A stretch of 64,000 nucleotides of DNA from Escherichia coli (GTDB lineage: Bacteria; Pseudomonadota; Gammaproteobacteria; Enterobacterales; Enterobacteriaceae): the NCBI RefSeq assembly GCF_030013205.1, contig NZ_CP122648.1; one strand, 5' to 3'. Under the pieces are notes generated by a model that ran no database searches, had not been told where the DNA came from, and saw only the letters and a program-made list of their open reading frames with translations. Positions 1 to 64,000 of this stretch are shown one piece after another; within the stretch, counting starts at the first letter, position 1, and every line of letters starts with the position of its first letter. Both the position numbers and the translations under genes were made by a program.

Positions 1-1218
1 TCAGAACGATGAACACGGCACACACCAGGCCAGCCATTGCGTCAATAAAATCATTGAAATCCAGCTTCGAGACGTTACTTAACATCAGCAAACCTACGTA
101 CATCAGAGCGGGTGCAGTGGCGTAACCAGGGATCAAAAATGACAACGGTGATAAGAACAAAATCAGCAGGAATAACGCCCCCACTACGGTTGCGGTCAAT
201 CCTGTTTTACCCCCGGCGGCGGTTCCTGCCGCTGATTCGATATAAACCGCTGCGGGCGCTGCGCCCACCAGGCCGGAGAATATTGAACTTACTGAGTCAC
301 TGGTCAGGGCTTTGCCGCCGTTGATGATCTGGTTGTCTTTATCCAACAAATTCGCCTGACCGGCGACGGCACGGATGGTACCAGTGGCGTCGAACACTGC
401 GGTCATCACCAATGCTAGTACACTCGGAAGTACAGTTGGCTGGAGTGCGCCCATAATATCGAGGCTGAAAATCAGAGACTTACCATCTTCGCCAGTCAGG
501 CTTGGCATCGCCACCAGACCGTGGTATTTCACCGCTGGATCAAAGATTAAGCCGATGATCGAAATTGCAATAATCACCAACAAGATCCCGCCTGGTACGC
601 GGCACTTTTCCAGACCGAAGATGACCGCCAGCCCCAGCAAGCTCATCATCACCGGGAAGGAGGTAAACGCACCGAGCGCCACTGGCAAGCCTTCAATCGG
701 GTTTTTGATAACCATTCCCACACCGTTAGCAGCAATCAGCAGCAGAAACAGGCCGATACCGATACCTGTACCGTGAGCTATCCCCATCGGTAAATTACGT
801 AAGATCCAGGTACGCACACCGGTTACGGAAATGGCGGTGAAGATGACGCCCATCAGAAAGACCGCGCCCAGTGCGACAGGAACGCTAATTTGTTGCCCGA
901 GAACCAGACTGAATGCGGTAAACGCCGTCAAGGAAATCGCGCAACCAATCGCCATTGGCAAATTGGCCCATAATCCCATCAGCAACGAGCCGAAGCCCGC
1001 GACCAGACAGGTGGCAACAAACACAGCTGCGGGAGGAAAACCTGCTTTGCCCAGCATTCCCGGAACGACGATAACGGAATAAACCATGGCCAGAAAGGTC
1101 GTTAAGCCAGCCAGTACTTCCTGACGAACGGTACTGCCACGAGCGGTAATTTTAAAATAATTATCCAGCGGCCCTGTGGCTTTGGTGCGTCCGGTGTTTG
1201 TAGGATGTCTCCAGACAT
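1..1218 (-). pseudogene. ghxQ: guanine/hypoxanthine permease (NCS2/AzgA family); 3' end lies beyond the window; apparent frameshift near the 5' end
   Basis: The minus-strand translation is one continuous polytopic permease (..[57 protein letters not shown]). It is open from pos 2 up to an in-frame TGA at 1229-1231. That frame has no ATG/GTG/TTG before the M of FLAMVY. The RBS-preceded ATG at 1218 (GAGGAcatcattATG, [16 protein letters not shown]) is in another frame and stops after 38 codons. Confidence 0.6.
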
Positions 1219-1253
1219 AATGATGTCCTCACGAGGATGTTAAAGTTTTATTA

Positions 1254-2573
1254 TTAGTTGCGTTCGTACACCAGACGACCATCAACGTAGGTGCGGTAGA
1301 TCGAACGGTCATCGCCCAACGTCATCATCACGAACAATTTGTCGACTAAAGAAACAGAGTTGTCATAGCGCAGCTGTTGTAGCGGAGTGGCGGTGGGTTC
1401 CATCACCACGAAATCAGCCTCTTTGCCAGGTAAAAAGTTGCCAATCAAATCGTCAAGGCCCAGAGATTTCGCTCCGCCGAGCGTGGCCAGGTAAAATGCT
1501 TCATATGCTGAGAGGCGATAGCCTTGTAGTTGCAACACTTTGTAGGCTTCGTTTAGCGTTTGCAGCATGTTGAAAGTTGTTCCGGCACCGATATCCGTTC
1601 CCATGCCCACTTTGACTTTCTTCTGCCATGCTTTTTTCAAGTTGAATAAGCCGCTGCCGAGGTAAAGGTTGGAGGTCGGACAGAAAGCAATGCTGGATTT
1701 GGTTTCGCTGAGACGATCCCACTCTTTTTCTTCGAGATGGACGCAGTGAGCAAAGACACAGTTTTTACCTGTCAGGCCATACTGGTGATAAACATCCAGA
1801 TAACCATCATGTTCAGGATAAAGTTCTTTCACCCAGGCAATTTCATCTTTGTTTTCACAGAGATGGGTATGTACCCACGTATCCGGATATTCTTCTTTCA
1901 GGCGTTTCGCCATCGCCATCTGTTCAGGAGATGAGGTAGGGGCGAAGCGTGGCGTAATCGCATACAACAGACGACCATTTTTGTGCCAGCGCTCGATCAG
2001 TTCTTTGCTTTGGTGATAGCTGCTTTCGGCAGTGTCGAGCAGATAATCCGGTGCGTTACGGTCCATCATCACCTTACCGGCAATCATACGCATATTGATA
2101 TGACTGGCGGCTTCAAACAGCGCATCAACGGATTGCGGATGAACAGTGCCAAACACCAGCGCCGTGGTGGTTCCGTTACGTAAAAGCTGCTTGATGAAGA
2201 ACGCCGACATTTCGCGGGCGTACTCTAAATCCTCATAACGACGTTCAGTAGGGAAGGTGTGTTTATTCAACCACTCCAGCAATTGCTCACCATAGGCCCC
2301 CACCATTTCACTTTGCGGATAATGGATATGTGTATCGACAAAGCCCGGTACTATCAGTTTGCCGCGATAGTCGCGCACGCGAATGGTGTCAGGAATTTGA
2401 TGTTTTCCGTTTTCCCATTCGCCAAACCATTCCACTTTTCCCTGTTTAATGAGTAATAAACCATCCTCAATAAACCGCAGCGCAGAGGCAATCTCTTCCG
2501 GGTTATCGACCGTACGGGTGACATCAATAAAACTGCCTCGTACCGCTTTTAACGTGTGTTCTCCTGACATCAT
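1254..2573 (-). CDS. guaD: guanine deaminase (amidohydrolase superfamily)
   Basis: ORF 1254..2693. I set the start at the internal MMSGEHTLKAVRGSFIDV, giving 439 aa. It has the metal-binding motif VDTHIHYPQ. The 40 upstream codons overlap the xanQ 3' end and are treated as a spurious extension. Confidence 0.9.
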   Translation of the reverse strand: MMSGEHTLKAVRGSFIDVTRTVDNPEEIASALRFIEDGLLLIKQGKVEWFGEWENGKHQIPDTIRVRDYRGKLIVPGFVDTHIHYPQSEMVGAYGEQLLEWLNKHTFPTERRYEDLEYAREMSAFFIKQLLRNGTTTALVFGTVHPQSVDALFEAASHINMRMIAGKVMMDRNAPDYLLDTAESSYHQSKELIERWHKNGRLLYAITPRFAPTSSPEQMAMAKRLKEEYPDTWVHTHLCENKDEIAWVKELYPEHDGYLDVYHQYGLTGKNCVFAHCVHLEEKEWDRLSETKSSIAFCPTSNLYLGSGLFNLKKAWQKKVKVGMGTDIGAGTTFNMLQTLNEAYKVLQLQGYRLSAYEAFYLATLGGAKSLGLDDLIGNFLPGKEADFVVMEPTATPLQQLRYDNSVSLVDKLFVMMTLGDDRSIYRTYVDGRLVYERN

Positions 2574-2587
2574 TGACTCCTTTACTG

Positions 2588-3976
2588 TTAATCCATCTCT
2601 TCCGCTGAGGTAATACCAGGCAGAACGTTTTCCTGTCGGTAGCCACCAGGGAGGATAATATTTAATAAAATCGCAGTTAACCCGCCAGCACAAATAGGGT
2701 TTTCAACTAGTACATAAATAGAGGCTGGCAATATTTTAAAAATTTCGGGATCGTAGGAGACGCCAAGCCCTAAACCTAAAGAAGTGGCGACAATAAGTGT
2801 TTCTCGGCGCTTTAAACCGTTGGTGATGATGATGCGAATCCCAGCGATAGCAATCATGGAAAACATCAACGTCATTGCGCCTCCCAGAACTGCCGAGGGT
2901 ATGGTTGTGAAGAAACCGCCAATCATCGGAAACAAGCCGAGGATAACCAGCATTACCGCGATGGTTCGCCCGACATAACGTGAAGCGACGCCAGTCATCT
3001 GAATAACCCCATTATTTTGCGCAAACGTGGTTAAGGGTAATGAACCGACAGCGGAGGCGATAACAGAAACCAGACCATCTGCCAGCACGCCGCCTTTCAG
3101 TCGGGACTGATACTCTTCCCCCTGAATAGGGCGGCGAGAAACCATTGCCGTGGCGGTGATATCGCCGACAGCTTCCAGCACGCTAAGCAAATAAATCGTG
3201 CCAACCACCAGGAACTGATGGAAGCTGAAACTAAAGCCGTATTTGAACGGATGCGGGATGGTGATTAACGGCAAATTGCGCATACTGCTGAAATCCACCA
3301 TACCCAGGCATAACGACACGATATAACCGACGCAAAGGCCAATGGCGATCCCTCCCATGCGTAGCAACGGACTGCGACAGCAGTTAAAGCCGATCACCAC
3401 AATCAAAACCAATAAACCAACGCCGAGATGTTCGTAATTGCCGAACGTACCGCTGCTTTTGGCCGCAAATCCTCCACCAAAATCTTTAATCAGGCTTAAG
3501 CCGATCATCAGCACCACAATGCCGCTGACGGTAGGCGTAATAACCCGACGTAAATAGGGCAGGATAAAAGAAGAGCCGACAACCAGAAATGCGCCAACGA
3601 AGGAGACGCCGAGGAGCGACGACATGATTAACTCTTCGTGAAAACCGTCGCTTTTCATGCTGCTGCCCAGCGCAATCATGACCGTAACAAATGAAAAATT
3701 GACTGACTGAATTGAGAGAAGACCAGAACCGACGATGCCGTAGCGGTTTACTTGTAACCAGGTACCAATACCAGAGGCGATCATCGCCATAGAAACCAGA
3801 TAAGCGGTTGTTTCAGCGGAAAGCTGTAAGGCCGCACCCACGATTAACGCGGGGGTTACCATCGGAACGAAAATTGCCAACAGATGGGTAATGGCACCAA
3901 CGAGAGCCTGATGAAAGGGAGGGCGATCCTCCAGTTCAAATATAAGGTCAGAACCTGCATGGTTTATATCAGACAT
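2588..3976 (-). CDS. xanQ: xanthine permease (NCS2/NAT family)
   Basis: ORF 2588..4210. The start is set at ATG 3976 (MSDINHAGSDLIFELEDRPPF), giving 462 aa. It is a polytopic membrane protein with a NAT-type motif FAQNNGVIQMTGVASRYVG. Confidence 0.9.
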   Translation of the reverse strand: MSDINHAGSDLIFELEDRPPFHQALVGAITHLLAIFVPMVTPALIVGAALQLSAETTAYLVSMAMIASGIGTWLQVNRYGIVGSGLLSIQSVNFSFVTVMIALGSSMKSDGFHEELIMSSLLGVSFVGAFLVVGSSFILPYLRRVITPTVSGIVVLMIGLSLIKDFGGGFAAKSSGTFGNYEHLGVGLLVLIVVIGFNCCRSPLLRMGGIAIGLCVGYIVSLCLGMVDFSSMRNLPLITIPHPFKYGFSFSFHQFLVVGTIYLLSVLEAVGDITATAMVSRRPIQGEEYQSRLKGGVLADGLVSVIASAVGSLPLTTFAQNNGVIQMTGVASRYVGRTIAVMLVILGLFPMIGGFFTTIPSAVLGGAMTLMFSMIAIAGIRIIITNGLKRRETLIVATSLGLGLGVSYDPEIFKILPASIYVLVENPICAGGLTAILLNIILPGGYRQENVLPGITSAEEMD

Positions 3977-4140
3977 CCCTTCACTCCTTTTAAAGTAAAT
4001 TTGATCATCTGAATCAGTAAAATAAATTCCCACGAATTTGGGGCGCAGGACGCCTTGAGAACGGCTTATCTCATTTTCGCAGTCACTATTTGGTCGTCGT
4101 TCAAACAGAGAAACAGGCCGCCGAAGCGGCCATTTGTTAT

Positions 4141-7011
4141 TTATATTTTTTCCAGCGCGGTGAGTATTTTCTCCGGTGTGAAATGCCATTCGCGTAACCA
4201 GATGCCGCATGCATCGTGAATTGCGGTAGCAATCGCCGGAGCTGCGCCATTTACACCGATTTCCGAGATCGATTTCGCCCCGAACGGGCCGACTTTATCG
4301 TCGCTCGGCACCAGCACAGCGCGGAAATCACGCGGAATGTCACCAATTTTCGGTGCGCCGTAACTGCGTAAATCACGCGTTAACGGGTGACCTTCGGCGT
4401 CATAAATGATTTCTTCGCTCATACTGTGGCCGATTGCACGAAGGGTGGCACCGTAGATTTGTCCCAACGCTAACTCTGGATTGACCGGTGTACCGCAATC
4501 CAGCAAGGCGTAGAATTTATCCAGGCGGATTTCACCCGTACGCGTGTTGACGGCGACTTCAGCAAAGTTTGCGCCATACGGGAAGGCGAAATCAGGCGTG
4601 ATATAACTGCCAGTTCCCACCAGTGAACCAAAGCCTGTGCCGGTTTCGCCTTTATGGGCAATATCCCCGAAACTAACTTCACCTTTCTTGCCGCGTACGA
4701 CGCCCGGCGTTGCTAGTTGGACATCTGCCACTGGCTCACCCAACATTTGCGCACCGTGGAACAGAATTTTCTCCCGCAGATTTTCTGCTGCCAAGCGCGC
4801 CGCGTTACCCGAGAAGCAAGTACCGGACGAGGCATATGCGCCTTTATCAAACAACGCATGATCGGTATCACCGGAGATAACATGCACGTCCTGCGGTGGG
4901 CAGTGCAGCACTTCTGCTGCCAGTTTCGTCACCACGGTATCCAGACCAGTACCAATATCCGCACCGCCAGAATGAACGATAAAGGTACCGTCTGATTCCA
5001 GTTTGATCATGCAGTTAGCCTGATCGATATCCGGGATCCCTGATTTCTGCATGATAATGGCGACGCCACGACCGATGTGCCAGTCACCGTTTTGTGGTTT
5101 TGGTGAAGACCATTGGATCATCTCGCGACCCTGACGCAGGATCTCTTCCAGTGCGCAGCTGGCGGCGGAAGGAACGGAGGTCGGCGCTTTACCTTCACCG
5201 ATTGCACCGAGAATTTTCAGCTCTTGCCCTTCGTGTACCCGGTTACGTTCGATAATTTCCAGTTGGTCGATCTGTAACTGTTCAGCCAGTTCCGCTAATG
5301 CCATGGTGATAGCGAAGTTACCTTTCGGTGCGCCATAACCCTGATAAGCACCATTTGGGCAAATGTTGCTGTAGTAGGTGGTGACCTGGAAATCGACGTT
5401 ATCGCACGGATATAACGGCAGCGACAGCGCCGGTCCGTTACACGGTACGGTGAGTGAGTGGTTGCCGTAAGGGCCAGTGTTGGCGCGGAAATCCATCTTC
5501 ACTGCCGTCAGGCGACCATCTTTTTTCGCTCCCAGTTTGACGGTGACTTTCGCGACGTGACGAGAGGTGTTAGCAATAAACTCTTCTTCACGGGTGTAGC
5601 GGAACAGTACCGGACGCCCGGTCACGCAGGTTGCCCAAGCGCACACTTCTTCCAGCAGGATGTCCTGTTTAGACCCAAAACCGCCGCCAACTCGCTCTTT
5701 AATGACATGAACTTTATGTTGTTTCATGCCCACGAGGCGCGCGACCTGGCGGCGTAAGTGCCATGGTACCTGGGTGGAGGCGTGGATAACCAGACGATCG
5801 CCGTCCATACGGGTAAAGCAGATATGAGTTTCAGTCGGGCACTGCTGCGCCTGCGTTGAGTTATAGGTTCGCTCAATGATCACATCGGCATCGGCAAAGC
5901 CTTTGTCCATATCGCCGATATGACCATGAATACTGGCGGCGATATTTTTACGGGGGCGAGAACCGATCGGGAAGTTGATGATCATATGCTCGCCGCGCTG
6001 GGCTGCATGGCTGTTATCGTCTTCCAGAGTATCTGGCGCACCAGCAACATACACCACCGGTTCATCGTGCACGACAGGTGCATCTTCCGCCATTGCTTCG
6101 TCAATCGACATTACCGGCTTAAGCACTTCATATTCAACGTCGATGAGCTTCAGTGCTTCGAGCGCAATTTCTTCACTTTCAGCGACGACCGCAGCAACGC
6201 GATCGCCGACGTGACGCATTTTCTTGCCGAACATACGGCGGTCAAGCGGTGACGGTTCCGGTGCGCTCTGACCGCCCGGGGTATAGTAGATATCCGGGCA
6301 ATTCAGGTGAGTAATAACGTGAACAACGCCCGGTAAGGCTTCAGCTTTGCTGACATCCAGATGAGTAATCAGTGCGTGAGCGTGTGGGCTACGTAACATT
6401 TTAATGACGCAGGCGTCAGCCGTTACGCGGTCTTCAACATAGCAGGGTTTCGCCTGCACCATTTTCGCGGCATCAGTTTTAGGATAATGCTTACCAATGA
6501 CTTCAAGGTCATCGCGGAAAGTCGGAGCGATATCAATGGTGGCCTGCGGATTATTTTTACGTGCAACCGCCAGTTCAATGACCTGATAGTATTGTTGCCA
6601 GCCTGCATCGCGGCTGAACAAACCAGAAAGCGCGTCGTCGATCTCTTCGCGGGTCGGTGCGGCAATGCGATCGAGAAGATCGGTGATAATCAGAGCCGCA
6701 GCTGGATCGTTATAACCAGACTGCACCACGCCAACATCAACCATTGCCTGTTGAACCAGACTTAACTCGTTCCATTTGCCCAGAGACTCTGCGGTACGAA
6801 TATCTGCCTTCTCTAACTGTGCGGCGATAAGCAAGGACGCGTTAACGATATTACCGTTACAGATAATTGCGTCAGAACCGGCAAACCCGAATCCATCATC
6901 GCTGTTGCGTACAGAGTGCATTCCCATGTTAAACAACAGCTTTTGCACGTTTTCGCCTGGATTAACGGTTAGCTCCTGAGGCGCGCCATTTAAAGTAAAG
7001 TGGATGATCAT
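4141..7011 (-). CDS. xdhD: putative molybdenum hydroxylase, fused 2Fe-2S and molybdopterin-binding subunit
   Basis: 956-aa ORF. The N-terminus resembles a 2Fe-2S subunit and the body is aldehyde-oxidase/xanthine-dehydrogenase-like (GGGFGSK motif). Its start overlaps the ygfM stop (7008-7011). Confidence 0.9.
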   Translation of the reverse strand: MIIHFTLNGAPQELTVNPGENVQKLLFNMGMHSVRNSDDGFGFAGSDAIICNGNIVNASLLIAAQLEKADIRTAESLGKWNELSLVQQAMVDVGVVQSGYNDPAAALIITDLLDRIAAPTREEIDDALSGLFSRDAGWQQYYQVIELAVARKNNPQATIDIAPTFRDDLEVIGKHYPKTDAAKMVQAKPCYVEDRVTADACVIKMLRSPHAHALITHLDVSKAEALPGVVHVITHLNCPDIYYTPGGQSAPEPSPLDRRMFGKKMRHVGDRVAAVVAESEEIALEALKLIDVEYEVLKPVMSIDEAMAEDAPVVHDEPVVYVAGAPDTLEDDNSHAAQRGEHMIINFPIGSRPRKNIAASIHGHIGDMDKGFADADVIIERTYNSTQAQQCPTETHICFTRMDGDRLVIHASTQVPWHLRRQVARLVGMKQHKVHVIKERVGGGFGSKQDILLEEVCAWATCVTGRPVLFRYTREEEFIANTSRHVAKVTVKLGAKKDGRLTAVKMDFRANTGPYGNHSLTVPCNGPALSLPLYPCDNVDFQVTTYYSNICPNGAYQGYGAPKGNFAITMALAELAEQLQIDQLEIIERNRVHEGQELKILGAIGEGKAPTSVPSAASCALEEILRQGREMIQWSSPKPQNGDWHIGRGVAIIMQKSGIPDIDQANCMIKLESDGTFIVHSGGADIGTGLDTVVTKLAAEVLHCPPQDVHVISGDTDHALFDKGAYASSGTCFSGNAARLAAENLREKILFHGAQMLGEPVADVQLATPGVVRGKKGEVSFGDIAHKGETGTGFGSLVGTGSYITPDFAFPYGANFAEVAVNTRTGEIRLDKFYALLDCGTPVNPELALGQIYGATLRAIGHSMSEEIIYDAEGHPLTRDLRSYGAPKIGDIPRDFRAVLVPSDDKVGPFGAKSISEIGVNGAAPAIATAIHDACGIWLREWHFTPEKILTALEKI

Positions 7012-7787
7012 ACGGCTTCCTCCCCAGCCTGTTGGCAGTCGGCATACAGGTCGGCTACCAGAACTCCCGTGATATAGCGTTTATAGGCCACGCTGCCCCG
7101 CAAATCTTCCTGCGGGAAAATGGCGTTGGCGACAGCCTGTTCAAGTGCATTGCCTTCCAGATTTTGTTTTTCGACATCGTGCAGACGCAGTGCTTTACTG
7201 GCGACGCCATCCAGCGCAATTCGCATACCGTCGTGGTCTGTCATTGCAACGGCTGCCGTCACGACGGTTAAACCTGCCTGAGAACGGCTAATTTTGCGGG
7301 TCGCACAGGTGCGATACGGATCTTTAATGATAATTTCGGTTAGCAGGCGATCGCATGGGCAGGCCAGGTACTCTTCGATTGACAGTGTTTCGCCATTGCC
7401 AAAAACCAGTTCAGCATCCAGTGCCAGCAGGACGGGAAGCAGCACAGACTCTTCCTGCCGGGCGGCGATTTCACCACCAATGGTCGACTGATTACGAACA
7501 TGGCGAGAGTAGACAAAGCCGAGGGCTTCACGCAGTGCTGCAGGAATAAATCGCGCATCACGCAGTGGCTGCAAGCGAGACATTGCACCAATCCGCAGTG
7601 CACCGTTATCCCAGTCAACCCAGTCCAGTTCCAGATCCTGTAAGGAAATGGCAATCTTTTTATCGGTACGGGTTGGTGTAGCGTTGAGTTTGCTGCCCCC
7701 GGCGAACCAGACGGCTTCATCCTGGTAGCGGCGCTTCAGTTCCAGCGCCTGTTCGACAGAGTCGGGCCTGAAAAATTGTTCAATCAT
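7008..7787 (-). CDS. ygfM: FAD-binding subunit-like oxidoreductase (CO dehydrogenase flavoprotein family)
   Basis: 259-aa ORF, translationally coupled to xdhD. Its size and position fit the FAD-binding medium-subunit family, and synteny supports the call. Confidence 0.85.
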   Translation of the reverse strand: MIEQFFRPDSVEQALELKRRYQDEAVWFAGGSKLNATPTRTDKKIAISLQDLELDWVDWDNGALRIGAMSRLQPLRDARFIPAALREALGFVYSRHVRNQSTIGGEIAARQEESVLLPVLLALDAELVFGNGETLSIEEYLACPCDRLLTEIIIKDPYRTCATRKISRSQAGLTVVTAAVAMTDHDGMRIALDGVASKALRLHDVEKQNLEGNALEQAVANAIFPQEDLRGSVAYKRYITGVLVADLYADCQQAGEEAV

Positions 7788-7837
7788 CTTCTTTCCTTAT
7801 TTAACCCTCTTCCCTACGGGAAGGGGGTATTTGTCAT

Positions 7838-9166
7838 TTATGCCAGCGCATCCATCCGACGCCACATACTGGCAGCGGCTTTTCTGGCTTGCGCATAAAT
7901 GGAATCGCAATCGAAGTTAAACCGACGGTCTTCATAGACCATCACGCCATTGACCATCACGCTATGAACGCTGCCTGAGCCCATACCGAAAGCGATATGC
8001 CCGGCGATATTGTCTGCCAGCAGCGGTGTCGGCGAGTTGTAATCGCAAATGGTTAAATCGGCTTTGTAACCAGCTTCCAGAAGGCCAAATTTCGCGCCAA
8101 AATTGCGGCTCATCAGTTCGTTGCCGTTAGTCAGGGCTTTGGCAAAACTGTCAGGCCACTGCGGACCACCCGCATCGCGATGTTTAAAGAAGGCAAATTT
8201 CATCTCTTCAAACATGTCCGAACCAATGCCGTCCGTTCCCAACGCCAGATTGCGGATGTCGCTAAGGTGATGGTTGTATCCGACATGGTTGTTCATGTTT
8301 GAACGGGCGTTATGCACCAGGAACGCGTCGCGTTGATTGAGCAGTGCGATGTCATCTTTCGACAAGTACAGCCCATGAGCGACCAGCGTTTTGCTGTCGA
8401 TGAGATCGAATTGCGCCAGTCGTGCCAGTAGGTCTTTGCCGTACCAGTGGTGACTGTAGGAAACGTCATAAAGGTCTTCCGCAGCGTGAATGTGCAAACC
8501 ACGACCTGTGGCTTTCACGGCTTCACGCAGCATCTCCAGACCGGCATCCGGCACGGTAAACGGCGCGTGAGCGCCGATATGTGCTTCCACCAGATACGGC
8601 TCGGTTGCTGCTTTCTTCGCCTCATCAATCTGACGGGCGAAGCGGATGTTTTCTTCTACACCTTCCTGCAACTCTTTGATGCCGTTGTTACGGTCAGTAG
8701 TTTCAAAACAGGTCATCGCGCGCAGGCCAACTTTTAAAAATGCGTTGCGCAATGTGGAGAGCGACCCGTCGATATACGCCGGAGAGGCATGGTGATCGAT
8801 AACCGATGTACATCCACTCTTAATCGCTTCCAGGGAACAAATCAGTCCGCTGTAATAGAGCGACTCTTCATCAAGGGCGCGATCGAGTCGCCACCAGAGA
8901 TTTTTCAGCGTTGAGATGAAATCCGGGCAGGGGGCGATGTTTGCCATAATTCCGCGGGAAAGTCCCGAGTAAAAATGGTTATGCGAGCAGACAATTCCCG
9001 GCATCACAATCCGACCATGCATCTCTTTGTAGCTGGCATCGGGGTAGCGTTGTGTCAGGGCATCGCCGATAGCGACAATCACATCATTTTCGATAGCGAT
9101 ATCAACGCCTTCCTGCACTTTCGCCGGGTGTAACTGCACTGCGGTGACATTCTTCAGAATCAACAT
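7838..9166 (-). CDS. ssnA: putative aminohydrolase SsnA (amidohydrolase family)
   Basis: 442-aa ORF with an HxH motif (CSHNHFYSG). It sits 2 bp downstream of ygfK. Confidence 0.9.
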   Translation of the reverse strand: MLILKNVTAVQLHPAKVQEGVDIAIENDVIVAIGDALTQRYPDASYKEMHGRIVMPGIVCSHNHFYSGLSRGIMANIAPCPDFISTLKNLWWRLDRALDEESLYYSGLICSLEAIKSGCTSVIDHHASPAYIDGSLSTLRNAFLKVGLRAMTCFETTDRNNGIKELQEGVEENIRFARQIDEAKKAATEPYLVEAHIGAHAPFTVPDAGLEMLREAVKATGRGLHIHAAEDLYDVSYSHHWYGKDLLARLAQFDLIDSKTLVAHGLYLSKDDIALLNQRDAFLVHNARSNMNNHVGYNHHLSDIRNLALGTDGIGSDMFEEMKFAFFKHRDAGGPQWPDSFAKALTNGNELMSRNFGAKFGLLEAGYKADLTICDYNSPTPLLADNIAGHIAFGMGSGSVHSVMVNGVMVYEDRRFNFDCDSIYAQARKAAASMWRRMDALA

Positions 9167-9168
9167 GA

Positions 9169-12100
9169 TTACACCTCCACGCGGCCCAGCAGATAATGAT
9201 GATGCTGGTGGACATGGCTAATAATGCGGCACATATCGTTCAGCTCCGGTGGTACGTTATTGAACTGACCTTCGCTGTCGATGTTTAACACCCAGCTTTG
9301 GTTATTCAGACGCACTCGTACCCGGCAATCTTCCACAAGGAAGCCTGGGTTGCTGCTGTTATCAAAGTCTTGCGACAGGCTGAAGACGGTGATTTTGTCT
9401 TTGTATGGTTTACCGTTCCACGGACAGAACTGAGCGCAGTTGCCGCATTCGTTACAGTAAGCGTCGAGGTGCAGCGTCTGGAATCTATTCTGGAAGCCTG
9501 GGACCGCAATGGAGACGTTGGCGCGGTTCGGGCAGACATCCACACACTTGCTGCAAACGTAGTTACATTCAAGGCAGCGAGCAGCTTCCTGCGCGACAAA
9601 CGCATCACGATCGTCACTGTCTACCTGGGTGATAGAGATATCGCCTTTACGTTGATAGATTTCCGCCGGATTGACGTTGTTCCAGTATTTATCGTTCTGG
9701 TGGGAACGGATATTTTCCCGACTAAGGATGGCATCGGTCGCCCGACGCGCGGTTCCGATAGCAGCGACAATGGAGGATGGTCCGCGCTGTACGTCGCCGA
9801 TCATAAAGACGTCTGTCAGACGAGTTTCGCCATTATGGTCGACGTCTGGCCAGCCGTTTTTGTCCAGCGGTACGCCCATCGCATTCAGGGCTTCAGTATC
9901 CTGCTGTTCACCAATGGCGGTGATCAGGCTGTCTACATGCAGTGTTACTGTTTCGTTGGTTTCAACCGGACGGCGACGACCTTTCTCATCAGGTTCGCCA
10001 AGCGACATAACGCGCAAGGTTAAGGTGCCATCAGCATCGAAACGTTCCGGATTATTCAGGAAACGGAACTCCACGCCGTCGTGCAACGCTTCTTCATACT
10101 CTTCGCGCCATGCTGGCATCTCTTGCAGTGAACGACGGTAAACGACCGTTGCTTTTTCTACGCCTGGAACGCGTAACGCCGCACGAGCGCAGTCCATTGC
10201 CGTGTTACCCGCCCCGACAACGACCACATGTTTGCCCAGCTTGAGCGCTGTGCCCTTGTTGTATTCACGCAGGAAGGGGAGTGATTTCCAGACATTTTGG
10301 TTGTCGCCCGCCAGTTTCACACCGCTATTTTTATCAGTGCCGGTGGCAATCAGAACATAGTGGAAGCCCTGATTTTTTAACTGTTCAACGGTCAGATCGG
10401 GTGAGCAGCCATACTCAAATTTCACGCCGTGAGCGGCAACAAAATCAATATCGTGCTGAATTAACTCTGCAGGAATACGGAACTGAGGAATGATATTTTT
10501 CACCACGCCGCCCGCATTGGCTTCGCGTTCAAACAGCGTAACCGGATGGCCCGCTCTGGCAAGGAAGTAACCTGCTGCCAGACCCGCCGGACCTGCACCA
10601 ATCACGGCAACCGGATGGCGTGAACCAGAACCGGCTGGTTTGTGCCAGCGTTGCTTATATTCATCCCAACCTTTTTCCAGCGCGACTTTTTTCAGTTCGC
10701 GGATATTCAGCGCACTGTCGTAATCCAGGCGGGTACAGTTGTATTGGCACTGGTGATCGCAAATATGACCGGTAATGGCGGGCAGGGCGTTGCGTTGGTA
10801 GATGAGTTCCAGTGCGTCGGCATAGCGGTGTTCGCCAAGCAGACGGATGTATTCCGGAATATCCTGTTTAATGGCGCAAGCAGTAACGCACGGTGCAACG
10901 TAGCAGTCGGTCAGCGGCAGGTCTTCTGCCACTTCAATACGCTCTTCTGGCTTCCAGTGTTTCTGAGTGTATTCCATGGTTAACGCGTCTGCTGCCAGTT
11001 TGTTCAGGCGTTCGACGTCAACATGGTCAAGCCCCCAGGCGTCGGAGCCTTCCAGCTCGCGCATGCAGGCACTTAAGCGCAGATAGCCGCCAGGTTTCAG
11101 CAGGTCGGTTGCCATAGTGATAGGGCGAATACCAGTATCAAAAATATCGCGGATAGTCAGCTGACTGGCACCACCGGAATAAGAAATGGGCAGTTTGCCG
11201 TCAAAGGCGCGAGAGAGAACTGCTGCAACATTGATGGAGAGCGGGAACAGCGCACGGCCTGACATATACATCTCTTCACCAGGCAGTGCGCCTTTATTGT
11301 TGATGGTGCCGAGAGTGTTAGTCAGTTTTACGCCAAAGCCGAGTGATTTTTCTTTTGCCAGTACCATCAGGCGTTCCAGCATTTCCAGCGCTTGCGTCAG
11401 CTTGAGGTCGTGATCAAATGACTCTTCTTTTAAGCCTATGTAACCGAAACCGCAGACATCGAGGATCTCACGAACACGCGCGTACCCCAGTAAGGTCGGG
11501 TTGAGTTTCACAAAGGTATTGAGCCCTTTTTCTTCCAGCATGTAGCGGCAAATGGCTTCGATTTCATGCGGAGGACAGCCGTGCATGGTGGAGAGGGTGA
11601 CGCCCTGCACCATACTGGTGGGGATGCGAGCGGGTAAGGCTTGCAAGCTTTCGCGTTTTTCCTGCAATCCGTGGCGGGCTAAAAATGCGTCATCCTGGAG
11701 TAATTTATTCAGCGTATCGCGATATTGCGCGAATTTCGGATGGTCAGATGCGTCCATCATATTGTCGATGAACTGTTGCATCGGTGGTTGCTTAATACCT
11801 TCGAGGTTATAACCGACGCTCATATTAAAGATGAACGATTTACCGGAATCAGAAGGCTGGAACATCGCTTCGAGAAGGTGCAGGGCAAACCAGGCTTTGA
11901 GGTATTCATCCCAGGCTTTAAGCAGGGTAAATTCGGTAGACCATTCGGTGTTAAAGCACTCGTCTTCGGCATCGATACAGGGCTTTTCCAGCTCCAGGCG
12001 GTCAAGAATTTGGACGGTTTTTAGTTCGATGAAGCGCCCGCCAGTCAGCCAGGAAGTGACAATATTTTGCGCGAGCTGCGTGTGCGGGCCAGCGGCAGGG

Positions 12101-12267
12101 CCGACGGGAGTGGCACAGGTTTCACCGAAGACGCTAACAGTTTTACCTTTTACGGGTGAGTAAAACTGTTGCTCGGGAATACCAAAGATTGAGCGTTGTT
12201 GTTGGTATTCATCAAATATGCGCGTCAAAAGTTCCTCAAACGGAATGGGACGCATAATATCCCCCAT
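9169..12267 (-). CDS. ygfK: large Fe-S / pyridine-nucleotide-disulfide oxidoreductase YgfK (putative selenate reductase component)
   Basis: 1032-aa ORF. It has Rossmann motifs VAVIGAGPAGLAAGYF and VVVVGAGNTAMDCAR, and C-terminal 4Fe-4S ferredoxin cysteine clusters (CLECNYVCSKCVDVCP, CNECGNCAQFCP). Confidence 0.9.
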   Translation of the reverse strand: MGDIMRPIPFEELLTRIFDEYQQQRSIFGIPEQQFYSPVKGKTVSVFGETCATPVGPAAGPHTQLAQNIVTSWLTGGRFIELKTVQILDRLELEKPCIDAEDECFNTEWSTEFTLLKAWDEYLKAWFALHLLEAMFQPSDSGKSFIFNMSVGYNLEGIKQPPMQQFIDNMMDASDHPKFAQYRDTLNKLLQDDAFLARHGLQEKRESLQALPARIPTSMVQGVTLSTMHGCPPHEIEAICRYMLEEKGLNTFVKLNPTLLGYARVREILDVCGFGYIGLKEESFDHDLKLTQALEMLERLMVLAKEKSLGFGVKLTNTLGTINNKGALPGEEMYMSGRALFPLSINVAAVLSRAFDGKLPISYSGGASQLTIRDIFDTGIRPITMATDLLKPGGYLRLSACMRELEGSDAWGLDHVDVERLNKLAADALTMEYTQKHWKPEERIEVAEDLPLTDCYVAPCVTACAIKQDIPEYIRLLGEHRYADALELIYQRNALPAITGHICDHQCQYNCTRLDYDSALNIRELKKVALEKGWDEYKQRWHKPAGSGSRHPVAVIGAGPAGLAAGYFLARAGHPVTLFEREANAGGVVKNIIPQFRIPAELIQHDIDFVAAHGVKFEYGCSPDLTVEQLKNQGFHYVLIATGTDKNSGVKLAGDNQNVWKSLPFLREYNKGTALKLGKHVVVVGAGNTAMDCARAALRVPGVEKATVVYRRSLQEMPAWREEYEEALHDGVEFRFLNNPERFDADGTLTLRVMSLGEPDEKGRRRPVETNETVTLHVDSLITAIGEQQDTEALNAMGVPLDKNGWPDVDHNGETRLTDVFMIGDVQRGPSSIVAAIGTARRATDAILSRENIRSHQNDKYWNNVNPAEIYQRKGDISITQVDSDDRDAFVAQEAARCLECNYVCSKCVDVCPNRANVSIAVPGFQNRFQTLHLDAYCNECGNCAQFCPWNGKPYKDKITVFSLSQDFDNSSNPGFLVEDCRVRVRLNNQSWVLNIDSEGQFNNVPPELNDMCRIISHVHQHHHYLLGRVEV

Positions 12268-12348
12268 AACCCTCTCCTTAGCTTATACAGATATCATTGA
12301 GTGACCGGTGTTGAGAAATCCGGTGGTTTAGGGGGATAGAGCAACAAT

Positions 12349-12365
12349 CGCACCACTCTTGCCAG
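12349..12365 (-). promoter_or_regulatory. candidate sigma54 (-24/-12) promoter for ygfK-ssnA-ygfM-xdhD
   Basis: The minus strand reads CTGGCAAGAGTGGTGCG, which gives GG-N10-GC spacing against the consensus TGGCAC-N5-TTGC. It lies about 85-100 nt upstream of the ygfK ATG. A sigma54 activator gene (ygeV) is in the cluster. Confidence 0.5.
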
Positions 12366-12588
12366 GTTTGGCGGGAAATATAAAAAAATGTGAGGCGGCT
12401 CGAAACTTAAGGGCTTTTTGTGAATGAACTCACAGGTGCCAAATGAGAATTAAAATCACTCCTGAAAATTATTATTGCCAGCCCATTTATCACTTTTTCT
12501 CTTTTCTCAAAATCAGTGATTCCTTATCATTATGATAAAGAGTGCCGGAAGGATTAAATATTTGAACGCAATCGTTTAACTACGTTTT

Positions 12589-13167
12589 CTAAATTTCAGT
12601 ATACCTTTTCTTCGCTGTAATAAAGTCGTCAGGAGTATCAATATCTAAAATTATTTCTGCATTTTCTATTTCGACGGAATAATGATCTCCCATAAGGAGT
12701 GCCTGACGCATATTGGTGATATTGGGACGCTGGATTGCCTGCATCAGGCATGGCTTTGACACTAAAATCGGATGGCCGGGAATGCCATTATGGAGTGGCA
12801 GTATTGCGCCATCATTTCGTAACGACCAGATTTTTCTAAAAATCTCGATGGTGAGGGTAGGCATGTCACCGTGGGTGAGAAAACAATATTCTGTTTTTAC
12901 CGCGGGTACTGCGGCCTTTACTGATGTGAGTAAACCCTGCGCATAATCTGGGTTGTGAATAATAGTGATATTGCTCTGGTTCGCATAACGTTCGTGCAGT
13001 TCATTACCACGATAGCCGGTGACTAAAATAATTCGGCTACAAAACTGCAACGCATTTTTGATACTTGTATCAAGAATTGTTCCCTGTTGCCAGGGTAACA
13101 TCATTTTCCATTGCCCCATTCTTGATGATAATCCGGCAGCGGTAATTATACAGTCGATGGCTGACAT
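12589..13167 (-). CDS. mocA: molybdenum cofactor cytidylyltransferase
   Basis: 192-aa ORF with an N-terminal nucleotidyltransferase glycine-rich motif (ITAAGLSSRMG). Synteny matches ygfJ/mocA. Confidence 0.85.
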   Translation of the reverse strand: MSAIDCIITAAGLSSRMGQWKMMLPWQQGTILDTSIKNALQFCSRIILVTGYRGNELHERYANQSNITIIHNPDYAQGLLTSVKAAVPAVKTEYCFLTHGDMPTLTIEIFRKIWSLRNDGAILPLHNGIPGHPILVSKPCLMQAIQRPNITNMRQALLMGDHYSVEIENAEIILDIDTPDDFITAKKRYTEI

Positions 13168-13269
13168 AGTGGTTCCATTATTTATAGGGGCTAATAACGC
13201 CTGATAATTGCGTTACTTCCTGATGGATTAAGTTGGGGATAATTTATCCCAGAGAGGTCATAAAGACTC

Positions 13270-14040
13270 GTGAAAAGTATAGTTGACCCATCGGCATTAT
13301 TCATTGATTTAGGCGCGCAGAAACGTCCCACTGTGATTTCTGTTGTTGGGGCTGGGGGGAAAACCAGCTTGCTTTTTTGGCTGGCAGAACTGCTCCAGGC
13401 TAGCGGCAGGCGTGTGTTAATCACTACGACGACACATATGTTTATGCCAACGTCTCACTGGCCCGTGGTTTTCTGTCGTGATCCCGCCATGCTTCCTCAT
13501 GCGTCTCTTACATCCCCCATTTCATTTTGTTTTCACAGCTGGAAAGCGAACCAGGGAAAGGTGCAGGGATTTACGCCAGAAGCGATTGATGCACTGGTGC
13601 AACGACCAGAGTGTGACGTAATTCTCATTGAGGCAGATGGCTCGCGTGGAATGCCGTTAAAAGCGCCTGATGAGCACGAACCTTGCATACCTAAAAGCAG
13701 TTGCTGCGTGATTGCTGTGATGGGAGGACATATTTTGGGTGCAAAAGTGAGCACAGAAAATGTCCATCGCTGGTCGCAGTTTGCTGATATTACTGGGTTA
13801 ACACCTGATGCACCCTTGCAACTGAGCGATCTCGTTGCGCTGGTTCGCCACCCTCAGGGCGCGTTTAAAAACGTACCGCAAGGTTGTCGGCGAGTCTGGT
13901 TCATTAACCGTTTTTCTCAATGTGAGAATGCGATTGCGCAAAGCGAGCTCCTTCAACCGCTGCAACAACACAACGTAGAGGCAATCTGGCTGGGCGATAT
14001 ACAAGAACATCCTGCAATCGCGCGCAGATTTGTGAATTAG
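13270..14040 (+). CDS. yqeC: selenium-dependent molybdenum hydroxylase accessory protein YqeC
   Basis: 256-aa ORF with a GTG start and the P-loop-like motif VVGAGGKTS. It is paired with yqeB. Confidence 0.85.
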   Translation: MKSIVDPSALFIDLGAQKRPTVISVVGAGGKTSLLFWLAELLQASGRRVLITTTTHMFMPTSHWPVVFCRDPAMLPHASLTSPISFCFHSWKANQGKVQGFTPEAIDALVQRPECDVILIEADGSRGMPLKAPDEHEPCIPKSSCCVIAVMGGHILGAKVSTENVHRWSQFADITGLTPDAPLQLSDLVALVRHPQGAFKNVPQGCRRVWFINRFSQCENAIAQSELLQPLQQHNVEAIWLGDIQEHPAIARRFVN

Positions 14041-14087
14041 CGGCCCGGGTATTCCGGGTTACTGAAAGGATATCCATTGAGGTTGGT

Positions 14088-15713
14088 ATGAATATTTTCA
14101 CAGAGGCTGCAAAACTCGAAGAGCAAAATTGTCCGTTTGCGATGGCGCAAATTGTTGATAGCCGAGGCTCGACTCCCCGCCATTCTGCACAAATGTTAGT
14201 GCGCGCCGATGGCTCTATCGTCGGTACAATTGGTGGCGGAATGGTTGAGCGGAAGGTGATTGAAGAGTCGCTTCAGGCATTGCAGGAACGTAAGCCGCGA
14301 TTATTCCATGGACGTATGGCTCGTAACGGTGCGGATGCTGTCGGGTCAGATTGTGGAGGTGCAATGTCAGTATTTATCAGCGTCCATGGTATGCGTCCAC
14401 GTCTGGTGTTGATTGGCGCGGGGCATGTCAACCGGGCGATAGCCCAGAGTGCGGCGCTATTAGGATTTGATATTGCCGTTGCTGATATTTATCGCGAAAG
14501 CCTCAATCCTGAACTATTCCCACCATCAACCACGCTTCTCCATGCTGAGTCGTTTGGTGCGGCAGTGGAAGCACTGGATATTCGCCCTGATAATTTTGTC
14601 CTGATTGCCACGAATAATCAGGATCGTGAAGCCCTCGACAAACTCATTGAACAGCCCATTGCATGGTTGGGGTTGCTGGCAAGTCGTCGCAAGGTTCAGC
14701 TTTTCCTGCGTCAATTGCGTGAGAAAGGCGTGGCTGAAGAACATATTGCCCGTTTACATGCGCCTGTTGGTTACAACATAGGTGCGGAAACGCCGCAGGA
14801 GATCGCCATCAGCGTGCTGGCAGAAATATTACAGGTGAAAAATAACGCGCCGGGTGGGCTGATGATGAAACCTTCTCATCCTTCCGGACACCAGCTGGTG
14901 GTGATTCGCGGTGCGGGGGATATCGCCAGTGGTGTGGCGCTACGTCTGTATCATGCGGGTTTTAAAGTGATCATGCTGGAAGTGGAAAAACCGACAGTGA
15001 TTCGTTGTACCGTGGCGTTTGCCCAGGCCGTGTTCGATGGCGAAATGACGGTCGAAGGCGTCACTGCCCGCCTGGCAACCAGCTCTGCGGAAGCGATGAA
15101 ACTTACCGAACGCGGATTCATCCCTGTGATGGTAGATCCCGCCTGTTCATTGCTTGATGAACTGAAACCGCTTTGCGTGGTGGACGCTATTCTGGCGAAA
15201 CAGAATTTGGGGACGCGGGCAGATATGGCACCAGTAACAATCGCGCTTGGGCCGGGCTTTATTGCAGGGAAGGATTGTCATGCGGTAATTGAAACAAATC
15301 GCGGGCACTGGCTCGGTCAGGTGATTTACTCTGGTTGTGCGCAGGAGAATACCGGTGTTCCTGGCAATATTATGGGGCATACCACCCGACGGGTGATCCG
15401 TGCTCCTGCTGCAGGCATTATGCGATCCAACGTGAAATTAGGCGATCTGGTGAAAGAGGGCGATGTGATTGCCTGGATTGGTGAGCATGAAATTAAAGCA
15501 CCGTTGACGGGGATGGTGCGTGGCTTGTTGAACGACGGACTAGCAGTGGTCGGTGGTTTTAAAATTGGTGATATCGATCCTCGTGGTGAAACGGCTGATT
15601 TCACCAGCGTTTCTGATAAAGCCCGGGCAATTGGCGGCGGCGTACTTGAGGCGTTAATGATGTTGATGCATCAGGGCGTGAAAGCGACAAAAGAAGTGCT
15701 GGAAGTGGCTTAA
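14088..15713 (+). CDS. yqeB: XdhC/CoxI-family accessory protein YqeB
   Basis: 541-aa ORF. It has an XdhC-like N-terminus (AQIVDSRGSTPR) and a Rossmann-like central region (LVLIGAGHV). Confidence 0.85.
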   Translation: MNIFTEAAKLEEQNCPFAMAQIVDSRGSTPRHSAQMLVRADGSIVGTIGGGMVERKVIEESLQALQERKPRLFHGRMARNGADAVGSDCGGAMSVFISVHGMRPRLVLIGAGHVNRAIAQSAALLGFDIAVADIYRESLNPELFPPSTTLLHAESFGAAVEALDIRPDNFVLIATNNQDREALDKLIEQPIAWLGLLASRRKVQLFLRQLREKGVAEEHIARLHAPVGYNIGAETPQEIAISVLAEILQVKNNAPGGLMMKPSHPSGHQLVVIRGAGDIASGVALRLYHAGFKVIMLEVEKPTVIRCTVAFAQAVFDGEMTVEGVTARLATSSAEAMKLTERGFIPVMVDPACSLLDELKPLCVVDAILAKQNLGTRADMAPVTIALGPGFIAGKDCHAVIETNRGHWLGQVIYSGCAQENTGVPGNIMGHTTRRVIRAPAAGIMRSNVKLGDLVKEGDVIAWIGEHEIKAPLTGMVRGLLNDGLAVVGGFKIGDIDPRGETADFTSVSDKARAIGGGVLEALMMLMHQGVKATKEVLEVA

Positions 15714-15721
15714 ATGAAAAT

Positions 15722-15751
15722 GGCCGGATGGTATTACCCACCCGGCCTTTT
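15722..15751. terminator. bidirectional stem-loop between convergent yqeB and yqeA
   Basis: GGCCGG..(14 nt)..CCGGCC followed by TTTT, located between the two convergent stop codons. Confidence 0.6.
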
Positions 15752-15753
15752 AA

Positions 15754-16686
15754 TTACTGACAAATCACCGTTCCGGTTTTGCCTTCAATCCCTTCTTTCG
15801 CTTTGCTCAATACGGTAATCAGTGCTTCACGACCTGCGCGAGAGCGAGCAAACGAGGCGGCAGCTTCCACTTTAGGCAGCATAGAACCTTTCGCAAAATG
15901 ACCTTCTTCGATAAAGCGTTCAGCATCACTTAATGACAGGCGATCGAGCCACTGTTCATTCTCTTTACCGAAGTTAATGGCCACTTTTTCTACCGCAGTC
16001 AGAATGATCAGCATATCGGCATCAATCATTTCTGCTAAACGGGCGCTGGCCCAGTCTTTATCGATAACCGCACTGGCACCACGCAGGTGGTTACCTTCAC
16101 GAATAACAGGGATACCACCACCGCCAACGGTGATCACCACCTGGCCTGCATCTACCAACGCTTTAACCGTTTCTTTTTCAATGATATCAACCGGTTTTGG
16201 CGAGGCAACAACACGGCGATAGCCGCGACCAGCATCTTCTTTCAGGGTGTAACCCTGTTTTGTCAGTTGCTCTGCTTCTTGCTCGGTAAAGAATGAACCG
16301 ATCGGCTTGGTCGGGTTGAGGAATGCCGGGTCGTTAGCATCGACTTCGACCTGGGTAACCAGCGTTGCTACAGGTTTATTAATGCCACGAGAAAGCAGTT
16401 CTTCTCTTAATGCGTTTTGTAGATCGTAACCAATATAACCCTGGCTTAAGGCAACACAGATAGACATCGGCAGCATTGGCGAGTGCGCTTCAGTTTTTGC
16501 GGCAGCTTCAAAGGCCTGGTTAATCATGCCCACCTGTGGCCCGTTACCGTGAGTGACGATGACCTCATGTCCCTGGGCAATTAAATCAACAATTGCCTGA
16601 GAAGTAATTTTTACCGCTTTCATTTGCCCGGCCAGATCGTCGCCCAGCGCATTCCCGCCCAGGGCGAGAACAATTTTCTTACTCAT
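15754..16686 (-). CDS. yqeA: carbamate kinase-like protein
   Basis: 310-aa ORF with a typical carbamate-kinase N-terminus, MSKKIVLALGGNAL..THGNGPQVG. Confidence 0.9.
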   Translation of the reverse strand: MSKKIVLALGGNALGDDLAGQMKAVKITSQAIVDLIAQGHEVIVTHGNGPQVGMINQAFEAAAKTEAHSPMLPMSICVALSQGYIGYDLQNALREELLSRGINKPVATLVTQVEVDANDPAFLNPTKPIGSFFTEQEAEQLTKQGYTLKEDAGRGYRRVVASPKPVDIIEKETVKALVDAGQVVITVGGGGIPVIREGNHLRGASAVIDKDWASARLAEMIDADMLIILTAVEKVAINFGKENEQWLDRLSLSDAERFIEEGHFAKGSMLPKVEAAASFARSRAGREALITVLSKAKEGIEGKTGTVICQ

Positions 16687-16733
16687 TTTTCCTCACTCAT
16701 CATTCTTGATTGTGTATAGATCCCTGGCAGTGG

Positions 16734-18119
16734 TTAGAGCACGGGAGGGACAAACGGTTTGCGTCGCAGGAAACGACCTCGCCCGGCTTTGCCTGTAAAG
16801 GTGCCGTCACAGAAAATCGTTTCACCACGGGATAAAGTTCTGACAATCGCGCCCTGACAGGTAAAACCCTCCCATGGCGAATAGTCAGCGTTGTCGTGGA
16901 GATGGCGATGCTGAATTTGTTGGCTCTGACGTGGGTCGATAATCACCACGTCGCCATCGGAACCGGGCGCTAATAATCCTTTTTGCGGCCACAGGCCAAA
17001 CAGCCTGGCGGGCATCGCGCTGGTTAATTCAACAAAACGTTCCGGTGTTATACGTCCCGTCATTACGCCACTGGAAAACAGTAACTGCATGCGGTTTTCC
17101 ACACCGGGTAAGCCATTTGGGCAGCGACTGAAATCGCCTTTAGAAATTTGCAGGCGTTGAGCCATCGAGAACGTGCAGTGATCGGTCGCTACCACGTCAA
17201 TCGCACTATCGCTGATGCCACACCACAGTTTGTCCTGCTCGCGTACGTTACGCAGCGGTGGGCTAAGAATGAACTTCATGCCATCTTCTGTATCGTAACT
17301 GCGTTCGTCCAACAGGAGATATTGTGGGCAGGTTTCAACCCAGACTGGCTGGTGATTCGCACGGGCAAGACGCAGATAATCCAGACCTAAGCCGTTAGAC
17401 AGGTGCACGATATAGAGCGGGGCGTTACCGGCAATTTGTGCCAGGTTAATCATGCGGGCGATGGCTTCCGCTTCGCATTCCAGAGGGCGACTCAAGGCGT
17501 GATAGCGCGGCGCGGTTAACCCTGCGGCGATAAACTCCGCCCGCTTGCTGGCGATAGCTGCATCATTTTCCGGGTGCACGGTGGTCAGCGCGCCGGACTC
17601 ATGCAAGCGGCGTAACGCCTGCAAAACCTCGTCATCGTTGAGTTTGTATTGATAGGTTAAATAGAGTTTAAAACTGCTCAGTCCTTCTTCGACCATCATC
17701 GGGATTTCGTCGAGGATGGCGTGATTAATGTGCTGGATCACACCGTGAAAGCTGTAGTCGATGACCGCCTTATGGGCGGCATAACCACGATAAACCTCCA
17801 GTTGATGGCGTAACCGGCAGCCATTCGGGCCAAATCCCATATGGTCAATAATGGTTGTTGTACCGCCACACGCAGCTGCGCGGGTACCGGTAAAAAAATC
17901 ATCACAACTGCGCGCGATGCCGACATCAATATTGAAATGCGTATGGACATCCACGCCGCCAGGGAAAACGTAACAGCCAGTGGCATCAATTTCTTCATAC
18001 GGGAGCTGCGGCGAAATATTGGTGCCCAACTGGCGAACAATCCCGCTTTCAATCAGCAAATCCTGTTTGGCTTGTCCATCTGCGTTAACGACAGTGCCGT
18101 TTTTGATCAATACGCGCAT
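16734..18119 (-). CDS. hyuA: D-phenylhydantoinase / dihydropyrimidinase-like amidohydrolase
   Basis: ORF 16734..18131. I set the start at MRVLIKNGTVVNADG. It carries the cyclic-amidohydrolase metal motif GGVDVHTHF. Confidence 0.88.
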   Translation of the reverse strand: MRVLIKNGTVVNADGQAKQDLLIESGIVRQLGTNISPQLPYEEIDATGCYVFPGGVDVHTHFNIDVGIARSCDDFFTGTRAAACGGTTTIIDHMGFGPNGCRLRHQLEVYRGYAAHKAVIDYSFHGVIQHINHAILDEIPMMVEEGLSSFKLYLTYQYKLNDDEVLQALRRLHESGALTTVHPENDAAIASKRAEFIAAGLTAPRYHALSRPLECEAEAIARMINLAQIAGNAPLYIVHLSNGLGLDYLRLARANHQPVWVETCPQYLLLDERSYDTEDGMKFILSPPLRNVREQDKLWCGISDSAIDVVATDHCTFSMAQRLQISKGDFSRCPNGLPGVENRMQLLFSSGVMTGRITPERFVELTSAMPARLFGLWPQKGLLAPGSDGDVVIIDPRQSQQIQHRHLHDNADYSPWEGFTCQGAIVRTLSRGETIFCDGTFTGKAGRGRFLRRKPFVPPVL

Positions 18120-18171
18120 AGCAAACTCCAAAAACCCTCCGGCGAACCGGAGGGGAATAAGTGAAGAGTAA

Positions 18172-19383
18172 TTATTCGGTTGCCAGCCAGCTTAACGGGA
18201 TTGCCGCGTACATCGCGGCACAGGTCACCAGGTGAGATTTCCAGGTTTTTTCGTTAGGTGCATGCGCTTCAGGTTCTTTACCTGGGCCAAAGCCGATCAC
18301 CGGAATGCCGTGACGGCCCATAATAGATACGCCGTTAGTTGAGAAGGTCCACTTATCAACAACCGGCGCTTTGCCAAACAGACCTTCGTAGGCATTCACC
18401 AGTGCTTTAACGGTGAAGTGATCTTCTTCCACTTTCCAGGTCGGGAAGTAGCATTCGGTTGGGTAAACCAGGCCAGTCCAGGACGGACGGTCGTAGTTGT
18501 ACATAGAAACAACCGCGTTAGCTTTCTGTACTGCAGGCAGGGCGCGGATTTCGTCCAGCGCGCCTTCCCAGGTTTCGCCCCAGGTCAGACGGCGGTCAAT
18601 AGAGACGGCGCAGCTATCTGCTACAGCGCAACGGCTTGGGGATGTGAAGAAGATTTCAGAAACGGTGAGGGTGCCTTTGCCGAGGAATTCGTCATAACCC
18701 AGACGTTGGGAGAGTTCTTGTAATTCGCCAAGAATCGGACCCATTTTGAAAATGGCGTTGTCACCGCGTTCTGGTGCAGAACCGTGGCAGCTAACACCCT
18801 GAACATCAATACGAATTTCCATACGACCGCGCTGACCACGGTATACCTGGCAGTCGGTTGGTTCGGTACTGACCACAAATTCCGGGCGAATGCCGGATTG
18901 TTCAATAATGTACTGCCAGCACAGGCCGTCGCAGTCTTCTTCCTGCACAGTACCGGTAACCAGCAGGGTATATTCATCTTCCAGACCGAGGTCTTTAATG
19001 ATTTTACCGGCATAAACCATAGATGCCATGCCGCCTTCCTGGTCGGAAGTACCGCGACCACCGATCAGCTCATCAGTTTCCATGCCTTCGTACGGATCGA
19101 AGTCCCAGTTTTTGATGTTGCCAATGCCGACGGTATCGATATGAGCGTCCATTGCCACCAGACGCGGGCCGTGGCCGATATAACCGAGAACGTTGCCCAT
19201 CGGGGCGATTTCAACTTTATCGAAGCCGACTTTTTCCATCTCTTCTTTAATACGATGTACTACGCGTTTTTCGTCGCAGCTTTCACTGGGAATAGCAACC
19301 ATGTCGCGCAGGAAGCGAGTCATGTCCGCCTGGTAATCTTTTGCTTTTTCAAGAATCAGTTTGAATGGAATATTCTTAGCCAT
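18172..19383 (-). CDS. ygeY: M20-family peptidase/deacylase YgeY
   Basis: 403-aa ORF with an ArgE/DapE-like architecture (AHIDTV.. , [10 protein letters not shown]). Confidence 0.88.
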
Positions 19384-19440
19384 TATTTTTCTCCAGATTT
19401 TTTACTCCCCGTTTTGCAGGGAGCAGTTCCAATAGGGTGA

Positions 19441-20637
19441 TTAAGGTGCTACAGCGTGTTTGCCTTCCCAGACAACTTCGCGGTAGTGCTTCACGTCGGT
19501 GTCGCCTTCAGTGCTGATAACCAGCACTACGGCATCTTTGTTCAGCGCCAGTTTTTCCATCAGGCTTTGACGTTGCGGGTGATAATGAACCGCTGCGAGA
19601 ACGCCCAAACCGACAGCGCCGGATTCACCGGAGATGATGCGCGGGTCATTGCCGTACGGATTACCCAGCACACGCATACCTAATGCGGCAACGCTGTCCT
19701 GGCAGGAGATGAATTGGGTGGCGCAGTTACGTAGGATTTCCCAGCCCAGCGGGTTAGGTTCGCCGCAGGCCAGGCCCGCCATGATGGTGGCCATATCACC
19801 GCCAACGTTGACGATGTCGCCTTTGACGCCGGAGCGATAAATACAGTCAGCTTTGTCAGGTTCAACAATAATGCTGTGCAGATTTTGCGGGCTGTAGACG
19901 TCGACCAGATAACCCAGCACACCACCGGCCATTGCACCGACACCGGCTTGCAGCAGAACGTGCGTCGGGGTTACGCCCATTTCACGCATTTGCTCGACGG
20001 CTTCATCTGCCAGTGTTGCGTAGCCTTGCATGATCCAGGTTGGGATTTTGGTGTAACCTTCCCAGGCGGTATCTTGCACCACTTCCCAGCCGTGCTGCTG
20101 CGCGTGTTGCATGGTCAGGCGAACGGTATCGTCATAGTTCATATCCGTGACGATGCACTCGGCACCGAGGTTCAGAATGGCGTCAACGCGTTCCTGAGCA
20201 GAACCTTTCGGCATGTAAATCACCGCATTCTGTCCGAGTTGCTGTGCTGCCCACGCCACACCGCGCCCGTGGTTGCCGTCGGTGGTGGTCGCGAAAGTCA
20301 TTTTTTCGCCGATGGCATTTTTCAGGTGCTCAAATGACAGCGTTTCGATATCAAGATGATATTTTTCACACAATAATTGAGCGATGGCGTACGCACCGCC
20401 GAGCATTTTGAAGGCGTTCAGACCGAATCGTTTTGATTCGTCTTTGACGAGAATTTTCTTCACACCAAAAAGGTTTGCGAGATCGTCCAGCGCACAAAGC
20501 GGTGTTGGGCGATAACCAGCTATTTTCTGGTGGAACTGGCGCGCCAGTTTGGCCTGGCTTTGCGAAAAGAGCGGTGATGTTTCGCCGTTGAAAAATTTGT
20601 TATCGGCGATATCAATCTTCAATGAGAAAACGGACAT
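19441..20637 (-). CDS. ygeX: diaminopropionate ammonia-lyase (PLP-dependent)
   Basis: 398-aa ORF of the tryptophan-synthase-beta-like PLP fold, including KDESKRFGLNAFKMLGG with the lysine of the PLP motif. Confidence 0.88.
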   Translation of the reverse strand: MSVFSLKIDIADNKFFNGETSPLFSQSQAKLARQFHQKIAGYRPTPLCALDDLANLFGVKKILVKDESKRFGLNAFKMLGGAYAIAQLLCEKYHLDIETLSFEHLKNAIGEKMTFATTTDGNHGRGVAWAAQQLGQNAVIYMPKGSAQERVDAILNLGAECIVTDMNYDDTVRLTMQHAQQHGWEVVQDTAWEGYTKIPTWIMQGYATLADEAVEQMREMGVTPTHVLLQAGVGAMAGGVLGYLVDVYSPQNLHSIIVEPDKADCIYRSGVKGDIVNVGGDMATIMAGLACGEPNPLGWEILRNCATQFISCQDSVAALGMRVLGNPYGNDPRIISGESGAVGLGVLAAVHYHPQRQSLMEKLALNKDAVVLVISTEGDTDVKHYREVVWEGKHAVAP

Positions 20638-20694
20638 ATCCTATCCTTTTGGCCTCTGGAAATAGAGGGCCGACCAGCTGATCGGCCCGAGGGG

Positions 20695-21885
20695 TTATTT
20701 CACGCGTTCTTGCGCTTCTTTCAGCAGTTGCTCGAGCAGTGCACCTGGTTTGGCGTATTTACGGGACAGGATCATCGCGGCGATGATATAAGGCTTCCAG
20801 CTGGCTTCTTTGTAGGTTGCGATACGGTATTTTTCGAATACGCCTTCAGTCACTTCACCTTCTTTACAGGATACGCCGCTGATATCAGCTGGCAGGCAGT
20901 GCATGTACAGGGCTTCGCCATCACGGGTCAGTTCCATCATCTCTTCAGTACAATGCCAGTCTTTGTGTTGCGCGTTCTGTGCCAGACACTGTTTTTCCAG
21001 TGCTTTTAAGCCTTCGTGGTCGTTCGCACGCAGCAATTCAGTACGCTCTTCCATCACTTTGTAAGGTGCCCATGACTTCGGATAAACGATGTCTGCGTCT
21101 TTGAAGGCTTCTTCCATGCTGGTGACCTGACGGAAGCTACCACCGGATGCTTTAGCATTGTTTTTCGCCACTTCAACCACATCCGGGATCAGGTCGTAGC
21201 CTTCCGGATGGGCCAGGGTGACATCCATACCGAAGCGAGTCATCAGACCGATGATGCCTTGTGGTACAGAGAGCGGTTTGCCATAGCTTGGGGAGTAGGC
21301 CCAGGTCATGGCGATTTTTTTACCTTTCAGGTTTTCCAGTGAACCAAAGTGTTCACGTAACCATGCCAGGTCAGCCATTGACTGAGTCGGGTGGTCAATA
21401 TCGCATTGCAGGTTCACTAAAGCCGGACGTTGCGGCAGTACACCATGCTTGTAACCGTCATCAAGTGCAGCGCCAACTTCACGCATATAGGCGTTGCCTG
21501 CGCCCAGATACATATCGTCACGAATACCGATGGCATCGGCGCAGAAGGAGATCATATTGGCGGTTTCACGCACGGTTTCGCCGTGAGCGATTTGTGATTT
21601 GCCTTCGTCGAGATCTTGCTGTGCAAGGCCGAGCAGGTTAAGCGCGGAAGCATAAGAGAAACGGGTACGGGTGGAGTTGTCGCGGAATACGGAAATACCT
21701 AATCCACTATTAAAGACTTTGGTTGAGATGTTTTCAGCACGCAGTGCTTTTAATGCTGCGGCAACGTCCAGTACTTGTTTCAGTTCATCTGGCGTCTGTT
21801 CCCACGTTAACAAAAAATCTTTCTCGTGAAGGTGAGAGGTCAGCGAATTGATATCCTTAATCAGCTCATTAACAGTTTTCATCAT
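20695..21885 (-). CDS. ygeW: carbamoyltransferase YgeW (ATCase/OTCase family)
   Basis: 396-aa ORF with the carbamoyl-phosphate binding motif STRTRFS and an HCLP motif. Confidence 0.9.
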   Translation of the reverse strand: MMKTVNELIKDINSLTSHLHEKDFLLTWEQTPDELKQVLDVAAALKALRAENISTKVFNSGLGISVFRDNSTRTRFSYASALNLLGLAQQDLDEGKSQIAHGETVRETANMISFCADAIGIRDDMYLGAGNAYMREVGAALDDGYKHGVLPQRPALVNLQCDIDHPTQSMADLAWLREHFGSLENLKGKKIAMTWAYSPSYGKPLSVPQGIIGLMTRFGMDVTLAHPEGYDLIPDVVEVAKNNAKASGGSFRQVTSMEEAFKDADIVYPKSWAPYKVMEERTELLRANDHEGLKALEKQCLAQNAQHKDWHCTEEMMELTRDGEALYMHCLPADISGVSCKEGEVTEGVFEKYRIATYKEASWKPYIIAAMILSRKYAKPGALLEQLLKEAQERVK

Positions 21886-21976
21886 AAAGTCCCGGTAGTG
21901 GAATGACAGGCAAAGTGGTTTATTTCACTGTGACTTGCCAAAGTGATTGGTGTTTTCACAGCTATGCCTGGGACTA

Positions 21977-21992
21977 ACAATAAGTGTGCCAG
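21977..21992 (-). promoter_or_regulatory. candidate sigma54 promoter for the ygeW-ygeX-ygeY-hyuA-yqeA operon
   Basis: The minus strand reads CTGGCACACTTATTGT. The -24 TGGCAC is perfect, but the -12 reads TTGT rather than TTGC. It lies about 95 nt upstream of the ygeW ATG. Confidence 0.4.
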
Positions 21993-22360
21993 AATTATCC
22001 TCGGGGCTGCAAAAGACTAATTTGACGGATAATGTGTGGGGTTGATCACAAATTGATGCCAGCTTCCGGTTGTTTGTAAAATACGAAAACGTTTGGCTTT
22101 TTTTATCGCGTTATTTATTTGCTGCTAAGTATCAGAAATAAGATAAAGGGACAGGCGATCTCTCTTCAGTTTGATAAACTCACCGCCGTAATTCTCATAT
22201 TGATATAGAAATGTGATATCTCTTCCATAATTTCATTAGAAAGTGATAAAAATCTTATGTTTTTATCAAAGCCAATTTCGCCTGAGTTAATATCATCATG
22301 ATCTATGAACCATCAACGTCTTCAATGATCGACTTTTAAGTAAGTCTGGAAGGTAAAGCT

Positions 22361-24139
22361 ATGGAGCTTGCTACTACGCAGTCAGTATTGATGCAAATTC
22401 AACCGACAATTCAGCGTTTTGCCAGAATGCTTGCCAGCGTTTTGCAGCTTGAGGTTGAGATCGTTGATGAAAACTTGTGTCGCGTCGCCGGAACGGGCGC
22501 GTATGGGAAGTTTCTTGGTCGCCAGTTGAGCGGCAACTCACGCCTGCTCCGCCACGTCCTGGAAACGAAAACTGAAAAAGTTGTGACACAGTCTCGCTTC
22601 GATCCCCTTTGTGAAGGTTGCGATAGTAAAGAAAATTGCCGCGAAAAAGCATTTCTGGGTACGCCTGTCATTTTACAGGATCGTTGTGTTGGGGTGATAA
22701 GTTTGATTGCCGTTACCCACGAGCAACAAGAGCATATCAGTGATAATTTACGCGAATTTTCTGATTATGTTCGCCATATATCCACCATTTTTGTTTCGAA
22801 ACTTCTGGAGGATCAGGGGCCAGGAGATAACATCAGTAAAATATTCGCGACCATGATCGATAATATGGATCAGGGCGTATTAGTTGTTGATGATGAAAGT
22901 CGGGTTCAGTTTGTTAATCAGACTGCCTTAAAAACACTTGGTGTTGTACAAAATAATATTATTGGGAAACCTATCCGTTTCAGACCATTAACATTTGAGA
23001 GTAATTTTACCCATGGACATATGCAGCATATTGTTTCGTGGGACGATAAAAGTGAATTAATCATTGGTCAATTGCATAACATTCAGGGCCGACAATTATT
23101 TTTAATGGCGTTTCACCAATCGCATACCAGTTTTTCTGTAGCAAATGCACCTGATGAACCGCATATTGAACAATTGGTTGGCGAGTGCCGTGTTATGCGG
23201 CAATTAAAACGACTCATTAGCCGTATTGCACCCAGCCCATCCAGCGTTATGGTGGTTGGTGAAAGCGGCACGGGTAAAGAAGTTGTCGCCCGTGCAATCC
23301 ATAAGTTGAGCGGAAGACGGAATAAACCCTTTATTGCTATCAACTGTGCCGCGATTCCGGAGCAGCTTCTGGAGAGCGAACTGTTCGGTTATGTTAAAGG
23401 CGCATTTACTGGCGCTTCTGCCAACGGTAAAACAGGGTTGATTCAGGCGGCGAATACGGGCACGCTGTTTCTCGATGAAATAGGTGATATGCCATTAATG
23501 TTGCAGGCTAAATTACTGCGCGCTATTGAGGCGCGTGAAATTCTGCCGATTGGTGCCAGTAGCCCAATACAAGTCGACATTCGCATCATTTCTGCAACTA
23601 ACCAGAATTTGGCACAGTTCATTGCCGAAGGTAAATTCCGCGAAGATCTCTTCTACCGACTTAATGTTATCCCGATAACTCTGCCACCGCTGCGTGAACG
23701 TCAGGAAGATATTGAATTACTGGTGCATTACTTTTTACATCTGCATATCCGTCGGCTGGGATCGGTTTATCCTGGCATTGCTCCCGATGTCGTCGAAATA
23801 TTGCGTAAGCATCGTTGGCCCGGAAACCTGCGCGAGTTAAGCAATTTGATGGAATATCTGGTTAACGTTGTTCCTTCAGGTGAAGTTATCGACAGCACGC
23901 TATTGCCGCCAAATCTGCTGAATAATGGCACAACGGAGCAAAGTGATGTAACAGAGGTCACTGAGGCACACCTGTCACTCGATGATGCGGGCGGCACGGC
24001 GCTGGAGGAGATGGAAAAGCAAATGATCCGCGAGGCGCTTTCACGTCATAACAGCAAGAAGCAAGTTGCTGATGAACTGGGCATCGGCATTGCTACGCTC
24101 TATCGCAAGATTAAGAAATATGAGTTGTTAAACACATAA
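22361..24139 (+). CDS. ygeV: sigma54-dependent transcriptional activator
   Basis: 592-aa ORF. It has an AAA+ module (GESGTGKEVVARAIH, GAFTGA, ESELFGY) and a C-terminal Fis-type HTH. Confidence 0.92.
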   Translation: MELATTQSVLMQIQPTIQRFARMLASVLQLEVEIVDENLCRVAGTGAYGKFLGRQLSGNSRLLRHVLETKTEKVVTQSRFDPLCEGCDSKENCREKAFLGTPVILQDRCVGVISLIAVTHEQQEHISDNLREFSDYVRHISTIFVSKLLEDQGPGDNISKIFATMIDNMDQGVLVVDDESRVQFVNQTALKTLGVVQNNIIGKPIRFRPLTFESNFTHGHMQHIVSWDDKSELIIGQLHNIQGRQLFLMAFHQSHTSFSVANAPDEPHIEQLVGECRVMRQLKRLISRIAPSPSSVMVVGESGTGKEVVARAIHKLSGRRNKPFIAINCAAIPEQLLESELFGYVKGAFTGASANGKTGLIQAANTGTLFLDEIGDMPLMLQAKLLRAIEAREILPIGASSPIQVDIRIISATNQNLAQFIAEGKFREDLFYRLNVIPITLPPLRERQEDIELLVHYFLHLHIRRLGSVYPGIAPDVVEILRKHRWPGNLRELSNLMEYLVNVVPSGEVIDSTLLPPNLLNNGTTEQSDVTEVTEAHLSLDDAGGTALEEMEKQMIREALSRHNSKKQVADELGIGIATLYRKIKKYELLNT

Positions 24140-24148
24140 CCTCAGTGA

Positions 24149-24172
24149 ATCCGGCCTGAATTCAGGCCGGAT
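24149..24172. terminator. bidirectional hairpin between ygeV and xdhC
   Basis: Perfect palindrome ATCCGGCCTGAATTCAGGCCGGAT followed by ATCCTTTT. Confidence 0.6.
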
Positions 24173-24178
24173 ATCCTT

Positions 24179-24658
24179 TTACTTCGTTTTCTCGCAATCC
24201 AGAACTGTATTTACAATCATCTGATACCCCGTGCAGCGACAAAGATTTCCCGCCAGTCCGCGACGAATTTCCGTAATCGTTAATGGCTTCTCGCGTGGTT
24301 TCGCCAGCATTGCTGTGGTAGCCATAATCAGGCCAGGCGTACAAAACCCGCACTGCACCGCGCCGGATTTCGCATAAGCCTGCTGAACATGAGAAAGTTT
24401 TCCGCCTTTCGCTTCACCTTCCAGCGTGCGGATCTCTTTTCCTTCAGCCCAGGCGGCAAGGTATAAGCAACTGTCTATTGCTGTGCCGTCGACCAGCACC
24501 GTACAGGCACCACATTCACCCACGCAGCACCCTTGTTTGACACTTAGCAGTCCTTGTTCGCGGAGTAATTCCGAGAGCGGCGTGCCTGGTGCGGCGTGAA
24601 GCTGAAAAGGGAGCCCGTTAATGGCGCATTCGATGGTAATTGTTTCGCTGTGATTCAT
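24179..24658 (-). CDS. xdhC: xanthine dehydrogenase 2Fe-2S subunit
   Basis: 159-aa ORF with two 2Fe-2S cysteine clusters ([11 protein letters not shown] ; CGFCTPG..CRCTGY). Confidence 0.92.
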
Positions 24659-25533
24659 TGCAATTTTCCCCCCGCCGCGGCGACGGCTTCGCTAATCACT
24701 TTTTTGGTCATCGTCTGGATGAGATGCAGACGAAACTCTTTACTGGCCCGCCATGAAGAACGCGGGGCGACATCTTGCAGGACAGATTCGCTGATAGCTT
24801 CCAGCGTTTGCAGGTTTAATGGCGCATTTTGTGCAGTCTGTTCGGCATGTTGGCAGCGAATCGGCGTTGGCGCGGCAACACCAAATGCCAGACGTAATTC
24901 GCTGAAATTGCCGTTATCCAGTCGGCAATGTGCGGCGCAGCCAATCGTTGAAATATCCATTGCGTCGCGCATGGCATATTTAAAATGCGCGCTGCCCGCG
25001 TGTTCTTTCGGCTGGGGCGGAAAATGAAAGGCGACAAGGATTTCGTCATGCTCAAGAGACACTTTGCCCGGCCCAGTGTGAAAGCCATTAATCGGGACGA
25101 AACGAACACCGCGCGGGGAGTGAATCTCCAGTTTCGCGTCATAAATTAGCGTTGGCGTGGCAGAATCTGCGCTGGTAGCACCGTTGCAAATATTTCCACC
25201 GTAGGTAGCGACGTTACGGATCTGCGGTCCGGCAATGGATGAGGCCGCAGCACATAACGCTGGGAGATGACGTTGAGTTACAGGATCTTCAATGAGCTGG
25301 GTAAATGTCGTTGCAGAGCCGATACGTAGTGAGCCATCTTCCGCCAGCGTAATTCCCCGCAGCTCCACCAGATTATGAATATCAACAATATGGCGATAAC
25401 GGTCATTGTGATGGTGGAGCTGAATCAGTACGTCAGTGCCACCGGCGAGCAGTTTGGCCTGCGGGTTGTCAGCCAGCAGGTTGATGGCATCGGCAAGGGT
25501 TGCTGCGCGATGGTAAGAAGCAAAATCAAACAT
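24655..25533 (-). CDS. xdhB: xanthine dehydrogenase FAD-binding subunit
   Basis: 292-aa ORF with the FAD-binding motif LLAGGTDV. Its stop overlaps the xdhC start. Confidence 0.92.
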
Positions 25534-25543
25534 GATGTTATCC

Positions 25544-27796
25544 TCAAATCAATCCTGCCAGATGGAACTCTTCATATAACCGTTTTGGCGTCAGCGGCAG
25601 TGTATTGATTGCAACACCGGTAGCCATCTTCACCGCGTTACGAATAGCAGCGGCAACAGGAATTATTGGTGGCTCACCCAGTGACTTATGTCCGTATGCG
25701 GATTGCGGCTCATTGATTTCGACGAACGCGCTTTCCAGTTGTGGCAGATCCGGCATGGTCGGCATTTTGTAATCCAGCAGGTTGGGGTTACGGACCACGC
25801 CGCTTTTCGCATCAATGATCATCTCTTCAAATAGCGCCCAGCCAATGCCCATTCCGCCGTGTACCTGACCTTCTGCCAGTAGCGGATTAAGAATATGGCC
25901 CGAATCATGAACGTTGAGGATGCGGTTGATGGTGACTTTGCACAGCGCAATATCGATCGTCAGATCAACAAAGGTACAGCCAAACGCTGGTGGGTTAGTG
26001 GTGGTTTTGATGGAGCTTTCGGCAGAGAGCTGCCCGCCGCGTTCAGGGTGGTAGAAAGCGTCCATCGCCAAATCTTTTAACGACATTAACGGCTCTTCCG
26101 GTCGTTCAACCAGCACGATATGGCCTTTTATCAGGGTCAGATTCATCGCTGACTGATGTAGCATGACTGCGGCGTGAGCGATGATTTTCTCTTTTAATAA
26201 CAGTGCCGCACTGCGCAGCGCAGGCGCGGCAACATAGCTCTGGCGTGAGGCAAATGCGCCGGGATCGAACGGCGTAACATCGGTATCTTGTGTTGAAATA
26301 ACGCGAACGTCGCTGACCGGAACCCCCACGGTTTCTGCCACCATTTGCGAGAAGACGGTGTCGGCACCCTGACCGATTTCCGTCGCGCCGCTTTGCACGT
26401 TGATGGTTCCATCCTGATTCATCAGAAGGCGCGCGCCTGCTATTTCTACGCCGACAGGCCAGGTGTTCGAGGTGTAGCTAAAACAGGCGACGCCAACGCC
26501 GCGGCGTAAATTGCCTTTCTGGTTCTGGCACTCTGCACGGCGTTTTTCCCATTCAAAGATTTTCCGGCCTTTTTCAAGACACTCCGGCAACCCTGCGCTG
26601 TAAATACGTTTGCCCGTGAGCGGATTAGCATCTCCTTCGCGGGCGGCGTTGCGTAAACGAATTTCAACAGGATCAATACCTAACGCTGTCGCGGCGTCAT
26701 CAAGCATAGACTCAACGGCAAATACGACTTGTGGCGCGCCATAACCACGCATCGCACCAGCCGAGGGGAGGTTGGTATAGCAGGTCTTTGAACTGTAAGC
26801 GTAGGCACAACGAGGATAAAGGTAAGCGACTTTATTCCCCCCTGCAGAAGCGATGGAGTGCCCGTGAGATGCATAAGCGCCGGTGTTAGACAGAACATCC
26901 AGACTATAACCTTTCAATGTTCCGTCGCGGTTCACGCCCATTTGCCCGTCAATAGTAAAAGCGTGGCGGGTACGGGTTGCGAGGAAACACTCTTCACGGC
27001 TAAGGGAAACTTTCACCGGAATGCCGCCAAGCTTGCTGGTCAGGAATGCTGCCATTGGCTCTTCCAGTACATCCTGTTTATTACCAAAACCGCCACCGAC
27101 AAACGGTTTGATGACTCGTACGCATGACCAGGGGATATCCAGCGCCTGACCAACCACGCGGCGAACAATGTGCGGGATCTGGGTGCTGGAAACGATGGTA
27201 ATTCGCGAGTCATCCTCCATCCATGCCAGCGATGTCACGCTTTCCATGTGACAATGTTGAATGATCGGCGTCTGATAGTGCCCCTGTACCTGGTAGTCGG
27301 CGGCATCGATTGTTTGTTGGACATTGCCCGTCGTCATCGTGCTTTGTTTTAGTAAATTGCCGCCATTATGGATTGGTTCAGCGTCATCAGCCAGCGCCGC
27401 TTCTGGGGTGGTGATAACGGGTAATTCTTGCCACTCAATGCTGACCAATTGCGCCGCTTTTTCTGCCGTGAGTTCATCACGGGCCACGACGATGGCAACG
27501 GCGTCACCATGGTGACGAACATGGCGAGTTAGCAGTGCGCGATCGGCGGTATCGCGCTTGTTTTCGTCAAGTGTCCAGGCATGCCCAGCTGTAGCGAATG
27601 GGATATCAGGCACATCTTCCCAGGTAAAAATCGCCAGTACGCCCGGTAAACTTCTGGCTTGTTCATCATTAATACTTACGGCATAACCATGTGCGATAGG
27701 GCTACGTACATATTTCGCGTAACACATGCCCGCCATAACATAATCGTCAGTATATCGTGCCCGCCCGGTGACCTTAGCAATGGCATCTACGCGCAT
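25544..27796 (-). CDS. xdhA: xanthine dehydrogenase molybdenum-binding subunit
   Basis: ORF 25544..27835. The start is set at MRVDAIAKVTGRARYTDD, giving 750 aa. It has GGGFGNK and other molybdopterin-hydroxylase motifs. Confidence 0.9.
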   Translation of the reverse strand: MRVDAIAKVTGRARYTDDYVMAGMCYAKYVRSPIAHGYAVSINDEQARSLPGVLAIFTWEDVPDIPFATAGHAWTLDENKRDTADRALLTRHVRHHGDAVAIVVARDELTAEKAAQLVSIEWQELPVITTPEAALADDAEPIHNGGNLLKQSTMTTGNVQQTIDAADYQVQGHYQTPIIQHCHMESVTSLAWMEDDSRITIVSSTQIPHIVRRVVGQALDIPWSCVRVIKPFVGGGFGNKQDVLEEPMAAFLTSKLGGIPVKVSLSREECFLATRTRHAFTIDGQMGVNRDGTLKGYSLDVLSNTGAYASHGHSIASAGGNKVAYLYPRCAYAYSSKTCYTNLPSAGAMRGYGAPQVVFAVESMLDDAATALGIDPVEIRLRNAAREGDANPLTGKRIYSAGLPECLEKGRKIFEWEKRRAECQNQKGNLRRGVGVACFSYTSNTWPVGVEIAGARLLMNQDGTINVQSGATEIGQGADTVFSQMVAETVGVPVSDVRVISTQDTDVTPFDPGAFASRQSYVAAPALRSAALLLKEKIIAHAAVMLHQSAMNLTLIKGHIVLVERPEEPLMSLKDLAMDAFYHPERGGQLSAESSIKTTTNPPAFGCTFVDLTIDIALCKVTINRILNVHDSGHILNPLLAEGQVHGGMGIGWALFEEMIIDAKSGVVRNPNLLDYKMPTMPDLPQLESAFVEINEPQSAYGHKSLGEPPIIPVAAAIRNAVKMATGVAINTLPLTPKRLYEEFHLAGLI

Positions 27797-27889
27797 GCAT
27801 GATTCACCTGTAGCGGTTGCTTCCCGCGCTTCCATAGAAATCCCCTCGATTTGAACATTTGGTTCTTATGGCAAAGATTTAGTCTAAGC

Positions 27890-27906
27890 AGGCAAGATTT
27901 ACGCCA
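27890..27906 (-). promoter_or_regulatory. candidate sigma54 promoter for xdhABC
   Basis: The minus strand reads CTGGCGTAAATCTTGCC (TGGCGT-N5-TTGC), so both the GG and GC elements are present at canonical spacing. It lies about 95 nt upstream of the xdhA ATG. Confidence 0.6.
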
Positions 27907-28250
27907 GAAACGACGATAAGCGTTAAGGGAGGAAGGAAGTGTGATGATGTTAAAAAAACACAGATATGATACGAAACAGGACCCTGAATAGGGGCAGTGA
28001 TACGTATCAATATGAGTGGCGATAAAATCAATGTGATAAATTGGGATTATTACGCATCAGGATGGGAAATAGGGTAAATGAGTCAGGAAATTCGATACAT
28101 CTACAGTGAATATTTTGCTGATGATACTTCCCTTTGCCAAATGAAATTAACCTCTTTCTCTATTACCGCGTTTTTCCAGAAGCAAGAGATTGGGTATCAA
28201 GAGGCTGGCTGCTATGATATGGCGTCTTGTTTTTTAAGCGAGGAAAGATT

Positions 28251-29003
28251 TTGAGTGCGGGACGCCTGAATAAAAAATCTCTGGGTATCGTGATGTTGTT
28301 ATCGGTTGGACTGCTTTTGGCGGGCTGCTCGGGTAGCAAATCATCCGATACAGGAACGTATTCCGGCTCCGTTTACACCGTGAAACGGGGGGATACGCTA
28401 TATCGTATTTCGCGCACCACGGGAACCAGCGTAAAAGAGCTGGCGCGACTGAACGGCATTTCCCCCCCTTACACCATTGAAGTTGGTCAGAAACTAAAAC
28501 TGGGTGGGGCGAAAAGTAGCAGTACACGTAAATCAACCGCCAAATCAACGACCAAAACCGCATCGGTTACACCGTCATCAGCAGTACCGAAATCTTCCTG
28601 GCCGCCAGTAGGGCAACGTTGTTGGTTATGGCCAACGACAGGGAAAGTTATCATGCCGTATTCGACAGCTGATGGCGGCAATAAAGGGATTGATATCTCA
28701 GCTCCACGGGGTACACCTATTTACGCCGCGGGTGCAGGAAAGGTGGTGTATGTGGGCAACCAGCTGCGTGGCTACGGTAATCTCATCATGATTAAACACA
28801 GTGAAGATTACATTACGGCTTACGCCCATAATGACACGATGCTGGTAAATAATGGGCAAAGCGTGAAGGCTGGGCAAAAAATCGCCACTATGGGGAGCAC
28901 TGATGCGGCATCGGTTCGCCTGCATTTCCAGATTCGTTACCGTGCAACGGCAATTGATCCGCTACGTTACTTGCCGCCTCAGGGCAGCAAGCCAAAATGC
29001 TGA
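28251..29003 (+). CDS. ygeR: LysM + M23 peptidase-family lipoprotein
   Basis: ORF 28227..29003. A TTG at 28251 is preceded by GAGGAAAG. Features are a lipobox LLLAGCSG, a LysM segment (YTVKRGDTLYRISR) and an M23 LytM-like C-terminus. Confidence 0.85.
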   Translation: MSAGRLNKKSLGIVMLLSVGLLLAGCSGSKSSDTGTYSGSVYTVKRGDTLYRISRTTGTSVKELARLNGISPPYTIEVGQKLKLGGAKSSSTRKSTAKSTTKTASVTPSSAVPKSSWPPVGQRCWLWPTTGKVIMPYSTADGGNKGIDISAPRGTPIYAAGAGKVVYVGNQLRGYGNLIMIKHSEDYITAYAHNDTMLVNNGQSVKAGQKIATMGSTDAASVRLHFQIRYRATAIDPLRYLPPQGSKPKC

Positions 29004-29081
29004 TGGCGAATTAATCAGCAGTCAGCAGCGCGGCACTTGCTAAGGAGAGCGTAAGGTTTATAATGCCTTACGCATCTCGAA

Positions 29082-29155
29082 GCGGGCGTAGTTCAATGGT
29101 AGAACGAGAGCTTCCCAAGCTCTATACGAGGGTTCGATTCCCTTCGCCCGCTCCA
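29082..29155 (+). tRNA. glyU: tRNA-Gly (anticodon CCC)
   Basis: GCGGGCGTAGTTCAATGGTAGAACGAGAGCTTCCCAAGCTCTATACGAGGGTTCGATTCCCTTCGCCCGCTCCA. It folds as a cloverleaf with anticodon loop TTCCCAA and an encoded CCA end. Confidence 0.95.
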
Positions 29156-29169
29156 AACAAACATTTCTC

Positions 29170-29243
29170 AACGTCTACTAAAGTCCATCAAACCCACGAA
29201 TATCAAGCCTTCCAGCCATTTTCATAGTTTATTAACGTCTACT
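29170..29243 (+). repeat. two direct AACGTCTACT boxes in the att-proximal arm (third, inverted copy at 31665-31674)
   Basis: AACGTCTACT occurs at 29170-29179 and 29234-29243. Its reverse complement AGTAGACGTT occurs at 31665-31674, just upstream of alpA. Confidence 0.6.
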
Positions 29244-29270
29244 CACAACTACCAGAATCTACACACAGAA

Positions 29271-29307
29271 GTGTATAGTAATGCGTATAGGACAAAATTT
29301 ATTTTTT
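29271..29307 (+). repeat. arm-type repeat GTGTATAGTAATGCGTATAGGACAAAATTTATTTTTT (partner at 43307-43336)
   Basis: It is closely similar to GTGTATAGAAATGTGTATAGAATTTATTTT near the other island end, in the same orientation. In a circular form the two copies would flank the att core. Confidence 0.6.
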
Positions 29308-29319
29308 GGAGCTATACAC

Positions 29320-30534
29320 ATGCTGCTTTCAGACCTTGCCATCAGGCGCGCGAAGCCGAAAGAAAAGGCTTATACACTCAATGACGGTAACGGGCTTTCG
29401 TTGCTCATTGAGCCGAACGGTTCGAAAGGGTGGCGACTGCGCTACAGGTTTGCAGGAAAGCCCAAAATGTTGTCGTTGGGTGTGTACCCTGATGTGTCTC
29501 TGTCTGATGCCAGGGCGGCAAGGGATGAGGCTAAAAGGCTTCTTGCTGGTGGTATAAATCCAAGTGAGGCCAGAAAAGCCCAAAAGCGAGAACAGGCGAG
29601 CAAATTTGGCAATACTTTTGAGGGTATTGCTCGCGAATGGTACGAAAAGCGGATCGACAGGTGGTCATCGTCATACGCCGAGGAAATGATCGAGACGTTT
29701 GAAAAAGATGTTTTTCCGTACATTGGCGGTAGGCCGATCGCAGAAATTAAGCCGATGGAATTGCTGGCGGTTCTTTCCCGTCTTAATGACCGTGGTGCGA
29801 CTGAAAAATTGCGTAAGGTTCGCCAGCGATGCGGCGAGGTGTTCCGGTACGCAATCATCACCGGACGCGCCGAATATAATCCAGCCCCTGACCTGGTGAG
29901 CGCATTTGCTCCACATAAAAAAGAGCATTACGCCTATTTGAAGGCCGACGAACTGCCGGAATTTTTCCGCGTTTTTAATACGTACACCGGAAGCCAGATC
30001 GTCAAACTGGCAATGCGGCTATTAATTCTGACAGGTGTCAGACCCGGGGAATTACGGCAGGCAGAATGGCAGGAGATCGATTTTGATAATCGTTTGTGGG
30101 AAGTGCCTAAAGAACGAATGAAGATGCGCCGTCCGCATTGTGTGCCATTACCAGAACAGGCGATAAAAATACTGGAGCAGTTAAAAAACATGACAGGCCA
30201 GTATCAGTTTATTTTCCCCGGTCGTATTCGCCACAGTAAGCCAATGAGTGAAATGGCGATGAATGTGCTCATTCGTCGTATCGGCTATGCCGGGCGCGTT
30301 ACTGGTCATGGATTCCGGCACACCATGAGCACCATTTTGCATGAGCAGGGCTATAACACTGCGTGGATAGAAACGCAGCTCGCGCACGTCGATAAAAACT
30401 CAATTCGTGGCACGTACAACCATGCGCAATATCTGGACGGGCGGCGGGAAATGCTTCAGTGGTACGCTGATTATATGGATTCGCTCGAGCATGGCGGAAA
30501 TGTGGTGCATGGTGAGTTCGGAAAATGCGGGTGA
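29320..30534 (+). CDS. int: tyrosine integrase, P4-like
   Basis: ORF 29281..30534. The ATG at 29320 follows a GGAG. The N-terminus MLLSDLAIRRAKPKEKAYTLNDGNGL is typical of P4-type integrases. The catalytic region contains GVRPGELRQ, HGFRHT and RGTYNH. Confidence 0.9.
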   Translation: MLLSDLAIRRAKPKEKAYTLNDGNGLSLLIEPNGSKGWRLRYRFAGKPKMLSLGVYPDVSLSDARAARDEAKRLLAGGINPSEARKAQKREQASKFGNTFEGIAREWYEKRIDRWSSSYAEEMIETFEKDVFPYIGGRPIAEIKPMELLAVLSRLNDRGATEKLRKVRQRCGEVFRYAIITGRAEYNPAPDLVSAFAPHKKEHYAYLKADELPEFFRVFNTYTGSQIVKLAMRLLILTGVRPGELRQAEWQEIDFDNRLWEVPKERMKMRRPHCVPLPEQAIKILEQLKNMTGQYQFIFPGRIRHSKPMSEMAMNVLIRRIGYAGRVTGHGFRHTMSTILHEQGYNTAWIETQLAHVDKNSIRGTYNHAQYLDGRREMLQWYADYMDSLEHGGNVVHGEFGKCG

Positions 30535-30662
30535 CTGGTTGAGTATACAGTAGTAGACTTTGAGCGACGAAAGAAAAGGCTGTGTCTAGGGTCGCTCCCG
30601 AAAATCCGTACACCTCGACGGACTGGTACAGCCACTACAGTAGAGGACGCTGAGGTGTGCGT

Positions 30663-31460
30663 ATGATTGATATTCATGCCGAATTAAACGAATACAAAAA
30701 AGATTTTATTTCTTTACGTGAATTTCTTGAGGTCGTGCTTAAGGTCGCTGGTGATGATTATGATGTTTCAGATGTCATAACTTGGATACTCAGGAGAATA
30801 AGCGGAGAACATATCCGCCTGTACACAGTAAATGAATTTAAGCTGTTGGAATCTTTTTGTAACCCGTATCGGGATGAATTTGATAATGATGTTCTTTATA
30901 GAAATCTGAATGCGGTTCGGAAACGTGGTTGTTTACCTGGTGAGAGGGATGAAAATGGTTTTCTGGTGTCCGGTTATTGGGAAGATCCCGAATTTGAGAA
31001 CATTGGATTTATAAGGGGTGAAATTTTCGCAATTTTTCCCGATGTCCTTGACGCGTTAACGAAGCTGGAAGGCGCTAACTCTTCTGAAAATGACGAGGCA
31101 CAAGGACGCGATATTGAAAAGAAAGAGTTGCGTACAGAGGATGATTTATTATCCCAAATCGCAATGCTGGAAAAAGAAAACGCAGAGTTAAGGGCAAGGA
31201 TAGAGCAGTTAGAGCAAGAGCGCCCGATACACTTATATAAATACTGGGATAAAGACCCATTAGCTAAGGCTATTGAGATTAGAAACAGAGAGTGGGCCAA
31301 TTACGATCCAGAAAATGATTTTGCCACCAGGGGAAATCAAGAAGCGATAACCAGGGAGCTTAAGCAGTGGGGGGCAAGTAATGCACTTGCAACGCTCATA
31401 GAGAGGACTGCCTGCCCTATTAACCGAGACAACAGCCAAAAGAACGCAAAGCCGGATTAA
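30663..31460 (+). CDS. hypothetical protein (265 aa) with C-terminal coiled coil; cargo position between int and alpA
   Basis: ORF 30657..31460. The ATG at 30663 lies 7 nt after GAGG. I recognise no domain. There is a heptad-like segment, LLSQIAMLEKENAELRARIEQLEQE. Confidence 0.6.
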   Translation: MIDIHAELNEYKKDFISLREFLEVVLKVAGDDYDVSDVITWILRRISGEHIRLYTVNEFKLLESFCNPYRDEFDNDVLYRNLNAVRKRGCLPGERDENGFLVSGYWEDPEFENIGFIRGEIFAIFPDVLDALTKLEGANSSENDEAQGRDIEKKELRTEDDLLSQIAMLEKENAELRARIEQLEQERPIHLYKYWDKDPLAKAIEIRNREWANYDPENDFATRGNQEAITRELKQWGASNALATLIERTACPINRDNSQKNAKPD

Positions 31461-31475
31461 CGCACCATACCGCAT

Positions 31476-31618
31476 ACCCTGAGGGTGATTTACTGTTACC
31501 CTGAGGGTATTTTTTTATCTTCCCCGTCAATTTTACCATCACCCTTAGGGTAGATTTCCTCCCGATTACCATCACCCTTAGGGTAGATTTCCTTCCGGTA
31601 ACCATTAGGCCTGAGGGT
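31476..31618. promoter_or_regulatory. five phased 11-bp palindromes ACCCT(G/T)AGGGT (operator array) upstream of alpA
   Basis: Boxes lie at 31476-86, 31498-508, 31541-51, 31574-84 and 31608-18 (the last reads GGCCTGAGGGT). Centre spacings are 22, 43, 33 and 34 bp. Boxes 3 and 4 sit inside a 33-bp tandem duplication (31535-31567 / 31568-31600). Confidence 0.7.
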
Positions 31619-31687
31619 ATGAAAATATTCGTTATTTCTGTGCCATGATTACCTCGTCAAATTGAGTAGACGTTATGAGGTAAATAT

Positions 31688-31885
31688 ATGTCAAATACGC
31701 TTATTCGTTTAACAGAAGTTCAGCGTAGAACTGGATATAGCAAGGCATGGATTTATCGCCTTATGGGGCAAGGTAAATTTCCTGCATCAGTTAAAATTGG
31801 CTCGCGAGCTATTGCTTTCGTTGAGAGTGAAATTGACGAGTGGATTAATCAGCGTATTGCGGAATCACGCGGAACAGCTACCTGA
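31688..31885 (+). CDS. alpA: AlpA-family transcriptional regulator/excisionase-like HTH protein
   Basis: 65 aa. The sequence LIRLTEVQRRTGYSKAWIYRLMGQGKFPASVKIGSRAIAFVESEIDEWI is a classic AlpA/Xis MerR-like HTH. Confidence 0.85.
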   Translation: MSNTLIRLTEVQRRTGYSKAWIYRLMGQGKFPASVKIGSRAIAFVESEIDEWINQRIAESRGTAT

Positions 31886-31962
31886 TTAAATGGCTACGGG
31901 GCTATTGCCCCCAGCTATCCACCAGCAAATAAAAGTAACTTAATTCGATAGCAGGAGTTTTT

Positions 31963-32763
31963 ATGAAATTTCCAAAAACGCCCGTACAGGGGCGGGGCTT
32001 CGTTCGGCCTGAAAACCAGAATCTGCAAAATTTCGGCGAAATTATCCCGATTATTTCCGGCGTTATTGGCGGGAGTGAAACCACTATTGTTAGCGCCAGA
32101 GCGTTACATAAGGCGTTAGGTGTAGGGCGCGTTTTCCGTTCGTGGATCAAGGGGCGCATTGAAGAATATGGGTTCACGGAAGGCGTGGATTATAAGGTTG
32201 TTGAATATTTGAGCCGACCCGATCCGGTGAGCGCAAAATCTCGCCAGCAAACCGCTCTTGAGTACATCATCACAGTGAACATGGCGAAAGAACTGGCGAT
32301 GGTCGAACGTACCGAACAGGGCCGCGCCGTTCGCCAGTACTTTATCAAATGCGAGGAGGAGCTACACAAGGTTGCGCCTGTTCGTTCCGCAGCGTTACGC
32401 CGGGAACTGAAAGCCCGTATCACAGTTGCCAGCTACTTTAAGCCAATGTGTGCCGCGCTGGAGGCGTACCGGGCTGAACTGGGTAAAAACACACTCCAGC
32501 ACCACTACACCACGGAAGCGAACATGCTGGCGCGTATCGTGCTGGGTGGCATGACTGCAAAACAGTGGGCACTGGCGAACGGCATTACAGGCGAACCACG
32601 CGACCACATGAGCACGTTGCAGCTTGAGCACCTTTCTTACCTTGAGCAGAGCAATATCACGCTGATTGAGTTAGGCCAGGACTACCACCAGCGGAAGGCT
32701 GAATTAATTCGTCTTTCGCAGCGTTGGTTAGCCCGTCGCATGGAGGAAAACAGCCATGTGTAA
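31963..32763 (+). CDS. phage antirepressor-like protein (AntA/Bro-N type N-terminus, KilAC-like C-terminus)
   Basis: 266 aa. The segment VSARALHKALGVGRVFRSWIKGRIEEYGFTEGVDYKV matches the antirepressor N-terminal domain pattern. Confidence 0.65.
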   Translation: MKFPKTPVQGRGFVRPENQNLQNFGEIIPIISGVIGGSETTIVSARALHKALGVGRVFRSWIKGRIEEYGFTEGVDYKVVEYLSRPDPVSAKSRQQTALEYIITVNMAKELAMVERTEQGRAVRQYFIKCEEELHKVAPVRSAALRRELKARITVASYFKPMCAALEAYRAELGKNTLQHHYTTEANMLARIVLGGMTAKQWALANGITGEPRDHMSTLQLEHLSYLEQSNITLIELGQDYHQRKAELIRLSQRWLARRMEENSHV

Positions 32764-32778
32764 CGCTCTGACCGTTAC

Positions 32779-32809
32779 AAAAAGAAAAAGCGCCCCGTTG
32801 CCGGAGCGC
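32779..32809 (-). terminator. intrinsic terminator for the leftward RHH operon (also abuts the stop of the antirepressor gene)
   Basis: Stem GCGCCCCG/CGGAGCGC (7 of 8 pairs) with loop TTGC. On the minus strand it is followed by TTTTTCTTTTT. Confidence 0.6.
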
Positions 32810-33069
32810 CTTTGTGAACGAATAGCCTACTGCGCCATATTGCTTACTGTCTACGAGGCAGATTATAGCGTTGTGGTCGCACAGAGTGAAGGCGCTGATC
32901 ACCGTTACTACAGCACACCAGAAATGCAGAATATTTTGCTGCAAAATGTCGTTGGCCACGCTGTCCGGAAAGCAAAAAATTTTGCTGGTGGCGTGACTGA
33001 TACGATTTTTTCTGGTTGCTCGGTGCTGATCAACTTAACCTGGACTTATGTACAACATTGCAACTATTC

Positions 33070-33216
33070 CTACTTTAAGCTGAATGTAACTTTACCTATA
33101 TCATTAGAGGTATGGTCGCGCTTGACCTCAATTTCACCATTTTGTAGCCCTGCTACAAAAAAATATAAAAGTGTCAATGTTGCTGCAATCAGTAACCATT
33201 TTCCAAAAATATACAT
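33070..33216 (-). CDS. possible 48-aa membrane peptide
   Basis: Unlisted small ORF MYIFGKWLLIAATLTLLYFFVAGLQNGEIEVKRDHTSNDIGKVTFSLK. It lies 21 nt downstream of the RHH gene. It has one predicted TM helix and a weak RBS. Confidence 0.3.
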   Translation of the reverse strand: MYIFGKWLLIAATLTLLYFFVAGLQNGEIEVKRDHTSNDIGKVTFSLK

Positions 33217-33237
33217 TCTTGATTTTACCCTTAATCG

Positions 33238-33411
33238 TCAACCTTTTGGCACGATGCCTCGCTGTTGTAATTCTTTGCGGAGCACTCGTTTAATCCAGGT
33301 AGCTAATGAGGTGTCGCCGTCTGCTTTGGCTGCCTCCTCAAGTTGTGCCCTAAATTCTTCTGGTAGCCGCATTTGGTATGGTGGCGATCGTTTTTCTAAT
33401 GGTGTTGACAT
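33238..33411 (-). CDS. ribbon-helix-helix (Arc/MetJ-like) DNA-binding protein, 57 aa
   Basis: Unlisted ORF MSTPLEKRSPPYQMRLPEEFRAQLEEAAKADGDTSLATWIKRVLRKELQQRGIVPKG. It shows a beta-strand then two-helix RHH pattern. GGTAATTACC palindromes overlap its start. Confidence 0.6.
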   Translation of the reverse strand: MSTPLEKRSPPYQMRLPEEFRAQLEEAAKADGDTSLATWIKRVLRKELQQRGIVPKG

Positions 33412-33451
33412 GGTAATTACCCATAATTACTATAGTTACACGGTAATTACC
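33412..33451. promoter_or_regulatory. operator-like palindromes GGTAATTACC x2
   Basis: GGTAATTACC occurs at 33412-33421 and 33442-33451, with a degenerate copy (CATAATTACT) between them. They lie immediately upstream of and overlapping the RHH start codon. Confidence 0.55.
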
Positions 33452-33547
33452 ATTGTACTTACCATTGCAAAAAAAACAACGCCCCGGACTGCGGGAACAG
33501 TACCAGGGCGTCTAACCACCAACGATAGCGAAAGTATCGAGGTAGCT

Positions 33548-33751
33548 ATGATAAATCATACCACACACCCGCAAGGGCGGGACTCGCACAACCTGAATAA
33601 ATACATCTGGCGTTTTATCGCCCTGAGCACGGCACAACCGCGCGTGATTCACATCGAGGCCACCAGCGAACAGGAAGCCCGCCAGCAATCTCCTGATGGC
33701 TGCGTGATGGTATTCGCTGCCCGTATTCGCCAGGAGGTACGCCATGATTAA
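33548..33751 (+). CDS. small protein, possibly Icd-like (P4-family cell-division-inhibitor-like)
   Basis: 67 aa (MINHTTHPQGRDSHNLNKYIWRFIALSTAQPRV..VFAARIRQEVRHD) with GAGG upstream. It is the only plausible part of the listed 331-aa ORF 32756..33751. The family call is from memory only. Confidence 0.4.
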   Translation: MINHTTHPQGRDSHNLNKYIWRFIALSTAQPRVIHIEATSEQEARQQSPDGCVMVFAARIRQEVRHD

Positions 33752-34109
33752 CCTGTCACTTACCGACCTTCACCGCATTCAGTTTGACGAGAAATTTACC
33801 GGGCAGCTACTGGTCCATGTGGAGAACGGGCGCATAGTGCGTAATTACCACCTGCCGGATGGTGCAATTGCCGGAAGCGTTGAAGCATTGCTGGAAATGG
33901 CAGAACGTGCGCGACTGATTAAGCCGTTAACGTGCCATCACGATGATGATCTGCATTTTACCGGACGCATGGTGAGCCATTATGAAAACGGCGTTGAGGT
34001 ATCCCGCGAACGTCTGCGTGATGATTGCTGTTTCGGCACATTGCCGGAATTTATCGAATTGCTGACCGATTGCGGTTATCAGGTAATTCAGAGCAAGACG
34101 CAGGAGTAA
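33744..34109 (+). CDS. hypothetical protein (121 aa)
   Basis: ATGA overlap with the preceding gene. No recognisable motif. Confidence 0.55.
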   Translation: MINLSLTDLHRIQFDEKFTGQLLVHVENGRIVRNYHLPDGAIAGSVEALLEMAERARLIKPLTCHHDDDLHFTGRMVSHYENGVEVSRERLRDDCCFGTLPEFIELLTDCGYQVIQSKTQE

Positions 34110-34115
34110 AAAACC

Positions 34116-34406
34116 ATGAAAAAGAAAAATTCTGGCTTTACTGCCAGCGGCCCCGCTCGGCCTGAAATCAAACACGGCGATATTTACCGCGACACCAGAC
34201 GTGGGGGACGAGTGGTTATTCGTCACGTTACGCCAGGCAATATCACCTACCGCCGTGAGGCTTACGAATATGACTGCGTAATGCCGCGCCGTCAGTTTGA
34301 GCGTGATTTTATTCTGGTGGAAAACAAACAACAGGCGGTGGCGAGACGTGCAGCCACGAATATTAAAAAAATCCGGGCAATGTTGGTTGCGGGAGGTAAG
34401 AAGTGA
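34116..34406 (+). CDS. hypothetical small basic protein (96 aa)
   Basis: Its stop overlaps the primase start. It occupies a position typical of small accessory genes upstream of P4-type primases. Confidence 0.55.
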   Translation: MKKKNSGFTASGPARPEIKHGDIYRDTRRGGRVVIRHVTPGNITYRREAYEYDCVMPRRQFERDFILVENKQQAVARRAATNIKKIRAMLVAGGKK

Positions 34407-36208
34407 AAAACGCCCCGAATTTAAAATATCAGCCGAAGGATAAATTCACTGAGGTAATCATTTTTGCCGGGACGGATGCTTACGCCCATGCTCAACACTG
34501 GATTGAAAGCGAAGGACGAAAACACGGCGATAACGTACCACCTGTTTACCTGGGGCCGAAGCAACTGGCAGACCTGGCGAACATCCGCATTATCGACGAA
34601 GGGCGCCGCTTTGCGCGTGTCTATATCGCAGGGGAGATCGAACCAATTCAGATCAACGCTATCGCCGAAAAGCTGGCACTGGCTGGCGTACAGGAGGCGA
34701 AATTATACAAAGGCATCACCGACCGGGAGCCGGAGAACTGGCGCGATTACCTGCAACGGATCCGCGAACAGGCAGAGCGCGGGGAAGTTTCAGCGATGAA
34801 ATTAGTCACAAAAAATAGTGACCTACCCAGGCCAGCACTAAATCAGATGGGAGCCAGCCAGAGAGGGGAAGTATTGCTTGAATATTATGGAAGGGCACTG
34901 GCTATAAATGACGATTCTGATGTAGTTCACCATTACAACGGAATTGTCTGGGAGCCTGTATCTGATAAGGAACTCCAGCGGTCTATGGCGAAGATTTTTA
35001 TTGATGCTGGAATCAGTTATTCGCAAAACGCCATTAAATTTGCCGTAGACACAATGAAATTGAGCCTGCCTGTTATGGGCGGGGCAGACAGGAATCTTAT
35101 TGGATTCAGTAACGGGGTATTTGATACCCGGACAGGAAATTTTCGGGAGCATAACAAAAATGACTGGTTGTTAAATGCCAGTGAATTACCGTTCAGCCCA
35201 CCAGCAGAGGGGGAAACGCTGGCAACACATGCGCCGAATTTCTGGAAGTGGCTGCGTCGTTCGGTGGCAAATAACGATCGTAAAGCGGATCGCGTACTGG
35301 CGGCATTATTCATGGTACTGGCGAACCGGTACGACTGGCAGTTATTCCTTGAGGTAACGGGGCCGGGCGGAAGCGGTAAAAGTGTGATGGCGGAGATTTG
35401 TACCATGCTGGCGGGTAAGGCCAATACAGTATCGGCGAGCATGAAGGCGCTGGAAGACGCGAGGGAACGAGCGTTAGTGGTGGGATATTCTCTGATTATC
35501 ATGCCTGACATGACCCGCTACGCAGGTGATGGTGCTGGGATTAAGGCCATTACAGGCGGTGACAAGGTGGCAATCGACCCGAAACATAAAGCCCCCTACT
35601 CCACACGTATTCCGGCGGTAGTGCTGGCAGTAAACAATAACGCCATGTCATTCAGTGATCGCAGTGGAGGGATCTCGCGTCGTAGGGTGATATTTAATTT
35701 CTCTGAGGTCGTACCGGAGAACGAACGCGATCCCATGCTGGTGGAAAAAATAGAAGGCGAACTGGCGGTAGTGATTCGCCATTTGCTTACACGATTTGCC
35801 GACCAGGACGAAGCGAAAAGACTACTTTATGAGCAGCAAAAATCAGAAGAAGCACTGTTAATAAAGCGTGAAGGTGATTCGCTGGTGGACTTCTGCGGTT
35901 ATCTGATGTCGTTGGTTAAATGTGAGGGGATGATAGTAGGTAATGCAGAAATAGTGCCATTTAGCCCGAGGCGATATCTGTATCATGCTTATTTGGCTTA
36001 TATGTCTGCGCATGGTCTGGGAAAACCGGTATCACTGACACGCTTTGGTACAGATATGCCAGGGGCAATGGCTGAGTACGGAAAGGAGTACAAGCGGGCT
36101 AAATGCACTAAAGGTCCAGATAAAGGGCGAACGATCACAAATGTTCTGTTAGATAAAGATGCTGATGGATGGTTACCAGCAGCGGCAGGCATTAACGACA
36201 GAACATGA
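34403..36208 (+). CDS. P4-alpha/D5-type primase-helicase (replication initiator)
   Basis: 601 aa. It has Walker A VTGPGGSGKS and Walker B-like LIIMPD. The overall layout matches the phage/plasmid primase P4-family C-terminal domain. Confidence 0.8.
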   Translation: MKNAPNLKYQPKDKFTEVIIFAGTDAYAHAQHWIESEGRKHGDNVPPVYLGPKQLADLANIRIIDEGRRFARVYIAGEIEPIQINAIAEKLALAGVQEAKLYKGITDREPENWRDYLQRIREQAERGEVSAMKLVTKNSDLPRPALNQMGASQRGEVLLEYYGRALAINDDSDVVHHYNGIVWEPVSDKELQRSMAKIFIDAGISYSQNAIKFAVDTMKLSLPVMGGADRNLIGFSNGVFDTRTGNFREHNKNDWLLNASELPFSPPAEGETLATHAPNFWKWLRRSVANNDRKADRVLAALFMVLANRYDWQLFLEVTGPGGSGKSVMAEICTMLAGKANTVSASMKALEDARERALVVGYSLIIMPDMTRYAGDGAGIKAITGGDKVAIDPKHKAPYSTRIPAVVLAVNNNAMSFSDRSGGISRRRVIFNFSEVVPENERDPMLVEKIEGELAVVIRHLLTRFADQDEAKRLLYEQQKSEEALLIKREGDSLVDFCGYLMSLVKCEGMIVGNAEIVPFSPRRYLYHAYLAYMSAHGLGKPVSLTRFGTDMPGAMAEYGKEYKRAKCTKGPDKGRTITNVLLDKDADGWLPAAAGINDRT

Positions 36209-36236
36209 TACGAAATTTATAAGTTGAAACTTAAAA

Positions 36237-36575
36237 GTAGACGGTTGGTAGACAGATACACTTAACCCTCTACCAACCATCTACTAATTAATGTTTTGAA
36301 TTATATAGGTATTTTTAATGTGGTAGAGAGGTGGGCAGTTATTTCTATATTCCTAAACCACGGGGGGTATATAAAAAAACAGATAGTTAAGGGTTCATTT
36401 TTTAAATTTCTCTTTTAACTGTCTACACTGTCTACCATTTAGTAAAAATCATTAATTATCAATGTATTAATGCGGTAGACAGTTAGTAGACAGTTTGCAG
36501 ATTGTTTTTTTGTTATGAGTTAATAACATTAAATAAATCAATCAATTATATCGGTAGACAGTTGGTAGACAGTTG
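36237..36575. repeat. iteron-type replication origin (GGTAGACAGTT repeats flanking an AT-rich core)
   Basis: Copies are GTAGACGGTTGGTAGACAGA (36237-56); inverted copies CTCTACCAACCATCTAC (36269-85) and CTGTCTACACTGTCTACC (36419-36); GCGGTAGACAGTTAGTAGACAGTT (36472-95); and TCGGTAGACAGTTGGTAGACAGTT (36552-75). The field lies directly downstream of the primase gene. Confidence 0.8.
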
Positions 36576-36580
36576 TAACG

Positions 36581-37123
36581 ATGGGGCAAAGCATGACTAA
36601 GCTGACCATTAACAGAAAACCGAAAGGCATTTATGGCACGCCGCAGAAAACGACGCAGGCGGCACAGGAGCAGGATAAAACCACGTCGGCGCATAAAGTG
36701 ATGCCCGGTAACCAGAAAGCGCAGCAGAAGCCCACAGGGGCGACACCGTGGCGGCATATGACCAAGCGCCAGCGCAAAAACCGCAGGCGCATTAACCGCC
36801 TCACTGAGTTGTGGCCTGAATTATTCAGCCGGGAAGCACCGAAGCCGCTTAAGGTGGGGATATTCGACGACCTGATGCAGGATCTCGCCGTCAGGGGGCT
36901 GGCATTCGGTCCAGGGGCATTGCGTGCGACGCTGGCATCTTATGCACAGTGTCCGCGCTATTACCGCGCCTTAATGGCTGGTGGGGTACGCTACGACCTG
37001 AAAGGCCAGCCGTGCGGCGAGGTGACACCACAGGAACAACAGGACGCAGAAACGCGGCTGGTGGCGCTGAATGAGAAGCGCAAACGTCAGCGCCGGGTAG
37101 CAAAGGAGAAAACAGGCGCATGA
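36581..37123 (+). CDS. ProQ/FinO-domain RNA-binding protein
   Basis: 180 aa. The segment LWPELFSREAPKPLKVGIFDDLMQD..LRATLASYAQCPRYYRALMAGGVRYDLKGQPCGEV parallels the ProQ/FinO fold consensus (PLKIGI..L..AL..Y......Y......G..R.DL.G...G.V). Confidence 0.8.
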   Translation: MGQSMTKLTINRKPKGIYGTPQKTTQAAQEQDKTTSAHKVMPGNQKAQQKPTGATPWRHMTKRQRKNRRRINRLTELWPELFSREAPKPLKVGIFDDLMQDLAVRGLAFGPGALRATLASYAQCPRYYRALMAGGVRYDLKGQPCGEVTPQEQQDAETRLVALNEKRKRQRRVAKEKTGA

Positions 37124-37407
37124 TTCACGACAGCAAAGCGGAAGCACTGGAAGCGCGTGGTCTGTACCGGAGAGCGGCGGCGCGGTGGGCTGAGGTCATC
37201 ATGCTGGCGAATGATGACAAGGCACGGGAACAGGCGGCAAAACGTCGCGCGGAATGTATCCGCAAGGCAGCACGCCCACCAGCACGGCAGGATAATTTCG
37301 GGGAGATGCGCGAAACCATCAGCCGGGCACATGCCGGGATGGGATTACATCAGCCCAATGGTAAGGCATTCAGGAAATACCCTGGATCGAAAAATTGCAG
37401 TCAGTGA
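37120..37407 (+). CDS. PerC-family transcriptional regulator
   Basis: 95 aa. AEALEARGLYRRAAARWAEVIM...RRAECIRKAARPP matches the PerC/Pch signature as I remember it. ATGA overlap with the previous gene. Confidence 0.65.
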   Translation: MIHDSKAEALEARGLYRRAAARWAEVIMLANDDKAREQAAKRRAECIRKAARPPARQDNFGEMRETISRAHAGMGLHQPNGKAFRKYPGSKNCSQ

Positions 37408-37602
37408 CGGAGGCCGGGATTTTTCCCGGCTTTTTTGTGCCAGTAAAAAGCCCGCAGCCAGAAGTGTTGCGGGCTTTGTTTTTCAGGTGATTGAAGTCAA
37501 TGGGAAGAACGCGATCATCATGCGTTATTGTTTCATAAATTGCAATGATGTAGATCGTCATTTCAGTTTGTGCAATCATAATCGTTGTTTTGTTCAGGAG
37601 AT

Positions 37603-37782
37603 ATGACTATGAGAAAAGCCAGCGTGAAACCTGTTTTACTCGCTCGTGATCAGATTGAAGCATTACAGCGCATCCAGGACGAGGAACGCCGCAATTCTCC
37701 GCTGGGGATTGCTCCGAGCATTCATGAGGTCGCCCGGCGTTTAATGCAGCGGGCGCTTTATCCCGTAGAACGTCCGGCCTGA
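37603..37782 (+). CDS. small hypothetical protein (about 57-59 aa; start 37603 or 37609)
   Basis: ORF 37585..37782. GGAG precedes the ATGs. The product MTMRKASVKPVLLARDQIEALQRIQDEERRN.. is possibly RHH-like. Confidence 0.45.
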   Translation: MTMRKASVKPVLLARDQIEALQRIQDEERRNSPLGIAPSIHEVARRLMQRALYPVERPA

Positions 37783-37821
37783 TGGTCGTGATTTTTTGGT
37801 GAAAAAAGAGAGGTGGTAAAA

Positions 37822-38400
37822 ATGCCAGCAAGCAAAGAAGATTTGCGATTAAAACTGATGGAGGTGGTTAACGCTCTGTCAGAGTCGCAGGGCAGCACTC
37901 CGCAGGAGATTATCGAAATTCTGAATGCGATCCCCGCACAGGATTTCATAAAAGAGGATAACGCTAATCAAAACATCGTCGCGTCAGTCGAAGATGAATC
38001 CTCACTGGCAGAAGCCCAGGCCAAAGCGGATTCCGCATACAGCAATATGGGCCGTCGAGCTCCGGCCCCGTTTGCTGGTGAAAAGTCGATGGATTACCGC
38101 AAGCGTGCATTAATTGGCGCACAGAAGCTGGCTAAAAAATTCAGTGATGTGGATATTCGTTCCGTTTCAGATTCTGCAACGCTGGCGGTGCTGGAAGATC
38201 AGATTTACAAGGCTGCTCAGGAAAGTGCTCAGTGGGCCGTGGAAAACACGCCGGGTTATTTGACTAAAAAAGTCAGGATGGATGAAGCCGGGCGCCGGAT
38301 TACTGAATATCAGGGGGATCCGAATAACTGGCTTAGTGCTTTCAAAATCCCTCCCCGTCGCCTGGTCAAAATTAACGTTGCAAGCCTCGCGGGGGCATGA
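37822..38400 (+). CDS. hypothetical protein (192 aa), first gene of the morphogenesis-like block
   Basis: ORF 37813..38400. The ATG at 37822 follows GAGGTGG. The protein is helical and acidic, with no motif recognised. Confidence 0.55.
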   Translation: MPASKEDLRLKLMEVVNALSESQGSTPQEIIEILNAIPAQDFIKEDNANQNIVASVEDESSLAEAQAKADSAYSNMGRRAPAPFAGEKSMDYRKRALIGAQKLAKKFSDVDIRSVSDSATLAVLEDQIYKAAQESAQWAVENTPGYLTKKVRMDEAGRRITEYQGDPNNWLSAFKIPPRRLVKINVASLAGA

Positions 38401-38464
38401 AAAACGTGCTGATTTCAGCCCTGCCGGATTTGGCGGGGCTTATTGATTATAACCGGGTGACATT

Positions 38465-39148
38465 ATGCTTTTAACAGAAATTGAGGCGGCAAAGCAGATT
38501 CGGGACGGTCAGCTACCGTCGCCTTATCAGTTCTCCAACATGTGGCTGGTTAACCTGCGTATTACAGGGACTGGCATGGCCTACCGCGCCGAAGAAAAAG
38601 AATTTGTCTGGCGTTCACCGCAAACTTATCTCAATCCGCAGTTCCTGGAACGTTGCGCCGGAGTACCCGTCATTATCGACCATCCCGAAGGCAAAACCAT
38701 TGAAGACGTTGGCGAACGGTCGCGCATTATTGGCACCGTCATGTTGCCGTATATTCGCGGTGACGAGGTGTGGGGTGTATGCCGGATTTACGGGCAGGAA
38801 ATCATCGATTACATCCAGAAAGCACGGGGGGAGGTATCCACCAGCCCGTCGGTTGTGTTTTGTGGTGCGTCCGGTGGGGCAGAAGTTCCTGATGTAATGG
38901 GCGAGGACAATTTTTTCATTGAGGGTACGCCATTTCTTATCGATCACGTTGCGCTCGTACCGTTGGGCGTATGGGATAAGGGCGGGAAACCATCAGGTGT
39001 GGAAGTAACAACGCCGACAGAAGAAGAACAGCTCGCCGGAATGGTCCGTGAAGTTATTGATGCGGCCTGCAAGCCAGCTCTGGAAAAACTGGAAGAAATA
39101 TCCGGGCGGCTGGATCAACTGGAAAAAAACAGAGTGAGTGAATCATGA
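38465..39148 (+). CDS. hypothetical phage-structural-module protein (227 aa), in the slot usually held by a major tail protein
   Basis: It lies directly upstream of the chaperone-like and tape-measure-like genes, and its stop overlaps the next start. The function is inferred from position only. Confidence 0.4.
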   Translation: MLLTEIEAAKQIRDGQLPSPYQFSNMWLVNLRITGTGMAYRAEEKEFVWRSPQTYLNPQFLERCAGVPVIIDHPEGKTIEDVGERSRIIGTVMLPYIRGDEVWGVCRIYGQEIIDYIQKARGEVSTSPSVVFCGASGGAEVPDVMGEDNFFIEGTPFLIDHVALVPLGVWDKGGKPSGVEVTTPTEEEQLAGMVREVIDAACKPALEKLEEISGRLDQLEKNRVSES

Positions 39149-39762
39149 AAATTGCTAAAAACTTAAATCTGATTATCCCTGTGCGCACTGAAAAGGGTAA
39201 TGGCTGGCTCCATGCCACGCCGATCAGCAAAGAGGTGTTTAAAGAGCATTTCTTCATCCTGAGTAAAACCTTTTCTGCCATTTTTTCTGAAGGTCTTGGT
39301 GTTGTTGCGGGTCCGCGCGTTGCCTGCCTTATGCTGGAGAAAATCTCCCGTGACTCCGGTTTATGGGATGGGGAGAAAGGCATACGTAATACGCTCATAA
39401 ACGAAATTATTCGCCTGGCAAACCTTGTTTATCCAGTGGAGGGCAAAGGCTACGACACAATCCCTCTCGATATGGCGCTGGAGCGTGAAATCGTTGATTT
39501 GGACGAAGTGGCGGGTGAACTTGTTTTTTTTACATGCGTCTCGTCGATAAATTCCCCGGAGCAGACGAAGGGGACTATGGATGCGGTGAATGGAATATGG
39601 AGCACTCAATGCTCGTCCTTGAGTCTTACGGAATGGATCGATTCATTGCCGACATTGAAGCCTGCCGTCAGTTCTGGCGCGACGGCGAACACGTCATCAG
39701 CGACATCCTCGACTACTCAGCCGGAGCCGGATTCAGAGACATCTGTGCAGATTCCGGTCTGA
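39145..39762 (+). CDS. tail-assembly-chaperone-like protein (G-like, 0 frame)
   Basis: 205-aa ORF immediately upstream of the tape-measure-like gene. It contains the slip site T TTT TTT at codons 127-129. The 0-frame tail after the slip site is S/T-rich and low-complexity. Confidence 0.5.
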   Translation: MKIAKNLNLIIPVRTEKGNGWLHATPISKEVFKEHFFILSKTFSAIFSEGLGVVAGPRVACLMLEKISRDSGLWDGEKGIRNTLINEIIRLANLVYPVEGKGYDTIPLDMALEREIVDLDEVAGELVFFTCVSSINSPEQTKGTMDAVNGIWSTQCSSLSLTEWIDSLPTLKPAVSSGATANTSSATSSTTQPEPDSETSVQIPV

Positions 39763-39827
39763 ATGTAAAAACAGCAGCTCAGTTTCGTGAGCTGCTCAAA
39801 TTCAAAAATCCCGCAGGAGTATTGTAA
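39525..39827 (+). other. putative -1 programmed frameshift site (39525-39531) plus T-like extension frame
   Basis: The T8 run at 39524-39531 gives the heptamer T TTT TTT in the 0 frame. The -1 frame is open from there to 39827 (..YMRLVDKFPGADEGDYGCGEW..FKNPAGVL). It ends in TAATG, overlapping the ATG of the tape-measure-like gene. Confidence 0.55.
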
Positions 39828-41866
39828 TGTCAGGTAATCAGATGCCAGTTCTGACGCTGGACGTTAATGAAGAACACCTCAAACGGCTTGAGGCAATTTT
39901 TGAAAAGTATCGCAACGGGCTGATGATCGGCCCTGCCGGAACGCCGATGAAAATACCGGGGCAAAGTGGGCGCAGCGTGGGGGCAGGCTTACCCGTGGCG
40001 GCAAAATCTGGTCGGACAGGACCGGATGTATCCGGGAGAGTGAGGGACGAAAAAGGGCGCTTTGTCGGCAGCGGAAAAACAGCAGATTCGTTCGTAAGCA
40101 ACTATAAAGGTCGCGGCGAAACGATGTTTGATAAGTATCTCAGCGGGCTGGGGAAAAATGCCCAACAGACGCTGAAAACTTACAAGCAGATCAATTCTAC
40201 ACTACAGACGACCACTTCAAGATTAAACAACCTGTTTAAAACAACCGTATCGTGGGGAACAAAACTCTCGGTTATGGGCGTTGCCGGACCGTTTGGCTTT
40301 GGCATGATGTCCCGTAGTGTTGTAGAGAAACAGAAAAATGCAGATGAGCTGGTGGCAACGCCAGGAGAGTTAAAGGCGGCAGAAAGCACTTATTCGCCTT
40401 ATTTTTCCGGTGTTGGCAATGTGCTCAATACACTGGCAGCAGCACAAAATGATATATCGCATCCTGCCCGCGTCGGCCTGCTTAATCTGGGGCTAAATCC
40501 TGATAAAAACGCGACTGAAAACCTGCCTGTATTCCTGAAAAAGGTTGCAGAGCTGGCAAAGGAATATCAGGGAAGTGGTCTTACCCAGAGCATGCTCAGG
40601 GGAAGAGGGCTTGGATGGGTAAATTTTGGTCTTACTAACCAGTTAGTCAAATATCAGGACAAAATACCTGAACTCAACAAAGAGTTTTCGTTACGTGCAG
40701 CGCAGAATGATTCGTTACTGACCTCTGCACATACAAGTAAATATCAGAATATTACCAGTAACCTGGAAAAAAACTGGGATCGGCTTACCAGCGGATTTCA
40801 GGGAGCAATGGCGGGGAATGAAGACGCTTTAATCAGAATGTCTGATGGTGCCACGAATGCTGCCCTGAATTTCATGAATGGTGAGAACTTTAAAAGGATT
40901 CTGACGGATGTAGAAACGGGGCTGGATAAACTTGGTAAGTACGTAAATGGCCCGGATTTTAATAACGACCTGAACAATTTTGCCGAAAACGTTGCAAAGG
41001 TTGTTAAGGCACTTAGCGGGTTTGTTGGTTTTGCGGTTGAACATCCCTGGCTTTTTGGGGCCGCAGTACTTGCTGGACCATCGAGAGTTGGTGCTGTGGC
41101 AGCCACAACGACCGGAGTTGCCGCCCGTGTTGTTGGTGGAAGTCTTCTTGGGGCTACAGCCGGAACAGTAGCTGGATTGGCTATTCCTACAAATGACACA
41201 CCTACCACCAGTGAGGAAATGAAAGGGCTGGAGGGGCGTTTCAACTTTGATTATTTTAACGAAGTGCAGGAGTGGCAAAAAAACAATCCGGGTAAGGTCT
41301 GGCCTGGAGGATTGCAGGGATTTTCAAATCAAGTAAACAGATCTGCATATTTATCCAGAGGGATCAGGAATAACAATCCCGGAAATCTTAATTTCGCAGG
41401 ACAAAAAGGGGCTACCCTGGAATCGGGGCCAAATGCCCGTTTTGCCAGCTTCCCGACGATGCTGGAAGGCATTGCCGCCTTAGATCGGCAGGTAATGCTA
41501 TACCTGAAACGCGGCAAAAATACGATTGATCAGATTATTGATATTTATGCCCCTTCATCTGATGGAAATAACACATCGTCCTATAAAAGCTATCTCTCTC
41601 AGTACACCGGATTAGGTGTTAAGGAGAAAATCGATGGTTCTAATTTTGAGGTCATGAAAAAGCTAATTCAGGGCATTATTAACCATGAAAATGGTGCTGC
41701 CGCTAAAGCTGTAAGTGTTGAAGATGTGATCCGGGCGCTGGCTATGAATCGTGGGATTGTCCCTGCAGCAGGAAACAATGATCAGAACGTTAAGTTGGAA
41801 ATTGTTCGGAACGCTGGTGCCGATTACTTCGCGCAACTAATTGGTGCTCAACGGTTCCTGGGATGA
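39827..41866 (+). CDS. tape-measure-like protein (679 aa)
   Basis: It has a long helical N-terminal part, then a Gly/Ala-rich hydrophobic segment (FGAAVLAGPSRVGAVAATTTGVAARVVGGSLLGATAGTVAGLAIP). The C-terminal globular domain carries RNNNPGNLNF. The gene follows the chaperone-like gene. Confidence 0.55.
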   Translation: MSGNQMPVLTLDVNEEHLKRLEAIFEKYRNGLMIGPAGTPMKIPGQSGRSVGAGLPVAAKSGRTGPDVSGRVRDEKGRFVGSGKTADSFVSNYKGRGETMFDKYLSGLGKNAQQTLKTYKQINSTLQTTTSRLNNLFKTTVSWGTKLSVMGVAGPFGFGMMSRSVVEKQKNADELVATPGELKAAESTYSPYFSGVGNVLNTLAAAQNDISHPARVGLLNLGLNPDKNATENLPVFLKKVAELAKEYQGSGLTQSMLRGRGLGWVNFGLTNQLVKYQDKIPELNKEFSLRAAQNDSLLTSAHTSKYQNITSNLEKNWDRLTSGFQGAMAGNEDALIRMSDGATNAALNFMNGENFKRILTDVETGLDKLGKYVNGPDFNNDLNNFAENVAKVVKALSGFVGFAVEHPWLFGAAVLAGPSRVGAVAATTTGVAARVVGGSLLGATAGTVAGLAIPTNDTPTTSEEMKGLEGRFNFDYFNEVQEWQKNNPGKVWPGGLQGFSNQVNRSAYLSRGIRNNNPGNLNFAGQKGATLESGPNARFASFPTMLEGIAALDRQVMLYLKRGKNTIDQIIDIYAPSSDGNNTSSYKSYLSQYTGLGVKEKIDGSNFEVMKKLIQGIINHENGAAAKAVSVEDVIRALAMNRGIVPAAGNNDQNVKLEIVRNAGADYFAQLIGAQRFLG

Positions 41867-41917
41867 TTTAAATACACGCGCTTTCCGGCGCATTAATACA
41901 GTCTGAGGGGAAGTGTC

Positions 41918-42445
41918 ATGTTTATGAGCAAGGCAGAATATGCCAAACACAAAGGCGTAAGCCGCCAGACAGTTTACGACTGGATCGAGAAAGGCGAAGT
42001 GATCATGTCTGGCAAAAAAATTGATGTGGAAGCGACAGAGCAGCGGAACAGCCCACCAGCACAGGGAAAAGATACCGTTTCTGAAATGTGGCCAGAGAGA
42101 ACGCTGGAAATGACGTGGGGCGAGTTCTGGAAAGCAGTTAAGGCCAGAGACGGTAAAATCCCTGCACCAGTAACGGACAATGACATACAGCAGCGTGTAC
42201 AGGATGCAGCCGGGGAACTATGCTGTGAAGTGCAATTTCTTGATGATGGTGCTATCTGCCTTGAGGATTATGCTGGGCAATATTACTTTGAGCAGTATGA
42301 TTTTCGGGAAAATGCCAGGCTGGCAATTCGTATGCTGCGTTGTGAGCTCTGCTATGTTGCAGGTGATTGTCCCGATGAGCTGGATAACTGGAGTGAAGCC
42401 GGACTAAACGCCCTGGCTGAGTGGGAAAAATCAGGCCATCAATGA
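41918..42445 (+). CDS. Nu1/TerS-like winged-HTH protein (175 aa)
   Basis: The N-terminus MSKAEYAKHKGVSRQTVYDWIEKGEV resembles lambda Nu1-type small terminase HTH domains. A repeat field lies immediately downstream. Confidence 0.5.
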   Translation: MFMSKAEYAKHKGVSRQTVYDWIEKGEVIMSGKKIDVEATEQRNSPPAQGKDTVSEMWPERTLEMTWGEFWKAVKARDGKIPAPVTDNDIQQRVQDAAGELCCEVQFLDDGAICLEDYAGQYYFEQYDFRENARLAIRMLRCELCYVAGDCPDELDNWSEAGLNALAEWEKSGHQ

Positions 42446-42450
42446 CCTCA

Positions 42451-42732
42451 AAAAGTGTCAAGTTGAGCAGCTTGCCAGGTTGACACTTTACACTCTGAAC
42501 GCGAAAAAGTGTCAACCTCGCTGTAAGCCCCGCCATTACTGGCCTTTCGCCAGATTTACCACGTCAAAAAGCCGAAAAAATCGCGAAAAGTGTCAAGTTG
42601 CCATGCTTAGAAATGCTAAGGTTTGATAAGGTTTTTCGCGAAAAAGTGTCAAGTGTGTCAACCTGCGATGTTAAGATTTGTTAAGGTCTTAAGCCGGAAA
42701 GTGTCAACCAGCCCCCTAAGATTTCCTAAGGT
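42451..42732. repeat. repeat field: at least 6 copies of AAAGTGTCAA(C/G) interleaved with TAAG..TAAGGT repeats (candidate cosB/pac-like or second origin)
   Basis: AAAGTGTCAA copies lie at 42451-62, 42479-91 (inverted), 42503-17, 42585-600, 42641-62 (double) and 42686-700. Three carry the extended form CGCGAAAAAGTGTCAA. The second family reads CTTAGAAATGCTAAGGTTTGATAAGGT, GTTAAGATTTGTTAAGGT and CCTAAGATTTCCTAAGGT. Confidence 0.75.
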
Positions 42733-42739
42733 GTAAACC

Positions 42740-42919
42740 ATGACCATCACCGAAGCCGATTTGCTGGAGATGATCCGCAGCATTGCCGGAATCAAACAAC
42801 CAGCAAGCAAAATTAACAGGTGTTCAGCGCCTGTTTCCGTTGTGCTGCAGCAGGAACGCCACCAGCATGATGATGTGAGGCCGTATCAGTGGCGGAAACC
42901 GGACAGGCCGCGACGGTGA
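42740..42919 (+). CDS. possible small ORF (59 aa)
   Basis: Unlisted ORF MTITEADLLEMIRSIAGIKQPASKINRC.. It starts just after the repeat field. No motif and only a weak RBS, so it may be a gene remnant. Confidence 0.25.
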   Translation: MTITEADLLEMIRSIAGIKQPASKINRCSAPVSVVLQQERHQHDDVRPYQWRKPDRPRR

Positions 42920-43211
42920 GCGGAACGTTCGGTAAGGCTACAGCCAAGCCAAACATTAAGCCTACGGGTAACCCTTCGAAGGGGCTTTAAAGGGGAGATG
43001 ATTATCCTTACCAGTTGATAAACAAGCAAACCTCAAATTTGAGGTTTGTATCTGCCTGACTTATTTTTGTGCTAAGTTGTTGATATATCCGACGACACAA
43101 ATTTGCGTTCTGTGGCTGGTGGTGGCGAGTTACGACCGATCATTTCCTTCCTGGCAGGTTACATCCTGCTGCTCAACTACTACGGTAGCCACTACGATTA
43201 ACTACGCGATG

Positions 43212-43240
43212 CCGATATGGGGATTCCCATATCGGTTTAT
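43212..43240 (+). terminator. intrinsic terminator
   Basis: Perfect 10-bp stem CCGATATGGG/CCCATATCGG with loop GATT, followed by TTTAT. Confidence 0.6.
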
Positions 43241-43306
43241 CCGTGATCATCCACCAGCTTGATCACGGTTAACAGGGGATGTGTAATCCCCAAGCGAGTG
43301 ATAAAT

Positions 43307-43336
43307 GTGTATAGAAATGTGTATAGAATTTATTTT
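43307..43336 (+). repeat. arm-type repeat GTGTATAGAAATGTGTATAGAATTTATTTT (partner of 29271-29307)
   Basis: See the partner feature. It lies 50 bp left of the second att core. Confidence 0.6.
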
Positions 43337-43385
43337 AGAACTCGCGAATGCGCCTTTATTACTGGCCTTGTGGCTTGTTGTATTG

Positions 43386-43403
43386 TTCCCTTCGCCCGCT
43401 CCA
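43386..43403 (+). repeat. att core copy 2: TTCCCTTCGCCCGCTCCA (18-bp direct repeat of the glyU 3' end)
   Basis: Exact match to 29138-29155. Confidence 0.9.
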
Positions 43404-43900
43404 GAATCTCCCCAGGTGGAGAAGACTAAAAAAGTCTTCTCTGTCAGCAACTTAAACAGTTACCTATTTAATTTGCTTAGGAGTTCTACCATTGTGATCC
43501 GCCCTTAGTAACTGTCACGTTAAGTTACTCGGTGAGATGACAGTATAACCTAACGTTGGCGGCAGTTGCACCTCTCACACCGCGATAGCACAACGTGAAG
43601 ATAAAGCCCATCCTGGCATTGTAATGTCATCGACAGACTGAACACACGCATTTAAGCCCGATGTGCGGCCTTGTGGCTGCGTAAACAGGTTTATGGTGAT
43701 ATTGGTCCTTGCAAACCATATGCAAGCTCTATCAGCGTTTCAGCCACGCTCCCAACGGGTACACGGTTATCCTGATAAGGTGTGATCTTTCTGACAATCT
43801 GATGAAGTCGCTACGCTCCCGCTTGTTGCTGTATCACCAACGGGGCTTTATGGTTTCTATTGTCTATAATAATCTCACAATTCCCCTGCATGAGGTTGAT

Positions 43901-44107
43901 ATGACTGTTAGCTACAAGATTACTTATGAGCATAGAGACGGTGATCAAATTAGAATGGAAGAGGTTTTATTCCATTCAGAGCATGAACCAACAAAAGATG
44001 AAATTCATGATGCAGTAAGAAAAGATACTGTGAGATTTAATTCTCCATCTAATGGAGTAACGGCTGTTTCAGGGTTTAAAGTGATTTCGGTTGTCCCTGT
44101 TCCATGA
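43901..44107 (+). CDS. hypothetical protein (68 aa)
   Basis: The internal ATG of ORF 43709..44107 is preceded by GAGG (tgaggttgatATG). Product begins MTVSYKITYEHRDGDQIRMEE... Confidence 0.45.
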   Translation: MTVSYKITYEHRDGDQIRMEEVLFHSEHEPTKDEIHDAVRKDTVRFNSPSNGVTAVSGFKVISVVPVP

Positions 44108-44140
44108 ATGGTTATAGAAGGGGCTGGAAGCCCCTAATTA

Positions 44141-44461
44141 TTACTTCTTAATATCGCCAGTGCATTGATATTCGATAGTCACAAGTGTTTGCATACAACC
44201 AGATGAAGAAGGTTGTGAACATTGAGAAGTGAATCCACCAAAAGGCTCGGCTCCTGAATATCCCCAAGCGGCACAACGCGCTTTGGCTGCATTCATGCCT
44301 TGTTGTGGATCTACAACAGGACTTTCAAACATACCGTAAGAATAACTCATCCTAACTGTGCCGTCTGATTTGCTTCCACCAGTTGGAACGAGTTGTTTTT
44401 TTGTTGCACATCCAGAAATAATCAATGTTGAAGCAAGTAACAGCATTAAACTTTTGCGCAT
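44141..44461 (-). CDS. small lipoprotein (YecR-like by recollection)
   Basis: 106 aa. The signal peptide and lipobox read MRKSLMLLLASTLIISGC. The mature part contains four Cys. Confidence 0.65.
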   Translation of the reverse strand: MRKSLMLLLASTLIISGCATKKQLVPTGGSKSDGTVRMSYSYGMFESPVVDPQQGMNAAKARCAAWGYSGAEPFGGFTSQCSQPSSSGCMQTLVTIEYQCTGDIKK

Positions 44462-44605
44462 GTAAATAATCCCAAGAGATAATGGTTATGTATTGATTTA
44501 AAGCGTTTTTAGATTAATGCATTAACTTAGCAAAATTAAGTCTTTTCTGATTGTTTGCAGAGTAAAAATGAGTTGCTTTCGAAATTATTTCGGATGTTTA
44601 TTGTA

Positions 44606-44773
44606 TTACGGTTTTTCAAACCGTCTAACTATTGTCGCTATTGAATGGGCAATAATAGCAAGAGGATTCATTTCGTCATTGGAGGCAACAAAAAGTCGGT
44701 AACTGATAGCTACAACGAATGAAACAATAACGAGAAAGCGGATAGTGCTAAGATGTTTTGAAGATAAATGCAT
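44606..44773 (-). CDS. possible 55-aa hydrophobic peptide
   Basis: Unlisted ORF MHLSSKHLSTIRFLVIVSFVVAISYRLFVASNDEMNPLAIIAHSIATIVRRFEKP. No clear RBS. Confidence 0.25.
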   Translation of the reverse strand: MHLSSKHLSTIRFLVIVSFVVAISYRLFVASNDEMNPLAIIAHSIATIVRRFEKP

Positions 44774-45113
44774 AACGCCCCCTAAATGAATGTGAGGGGG
44801 ATTAAATCATGCAAATTTGTTGTGTGCAATACTGGTAATTTATCCTAATAGTCTACTATTCACCTCAATCTACGTCAACCAATATTTGATGTAGATTTGA
44901 TTTTCTTTTAAAAACAATATGTTGCAATTTGTTGGGTTTTGGGGTTAGGTTGTTTTTTGGACGTTTCCATCAAGTGTAAAGATACGTTTAGCCTTCATAG
45001 TGAGTTCAGTTACTGTCTTTTTCTCTGAAATCGGCGCATACGTGATCATCGCTTAACGAGAAGATCAGCGCCGTCAGGTCCATGCAGCGACAATTCTGAA
45101 ATATCAGGAGGCA

Positions 45114-45665
45114 TTACGCTTCCTGCTCTTTCTTGATACGTTGCACCGTCTGTGTGCTGACACTGAAATCTTTTGCTACGCTCCGAATTGATCCACCATT
45201 CGCGAGAGCGGCAACAATTCCCGCTCGATCAATTGCTTTTCCATTACCACGTTTTGCTATACGCCCAGCTGCCTTAGCTGCGGCGATCCCTTCACGTTGA
45301 CGCTCAAGCATCATTTCACGTTCCATTTGTGCCACTGCTGCAAGCACTGTGAGCATCATATTCCCTGCGGGAGAGTTCTTCCCTGTCTTAAAGTCTTCTT
45401 TATGGAAATGCACAGACACGCCGCGCTCTGTTAATTGCTCAACCGTTGCCAGAAGGTCGGCTGTATTACGGCAAAGGCGATCAATACTGTGAACATGCAA
45501 AACATCACCTTCCCGCACATAGTTCATCATTGCCTCAAACTGTGGGCGCTGGGTATTCTTGCCTGACGCTTTATCTTCAAAGACTTTATCAAGAGCTACT
45601 CCAGCTAATTGACGGTCTGTGTTTTGTTGCACAGTCGATACCCTAATGTATCCAATATTAGCCAT
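45114..45665 (-). CDS. serine recombinase (resolvase/invertase family)
   Basis: 183 aa. The N-terminus MANIGYIRVSTVQQNTDRQ contains the catalytic Ser. It also has the DRLCRN motif and a C-terminal HTH (GGSIRSVAKDFSVSTQTVQRI). Confidence 0.9.
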   Translation of the reverse strand: MANIGYIRVSTVQQNTDRQLAGVALDKVFEDKASGKNTQRPQFEAMMNYVREGDVLHVHSIDRLCRNTADLLATVEQLTERGVSVHFHKEDFKTGKNSPAGNMMLTVLAAVAQMEREMMLERQREGIAAAKAAGRIAKRGNGKAIDRAGIVAALANGGSIRSVAKDFSVSTQTVQRIKKEQEA

Positions 45666-45680
45666 TTTCTTTATTCCTTC

Positions 45681-45798
45681 TGTGTTGATTTGTGTGTAGT
45701 GATTATTGATCGTGTTGATTAGGTGTGTAAAGGACTTTTTTCACTACGAAATTCGAAGGTTTTTAGTGTGGTGATTTAGCCTGCTTTATCACTACACG
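45681..45798. promoter_or_regulatory. res-like nested imperfect inverted repeats upstream of the recombinase gene
   Basis: TGTGTAGTGAT (45693-703) pairs with ATCACTACACG (45788-98). TCACTACGAA (45741-50) pairs with TAGTGTGGTGA (45765-75). There are also direct repeats TGTGTTGATT / CGTGTTGATT. Confidence 0.45.
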
Positions 45799-46166
45799 TC
45801 TTGCATGAGAATCATGTAGTTACGTTTTGGTAAAATTAGCAAGCTATTAAATAGTGTGTTTATTTTGAAAAAATAATTTTTTGTTGCATTAAAGAAAACT
45901 TGTTCGACAAATAATAGATTGATTTTTAATCAATAATTTCTGATAGTGCTCTGTAAGCCGCATTACACAAGGCTTTGCGAAAGTGATGTAAAAGTGAAGA
46001 AAGTAAGAATTGCACTTTTAAGCTACTTTTCATTGAATTTTTAGTATGGAATTACACAGGGATTAATCATCAATTACATTGAATTTAAGCCTGTTTTAGA
46101 TGTTTAATTTTGGTAGCAAGAAACACTTTTAGAAGATCATTGCACAGATGTTATGTGATAAATGGA

Positions 46167-46325
46167 TGTAACGATGGGTTACATTCAGCTATCTGAAATA
46201 CTCTCTGTAAGAAATTTGGTAGTAACGATTCGTTACATAGACTAATTATTGAATGTAACGATATTACACATCGGTAGTAACGATACGTTACATCGGCAGA
46301 TGATTGGTTGTAACGAAAGGTTACA
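46167..46325. repeat. array of five phased 17-bp palindromes (T/A)GTAACGA-N3-(G/C)GTTACA
   Basis: Boxes: TGTAACGATGGGTTACA (46167-83), AGTAACGATTCGTTACA (46221-37), TGTAACGATATTACACA (46254-70), AGTAACGATACGTTACA (46276-92) and TGTAACGAAAGGTTACA (46309-25). Centre spacings are 54, 33, 22 and 33 bp. The T-type and A-type boxes alternate. Confidence 0.8.
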
Positions 46326-46414
46326 CAATAAGACTAACATCTATAATACTAATAATAAAACTAACTATTAAACTATATAATATAATTCTTTTTTATCTTT
46401 ATAAGAATAATTAT

Positions 46415-46775
46415 AGGGATACCCGTTAGGGAGTCTAACGACTATCCCTTAATCTATTGGCATTCGCCAGAACCTTGCACAAGTTAGAGTGTTAGTCGTT
46501 AGACTGCTTGTCATAACACATAGTTTTTGTTTGTTGATGTTAGTTAGTAGATCTATGTTCGCTTTCCGCTCACAACGAATATGTAATCTACTATGTGCAA
46601 ATAGCCTACGGCTTGCGTAAGGCTAAATAGTCTTGCGCTGTGCGCAGAACGATAATTAACTAACTACCATCTAACGATCATCAATCATCTAAAATAAATT
46701 TCTTGTGCAATGTTCTTGCGAATGCAATTAGGGTAGCGTTACCCCTTTGGGGATGCTAACGCATAACTATAGATC
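46415..46775. repeat. pair of ~75-bp imperfect inverted repeats flanking a ~200-bp segment
   Basis: The left arm (46415-46492) ends in ..TTGGCATTCGCCAGAACCTTGCACAAG. The right arm (46700-46775) has a reverse complement ending in ..ATTGCATTCGCAAGAACATTGCACAAG. Each arm also contains an internal GTTAG/CTAAC-type hairpin. Confidence 0.7.
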
Positions 46776-47206
46776 AACCATCAAACAGACAAAAAAGAAA
46801 AATATGGTTTAAAGATGTTAGGTAGTAGATGAGTTTCTACCGCTTAAATCAAGCCGTAGGCGAGCTAAACGTATATAAGGTAGGGAAACACTTAGCGGTA
46901 ATAGATTAGCTCGTTATAGAGATTCTGAGGAGCTTTACAGGTATTTTATAAGGTGTCTGAAATTAGATTTTATCTACCATCACCTTTTCATATACCTAAC
47001 AAATACAAAATAAGCACCTTAAATAAGCCTCTGGCGAGCTAAACGGTCATTACATAAGGGAATGTATTGTTTTTATCAAAACCTCGTTAGAACGCGTTTT
47101 AGAGCGTTATTAGACAATAATGAAGAATAGCACTACACAGGAGAGCACGAATTGCTAAGACAAATTATAAATTGCTGAAATAGATCGGATTTTTTGCAAA
47201 ATGGTA

Positions 47207-47235
47207 TTGACAAATGTCTCTTTCTGTGCAATAAT
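47207..47235 (+). promoter_or_regulatory. sigma70 promoter P1 (TTGACA-17-AATAAT with TGc extended -10)
   Basis: TTGACA at 47207-12, a 17-nt spacer ending in TGC, and AATAAT at 47230-35. It reads toward the 47358 operon. Confidence 0.65.
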
Positions 47236-47287
47236 AGGTATTAGAGGGACAGAAAACATTCTTATCCTCTAAGTAATTAAACCAATG

Positions 47288-47331
47288 CACCGCACTTTGA
47301 GCCGTCAGGCTGCAAGGTGTCTTTTTCTTTT
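47288..47331 (+). terminator. leader terminator/attenuator between P1 and the first gene
   Basis: CACCGCA..GCCgtcaGGC..TGCAAGGTG composite stem followed by TCTTTTTCTTTT. It lies 26 nt before the ATG at 47358. Confidence 0.5.
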
Positions 47332-47357
47332 AACCAAATAGAATAGGAGGTTAATTA

Positions 47358-47540
47358 ATGAAATATTTCACTCCACAGGATGTAGTAGAAGCCTGGAAAC
47401 GTGGTGAGATCAATCGTTTTAAAGTAAGGATGAACAGGAACACAGCGCGACGCTGTGGTTATCCAGAGCGTGAAAAATGTTTTGACGATGCACTAAAAAT
47501 TATTGATGAACTGCGTAAGGCAGAAGTAGAGAAAGAATAA
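47358..47540 (+). CDS. hypothetical protein (60 aa)
   Basis: Strong RBS (AGGAGGttaattaATG). No motif. Confidence 0.6.
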   Translation: MKYFTPQDVVEAWKRGEINRFKVRMNRNTARRCGYPEREKCFDDALKIIDELRKAEVEKE

Positions 47541-47561
47541 TAACAGGAGAAGGAGAAAACT

Positions 47562-47729
47562 ATGAGCGAAACTAAGAAACCAATTCCGCGCACTTACCTA
47601 CACGTTGACCCTGAAATCTTCAAGGTTTTATTTGCTGAAGCCAAGAAAAGGCAAATTATGGTCAGTGATTTGATGTTAGAAATCATTACTGAAGCAGCAG
47701 AGAACATCAAACAAAAAAAGGGTAAGTGA
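47562..47729 (+). CDS. ribbon-helix-helix (CopG-like) protein, 55 aa
   Basis: Unlisted ORF MSETKKPIPRTYLHVDPEIFKVLFAEAKKRQIMVSDLMLEIITEAAENIKQKKGK with RBS GGAGAAGGAG. It shows a beta-strand then helix-helix pattern. Confidence 0.6.
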   Translation: MSETKKPIPRTYLHVDPEIFKVLFAEAKKRQIMVSDLMLEIITEAAENIKQKKGK

Positions 47730-47782
47730 TCCTCATTCACTTTAGTAGCGCATTAAGCGTGATTTATAAGGAGATAATTCTA

Positions 47783-48463
47783 ATGTCTAAAATTAAATTG
47801 ATTCGTGAAAAATACCAGTATGTTGATAAACAAACAGGAGAAATTAAAGACAGAACTTTGAATATACCACACTACTTTTGTGAGATTGAATTCATCTACT
47901 CCTCAAATATTGAGGATGGAAAAGCGAAGTTTAGTGCAGAAATGCAAAAATTATATTGCTATGTTTCAGATTGGGAGAAATCAGGGGGGATATGTTTTGA
48001 AACACAAACGAAGTTAAGTAAAGTTTGTGGCTGTAGCCGTAAGACAGTTAATGAATTGATTGGTCTTATGATTAAAATCGGTCTTTTAGAAGAGGTCGGA
48101 GAACGAATCCCAAAACGTCCTTTAAAATTACGTGCGCTACTTCTCACAGATGCACATATTACTCCCCCTGGAGAATCATCACTACCTGATCCTTCTGAGA
48201 AAGAAGACGAATCTAATGAAATATTGAATGTTTCCGAAATCATCCTTGAAGAAGAAACACAAGAGCCAGAGTTCCCTGAGCGGCCCGAAATTTTTACTTG
48301 GCTTCTTTCCCTTGATAAGAAGAAACCACCGCACGAAGAAACAGAAGATTTTGTAAAACGTGCATTAGATTCAAAGAATATCTATCTTGAGAAACAGGCT
48401 TTTCACGATCTGATAATATCTCTAAGAGAAAAAAGTGAAATATACGATTCAATACCATTCTAA
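47783..48463 (+). CDS. winged-HTH protein (226 aa), candidate replication initiator/regulator with acidic C-terminal half
   Basis: The internal ATG of ORF 47726..48463 follows AAGGAG. The HTH-like segment is TQTKLSKVCGCSRKTVNELIGLMIKIGLLEE. Confidence 0.5.
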   Translation: MSKIKLIREKYQYVDKQTGEIKDRTLNIPHYFCEIEFIYSSNIEDGKAKFSAEMQKLYCYVSDWEKSGGICFETQTKLSKVCGCSRKTVNELIGLMIKIGLLEEVGERIPKRPLKLRALLLTDAHITPPGESSLPDPSEKEDESNEILNVSEIILEEETQEPEFPERPEIFTWLLSLDKKKPPHEETEDFVKRALDSKNIYLEKQAFHDLIISLREKSEIYDSIPF

Positions 48464-48472
48464 GGAGAATAA

Positions 48473-48742
48473 ATGACTTATAACATCACTATAGGAAACA
48501 AAACTATTGAAATAACTGAAAGCGGATACAACATTTTAAAAGCTATTTTGGAAATAGAGTTCTCACCGCCGACAGTGGTTAGCTTTTGTAGTTTAGGCGG
48601 CTACAGCGCACAACACGTGAATCATTGGTTAAACCATTTTACATCGTTCGGTGTGCTGGATTATGAAGGGATTAACAGCACTACATTTCGTCTTTTGAAA
48701 TTAAACAAAGATTTTGAATTGTTTATCACAAACAATCAATAA
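48473..48742 (+). CDS. hypothetical protein (89 aa), possible wHTH
   Basis: RBS AAGGAG upstream. No firm motif. Confidence 0.5.
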   Translation: MTYNITIGNKTIEITESGYNILKAILEIEFSPPTVVSFCSLGGYSAQHVNHWLNHFTSFGVLDYEGINSTTFRLLKLNKDFELFITNNQ

Positions 48743-48838
48743 CAACAGATCGGGCAATACATATGGCAAATGCATTTATGGCGATATTCATTGTAACAAT
48801 GGTATCAAGTTTTTATAATCCACATAAAAAGAGGGAAA

Positions 48839-49222
48839 ATGGGAAGAAAGAAAAAGAACAACTTAAAACGTATTGAAAAAAACAGTAACTTCAATTCAAC
48901 AAGACAACGTCCACCGACACACACCAATAACGAAATTCCAGGGGAAGAGATAATATTTATTCTTGAAACAGAATCCCCTGAATTAAGCGATGAAGAATTA
49001 GAAATAATCCAGTCAATGCCAGGCGTTTACTTTCGCCCAAGAACAAGAAAACAAACTATCATTTCTGATGGCACTCTGAAACGTTGGCAGCTTTTAGGGT
49101 TTAGCTCCTATCATCATTTTTTGGGATTTAACGCTTTCAATAATTGTGTAGGTGGTGCATCGGAAGTCGATCTGATGGCTCATTTAGAAGATACATTAGC
49201 TTCTAACAAACGTTCTAACTAA
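48839..49222 (+). CDS. hypothetical basic/acidic protein (127 aa)
   Basis: RBS GAGGGAAA upstream. The N-terminus is Lys/Arg-rich. Confidence 0.5.
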   Translation: MGRKKKNNLKRIEKNSNFNSTRQRPPTHTNNEIPGEEIIFILETESPELSDEELEIIQSMPGVYFRPRTRKQTIISDGTLKRWQLLGFSSYHHFLGFNAFNNCVGGASEVDLMAHLEDTLASNKRSN

Positions 49223-49237
49223 TAAAATGATGGGAGT

Positions 49238-49510
49238 ATGTATAAGCGCCCAATGAAAATAATCGAAAAAGGAAAAATAATGATTAACTATCAACTATTA
49301 GAAACAACATTTTTTAAAGAAGCAAAACAACTTGCAGAAGTGTTTATTTCACTGGCTGAACGAGCAAAAGAAGAAAATGATTTTGCCTTGCTTGATGATG
49401 TGCTGGATGACATTGCAACCTATCGTATACCGCTACAGATTGCACTAAACAAGGCTAAACAGATTCAGCAAGAGATGGAATCAGCAGATCAAGGAGAGAT
49501 TGCACAATGA
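49238..49510 (+). CDS. hypothetical helical protein (start uncertain: 49238, 49253 or 49280)
   Basis: ORF in the track. Its stop overlaps the next start (ATGA). Confidence 0.45.
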   Translation: MYKRPMKIIEKGKIMINYQLLETTFFKEAKQLAEVFISLAERAKEENDFALLDDVLDDIATYRIPLQIALNKAKQIQQEMESADQGEIAQ

Positions 49511-49815
49511 CAGACAACATTCTGGAAGTTATGGACACTCTTTCGGATCGGATGATCGCCCTACAGACACGTATCAATCAAGCCTATTCAGATTTATGCG
49601 ATTACACGCTCTCTCAATGCGTTAGTAGCTTAATGAAGGTGAATGTAAGCCTTGACGATTTCATCTCTCTGGTGAGCGATTTAGAGCTATCTAAGGACGA
49701 TGTCAGGCTGTGTACTCAAACCATCACAGACACCGCCAGCACGTTAAAGGCTGCAAGTGAAGAGATTCAGCAATTAGTAGATGATTTAGCAAAAAGTGCT
49801 ATTTTCTCCAAATGA
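49507..49815 (+). CDS. hypothetical helical protein (102 aa)
   Basis: Translationally coupled to the previous ORF. Confidence 0.5.
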   Translation: MTDNILEVMDTLSDRMIALQTRINQAYSDLCDYTLSQCVSSLMKVNVSLDDFISLVSDLELSKDDVRLCTQTITDTASTLKAASEEIQQLVDDLAKSAIFSK

Positions 49816-49828
49816 TAATGAAAATCAT

Positions 49829-49857
49829 TTGCATTTATAACGATTTCATTATATAAT
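49829..49857 (+). promoter_or_regulatory. near-consensus sigma70 promoter P2 (TTGCAT-17-TATAAT)
   Basis: TTGCAT at 49829-34, a 17-nt spacer, and TATAAT at 49852-57. The initial transcribed sequence ATTAGGGGTAGATAAAAA resembles that of P1 (ATTAGAGGGACAGAAAA). Confidence 0.7.
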
Positions 49858-50087
49858 GATATTAGGGGTAGATAAAAAGGTTTTGACTGGTGTTAATCCT
49901 TCTACTGTCATAAATCCCTGCATATGGAAGGTGATAGCCTCAAGGGTTGAGTGGCATTAACCTCTAACAAATATTACCTTCCATCTCTCAAGAAGTTTTA
50001 GAATAATCATAACTCCCTCTTTGATTGTTGATTGTTTCTACGTTGTGTTGATGAATGTTGTTAGGCATTGTGCTTAATTTTGATAAA

Positions 50088-50130
50088 AGCGGGTAGGTGT
50101 TATCTCCTTGCCCTTCCCGCTCTTATTTTT
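50088..50130 (+). terminator. candidate intrinsic terminator ~265 nt downstream of P2
   Basis: AGCGGG (50088-93) pairs with CCCGCT (50116-21), with an inner AGG/CCT pairing. It is followed by CTTATTTTT. Confidence 0.45.
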
Positions 50131-50559
50131 CATCTATGCTTATCCTAAAGCTCCTTATTTTGTCCGAAAACATTAAAGAGCCTTACACTGATAGTTATAT
50201 TTTATAACTATTTACTAACATCATTAAACTCTTATTTAATGACAGAAGTTAGTAACAGAATAATCTATTAAGTTGTTGTCAAAAAACTATCATCTGCATA
50301 GCGTTAGCCGCAAGTAGAGAGAGTTTAGTTAAGAATGGTGCAATAAACTTTGGAAATATTGATAGCAAAACTAGTTTTATAGAATGCGGATCTATAATCT
50401 TTGGTTGTAAAAACGATTTTCTGAAACGGTAGATTACTGTTGGTGTAGTTAATCCTTATTAAAAATTTAATCTGTGAGTAGATTGGAATAGTGATTCCTT
50501 AAAATCTGACTGGTGCATCCACACCATGAAAGATAGCAGTTGGCCACCGCGCCCCGAAT

Positions 50560-50615
50560 AGATATTCCTGATTGATTCCGCATGTTTTCCTAAGAGCATG
50601 TTTTCAGGAATATCT
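50560..50615 (+). repeat. perfect 12-bp inverted repeat with 32-nt spacer
   Basis: AGATATTCCTGA (50560-71) and TCAGGAATATCT (50604-15). Confidence 0.8.
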
Positions 50616-50719
50616 GTTCACCCTTTAAACCTATCTTTAAGCATGTTTAATAAGCATTCTTAGAGATACGTTTAAAACCTCCTCAAGGTTTTACTTATCG
50701 CTGTGTATTGCCCGACACG

Positions 50720-50779
50720 TTAATAAATCCCCCTCGCTATTGTCAGATTGAACCTCTTATAGCCTGGGGGATTTATTAA
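50720..50779 (+). repeat. perfect 14-bp inverted repeat with 32-nt spacer
   Basis: TTAATAAATCCCCC (50720-33) and GGGGGATTTATTAA (50766-79). It lies 29 nt before the ATG at 50808. Confidence 0.8.
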
Positions 50780-50807
50780 ATTCCAGCATAATGGAATCGT
50801 TATATAA

Positions 50808-51017
50808 ATGAAACAAGAAATTATCCTGAAATATGGCAATGAAAAGTTAACACTAACTGAAGATGTGTTGAATGCTACAGCCTACGCGCTTGGCATCACT
50901 CCCACAGAATTAAAGAAACAGTGTGAACGTCTTTATAAGGCTGAAAGCAATAAACCATCTCACCAAGATTTGATTAATGCTAAAGCTCAACAAATCAAAC
51001 AATCTAAGGAAAAATAA
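50808..51017 (+). CDS. hypothetical protein (69 aa)
   Basis: First ORF after the long leader. Its stop overlaps the next start (TAATG). Confidence 0.55.
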   Translation: MKQEIILKYGNEKLTLTEDVLNATAYALGITPTELKKQCERLYKAESNKPSHQDLINAKAQQIKQSKEK

Positions 51018-51391
51018 TGGCTATTTTAAAATTAAGCGATGTTTTCCCACATCGTAAAAGCATCACTGACGTAGTGAGCTATGCAACCGACCCTTACGCG
51101 GCTGTAGAAAGCAAAAAATTTGCAGCACTTGCACAAGATGTAACGTGCGGCGACCTCATTGATTCATCCGGCGCTAAATATGTTAGCGGCGCTGATGTTC
51201 TTGTCGTTGTGTCTGACTTCGTAACTGCTGATTCAAATAAAACAGTTAACGTGCTTCGTGCTAATGCCGGACTCGTTTGCATCAAAGCTGATGCCCTGAA
51301 TGCCGAAGGCGCTGTAAAAGAAGCTGCTATTGCAGCTCTCGCTGCTAAAGGCTTCCAGCTTGAAGGCTTCCACTCTGTTTTCACATCTTAA
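51017..51391 (+). CDS. head-decoration-like protein (124 aa)
   Basis: Its size, Ala/Val-rich beta-type composition and position immediately upstream of the capsid-like gene resemble lambda gpD-type decoration proteins. Confidence 0.4.
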   Translation: MAILKLSDVFPHRKSITDVVSYATDPYAAVESKKFAALAQDVTCGDLIDSSGAKYVSGADVLVVVSDFVTADSNKTVNVLRANAGLVCIKADALNAEGAVKEAAIAALAAKGFQLEGFHSVFTS

Positions 51392-51407
51392 GAAGGAATA
51401 AATAATA

Positions 51408-52436
51408 ATGATTATCGGAAATGAAGTGGTTGATCTTGCTCCACTGTTCGAATTAAACGACTCACGCAATTACCTACTGTCTACTCTGGATTTTACTGAT
51501 CCTGTGCCTGTAGAAAGTCACAAAGTGGCTGTTTCCCAGCTTATCGAGAGCAATGAATCTCTGTTCAACCATCCTACAAGCCGTTTTAGCTCTGAGCATA
51601 ACGTTACTAAGCGTGAGAACGGGGAAGAATGGCTGATTGAAATCCCTTACTTCCTGCGTGAAGACCTGATCAAACCGCAGGACGTGCAAGGCAAACGCAA
51701 AGCCGGAAGCTCTATTGAAGAAACACTGCCGGATCTGTATGCGGAATATATCGCTACACACAATGTTGCATTCCAGCGCACTAAAGAAAGCATCCTCGCG
51801 GCTTCTCTGTTCTCTGGCAAGACACATACCCCGAAAACTGACGATGTTCTGATCGACTACAGCACTCTGTTCGGTGTGTCTCCAATGACTGCAACCGTTG
51901 ACGCATCCAGCACCAACACAATGACCGTATTCAAGCAATTTGATCAGATGCATACGGATATGATTGCTAAGGCACAAAGCCAGGCTGCAACCATTGAGCG
52001 TGTTGTTGTGTTCTGTAAACCTGCGGCATTCAACGCTATTCGTTACAGCGTTGGCATGGTTAATGCGTTCCAGTATGCAAGCCCTGTAGACGATGCAAAC
52101 GTGGTGTTTAATGTGCGTTCTCTGCTGCCTGGTGTAACTACTTTCACCATTCCAGGAACTAACATTGACCTGATCAAAGTGACTGATCCGCTGCTGCTGG
52201 CACATATGACCGCTGACGCTGTAGCTATTCCTAAACTTGCTAAGGGGGCAGGTGTTTACCAAGCTATTTTTGGTGCGCCTTCCAGTTCATTCGATCTGCT
52301 GTCTCAAGGCGCTAAAGAGTATTACAGCTATGCTTTCGAATCGAATCGCGGCGACGCAGTGCACGTAGTGACCGAGAATAGCTCGCTTGTGGTTAACCAC
52401 GGTGTTGGCTTCTCTGTGCAGATCACAGTAGCGTAA
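51408..52436 (+). CDS. major capsid protein-like (gpE-like size class, 342 aa)
   Basis: 342 aa, which is my recollection of the lambda gpE length class. It follows the decoration-like gene, has a strong RBS (AAGGAAtaaataataATG) and codon usage suggesting high expression. The family is not verifiable here. Confidence 0.45.
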   Translation: MIIGNEVVDLAPLFELNDSRNYLLSTLDFTDPVPVESHKVAVSQLIESNESLFNHPTSRFSSEHNVTKRENGEEWLIEIPYFLREDLIKPQDVQGKRKAGSSIEETLPDLYAEYIATHNVAFQRTKESILAASLFSGKTHTPKTDDVLIDYSTLFGVSPMTATVDASSTNTMTVFKQFDQMHTDMIAKAQSQAATIERVVVFCKPAAFNAIRYSVGMVNAFQYASPVDDANVVFNVRSLLPGVTTFTIPGTNIDLIKVTDPLLLAHMTADAVAIPKLAKGAGVYQAIFGAPSSSFDLLSQGAKEYYSYAFESNRGDAVHVVTENSSLVVNHGVGFSVQITVA

Positions 52437-52590
52437 AAAGTGTTAAAGACGTTCCCCTACGTCTGGAAATAATCGGGGCAATAAGGGTAAGGGATAATCA
52501 TATAAGCAAAATATGCGCTGTCTCTTGCACTTTTTGTTTTTCTACTGTCTACAAACCCAAATAAAAATATATATATGTGAGAGAAAACCA

Positions 52591-52788
52591 ATGAATACAG
52601 AAAATTCACAGGCATTAATTCTTAAATCTGTAAAAGAACTGGCAGCTATTAGCGATGACTCAATAATCAATGTCAGTGCCTTATGCAGAATGCTTTCAAT
52701 TGATGCAAATAATGTGCGGCAGCGTGTGTTTCAGACTGGATGCAGCACTTTTGAAGCAATTACATACTACTGTTCTAAAAAACAATAA
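52591..52788 (+). CDS. hypothetical small protein (65 aa)
   Basis: Internal ATG of ORF 52513..52788 with GAGAG upstream. The segment VSALCRMLSIDANNVRQRV is HTH-like. Confidence 0.45.
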   Translation: MNTENSQALILKSVKELAAISDDSIINVSALCRMLSIDANNVRQRVFQTGCSTFEAITYYCSKKQ

Positions 52789-52822
52789 TAAACAACAATC
52801 ATAATACAGGGAAACAATTAAC

Positions 52823-54646
52823 ATGTTAGAGCTAAACATCAGCCGCTTGTCAAACGTTGTCACCTTCGAAGTTAACCGACCATCATTAGAGAAAGCAAAA
52901 GCAGAAGTAGAAAAACTTCGTAAACAAATGGCGGCGGTGAAAGATATAGAATTGCGTGTTAAGACACATAAACAATCAACCGCTAGAGCAAAAAAAGACG
53001 TAGACGATATTGCTAAAAAGCAAGCACAGGCTGATAAAGCTAATGCTAAAGCACAATTAGCCGCTCAACGTGTAGTTGCAAGAGAACAAAAAGCCCTGGC
53101 AGCACGCAAAGAGAAGGCAGAATTAAAGCTTTTAGACGTTGGATCAAGCATTAGTGCAATGCACCGTCTTTCTGTAGCGGAACAATATAAAGCTATTGCA
53201 CAGGCTAGAGAAATTGCCCTCCAATATGAAAGAGGCGCTATTAGTCTGGCACGTATGAATAGCCAAATGAAACGCCTACAACAGCAACAACGTAAGATTA
53301 ATGGCAATCGTAACGCTCACGCTAAAGCCTATGCACCTGTTAAGGGTAGCGGGAGTATTGGCGGCGGTGCTGCGGCTGTTATGCTGGGTGGCTTAGGCGC
53401 TGGCGCTACGTATATGGCTATGAGCAAAGCCTCTGAATTTATGGCTAATAGCTTTGCGAATGCTGAAACAGAAGGGGAATTAATCCAACGTGCAAGGCTT
53501 GGTGGAGTTGATTACAACTTACTTAATAATCTTGAGCGTTGGGCTTACGATAACGGGATCGATAGCCTCCAGGGTGATCAGGGACGCAGAAAAATACTAG
53601 ATGCCATCGGTAAAGATGTGCGTGAACGTGCAACCAAATCTTATGACGAGGCTGAATATGTAGTCGATAAGAAAACAGGGAAAGGCGAATGGAAGGGCGG
53701 CGATAGCGGCATCAATACTTTAATGAATGAAGGATTCCTAACTAAAAAGGATCTAAAAGACTTTGCTGATAATCCGGCTGGTCTGGTTAGTAAAGCAGTT
53801 CAGGGAATGGTAGCTAAAGGCTATTCAGATGCACAAATCGGTAGTCGTCTGGAAGATCTGGCTGATGATTTGATGCTCACCTCTAAATACTGGACACGCT
53901 CCGCTAAAGAAGTGGAACAATCAGCACGAGAACAACGAGAATCAGGGCGCTGGGTAACGCAGGCACAACAGGAAAGCGTTATTAAATTCCGTGAACTGAA
54001 TAATGCACTTAGTGGGCTTTCTGACTCACAAGGGATCGCCTTTGTTGATGGCTTTATGAAATCTCTTGATCCGAAAGTGATTGAAGAGTTTAAAAAGAGC
54101 ATGGTTGCAATGCTGCCAATGTTTACCAAATTAGGCGAGGCTATCGGCGGATTGGTTAACGCTGTAATGAAAGCAATCAACTGGCTGATGAAAAACGACG
54201 AGAAGACGGCAGCTATTCAGAAGAATTTAGGTGATGCACCGCCACTATCTAACGAAGGAATGAAGCAGAATCTTTCTAATCTCACTCCTGATCAATATAA
54301 AGGCGCTGGCACCGGAACAACTAAGCCAGATAACAGCAATTCCCTGGTTAACACTATTAAAAGCTGGTTTATGCCAGAAGAAACGGTAGGTGGGGCGCAG
54401 GCTGTAAATCAATACAGTCTCGAAGGACAAAACATTGCAAATCTGAAACAGAGTGCAGCACAACAAGCTTTCAAGGCTCCTTCTTACACCTTTGCACCTG
54501 TTATTAACTTCAATCCAGAATTACAAGTAAATGCAGAAGTGCCGCTAACTATCGAATCAGACACCGGACGATTGAGCGAATTTATCGACTTCAAATCAAA
54601 GGCATCTTCCGCTGAGTTTAGCAAGCTATTTAGACTGGCCCCCTGA
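52823..54646 (+). pseudogene. tape-measure-like protein, 3' end displaced by IS2 (native ORF = 52823-54630 + 55967-56003)
   Basis: 607-aa ORF. It has a long coiled-coil N-terminus and a Gly-rich hydrophobic segment (GSIGGGAAAVMLGGLGAGATYMAM). The last 4 codons and the stop come from the IS2 end. Removing IS2 and one CTATT copy restores ..SKLLTLGVMSGGSTY*. Confidence 0.55.
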
Positions 54647-54721
54647 ATCTCCAGACAACCAATATCACTTAAATAAGTGATAGTCTTAATACTAGTTTTT
54701 AGACTAGTCATTGGAGAGCAG

Positions 54722-55087
54722 ATGATTGATGTCTTAGGACCGGAGAAACGCAGACGGCGTACTACACAGGAAAAGATCGCTATTGTTCAGCAGAGTTTTG
54801 AACCGGGAATGACGGTCTCCCTTGTTGCCCGGCAACACGGTGTGGCAGCCAGCCAGTTATTTCTCTGGCGCAAGCAATACCAGGAGGGAAGTCTTACTGC
54901 TGTGGCCGCAGGAGAGCAGGTCGTTCCTGCCTCTGAACTTGCTGCTGCCATGAAGCAGATTAAAGAACTCCAGCGCCTGCTCGGCAAAAAAACGATGGAA
55001 AATGAACTCCTTAAAGAAGCCGTTGAATACGGGCGTGCAAAAAAGTGGATAGCGCACGCGCCCTTATTGCCCGGGGATGGGGAGTAA
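54722..55087 (+). CDS. insC: IS2 transposase OrfA
   Basis: [41 protein letters not shown].., recognised as IS2 InsC. Confidence 0.95.
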
Positions 55088-55950
55088 GCTTAGTCAGCCG
55101 TTGTCTCCGGGTGTCGCGTGCGCAGTTGCACGTCATTCTCAGACGAACCGATGACTGGAAAGATGGTCGCCGCAGCCGTCACTCAGATGATACGGATGTG
55201 CTTCTCCGTATACACCATGTTATCGGAGAGCTGCCCACGTATGGTTATCGTCGGGTATGGGCGCTGCTTCGCAGACAGGCCGAACTTGATGGTATGCCTG
55301 CGATCAATGCCAAACGTGTTTACCGGATCATGCGCCAGAATGCGCTGTTGCTTGAGCGAAAAACCGCTGTACCGCCATCGAAACGGGCACATACTGGCAA
55401 AGTGGCCGTGAAAGAAAGCAATCAACGATGGTGCTCTGACGGGTTCGAGTTCCGCTGTGATAACGGAGAAAAACTGCGAGTCACGTTCGCGCTGGACTGC
55501 TGTGACCGTGAGGCACTGCACTGGGCAGTCACTACGGGCGGCTTCGACAGTGAAACAGTACAGGACGTAATGCTGGGAGCGGTGGAACGCCGCTTCGGCA
55601 ACGAGCTTCCGGCGTCTCCAGTAGAGTGGCTGACGGATAATGGTTCATGCTACCGGGCTAATGAAACACGGCAGTTTGCCCGGATGTTGGGGCTTGAACC
55701 GAAGAACACGGCGGTGCGGAGTCCGGAGAGTAACGGCATAGCAGAGAGCTTCGTGAAAACGATAAAGCGTGACTACATCAGTATCATGCCTAAACCAGAC
55801 GGGTTAACGGCAGCAAAGAACCTTGCAGAGGCGTTCGAGCATTATAACGAATGGCATCCGCATAGTGCACTGGGTTATCGCTCGCCACGGGAATATCTGC
55901 GGCAGCAGGCCAGTAATGGGTTAAGTGATAACAGGTGTCTGGAAATATAG
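55045..55950 (+). CDS. insD: IS2 transposase OrfB (expressed with OrfA by -1 frameshift)
   Basis: 301-aa ORF, an integrase-core DDE protein recognised as IS2 InsD. Confidence 0.95.
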
Positions 55951-56050
55951 GGGCAAATCCACTATTAACGCTGGGTGTTATGTCAGGCGGGTCAACCTAT
56001 TAATCATCACTGTGGGGCGGTTTAGCCCCCTTAAATAAGGATTACAAATT

Positions 56051-56728
56051 ATGGCAATGGGTCCGTTAACCATTGGTCGCCCGACTGAGGCGAAAATCAA
56101 CAGCACAAGCAACGATAGCAACGGTAGAACAACCAAAGGGGGTAACGGCTTTGCGATCATTACCTCTAATCTCGGCAGTGGTGCAAATGCTGCTTACAAT
56201 GACTACCAGGCATTATCATTTGATAGCGTGGAATCGACGAAAGTTAGCAGAAATGCGGACGTTACAAGCTATGCCGTCGAATCAGGATCAGAAGTTAGTG
56301 ATCATGTTCAAATACGGAATAACAAGTTCACATTACAAGGGCGTATCTCTGAAACCGTATTGAAGCTCAATCCCGATATGATTAAGAATGCGGGAATTAA
56401 CGGCAATCGACGTATGCTTATGCTTGAATACCTAAATCAGTTGATGGACAGTCGCCAACCTTTCCTACTTGTCACTGAGTTAAAAAATTATGACAACGTT
56501 GTGTTAGTTGGCATGTCTTACGAAGAAGAAGCAAGCGAAAGCCTATTGTTTACTCTTGATTTTGAGCAAATCCGTCTTGTCTCTAAAGCAACTACAAGCG
56601 CAATTGCGGTAAAAACAGCACCAAATAAATCTGTAGGAGGTCAGGTTAAAATGCAGGTAAATACAACAGAACAGAAAAATCAAAAAAGCCCAGGGCAAGA
56701 CGTTGTAACGCCAGTATTTAAACAATAG
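56051..56728 (+). CDS. hypothetical phage-structural-like protein (225 aa) downstream of the tape-measure-like gene
   Basis: ORF in the track with a beta-rich composition. The function is inferred only from its position after the tape-measure-like gene. Confidence 0.4.
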   Translation: MAMGPLTIGRPTEAKINSTSNDSNGRTTKGGNGFAIITSNLGSGANAAYNDYQALSFDSVESTKVSRNADVTSYAVESGSEVSDHVQIRNNKFTLQGRISETVLKLNPDMIKNAGINGNRRMLMLEYLNQLMDSRQPFLLVTELKNYDNVVLVGMSYEEEASESLLFTLDFEQIRLVSKATTSAIAVKTAPNKSVGGQVKMQVNTTEQKNQKSPGQDVVTPVFKQ

Positions 56729-56769
56729 CCTTAAACACCTATGAAACGCTCTATAACGAGATAATCATA

Positions 56770-56805
56770 AAAGAGGCATCAATCTATATTGAAGCCTCTT
56801 TATTA
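56770..56805. terminator. bidirectional hairpin between the convergent 225-aa gene and integrase
   Basis: AAGAGGCATCAA tctata TTGAAGCCTCTT followed by TATT. Confidence 0.55.
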
Positions 56806-56821
56806 CGTCTATGGCGTTGTT

Positions 56822-58042
56822 TTACGCCTTAAAATCAATATTTAATTCATATCTTACTAATTCTACATATTCAGCTAATTCTGGAATGCTTGCCCCTTGT
56901 GAGTAGGTGCGAAAGGCTTCTGTTTTGGCTTTTTGCTCAGTGTGGCCCGTAATACTGCCGATCCTGGTCTCGCTAACTCCGGCACGATCAAGACAAGTGA
57001 TAAACATCCCGCGCAAGCTGTGAAAGCATTGTCTATCTGTAGCGATTGGCAAGACGCTACGACGTAAACGTGAGAATGCTTGAGAATAGAACGGGCCTTT
57101 CTTGCCGTCGATTCTTTTTACTTTGTTCGAGTGAGGGAACAAATATTCACCATAATTATGATTTAAATATTCATCGACAATAATCGATAGTCTCGAATGT
57201 ATCGGAACGTGTCTGATCCCTGCTTTAGTCTTACTCTTGCTGATATAAAAACAGCGTATTCCTTCCACAGTTACAACCTCTGACTTTTTCAGGCTTGCCA
57301 GTTCGTCTAATCTGCATCCTGAAAACAAGCCCATTAAAATAATATTTCTGATCTCCGGCTCCGCTGCATCAAGTAGCTTTTGCATTTGTTCAGGTGTAAA
57401 CGGTTGATAACTCTCGATTGTGCGACGTGCTTCGAGGTTATGACCGTGAAAAGGGTTACTGTCTGGTATTCCGTCATAACGGCGTTTAGCAAATTCATAG
57501 AGCGATCCTAAGCATGTAAGCCAGTTTTGACGAGATTGATCGGCTGCTCCTCGTTGCTTCTGGTCATCTAAGAATACTGTTACAAGCCGTCTGCCTATTT
57601 TCTCAATATGAATATCATCTTTCTGAATGCTTTGTAAAAATAGCTCAACGGCCCTTGCTGATTTCTGTAGTGTTGAGTATGAACGACGCTCTCTGTAGCA
57701 TTCGGCGTATTCGTCACGTATTAAGCATAGGGAAGGCGATGCATAACCGCGTTTTACGGCTCTTTGCGTGTTTTTATTGGCCCTTGCCTCTGAATGTAAG
57801 AATTCAATAGCTTTTTGTAACCTCCTTTCGGGGTTATCAGGATTATGTTTCCGCTTTAGTTCCTCCCATTCTAATAACAGATGGTTTCTGAATCTTCTCG
57901 CCTCATTCAGATCTCGTGTAGATGTGCTTTTTCTCCACAACTTGTAAGGGTAAAGATGGCGTAAGTATTTAGGAACAAAAATCTGAAACATCCAGATCCC
58001 ATCTTTTCTCTTAAATAAGTATGCTTGGCTCTTGATCGACAC
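56822..58042 (-). CDS. int: tyrosine recombinase/integrase of Island 2 (406 aa)
   Basis: Catalytic signature present: GCRLDEL (Arg), HSLRGMF (His-x-x-Arg), ITGH, RTYSQG (Tyr). It starts 86 bp from att core copy 3 and reads into the island. Confidence 0.85.
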   Translation of the reverse strand: MSIKSQAYLFKRKDGIWMFQIFVPKYLRHLYPYKLWRKSTSTRDLNEARRFRNHLLLEWEELKRKHNPDNPERRLQKAIEFLHSEARANKNTQRAVKRGYASPSLCLIRDEYAECYRERRSYSTLQKSARAVELFLQSIQKDDIHIEKIGRRLVTVFLDDQKQRGAADQSRQNWLTCLGSLYEFAKRRYDGIPDSNPFHGHNLEARRTIESYQPFTPEQMQKLLDAAEPEIRNIILMGLFSGCRLDELASLKKSEVVTVEGIRCFYISKSKTKAGIRHVPIHSRLSIIVDEYLNHNYGEYLFPHSNKVKRIDGKKGPFYSQAFSRLRRSVLPIATDRQCFHSLRGMFITCLDRAGVSETRIGSITGHTEQKAKTEAFRTYSQGASIPELAEYVELVRYELNIDFKA

Positions 58043-58127
58043 GATAATGATCCTCTATTATCACGTAATCAGTTACCTATGATTGATCACAAAATCTTTA
58101 TTTTACAGCAGGTTATTATGGGTTTCC

Positions 58128-58149
58128 TCGATTCCCTTCGCCCGCTCCA
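58128..58149 (+). repeat. att core copy 3: TCGATTCCCTTCGCCCGCTCCA (22-bp direct repeat of the glyU 3' end)
   Basis: Exact match to 29134-29155. It is preceded by GGGTTTCC, a degenerate continuation of the T-arm. Confidence 0.9.
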
Positions 58150-58381
58150 ATTTATCTTCACCTCATCAACCTGCCATTTTTGTTGTATCTGATTTTCTAT
58201 ATTATCTTAATTCAATCGCTTCAGACTTTTCGCAATCGCCGTAATACTTCCCCATTTTTTTGTAAATAAAAGCGTTTACGCAATGCAATCCATTTGTAAC
58301 AACCCAGGTAAAATACCTTATTTTCAAGTTGTTAAATAAGTGGTTATCTACGCTTTTAACAAACGATTGATGGAATCTTTT

Positions 58382-59992
58382 ATGAAAGGGAAATCTACAT
58401 TAACTCTTCTGCTCGCTGGTATATTTTCATGCGGCACATGCCAGGCGACAGGGGCAGAAGTGACGAGTGAATCTGTATTTAACATTCTTAATTCCACGGG
58501 GGCAGCAACTGATAAAAGTTATTTATCGTTAAATCCAGATAAGTATCCTAATTATCGTCTTCTGATTCACTCAGCCAAATTAAAAAATGAAATAAAGAGC
58601 CACTATACCAAAGACGAAATTCAAGGATTGTTAACATTAACAGAAAATACACGAAAGTTAACGTTGACGGAGAAACCCTGGGGAACATTTATTCTTGCTT
58701 CTACTTTCGAAGATGACAAAACAGCGGCAGAAACCCACTATGATGCTGTCTGGCTGAGGGATAGTTTATGGGGCTATATGGCATTAGTATCAGATCAAGG
58801 AAATAGTGTAGCCGCAAAAAAGGTTCTGCTCACTCTGTGGGATTATATGTCTACGCCCGACCAGATTAAGCGGATGCAGGACGTCATTAGCAACCCAAAA
58901 CGACTGGATGGTATTCCTGGGCAAATGAATGCTGTGCATATCCGATTTGACAGCAACTCCCCCGTGATGGCAGATGTGCAGGAAGAAGGCAAGCCGCAGC
59001 TGTGGAACCATAAACAAAATGATGCGTTAGGTCTTTATCTTGATCTCCTTATACAAGCAATCGACACTGGTACTATTAACGCTGAAGATTGGCAAAAAGG
59101 TGACCGATTAAAATCGGTTGCGCTGCTGATTGCTTATCTGGATAAAGCCAATTTCTATGTTATGGAAGATTCCGGAGCGTGGGAAGAAGATGCCAGATTA
59201 AACACATCTTCCGTTGCACTGGTGACCTCTGGACTGGAACGTTTGTCGAACTTACTCTCGAAGAAAGACTCTGTTTTTATCTCTGATTTACTGCGCGAAG
59301 CTAAAGCCAATGAACTGGATGAACCTCTTTCAACAACGAGGTTGAACCACCTCATAGATAAAGGTTATGAAAGAATAACGCTACAACTTGATTTAGGGGG
59401 AGAATCCCCAGGTTATCTGGAAAAAGATAAACATTACAGAGAAGCCGATGCGGCTTTACTTAATGTTATTTATCCTGCAAATCTTTCAAAGATAAATACC
59501 AGAAGAAAAGAGCAAGTTCTAAAAATAGTTAAAAAACTAGCAGGTCCGTATGGTATAAAAAGATACGAGAAGGATAATTATCAGTCGGCAAATTTTTGGT
59601 TCAATGATATTAAAACTGATACCGATCAAAATTCACATGCGAAAAGAGAAAAGTGCTTCATTCCATCAACAGAAGCAGAATGGTTTTTTGACTCATGGTA
59701 TGCAAAATCAGCAGCAATTGTTTATAAAGAATCAAGAAAAGAAGAGTATTTGAATGACTCAGTGCAATTTATGAATAGATCATTGGCCCAAATAACAGGC
59801 GAGAATATGATTGGTGCAAATGGCAGGAGCGTACCTGAAATGGCACTTCCCGAAAGCTATAACTATATCCACAAGTCGGGAACTTTGCATGAAGCGCCAA
59901 GCCCTATCATTCCGCTAAATTGGTCGAAAGCTTCAATGACTCTCATGTTGAAAGAGATGTCCAACCTTATCAATGATGAGGGAAATAAATAG
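58382..59992 (+). CDS. ygeQ: secreted glycoside-hydrolase-family-15-like (glucoamylase/phosphorylase-kinase-like) protein
   Basis: ORF 58340..59992. The start is set at MKGKSTLTLLLAGIFSCGTCQA (signal peptide). It is syntenic with the K-12 ygeQ remnant next to glyU, but the symbol is tentative. Confidence 0.55.
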   Translation: MKGKSTLTLLLAGIFSCGTCQATGAEVTSESVFNILNSTGAATDKSYLSLNPDKYPNYRLLIHSAKLKNEIKSHYTKDEIQGLLTLTENTRKLTLTEKPWGTFILASTFEDDKTAAETHYDAVWLRDSLWGYMALVSDQGNSVAAKKVLLTLWDYMSTPDQIKRMQDVISNPKRLDGIPGQMNAVHIRFDSNSPVMADVQEEGKPQLWNHKQNDALGLYLDLLIQAIDTGTINAEDWQKGDRLKSVALLIAYLDKANFYVMEDSGAWEEDARLNTSSVALVTSGLERLSNLLSKKDSVFISDLLREAKANELDEPLSTTRLNHLIDKGYERITLQLDLGGESPGYLEKDKHYREADAALLNVIYPANLSKINTRRKEQVLKIVKKLAGPYGIKRYEKDNYQSANFWFNDIKTDTDQNSHAKREKCFIPSTEAEWFFDSWYAKSAAIVYKESRKEEYLNDSVQFMNRSLAQITGENMIGANGRSVPEMALPESYNYIHKSGTLHEAPSPIIPLNWSKASMTLMLKEMSNLINDEGNK

Positions 59993-60057
59993 TTTTCATA
60001 ATGAGGCGGTCCTGGATTAAAAGGACCGCTCAAAGAGAAATCGTAAGGGAGGTAAAA

Positions 60058-60237
60058 GTGATCAATAAATTACTGTTAGCTTACCTGATAGGTCTGGTTG
60101 TGACATCGACCTTAATATTTATCTTCTCGGAAGAAAAAGTAACATATCGGTTGTTTGCTGCAGTAATTACAGGGTTGACCTGGCCGCTTAGCCTCATTCC
60201 ATCCATCATAAGTCTCATGATTCGTAAATCCGACTAA
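60058..60237 (+). CDS. small two-TM membrane protein (59 aa)
   Basis: A GTG at 60058 is preceded by GGGAGGtaaaa. The 5' part of the listed ORF 60001..60237 is a GGCGGTCC/GGACCGC hairpin. Confidence 0.4.
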   Translation: MINKLLLAYLIGLVVTSTLIFIFSEEKVTYRLFAAVITGLTWPLSLIPSIISLMIRKSD

Positions 60238-60582
60238 CAAGAAAATTATATGAACGATTAAGAAAAATAGAATCGAACAAGAGAATAAAATATATGCGGG
60301 GAGTAACAAAACACTCGCAGTACGTTAATGTGTAACTAACAAATATGATTTTTATTGAAAATAGTCACCAAACAAGTGTTATAAGAAATACGGGGTATGT
60401 TTAAGTAAAACATATCAACAGTTGCAATTCTGTATATGGACAGGATGACTTACTACTGTAAGTGGCTGATAGCTATTCGCTCATAACAAAATCATTATTT
60501 TATAAATAGTAATCATCACTTTTTAATCATGTTTTTATAGCAAGTTTATGGAGAATGAGAATATGGAATAAGGAGATGAAAC

Positions 60583-61332
60583 ATGATTGAAGAAGGGCTG
60601 TTACTTCCAATGAATGTTTTGCTTCAAGGACAGAAGTTAACCCTACTGGACCCTGAAATGTGGTTCTTACGGGGAAATGAAAACAAGGATGTAACCCTTG
60701 TTATTACGATTGGTAATAACCATCAAAAATTAATGGTAGTGGAAGATATATTACTGCTCATTGACCGAAGCCAAATTGAGGTAACTGCAGGGAAAGTAAT
60801 TTATCATCCACTTCGCATTGATATCCTGAGTAAATTATTAGCTTTTATAGATGAATCAACGGGGAGTGTGGAAAGGGAACAACATGAGTTGTTTGCTGAT
60901 GCCTTGCCCTTTGCATCAGAAGTTGTGCTATTCAGTAAAGTTGCAAGTGAAGCCTGGTTTTTAGCCACTTATCTGAGCAGCGATAATATTAATGAAATTC
61001 TGTTTCAGCATCTAAGAAAAACAGAATGCTATAAACTGGTTCGCTATTTATTATCGCAATCGCTCATACAGACTTCACTCTATGATCTTGGTGAGCTTTA
61101 CGGCGTATCGTATTCACATTTTCGCCGTTTATGTAGTTATGCATTGGGTGGTAAAGTTAAAACGGAATTATGTGGCTGGAGAGTTGCCAGAGCCGTGTTG
61201 GAAATCATTGAAGGAAACAGTGATATGACAACTATTGCGCATAAATATGGCTACTCATCCTCATCACACTTTTCAGCCGAAGTAAAAAGCCGGTTAGGAA
61301 AAACACCGAGAGAACTATGTAAAAAGTTATGA
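60583..61332 (+). CDS. eivF: AraC-family T3SS regulator (InvF-like) of ETT2
   Basis: 249 aa with a C-terminal AraC HTH (YGVSYSHFRRLCSYALG..YGYSSSSHFSAEVKSRLGKTPRE). It lies directly upstream of the secretin gene. Confidence 0.75.
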   Translation: MIEEGLLLPMNVLLQGQKLTLLDPEMWFLRGNENKDVTLVITIGNNHQKLMVVEDILLLIDRSQIEVTAGKVIYHPLRIDILSKLLAFIDESTGSVEREQHELFADALPFASEVVLFSKVASEAWFLATYLSSDNINEILFQHLRKTECYKLVRYLLSQSLIQTSLYDLGELYGVSYSHFRRLCSYALGGKVKTELCGWRVARAVLEIIEGNSDMTTIAHKYGYSSSSHFSAEVKSRLGKTPRELCKKL

Positions 61333-63032
61333 AAATAAAATTACGTATTACTATTATATTAATTTCAGCCTTATGCATTTTTAATGGATTATTGACTCCT
61401 GGTGCATATGCCGCAACAGCGAATGGATACGTAGCAAATAAAGAAAATCTACGTAGTTTTTTTGAAACGGTTTCATCATATGCGGGTAAGCCTACAATAG
61501 TAAGTAAGCTTGCCATGAAGAAACAGATCAGCGGAAATTTTGATTTAACCGAACCCTATGCCTTGATTGAACGCCTGTCGGCGCAGATGGGACTTATTTG
61601 GTATGATGATGGCAAAGCTATTTATATCTATGACTCATCAGAGATGCGTAATGCGCTGATTAATCTGAGAAAGGTATCGACTAATGAGTTTAATAATTTC
61701 TTAAAAAAATCGGGTCTGTATAACTCTCGTTATGAAATTAAAGGGGGCGGCAATGGTACTTTCTATGTATCGGGGCCACCGGTTTATGTTGACCTGGTCG
61801 TTAATGCTGCGAAATTAATGGAGCAAAACAGCGATGGCATCGAGATCGGACGCAATAAAGTAGGAATAATTCATCTGGTCAACACATTCGTTAATGATCG
61901 GACTTATGAATTACGTGGCGAAAAGATAATTATTCCTGGCATGGCAAAAGTACTATCAACATTGTTAAATAATAACATTAAGCAAAGTACAGGAGTGAAC
62001 GTACTTTCTGAAATTTCAAGTCGCCAACAACTAAAAAACGTATCACGTATGCCTCCTTTTCCTGGTGCTGAAGAAGATGATGACCTACAAGTAGAGAAAA
62101 TAATATCGACAGCTGGAGCGCCAGAGACTGACGATATACAAATTATTGCATATCCTGATACCAACAGTTTACTTGTTAAAGGAACAGTATCTCAGGTTGA
62201 TTTTATCGAGAAGTTAGTAGCTACGCTCGATATTCCAAAGCGACATATTGAATTATCTTTATGGATAATAGATATTGATATGACTGATCTAGAACAGTTA
62301 GGAGCTGACTGGTCGGGCACGATAAAAATTGGATCCAGCCTAAGTGCATCATTTAATAATTCAGGTTCAATTAGTACCCTGGATGGGACACAGTTTATTG
62401 CAACAATACAGGCACTTGCGCAAAAAAGAAGAGCCGCCGTTGTTGCTCGTCCTGTCGTTTTAACACAGGAGAATATTCCTGCTATATTTGATAATAACCG
62501 TACTTTCTATACTAAATTAGTCGGCGAGCGTACTGCGGAGTTGGATGAAGTAACCTATGGTACGATGATTAGCGTGCTACCACGATTTGCTTCGCGAAAT
62601 CAAATTGAATTACTCTTGAATATTGAAGATGGCAATGAAATCAATTCTGACAAGACCAATGTTGATGATCTGCCTCAGGTTGGTAGAACGCTTATAAGTA
62701 CTATTGCGCGCGTGCCTCAAGGGAAAAGTCTTTTGATTGGTGGATATACACGAGATACGAATACCTATGAAAGTCGCAAGATCCCAATATTAGGCAGTAT
62801 TCCATTTATTGGTAAATTATTTGGATATGAAGGAACAAATGCGAATAACATCGTTCGTGTCTTTCTTATTGAGCCAAGAGAGATCGATGAGCGCATGATG
62901 AATAATGCGAATGAGGCTGCGGTTGACGCCAGAGCAATAACACAGCAAATGGCAAAAAATAAAGAAATCAACGATGAATTACTGCAGAAATGGATAAAAA
63001 CTTACCTGAATCGTGAAGTCGTCGGAGGATAG
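61329..63032 (+). CDS. eivG: type III secretion outer-membrane secretin (InvG/SctC-like)
   Basis: 567 aa with a signal peptide and a secretin C-domain (GGYTRDTNTYESRKIPILGSIPFIGKLF). Confidence 0.85.
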   Translation: MKIKLRITIILISALCIFNGLLTPGAYAATANGYVANKENLRSFFETVSSYAGKPTIVSKLAMKKQISGNFDLTEPYALIERLSAQMGLIWYDDGKAIYIYDSSEMRNALINLRKVSTNEFNNFLKKSGLYNSRYEIKGGGNGTFYVSGPPVYVDLVVNAAKLMEQNSDGIEIGRNKVGIIHLVNTFVNDRTYELRGEKIIIPGMAKVLSTLLNNNIKQSTGVNVLSEISSRQQLKNVSRMPPFPGAEEDDDLQVEKIISTAGAPETDDIQIIAYPDTNSLLVKGTVSQVDFIEKLVATLDIPKRHIELSLWIIDIDMTDLEQLGADWSGTIKIGSSLSASFNNSGSISTLDGTQFIATIQALAQKRRAAVVARPVVLTQENIPAIFDNNRTFYTKLVGERTAELDEVTYGTMISVLPRFASRNQIELLLNIEDGNEINSDKTNVDDLPQVGRTLISTIARVPQGKSLLIGGYTRDTNTYESRKIPILGSIPFIGKLFGYEGTNANNIVRVFLIEPREIDERMMNNANEAAVDARAITQQMAKNKEINDELLQKWIKTYLNREVVGG

Positions 63033-63036
63033 TGAA

Positions 63037-64000
63037 ATGGCGATTCATGTAGAGCATGTCGGTGTATTAGAAAGAGCCAGAGAAGTTTCTCGCTTAGAGG
63101 ACATTATCACAGAAGATAATGAAGATATTGAAGCTGAAATGCCTAAAATGGGGGATGATCCCGCCGGTAAAGAAGCTCGATTCTTACAAGCTACTGACGA
63201 GATGTCAGCAGCGTTAACGCAGTTTATGAAGAAAAAAATCTACGAAGAACAACTGGCCAACTTTCTGGACGGAGAAGAATATGTCCTGGAAGATCAGCCA
63301 ATAGAAAAAACCGATAAAGTCATGGAGGCGCTTAAGGCAGCAACTACCCATGACTATGAAGTGTATAGCTTTGCTAAAAAATTATTTCCAGATGAAAGCG
63401 ATCTGGTGGTTGTATTACGTGCAATTTTACGTAAAAAACAAATATCTGAAAATGTGCGGCTAAACGCTGAAGCATTACTTAAAAAAGTTAATCAAGAAAC
63501 TACTAAAAAATTCATTAATAGCGGTATTAACTCGGCATTAAAAGCAAAGTTATTTGGCCAGGCGTTGTCATTAAATCCAAAATTACTAAGGGCAAGTTAT
63601 CGACAATTTTTAATGGCAGAAGACGATGCTGTAGATACTTATGTCGAATGGATTGGTAGTTATGGCTATCAAAATAGAATACTGGTGACAAAATTTATCA
63701 AAGAGACGCTTTTCTCAGATATAAATGCACTTGATGCGAGCTGTTCATCATTGGAATTTGGTATGTTTCTCAATAAGTTGTCACAACTATTGTCTCTTCA
63801 GTCGGCAGAGGCTCTATTTCTGAAAACTTTAATGAATAACCCAATAATTAATAAATTTATTAGCGCAGAAGATTATTGGATATTTTTTCTGATATCGTTA
63901 ATAAAATTTCCTGAGACTGCAGAGGAACTCCTGAAAAATGCACTGGTAACCCTACCCGCAGATGCTAATTATAAAGACAAAACGTTACTCCTGAAGGCGA
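63037..64000 (+). CDS. eivE: T3SS gatekeeper (InvE/SctW-like), 3' end beyond window
   Basis: The frame is open from ATG 63037 to the window end (MAIHVEHVGVLERAREVSRLEDIITEDNEDIEAEM..). It is absent from the ORF track because it has no stop in the window. The layout is InvE/MxiC/SepL-like. Confidence 0.75.
   Translation, partial: MAIHVEHVGVLERAREVSRLEDIITEDNEDIEAEMPKMGDDPAGKEARFLQATDEMSAALTQFMKKKIYEEQLANFLDGEEYVLEDQPIEKTDKVMEALKAATTHDYEVYSFAKKLFPDESDLVVVLRAILRKKQISENVRLNAEALLKKVNQETTKKFINSGINSALKAKLFGQALSLNPKLLRASYRQFLMAEDDAVDTYVEWIGSYGYQNRILVTKFIKETLFSDINALDASCSSLEFGMFLNKLSQLLSLQSAEALFLKTLMNNPIINKFISAEDYWIFFLISLIKFPETAEELLKNALVTLPADANYKDKTLLLKA

What the first reader, a model, noticed from the sequence alone, without database searches (positions are those of the whole stretch)
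46160..46775. Dense field of TAACG-containing sites: five helically phased, alternating 17-bp palindromes followed by further (G/T)(C/T)TAACGA copies.
The five palindromes (46167-46325) have centres spaced 54, 33, 22 and 33 bp apart, roughly multiples of 11. They alternate between a TGTAACGA-type (boxes 1, 3, 5) and a GGTAGTAACGAT(T/A)CGTTACAT-type (boxes 2, 4). The same half-site recurs downstream. AGTCTAACGACTA occurs at 46431-43 and inverted at 46491-503, TCTAACGAT at about 46668, and GCGTTA/TAACGC inside the right inverted repeat. A GTAAC-N11-GTTAC palindrome also sits near the island's left end (about 43507-43530). This looks like an iteron origin or a partition/centromere-like array read by one of the adjacent RHH/wHTH proteins (47562-48463). 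Either reading implies an extrachromosomal replicating phase for the element.
Basis: seen in the sequence. Interest (0 to 1): 0.6.

Follow-up and report, generated by a model that had tools for sequence, protein, structure and literature searches.

The report
Replication-origin repeats of a phage satellite
The five repeated palindromes are most likely the binding sites of a replication origin in a 14.7-kb E. coli island that looks like a parasite of large lytic phages, and some of those phages carry a nuclease built from the same DNA-binding domain, apparently to cut this site.

Summary
Five 17-bp TGTAAC-N5-GTTACA boxes lie at 46167-46325 with centres 54, 33, 22 and 33 bp apart. They are far above chance. 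They are followed by the least stable DNA duplex of the whole window.

In 26 E. coli relatives the same position holds one of five interchangeable palindrome arrays (A to E). The array next to the AT tract matches the N-terminal winged-helix type of the downstream 226-aa protein (47783-48463) in 25 of 26 loci. It does not track the RHH protein or the adjacent serine recombinase.

That N-terminal domain models as a RepA_N-type initiator fold; the Vibrio PLE satellite initiator is among the best matches. All variants of the protein end in an SSB-like D-x-IPF tip.

The island (43404-58149) has tRNA-Gly att repeats and an integrase. It also has homologues of the head and tail proteins of phAPEC8-like phages.

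Four such phages encode chimeric T5orf172 nucleases whose first domain is the A, C or E initiator domain. They resemble the ICP1 nuclease Odn that cuts the PLE origin.

Best reading: this is an iteron origin of a PLE-like satellite. The downstream TAACGA copies, the RHH protein and partition are not part of it. Nothing has been tested experimentally.

The parts
46167..46325 (.). Array of five 17-bp palindromic iterons (type A, TGTAAC-N5-GTTACA). Centres are 54, 33, 22 and 33 bp apart. Box 3 has its right arm displaced by 2 bp.
   Evidence: Spacing is conserved in relatives.
46326..46416 (.). AT-rich tract directly after box 5; candidate DNA-unwinding element.
   Evidence: The least stable 80-bp duplex of the 64-kb window starts at 46335: nearest-neighbour dG -75.4 against -82.7 for the next, 89% AT. 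Every array type in relatives is followed by such a tract, 69-88% AT.
46406..46458 (.). Imperfect palindrome (24-nt arms, 75% complementary) at the far edge of the AT tract. Its role is unknown, and its inner arms are not conserved in relatives.
   Evidence: Inverted repeat I2. The relatives are compared.
47783..48463 (+). Candidate initiator, 226 aa. Parts: N-terminal winged-helix DNA-binding domain (about residues 1-125, specificity type A); disordered acidic linker (133-165); three-helix C-terminal domain (167-217); flexible tip ...EIYDSIPF.
47562..47729 (+).
   Evidence: Its type does not track the array type. An identical protein is encoded in phage inny next to the chimeric nuclease.
47358..47540 (+). 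Conserved 60-aa first gene of the operon; function unknown.
48473..48742 (+). 89-aa protein whose type changes together with the C-terminal domain type of the initiator in the loci compared; possible partner.
   Evidence: only a few loci were compared.
47207..47335 (+). Sigma-70-like promoter (TTGACA-17-AATAAT) followed by a leader with a terminator-like hairpin and a T run, upstream of the operon.
45114..45665 (-). Small serine recombinase (183 aa), divergent from the non-coding gap.
   Evidence: Pfam Resolvase. It is nearly the same protein in loci with different arrays, and L006 and L007 have no serine recombinase there (L007 has a tyrosine type). Relatives in other genera have a tyrosine-type recombinase instead.
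43384..43403 (+). attL: a 20-nt copy of the 3' end of tRNA-Gly.
58130..58149 (+). attR: the second 20-nt copy of the tRNA-Gly 3' end.
56822..58042 (-). Tyrosine integrase next to attR.
51408..52436 (+). Major-capsid homologue (Pfam Phage_cap_E). It is 23% identical to the major head protein of phage inny.
52823..54646 (+). 607-aa homologue of inny_105, with a PHROG hit to tail length tape measure protein.
56051..56728 (+). Dit-like tail protein. It is 49% identical to inny_106 and 53% identical to proteins of 145-151 kb coliphages.

Best explanation
**What it is.** The five palindromes are the iterons of the replication origin of a 14.7-kb integrated phage satellite (43404-58149).

**How it would work.**
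1. Dimers of the island's 226-aa initiator (47783-48463) bind the boxes through the N-terminal RepA_N-like winged-helix domain.
2. All centres lie at multiples of about 11 bp, so the dimers sit on one face of the helix and can form one nucleoprotein complex.
3. That complex opens the adjacent 90-bp AT tract (46326-46416).
4. The flexible C-terminal part ends in an SSB-like D-x-IPF tip. It recruits replisome or primosome proteins of the host or of the helper phage that normally dock on the SSB tail.
5. Replication would start after infection by a phAPEC8-like (Stephanstirmvirinae) helper phage.

**The arms race.** Iteron array and initiator domain are exchanged together as a specificity cassette (types A to E). 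The likely pressure is phage-encoded chimeric nucleases that carry captured copies of these domains.

**Shown here:** the sites, their spacing and conservation, the co-variation with the initiator type, the fold, the tip motif and the phage chimeras.

**Inferred:** binding, unwinding, recruitment, helper dependence and cleavage.
For: 1. **Architecture.** The boxes are far above chance. They abut the least stable duplex of the window.
2. **Co-variation.** Five array types occupy the same position in 26 E. coli loci. The array next to the final AT tract matches the initiator's N-terminal type in 23 of 26 loci by script, and in 25 of 26 by eye. The RHH type and the recombinase do not track the array.
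3. **Other genera.** Relatives with a 50-60% identical domain keep a related GTAAC-N5-GGTAC array, spaced 65, 32 and 22 bp, followed by an AT tract.
5. **Tip motif.** 105 of 113 near-full-length family members end in PF, in tips such as EIYDSIPF, YEDFDIPF and EDDFDIPF, on several differing C-terminal regions. The E. coli SSB tip is DDDIPF (PMC5872125).
6. **Phage chimeras.** Phage inny gp184 consists of domain A (87% identical over 140 aa), then domain B, then a T5orf172/MUG113 nuclease domain. Phage muut has E + B + nuclease. Two further proteins, one on a 150-kb contig, have C + B + nuclease. The inny genome has no A to E array of its own. This parallels ICP1 Odn, which cuts the PLE iterons (PMC8263062).
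7. **Satellite context.** The island has att repeats, an integrase, and homologues of the head and tail proteins of phAPEC8-like phages.
Against: - There is no experimental evidence of binding or replication.
- Pfam RepA_N is not hit by sequence, and databases name the protein a transcriptional regulator.
- The AT tract also contains promoter-like hexamers: GTTACA-16-TATAAT at 46320-46347. An operator role is therefore not excluded.
- No DnaA box was found.
- One locus (L125) pairs a C-type initiator with an E array.
- Many loci keep A boxes although their initiator is of another type.
- The 26 loci are related by descent. The co-variation therefore rests on about five independent pairings, not 26.
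Confidence: 0.7

Rival explanations
1. The boxes are an operator array for a winged-helix transcription factor. The 226-aa protein would be a repressor or activator that binds the boxes and controls a promoter in the AT tract, such as 46320-46347 reading rightward. Array and regulator would then co-vary as an immunity cassette.
For: - Co-variation of site and protein is equally expected for a repressor and its operator.
- A promoter-like site overlaps box 5.
- Databases annotate the family as transcriptional regulators.
Against: - No gene lies downstream of the AT tract for about 1 kb.
- The longest structural matches are RepA_N initiators and PLE RepA.
- The conserved SSB-like tip on several differing C-terminal regions points to DNA replication or repair partners.
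- Each cassette carries its own 80-90 bp tract that is 69-88% AT.
Confidence: 0.15
2. The boxes are a res-type accessory site for the adjacent small serine recombinase (45114-45665). The 54 and 33 bp spacings would mimic sites I, II and III of Tn3 / gamma-delta res.
For: - The recombinase is a 183-aa resolvase/invertase.
- The first two spacings (54, 33) resemble the 53 and 34 bp of gamma-delta res. That comparison is from memory.
Against: - Near-identical recombinases sit next to different arrays (window against L002).
- A arrays persist in L006, which has no serine recombinase there.
- Relatives in other genera have a tyrosine recombinase at that place and still keep the array.
- The boxes are 17 bp, shorter than the 25-34 bp resolvase sites. 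That size is from memory.
- The array starts 500 bp from the recombinase gene.
Confidence: 0.03
3. The boxes are a partition centromere bound by the small RHH protein (47562-47729), as in ParR/parC or ParG systems.
For: - Repeated, helically phased sites next to a small protein of the RHH kind resemble type Ib and type II centromeres (from memory).
Against: - No ParA- or ParM-like NTPase appears among the genes scanned.
- The RHH type does not track the array type. 5 of 17 RHH1 loci lack two or more A boxes, and RHH2 goes with C, D and E arrays.
Confidence: 0.03
4. The boxes are inert remnants of an extinct element. Their conservation would then reflect only recent common descent.
For: - The island carries an IS insertion (54677-55950).
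- The copy in strain K_EC180 has a frameshifted initiator gene.
- Many loci carry leftover partial arrays.
Against: - Arms and spacing are kept while box centres and flanks diverge.
- A related array exists in three other genera whose proteins are only 50-60% identical.
- The initiator gene in this window is intact.
- Phages have recently captured the domain: 96% nucleotide identity over 626 bp.
Confidence: 0.05

Closest known systems
PLE satellite of Vibrio cholerae: RepA (RepA_N family), its iteron origin in a 2.7-kb non-coding region, and the ICP1 origin-directed nuclease Odn (PMC7145576, PMC8263062)
   Same: - An integrated satellite of a lytic myophage.
- A long non-coding region that holds semi-palindromic iterons.
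- An initiator with an N-terminal winged-helix specificity domain and a separate C-terminal part. The PLE RepA N-terminal domain (4RO3) is among the best structural matches.
- Initiator domain and origin co-vary between element variants.
- The phage carries a chimeric T5orf172 nuclease that bears the initiator's DNA-binding domain.
   Different: - The host and helper differ: Enterobacteriaceae and phAPEC8-like phages.
- There is no detectable sequence similarity to PLE RepA.
- There are five boxes of 17 bp rather than three of about 30 bp.
- At least five specificity types exist, and several loci carry tandem cassettes.
- The phage nucleases carry two DNA-binding domains in series.
- The initiator ends in an SSB-like IPF tip.
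- Integration uses a tyrosine integrase at tRNA genes, not a large serine recombinase.
- The island has its own capsid and tail homologues.
RepA_N plasmid initiators of Gram-positive bacteria (pSK41, pTZ2162; PDB 4PTA, 4PT7, 5KBJ)
   Same: - They are the best Foldseek matches over the whole N-terminal domain.
[quoted passage not shown]
   Different: - Pfam RepA_N is not hit by sequence.
- The C-terminal part is unrelated.
- The element is chromosomal, integrative and satellite-like rather than a plasmid.
Phage lambda origin and O protein (from memory)
   Same: - Four or five dyad-symmetric iterons are followed by an AT-rich tract and a palindrome.
- The initiator has an N-terminal specificity domain and a C-terminal partner domain.
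- There are weak PHROG hits to 'replication initiation O-like' families.
   Different: - The iterons lie about 1.5 kb upstream of the initiator gene, not inside it.
- No P-like helicase loader was recognised.
- Pfam Phage_rep_O is not hit.
Res sites of Tn3 / gamma-delta resolvases (from memory)
   Same: - A small serine recombinase lies next to the region.
- The first two spacings (54, 33) resemble the 53 and 34 bp of res.
   Different: - The array does not co-vary with the recombinase and persists without it.
- The sites are too short for resolvase dimers.

Membership tests
RepA_N-type iteron origin (as in PLE and Gram-positive plasmids) | The initiator's N-terminal domain has the RepA_N / DnaD-like winged-helix fold. 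| tested here: met
   - AlphaFold2 model: residues 1-125 have pLDDT of about 80-90.
- Foldseek top six hits are 4PQL, 4PT7 and 5KBJ, over 121-126 columns, E 4e-3 to 3e-2, TM about 0.5.
RepA_N-type iteron origin (as in PLE and Gram-positive plasmids) | Sequence membership in Pfam RepA_N (PF06970). | tested here: not met
   Only HTH_36 (PF13730) is hit. It falls below the cut-off for type A and passes it for type E.
RepA_N-type iteron origin (as in PLE and Gram-positive plasmids) | Repeated semi-palindromic iterons next to an AT-rich unwinding region. | tested here: met
   All five array types are followed by AT tracts.
RepA_N-type iteron origin (as in PLE and Gram-positive plasmids) | Matched specificity between the initiator domain and the iterons. 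| tested here: met
   Five pairings. 23 of 26 loci match by script and 25 of 26 by eye. This is co-variation only; binding was not tested.
RepA_N-type iteron origin (as in PLE and Gram-positive plasmids) | Initiator-dependent replication from the site. | not testable with these tools
   This needs a copy-number or minimal-replicon experiment.
Origin-directed nuclease (Odn-like) counter-defence | A phage protein that joins a T5orf172 / GIY-YIG-type nuclease domain to a DNA-binding domain homologous to the satellite initiator. | tested here: met
   - In inny gp184, residues 1-140 are 87% identical to the initiator.
- Its Pfam hits are MUG113 (E 2e-4, at the cut-off) and T5orf172 (E 0.025).
- Variants carry E or C domains.
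- The nuclease domain is related to T5-type homing endonucleases and to nucleases of Vibrio phages.
Origin-directed nuclease (Odn-like) counter-defence | Iteron-dependent cleavage of the satellite origin. | not testable with these tools
   Indirect evidence only: the inny genome has no A to E arrays of its own.
Phage satellite | A discrete integrative element with att repeats and an integrase. | tested here: met
   20-nt tRNA-Gly repeats at 43384 and 58130, with the integrase at 56822-58042. Relatives sit at the tRNA-Thr gene next to proA or at tRNA-Gly.
Phage satellite | Induction, replication and packaging depend on a helper phage. | not testable with these tools
   There are only hints: homologues of helper head and tail proteins and the phage counter-nuclease.
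Resolvase res site | The sites are bound by the adjacent serine recombinase and co-vary with it. | tested here: not met
   Near-identical recombinases sit next to different arrays. The array persists where there is no serine recombinase or a tyrosine type takes its place.
Plasmid partition centromere | A ParA- or ParM-type NTPase together with a centromere-binding protein that matches the repeats. | tested here: not met
   No NTPase family was found in the genes scanned. The RHH type does not track the array.
Lambda-type origin | Iterons lie inside an O-family initiator gene (Pfam Phage_rep_O). | tested here: not met
   The array lies 1.5 kb upstream of the gene. Only weak PHROG O-like hits were found, E 1.7e-4 to 1.7e-3.

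The most novel reading that the evidence does not exclude
The array is the origin of a widespread, so far undescribed family of PLE-like satellites of phAPEC8-like lytic phages in Enterobacteriaceae. Matches to its non-coding region occur in 743 of 5,426 complete E. coli genomes.

- Iteron and initiator-domain cassettes (at least five types, sometimes stacked in tandem) diversify under attack from phage nucleases. Those nucleases repeatedly capture the initiator domains.
- The initiator recruits the replication machinery by mimicking the SSB C-terminal tip.
Probability: 0.5. Interest if true: 0.85.

Novelty: new variant of a known kind. Interest (0 to 1): 0.78.

Why it matters
- It would give a second, independent example, in E. 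coli, of the arms race known so far only from Vibrio cholerae PLE and phage ICP1. In that arms race a phage turns the satellite's own origin-binding domain into a nuclease.
- The system is easy to test in E. coli. It offers five natural specificity pairs for studying how DNA-binding specificity is exchanged.
- An initiator that ends in an SSB-like tip suggests a simple way of bringing a replisome to an origin without a helicase or primase of its own.
- phAPEC8-like phages are candidates for therapy and biocontrol. An island present in about one in seven complete E. coli genomes that may interfere with them has practical weight.

Tried and rejected
- **Rfam.** A scan of 42500-64000 at E up to 1 found nothing.
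- **Similarity of the non-coding gap.** blastn against the phage collection found nothing. Against plasmids it found two records.
- **A-type arrays in viral contigs.** A pattern scan gave 103 loci. Only a few (L094, L098, L117, L119) are this same element; the rest are unrelated GTAAC-N5-GTTAC arrays.
- **Invertible segment.** I tested whether the 30-nt inverted repeat (46454-46483 / 46702-46731) next to the recombinase flanks an invertible segment. A query in the inverted configuration is matched over at least 80% of its length in 0 of 351 genomes.
- **Host-factor sites.** No DnaA box and one IHF-like site.
- **RHH autoregulation.** The promoter spacer at 47207-47235 does not co-vary cleanly with the RHH type.
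- **Source of the IPF tip.** No SSB-like DxIPF tail exists among inny open reading frames, so the tip does not copy a phage protein.
- **Sequence search against solved structures.** A profile search gave only generic winged-helix matches.
- **Res-site and partition readings.** Both were rejected, as set out under the rival explanations.
- **Literature.** Eight searches found no description of this E. coli family. The library is incomplete, so prior description cannot be excluded.

Full report
**Setting**

The window is E. coli chromosome: the xdh and yge genes, then tRNA-Gly at 29082-29155, then islands, then the ETT2 type III secretion genes.

The finding lies in a 1.7-kb gap without genes, 45666-47357. 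On its left is a small serine recombinase (45114-45665, minus strand). On its right is an operon of small genes that starts at 47358.

Twenty-nucleotide copies of the tRNA-Gly 3' end lie at 43384 and 58130. They bound a 14.7-kb element with a tyrosine integrase at its right end. A second island sits in tandem at 29156-43383. It has an integrase and a D5-type primase-helicase.

- Five 17-bp boxes lie at 46167-46325, with centres 54, 33, 22 and 33 bp apart.
- Four boxes are perfect GTAAC-N5-GTTAC. Box 3 has its right arm displaced by 2 bp.
- The core pattern gives 9 matches in 64 kb against 0.72 expected. Eight of the nine are here.
- Boxes 2+3 and 4+5 form a 44-nt duplication.
- The 90 bp after box 5 contain the least stable 80-bp duplex of the whole window: 89% AT, dG -75.4 against -82.7 for the runner-up.

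**Relatives**

The non-coding region has matches in 743 of 5,426 complete E. coli genomes. None were found in the phage collection and two in plasmids.

I fetched 25 further E. coli loci.

At the position of the boxes they carry one of five palindrome arrays:

| Type | Repeat unit |
|---|---|
| A | TGTAAC-N5-GTTACA |
| B | TTTCCTA-N6-TAGGAAA |
| C | TAACAG-N4-CTGTTA |
| D | GGTAGGTCACTGTGAACTACC |
| E | CTATCAA-N3/4-TGATAC |

- Each array has sites about 22-23 bp or multiples of 11 bp apart. Each is followed by its own AT tract.
- Some loci stack several cassettes, for example L009 (A then D) and L008 (A, B, then C).

**Co-variation with the downstream protein**

The 226-aa protein (47783-48463) is modular. 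It has a variable N-terminal winged-helix domain, a conserved ALPLTDAHITPP junction, an acidic linker, and a C-terminal part of several differing types.

- Including the window's own locus, that makes 26 loci.
- The array that abuts the final AT tract matches the N-terminal type in 23 of 26 loci by script.
- By eye it matches in 25 of 26. L013 has a degenerate B array and L016 a single C box. L125 is a true mismatch.
- The loci are related by descent, so the weight rests on five distinct pairings.
- The small RHH protein does not track the arrays. Type 1 occurs with A, C and D as the last array, and 5 of 17 type-1 loci lack two or more A boxes. Type 2 occurs with C, D and E.
- The serine recombinase is nearly the same next to different arrays. 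L006 and L007 have no serine recombinase there (L007 has a tyrosine type).
- Citrobacter, Enterobacter and Cronobacter have the same gene order and a gap of about 2 kb. Their initiator domains are 50-60% identical to type A, and they carry an array AAAGTAAC-GTTTT-GGTACTTT with spacing 65, 32 and 22 bp followed by an AT tract. The neighbouring recombinase there is a tyrosine type.
- Within E. coli, a diverged A array keeps the spacing without indels while the box centres change.

**What the protein looks like**

- Sequence searches give only HTH_36 and weak PHROG 'replication initiation' hits.
- An AlphaFold2 model has a confident N-terminal domain (residues 1-125), a disordered linker (133-165), a three-helix C-terminal domain, and a floppy tip.
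- The top six Foldseek matches in the PDB, over 121-126 columns, are RepA_N plasmid initiators (4PQL, 4PT7, 5KBJ).
- 105 of 113 near-full-length family members end in PF, within tips such as EIYDSIPF, TIYDSLPF, YEDFDIPF and EDDFDIPF. Relatives in other genera have FEDLPF, FDSIPF and similar tips.
- The tip of E. coli SSB, which docks many replication and repair proteins, is DDDIPF (PMC5872125). I read the tip as an SSB-tail mimic. This is an inference.

**The phage link**

- A tblastn of the initiator against 50,697 phage records hits one phage, Escherichia phage inny (147 kb, Justusliebigvirus, Stephanstirmvirinae).
- Its gene 184 encodes 367 aa. Residues 1-140 are 87% identical to the type A domain. 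A type B domain follows, and then a C-terminal MUG113/T5orf172 nuclease domain.
- Phage muut has E + B + nuclease. Two further proteins, one of them on a 150-kb contig, have C + B + nuclease.
- The nuclease domain is at least 95% identical only in four 146-151 kb coliphages. It is distantly related to T5-type homing endonucleases and to nucleases of Vibrio phages.
- Phage inny shares 626 bp at 96% identity with the island. That stretch spans the RHH gene and the start of the initiator gene.
- The inny genome has no A to E arrays of its own.
- The island's capsid, 607-aa and Dit-like proteins are homologues of three inny structural genes that lie close together. The Dit-like protein's best phage matches are 145-151 kb coliphages.
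- This mirrors ICP1 Odn. Odn is a T5orf172 nuclease whose N-terminal domain copies PLE RepA, and it needs the PLE iterons to cut (PMC8263062). PLE also keeps its origin in a 2.7-kb non-coding region (PMC7145576).

**Interpretation**

The boxes are most likely the iterons of the satellite's origin. They would be read by the N-terminal domain of the 226-aa initiator, with the AT tract as the unwinding element. I put this at about 0.7.

The narrower claim, that the boxes are the cognate sites of that domain, I put at about 0.85.

An operator role for the same protein is the main rival (0.15). Readings as a res site, a partition site or inert remnants are unlikely.

**What is not part of it**

- The downstream TAACGA copies (46436, 46496, 46672) have no paired half-site. 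Elements of type B or C keep some of them, and other relatives have lost them.
- The 30-nt inverted repeat at 46454 / 46702 is never found inverted in 351 genomes.
- The N11 palindrome at 43509 lies just inside attL and has a different geometry.

**Novelty**

An iteron origin is a known kind of feature. The closest known system is the PLE replication module with its phage counter-nuclease.

Several things differ here:
- the host and helper;
- the five swappable cassettes and their tandem stacking;
- the two-domain phage nucleases;
- the SSB-like tip.

Eight literature searches found no description of this E. coli family. The library is incomplete, so this is not proof of novelty.

Noticed in passing
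L120:3001-4104 (phage inny MN850601.1, gene inny_184), with inny_185 upstream: A lytic 147-kb coliphage encodes a chimeric protein: satellite initiator domain A, then domain B, then a T5orf172/MUG113 nuclease domain. Next to it is an exact copy of the island's 55-aa RHH protein. Phage muut and two further proteins, one on a 150-kb contig, carry E or C as the first domain.
   Followed up: yes
window 47783-48463, and family members P0001-P0174: All types of the initiator end in D-x-(I/L)PF, although their C-terminal regions differ in sequence. The motif resembles the DDDIPF tip of E. coli SSB.
   Followed up: partly
window 46454-46483 and 46702-46731: A 30-nt inverted repeat (87% complementary, 218 nt apart) lies near a DNA invertase/resolvase gene. 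The inverted arrangement was found in none of 351 genomes, so it is not an evident switch.
   Followed up: yes
window 46417-47200; L002:12300-14200: The rest of the non-coding gap is full of short recurring motifs (TTGCACA/TGTGCAA, TGAGCGnnnAGCGAA, ATCTAACGAT) and small hairpins. It comes in two unrelated versions among relatives and is expanded to 2.3-2.9 kb in some. Its function is unknown. Rfam finds nothing.
   Followed up: partly
window 47207-47335: A strong sigma-70-like promoter (11 of 12 matches) is followed by a conserved leader with a terminator-like hairpin and a T run, just upstream of the first gene of the operon. This may be an attenuation or antitermination control point.
   Followed up: partly
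window 48473-48742: The 89-aa protein after the initiator changes type together with the initiator's C-terminal domain type (three pairings seen). It may be a partner protein.
   Followed up: partly
window 49816-50807: A second gap of about 1 kb without genes lies inside the island. It holds the second least stable duplex of the window (at 50191). It was not analysed further.
   Followed up: no
window 29156-43383: A second island sits in tandem at the same tRNA-Gly. It has a tyrosine integrase (29281-30534) and a D5-type primase-helicase (34403-36208). Repeated AAAAAGTGTCAA motifs lie at 42446-42680 near its right end.
   Followed up: partly
window 54677-55950: An IS element (two transposase ORFs) is inserted between the 607-aa gene and the Dit-like tail gene of the island.
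   Followed up: no
L008, L015, L130 (E. coli relatives): Some elements stack three or four different iteron cassettes in tandem (for example A, E remnants, B, then D) but encode a single initiator type. They could be relics of cassette swaps, or a way to use initiators supplied in trans.
   Followed up: partly
L125 (GCA_949768785.1): This is the one locus where the initiator type (C) does not match the main array (E, with a single C box upstream). The same genome holds a second element with matched D type (L124).
   Followed up: no
L007, L134-L136: The small recombinase to the left of the non-coding gap is a serine type in most E. coli loci. It is a tyrosine type of about 186-192 aa in L007 and in the Citrobacter, Enterobacter and Cronobacter relatives.
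   Followed up: no
L001 (strain K_EC180), locus 22184-22863: A near-identical copy of the island has a frameshifted initiator gene, whereas the gene in this window is intact.
   Followed up: no

Follow-up and report, generated by a model that had tools for sequence, protein, structure and literature searches.

The 64-kb window (the whole stretch of DNA that was analysed) comes from Escherichia coli, and the control regions considered here sit in an integrative element of ~13 kb at 45.1–58.0 kb of the window. The element appears to be a phage-satellite-like island. It carries a replication module together with decoration-like, capsid, tape-measure-like and Dit-like genes, and its structural genes are syntenic with those of the Stephanstirmvirinae myophages phAPEC8, inny and muut, a group from which they probably derive. 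Through its structural genes and two of its early genes the element is linked to virulent Stephanstirmvirinae and not to lambdoid phages. A lambdoid helper, as would go with the lambdoid type of control suggested in an earlier, sequence-only reading of this DNA, is thus not supported; Stephanstirmvirinae are the putative helpers by homology. Relatives from seven diverged lineages across E. coli, Klebsiella and Enterobacter were compared. The element has two rightward operons, the early (P1) operon and the late (capsid) operon:

47358–49815, + strand: P1 (early) operon, seven ORFs
47358–47540, + strand: ORF1, core protein of the element family and first gene after P1 in every lineage
within 47358–49815, + strand: ORF2, RHH-like by eye
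47783–48463, + strand: ORF3, wHTH replication-initiator-like protein
48839–49222, + strand: ORF5, core protein of the element family
50808–52436, + strand: start of the capsid (late) operon, with a 69-aa ORF, a 124-aa decoration-like ORF and the major capsid protein (51408–52436)

Each operon is preceded by a promoter-like sequence, a G-rich box at the predicted transcript start and an intrinsic terminator:

47207–47235, + strand: P1 promoter, −35 TTGACA (47207–12), 17-nt spacer, TG at 47227–28, −10 AATAAT (47230–35)
47240–47257, + strand: P1 G-box at the transcript start, ATTAGAGGGACAGAAAAC; TTAG(A)GG follows all seven P1 classes
47241–47272, + strand: 5′-terminal stem-loop of the P1 leader, UUAGAGGGA ... 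UAUCCUCUAA (−10.6 kcal/mol, z = −3.3)
47292–47331, + strand: terminator T1, hairpin 47292–47320 plus CUUUUUCUUUU (−16.4 kcal/mol)
49829–49857, + strand: P2 promoter, TTGCAT (49829–34), 17 nt, TATAAT (49852–57), with equivalents in all lineages
49861–49879, + strand: P2 G-box, ATTAGGGGTAGATAAAAAG, which supplies the 5′ strand of the helix that closes RNA domain 1
49861–50131, + strand: P2 RNA of ~270 nt, with domain 1 (49863–49920), domain 2 (49924–49984), a U/G-rich linker and T2
50088–50131, + strand: terminator T2, hairpin 50088–50121 plus CUUAUUUUUC (−15.4 kcal/mol)

The two promoters, the box that they share and their terminators are thus present where the sequence-only reading had placed them, and the layout of a constitutive-looking promoter, a promoter-proximal element and one or more terminators ahead of the genes is kept in seven lineages and three genera. 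P1 scores 11/12 with an extended −10 (TGc) and is the best promoter-like site in 44–58 kb, and no recognisable repressor gene lies next to it. P2, which a promoter scan reads as TTTGCA-18-TATAAT (10/12), begins 13 nt past the ORF7 stop codon. Hexamer matches alone do not exceed chance (one observed at ≥11/12 against 0.39 expected, eight at ≥10/12 against 7.75), and the case for the two promoters rests on position and conservation. P1 is kept in 28 E. coli loci (20 distinct sequences) and in lineage 3, Klebsiella and Enterobacter. Across the seven lineages both operons keep TTGACA/TTGACT-17-(TGn)-10, and in the 13 promoter classes that these lineages provide the −35, the 17-nt spacing and the −10 are preserved while the spacers diverge.

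The box starts 4 nt after the −10 at P1 and 3 nt after it at P2, and the two copies are identical at 13 of 18 positions in an ungapped alignment (P ~4e-4 against random pairs, 1e-3 against pairs that follow −10-like hexamers, and 5e-3 when gaps are allowed in the score). Conservation of the box in relatives, on which the sequence-only reading depended, is found: a GGG run starting 8–13 nt after the −10 occurs in 12 of the 13 promoter classes against a 5% background (binomial P ~5e-15, for classes that are not fully independent). The P1 and P2 boxes are alike within each lineage.

The order of P1, box, hairpin, T1 and SD is conserved across the 28 E. coli loci, with 26 nt between the end of T1 and ORF1. 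The box is part of the 5′ stem-loop in those P1 leaders that have T1, and the stem-loop is retained in relatives with altered stems. T1 is conserved in lineages 1 and 2; in Klebsiella the changes in its stem are compensatory, and in Enterobacter another hairpin occupies its place. Lineage 3 lacks T1 and a clear 5′ hairpin at P1 and keeps the box, and box and terminator are therefore not an obligatory pair at this promoter. Inspection of T1 by eye, without computation, revealed no alternative antiterminator pairing. A simple terminator scan flagged neither T1 nor T2, because of the bulge in the former and the large loop of the latter.

The segment from P2 to T2 is the least variable of those measured (pi 0.020, against 0.096–0.205 at third codon positions of neighbouring genes), and the P2 RNA folds with z = −3.6 on the + strand as against −1.4 on the − strand. 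A discrete RNA of ~265 nt had been proposed here, in agreement with the conserved, two-domain RNA. Lineage 3a has the same two-domain topology as the window, built from different stem sequences, and an equivalent of T2. The P2 box and its helix partner change together between two lineages; that the P2 copy is one strand of this covarying RNA helix speaks against the box as a Q/qut element. T2 is also the first terminator met by transcripts of the P1 operon, and it serves as the natural end of that operon as well, so that it may have no gating role.

Similar boxes at both transcript starts within each lineage could also mark a DNA operator, overlapping the start of transcription, at which a conserved satellite protein (e.g. 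ORF1 or ORF5) would repress both promoters, the terminators only adding tightness. The P1 of lineage 3, with its box but neither T1 nor a clear 5′ hairpin, points to such a role at the level of DNA or of the 5′ end, and both ORF1 and ORF5 belong to the core proteins, contain basic segments and have no phage homologues. Profile searches, however, detected no DNA-binding domain in either protein, and all that they hint at for ORF1 is a very weak similarity to a family of RNA-binding regulators (E = 0.017, with 15 bits where the cut-off is 100, and in near-identical members only). The box is moreover a single, non-palindromic copy for which no consistent second site was found, and the joint change of box and partner at P2 is the behaviour of an RNA helix. 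An operator is therefore an unlikely explanation of the box.

Beyond T2, the ~680 nt of additional leader noted by the sequence-only reading are non-coding, with no credible ORF, and a promoter scan found no sigma-70-like promoter between T2 and the capsid operon. Strong structure is seen in the final 250 nt (z = −8.4):

50132–50510, + strand: conserved non-coding stretch, not significantly folded (pi = 0.036; z = −0.98 on the + strand, −2.57 on the − strand; no ORFs)
50512–50550, + strand: two small hairpins, H-0 GGUG-CAUCCA-CACC (50512–25) and H-0′ GCAGU-UGGCC-ACCGC (50536–50)
50561–50614, + strand: H-a, long hairpin with the conserved apical motif UCCUAAGAGC
50624–50676, + strand: H-b, long hairpin of 21 pairs, 100% paired in nine sequences
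50720–50779, + strand: H-c/T3, terminator-like hairpin with the conserved loop AACCUCUUA (−25.7 kcal/mol, z = −5.7)
50780–50797, + strand: small hairpin masking the Shine-Dalgarno-like UGGAA of the first capsid-operon ORF (start 50808)

The loops of H-0 and H-0′ are retained while their stems vary between types and lineages. H-a has completely different yet still paired stems in the L005 and L006 types and in lineage 3a, with U·G wobbles on the + strand, and its Klebsiella equivalent bears CCUCCUAAGAGC. In H-b three pairs change on both sides and three by wobble only; H-c covaries as AAAUCCCCC/GGGGGAUUU versus AAAGCCCC/GGGGCUUU, and two of the four pairs of the SD-masking hairpin change on both sides between types. 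Pairing holds in 99.7% of cells across the leader hairpins, and seven pairs change on both sides, against none in slid controls, a covariation drawn from 2–4 independent sequence types. Because these covarying hairpins include many G·U pairs on the + strand, the leader works as a + strand RNA. As read from the sequences, the H-a loop UAAGAG is complementary to the H-c loop CUCUUA over 6 nt. H-c/T3 ends 29 nt before the capsid operon, and its U-tract is weak in the window and clear in relatives. The P2 leader is long in every lineage (350–950 nt, ~950 nt in the window), and the last terminator always lies 35–85 nt upstream of the first capsid-operon ORF. The lineage 2 leader is much shorter and different, and its sole terminator lies ~60 nt from the start codon, which therefore leaves little room for another promoter.

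Terminators so placed might need no dedicated factor. T1, T2 and T3 could be leaky attenuators or insulators that hold a single integrated copy at very low expression, with induction arising from gene dosage after helper-triggered excision and replication from an iteron origin, and with the P2–T2 segment representing either a small RNA in its own right or the end of the early-operon transcript. The element has an origin-like iteron array and a Rep-like protein, permuted contigs of 13.2–13.8 kb suggest a multicopy circular form, and no antiterminator was recognised; the dispensability of T1 in lineage 3 and the position of T2 as first terminator after the P1 operon also fit. This account nevertheless gives no reason for the retention of a G-box at the start of either transcript in every lineage, for a constraint on the P2 RNA that exceeds that on coding sequence, or for the ~300 nt of covarying, invariant-loop hairpins ahead of the last terminator, and we regard it as doubtful.

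The same hairpins could belong to a cis-acting sensor RNA (riboswitch- or T-box-like), in which the loops CAUCCA, UCCUAAGAGC and AACCUCUUA would bind a helper-derived protein, RNA or tRNA, turning H-c/T3 off and opening the SD hairpin. Covarying stems with loops invariant across types and lineages, an expression-platform-like terminator and SD-masking hairpin directly downstream, and the loop complementarity of H-a and H-c would suit a sensor, and phAPEC8 has 11 annotated tRNA genes (one marked as pseudo-tRNA). The leader, however, matches no Rfam family, T-box included, no alternative antiterminator helix was identified in it, the AACCUCUUA loop is lost in lineage 3a, and the leader of lineage 2 is far shorter and different. 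A sensor RNA is accordingly rated as quite improbable.

Antitermination of the lambda type, in which a Q-like protein of helper or satellite binds promoter DNA, loads on sigma-70-paused polymerase at the box and carries it through T1 and T2, has the least to recommend it and is very improbable. Promoter, short terminated RNA and late genes do follow the PR′-6S-tR′ order, and a TATTAG/GATATT sequence lies just after the −10 in the window, but this −10-like hexamer lacks the key final T, and other lineages keep no such pause hexamer in the region transcribed first. P1 and P2 have unrelated spacers, the place expected for a Q-binding element, and the related phages are not lambdoid. The sequence-only reading had itself remarked on the lack of a recognisable Q gene, and searches with Pfam, PHROGs and NCBIfam found no Q- or N-like protein. 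Of its proposal of antitermination-controlled operons, the conserved layout and plausible gating by termination stand, and the Q/qut mechanism is unsupported.

The reading that we tentatively favour, at a little under an even chance, is that both rightward operons are gated by termination and released upon helper infection by processive antitermination and/or leader remodelling. Gating as such is plausible and conserved. Control would come after initiation: a strong sigma-70 promoter would fire first, giving a transcript that opens with the G-rich box (A/G)N0-2GGG, which at P2 and in most P1 versions would form the 5′ strand of a transcript-initial helix, and RNA polymerase would then encounter intrinsic terminators ahead of the genes. 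P1 would yield a leader RNA of ~90 nt ending at T1, and P2 the conserved ~270-nt RNA ending at T2. The capsid operon would be reached only past the covarying multi-hairpin leader and the second terminator H-c/T3, and its expression would need release of the ribosome-binding site from the small hairpin. The releasing factor could come from the helper or from the satellite itself, with its conserved small proteins ORF1 and ORF5 as candidates. Serial terminators fit a processive mechanism better than separate attenuators. Against this reading count the loss of T1 in lineage 3, where the box persists, the weak U-tract of H-c in the window, the failure of the profile searches to find an antiterminator homologue, and a model of ORF5 that matches no structure in the PDB.

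Several known systems resemble parts of this arrangement. Riboswitch and T-box leaders share the long structured 5′ leader with covarying stems and invariant loops, and the terminator-like and SD-sequestering hairpins directly before the first gene, but the element's leader has neither a known family match (Rfam) nor an identified alternative antiterminator fold. The put RNA of HK022 and the nut sites of lambda are RNA elements close to the promoter through which polymerase comes to resist terminators. Here, too, two promoters of one mobile element are each followed closely by a related transcribed element that precedes the terminators, and at P2 it belongs to two stem-loop domains. There is, however, no sequence or Rfam similarity to put or nut, the shared part is only ~18 nt and the RNA that follows differs at P1; the boxA-like CGCTCTTA at 50118–25 is part of T2 and not conserved.

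Satellite P4 immunity (a constitutive PLE promoter, a CI RNA that is processed out of the leader, and premature termination) offers a further parallel, with a constitutive-looking promoter, transcripts that would stop early in a structured leader, and no protein repressor recognised beside the main promoter. In contrast to P4 CI RNA and P1/P7 c4 antisense RNA, no conserved complementarity between leader and downstream targets was found (the best candidate, at p ~0.05, lacks conservation), there is no match to C4 or another Rfam family, and helper type and gene set are unrelated. Vibrio cholerae PLE satellites, parasites of the virulent myophage ICP1, are likewise integrative islands of about this size that encode an integrase and a replication initiator, have their iterons within a large non-coding region and consist mostly of unknown small genes, and like the element they appear to depend on a large virulent myophage. 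No homology between the two was established; the element differs in its Enterobacteriaceae hosts and in bearing its own capsid, decoration-like, tape-measure-like and Dit-like genes, and terminator-gated leaders are, to our knowledge, not a described PLE feature.

Lambda PR′/6S/tR′/Q is a parallel in layout: a strong promoter gives a short RNA that stops at a terminator (194 nt for 6S, ~270 nt in the element), the structural operon is on the far side of that terminator, and the promoter stands directly after the last early gene. The element differs from lambda in lacking a Q protein, a recognisable Q-binding element and a conserved sigma-dependent pause element, and in its non-lambdoid phage relatives. 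Its terminated RNA, unlike 6S, is itself conserved and structured in two domains, and the ~680 nt of further leader and a second terminator follow. The element would thus use lambda's late-control logic (an always-on promoter, a short terminated RNA and read-through on command) with parts unrelated to those of lambda.

The element keeps a conserved order: a strong promoter, a G-rich box at the start of the transcript (the G-box), one or more terminators with a structured leader, a masked ribosome-binding site, and then the genes. This order fits control after initiation, with promoter and terminator activity predicted from sequence and fold. The two promoters concerned are P1 (47207-35), which precedes an early operon of ORF1 to ORF7, and P2 (49829-57), which precedes a capsid operon starting at 50808.

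Features of the element in the window
45114-58042 (45.1-58.0 kb): element of ~13 kb, containing both promoters and their leaders
45114-45665, minus strand: serine invertase gene
Between the invertase gene and ORF1: non-coding DNA of ~1.7 kb with five TGTAACGAnnnGTTACA iterons and an AT-rich stretch
46165-46420: the five palindromic iterons (TGTAACGAnnnGTTACA) followed by the AT-rich stretch; likely replication origin
47358-49815, rightward: seven small ORFs, one encoding a wHTH replication-initiator-like protein
Between the seven-ORF operon and the capsid operon: non-coding DNA of ~1 kb
From 50808, rightward: capsid operon with genes for a decoration-like protein, a major capsid protein (Phage_cap_E), a tape-measure-like protein and a Dit-like protein
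54677-55950: insertion sequence with two overlapping transposase ORFs, interrupting the window copy between the tape-measure-like and Dit-like genes
56822-58042, minus strand: tyrosine integrase

The window is E. coli DNA; its segment 46000-52500 is 100% identical to several porcine ETEC chromosomes, and the insertion sequence is absent from ETEC1748 and other relatives. Gene order in the element mirrors that of the Stephanstirmvirinae myophage phAPEC8 (decoration, capsid, then tape measure and gp103), and identity to phAPEC8-like proteins is 25% for the capsid protein and 53% for the Dit-like protein. ORF2 and the first part of ORF3 (47550-48175; L031 2501-3125) share 96-99.6% DNA identity with genes of inny and muut, two further myophages of this subfamily, which indicates that the element and helper-type phages have exchanged sequence recently. 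In the phage version the N-terminal DNA-binding domain of ORF3 is joined to a different C-terminus, and ORF2 looks RHH-like by eye; a P1-like leader is absent ahead of the phage copy. From homology we infer that the element is a satellite-like parasite of the Stephanstirmvirinae. No match to a portal, protease or terminase was found in the element. A cf-PICI has its own capsid module including these three genes, whereas the element has decoration-like, capsid, tape-measure-like and Dit-like genes only and falls outside that class. No description of the element or its sequences was found in the searchable literature, and it appears to represent an undescribed phage-satellite family.

Several further features accompany the upstream non-coding DNA. 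The iteron block varies among relatives, as does the N-terminal wHTH part of ORF3, and the blocks 46050-46150 and 46450-46650 are invariant. In the same region a 30-nt inverted repeat has its arms at 46454-83 and 46702-31, and a smaller repeat has them at 46432-49 and 46488-505; these may mark a DNA site, for instance pac, or a further structured RNA. About 180 and 355 nt upstream of P1 lie two 38-nt direct repeats with GGCGAGCTAAACG in common (46851-46888 and 47025-47062), to which a regulator could bind. A P4-like island at tRNA-Gly(CCC) (29082-45000), arranged in tandem with the element, carries an int-alpA RNA (30579-30646) and primase, PerC and ProQ/FinO-like genes, and adjoins type III secretion (ETT2-like) genes.

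The element is matched in ~700 of 5426 complete E. coli genomes (~13%), 281 of which contain the P2 non-coding region. Carriers include ETEC, STEC and O104:H4 strains, and also Klebsiella and Enterobacter. When species-representative genomes were searched with the tape-measure-like protein, only E. coli came back; ORF5 led to the Klebsiella and Enterobacter relatives. Seven lineages were gathered for comparison.

Lineages compared (L numbers denote related loci from other genomes)
Lineages 1A and 1B: the window, L003-L017, L028, L032
Lineage 2: L018-L030
Lineage 3a: L034-L037, contigs of 13.2-13.7 kb with permuted starts and no integrase
Lineage 3b: L038
Klebsiella pneumoniae lineage: L040, L041
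Enterobacter hormaechei lineage: L042, L043

Common to all is a plan of early operon, long non-coding gap and capsid operon. The capsid gene at the position of 51408-52436 is only 19% identical in close relatives (L003-L006), and the tape-measure-like gene of L005 is only 27% identical to that of the window; by these comparisons, entire structural modules are exchanged and the non-coding leader is retained. The lineage 3a contigs are probably a circular form, and their permuted starts at element size, together with the missing integrase, suggest that it is episomal or packaged. A superinfection-immunity-like gene occupies the place of the integrase in these contigs.

The coordinates that the sequence-only reading assigned to promoters, boxes and terminators were all correct. 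P1 is the top promoter-like site within 14 kb (11/12 hexamer positions, with TG) and P2 scores 10/12. Such hexamer matches are no rarer than chance in this AT-rich DNA, and the two promoters are credible because of their position and conservation. In every lineage, both operons are preceded by TTGACA or TTGACT, a 17-nt spacer (18 nt at P1 of lineage 3a), usually TGn, and a -10 hexamer. The boxes of the window (47240-57 at P1, 49861-79 at P2) match at 13 of 18 positions (p ~4e-4 to 5e-3), and the expected conservation in relatives was borne out: a GGG run starts 8-13 nt past the -10 in 12 of 13 promoter classes across lineages, against a background of 5%. All seven versions of the P1 box read TTA(A)G(A)GG, and the P2 versions are TTAGGGG, TGTAGGGG, TATGGGG, TTATGGGG, ATAAGGG and TCTGGG. 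The P2 regions of lineages 1 and 2 are very different, and their best local alignment is precisely the -10 and the box. The box finds no support as a mark of a helper promoter class: of the 19 strong promoter-like sites in 80 kb of phAPEC8, only two have GGG at this place. The box is therefore a property of the element family.

No second sigma-70 promoter scoring at least 9/12 lies between the P2 terminator T2 and the capsid operon in the window. A perfect TATAAT at 50393-98, with neither -35 nor TG, sits within a TTATAGA-N7-TCTATAA palindrome in a conserved unstructured part of the leader, and could be an activator-dependent promoter. In most lineage 2 loci checked (L023, 7735-7748 and 8026-8039; also L019, L021, L024, L026 and L027), two CAAC-N6-GTTG palindromes flank the P2 leader, one just upstream of the -35 and the other between the terminator and the capsid operon.

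Each promoter is followed by a predicted intrinsic terminator, that is, a stable GC-containing hairpin directly before a U-tract. In the P1 leader, T1 (47292-47331) is a hairpin of -16.4 kcal/mol followed by CUUUUUCUUUU; in the P2 leader, T2 (50088-50131) is a hairpin of -15.4 followed by CUUAUUUUU. A third terminator-like hairpin, T3 (50720-50779, also called H-c), reaches -23 with UUUUUAUUU in relatives and has a weaker tail in the window. T1 is kept in lineages 1 and 2; in Klebsiella two of its stem pairs are altered on both sides, and Enterobacter has another hairpin and U-tract at the same position. The P2 leader is 350-950 nt long in every lineage and carries two or three terminator-like hairpins, or a single one in lineage 2, ~60 nt from the start codon. 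The last of them always lies 35-85 nt before the first ORF of the capsid operon. Leaky terminators combined with gene dosage would be a rival account of this layout, and we regard it as unlikely. In lineage 3, T1 is absent and the P1 leader is only ~45 nt, yet TTAGGG(G) is kept. This retention favours a box that works as DNA, as an operator to which a core protein would bind, a reading that nevertheless seems rather doubtful to us.

At P2, the box pairs as RNA. The P1 leader and the ~270-nt P2 RNA (49861-50131) fold more stably than shuffles (z = -4.0 and -3.6), and for the P2 RNA the minus strand is not significant (z = -1.4, against -3.6 for the plus strand). Nucleotide diversity among 18 lineage 1 copies is 0.020 in 49861-50131 and 0.036 in 50132-50560; at third codon positions in the same copies it is 0.096 for ORF7, 0.167 for ORF1 and 0.205 for ORF5. 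Lineage 3a is too diverged for blastn, and its P2 RNA folds to the same two domains, followed by a terminator in both; this shared fold rests on separate folds, a cross-lineage RNAalifold having been spoiled by misalignment. Domain 1 has a conserved apical hairpin and is closed by a helix between the box and a C-rich segment ~55 nt downstream (UAGGGGU/AUCCCUG in the window, GUAGGG/CCUAC in the lineage 3a locus L036). In the window this partner of the box lies at 49914-20, and the predicted partner of the P1 box lies at 47264-72. Domain 2 is a long stem, of 13 bp in the window and 11 bp in the L036 fold, with nearly all of its sequence different (AUGGAAGGUGAUA/UAUUACCUUCCAU vs AAAGCGGGGCAG/CUGCCUCGCUUU). 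Since the box pairs with its C-rich partner in both lineages, the P2 box is the 5' strand of an RNA helix. An antisense role for the P2 RNA, aimed at the start of ORF7 or at the Shine-Dalgarno sequence of ORF5, was rejected (best duplex p ~0.05, target not conserved), and 49816-50807 holds no credible hidden small ORF.

Structure is stronger further downstream, with z = -8.4 for the final 250 nt ahead of the capsid operon. Hairpins H-b (50624-50676) and H-c and a small hairpin masking the Shine-Dalgarno sequence are 99.7% paired across nine sequences of three types, with seven pairs changed on both sides and none in controls slid by 1-3 columns. Their non-Watson-Crick pairs are G·U on the plus strand and A·C mismatches on the other, so the region acts as plus-strand RNA rather than as a protein-binding palindrome. 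Hairpin H-a (50561-50614) forms a perfect long stem from unrelated sequences in the three types and lineage 3a, and its loop motif UCCUAAG(A/C)GC is kept, Klebsiella included; two more small hairpins likewise change their stems and keep their loops. The invariant loops of H-a (UAAGAG, 50590-50597) and H-c (CUCUUA, 50751-50759) share 6 nt of complementarity and could form a kissing interaction. A search of 45600-50900 against Rfam 15, including T-box and C4, gave nothing beyond two chance-level matches (E = 0.54 and 4.9). That the non-coding region is an invertible segment, given the 17-nt inverted repeat around it (49836-52 / 50788-804) and the nearby invertase gene, was rejected, the right arm not being conserved in relatives. 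That the leader itself is a sensor RNA we consider very unlikely.

A more specific proposal, which we hold to be quite unlikely, is that the ~950-nt P2 transcript would be a helper-sensing RNA device through which the satellite would detect its helper by transcription termination, not by a repressor. The two-domain RNA and the downstream hairpins with invariant loops (CAUCCA, UCCUAAGAGC, AACCUCUUA) would bind a signal, either a product of the Stephanstirmvirinae phage that infects the cell or a core protein that the satellite makes only upon infection, and binding would shift the polymerase or the leader into a read-through state.

For control by termination in general, the candidate releasing factors are the two core small proteins of the family, ORF1 and ORF5, and a helper-encoded factor is equally possible. 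Every lineage carries both proteins, and neither has a homologue in phages. ORF1 was rejected as an RNA-binding regulator, since its NCBIfam match scores far under the cut-off and is limited to near-identical members. The structure model of ORF5 (pLDDT 70) matched nothing in the PDB.

Little is known about the means by which satellites of virulent phages remain quiet until infection and are then activated within minutes. Established paradigms are protein repression, by Stl in phage-inducible chromosomal islands, and, in satellite P4, RNA immunity. The element suggests another route, conserved and easy to test, in which transcripts from strong promoters are predicted to be stopped by terminators in structured leaders, and its ~270-nt P2 RNA surpasses its proteins in conservation. 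Should the gating prove real, it would constitute a new antitermination or leader-sensing system and a handle on a satellite that sets capsid and tail-length genes of its own against phages of the kind used in therapy. If the helper-sensing reading were true, this would be an undescribed Enterobacteriaceae satellite family of virulent myophages that detects its helper at termination rather than via a repressor.

For complementarity of the P4 CI or P1 c4 type, scanned over the P1-operon mRNA, the best site (50053-73 vs 49502-22) reaches p ~0.05 when compared with shuffles, and relatives do not keep it. The RfaH ops element GGCGGTAGnnTG does not occur at up to two mismatches in 47236-47357 or 49858-50807. 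With respect to lambda N, the sole boxA-like sequence CGCTCTTA (50118-25) belongs to T2, forming its 3' arm and tail, and differs among relatives (CGCTATTA, CGCTTTTA), the two boxes are followed by no shared hairpin, and no nut element was found. As to a small N-like protein with an arginine-rich N-terminal arm, ORF5 shows a conserved N-terminus that is basic and modelled with low confidence (MGRKKKNNLKR) next to a small folded core, and neither homology to N nor a matching fold in the PDB turned up. The absence of a recognisable Q gene held up, the element ORFs having no match to Q or another antiterminator in Pfam, PHROGs or NCBIfam. Lambda Q uses a -10-like element in the initial transcribed region that causes a sigma-70-dependent pause; here TATTAG/GATATT occurs in the window only, TATTAG lacks the final T, and across the 13 promoter classes no hexamer of this kind is kept. 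The elements that Q binds in promoter DNA are allele-specific, and the P1 and P2 spacers have no common sequence. The element has no lambdoid connection. Together with the missing N homologue, ops and nut sites and the RNA-like P2 box, these differences argue against the Q/qut mechanism that had been proposed. The broader claim of antitermination-controlled operons is partly supported: the Q-like mechanism falls and the conserved, termination-gated layout stands. The likeness to lambda PR'-6S-tR', a strong promoter and a short terminated RNA ahead of late genes, recurs across lineages as P2, the ~270-nt RNA, T2 and the capsid operon, a parallel in logic at P2. The arrangement appears to be a known regulatory logic in a new form, in a seemingly undescribed satellite family.
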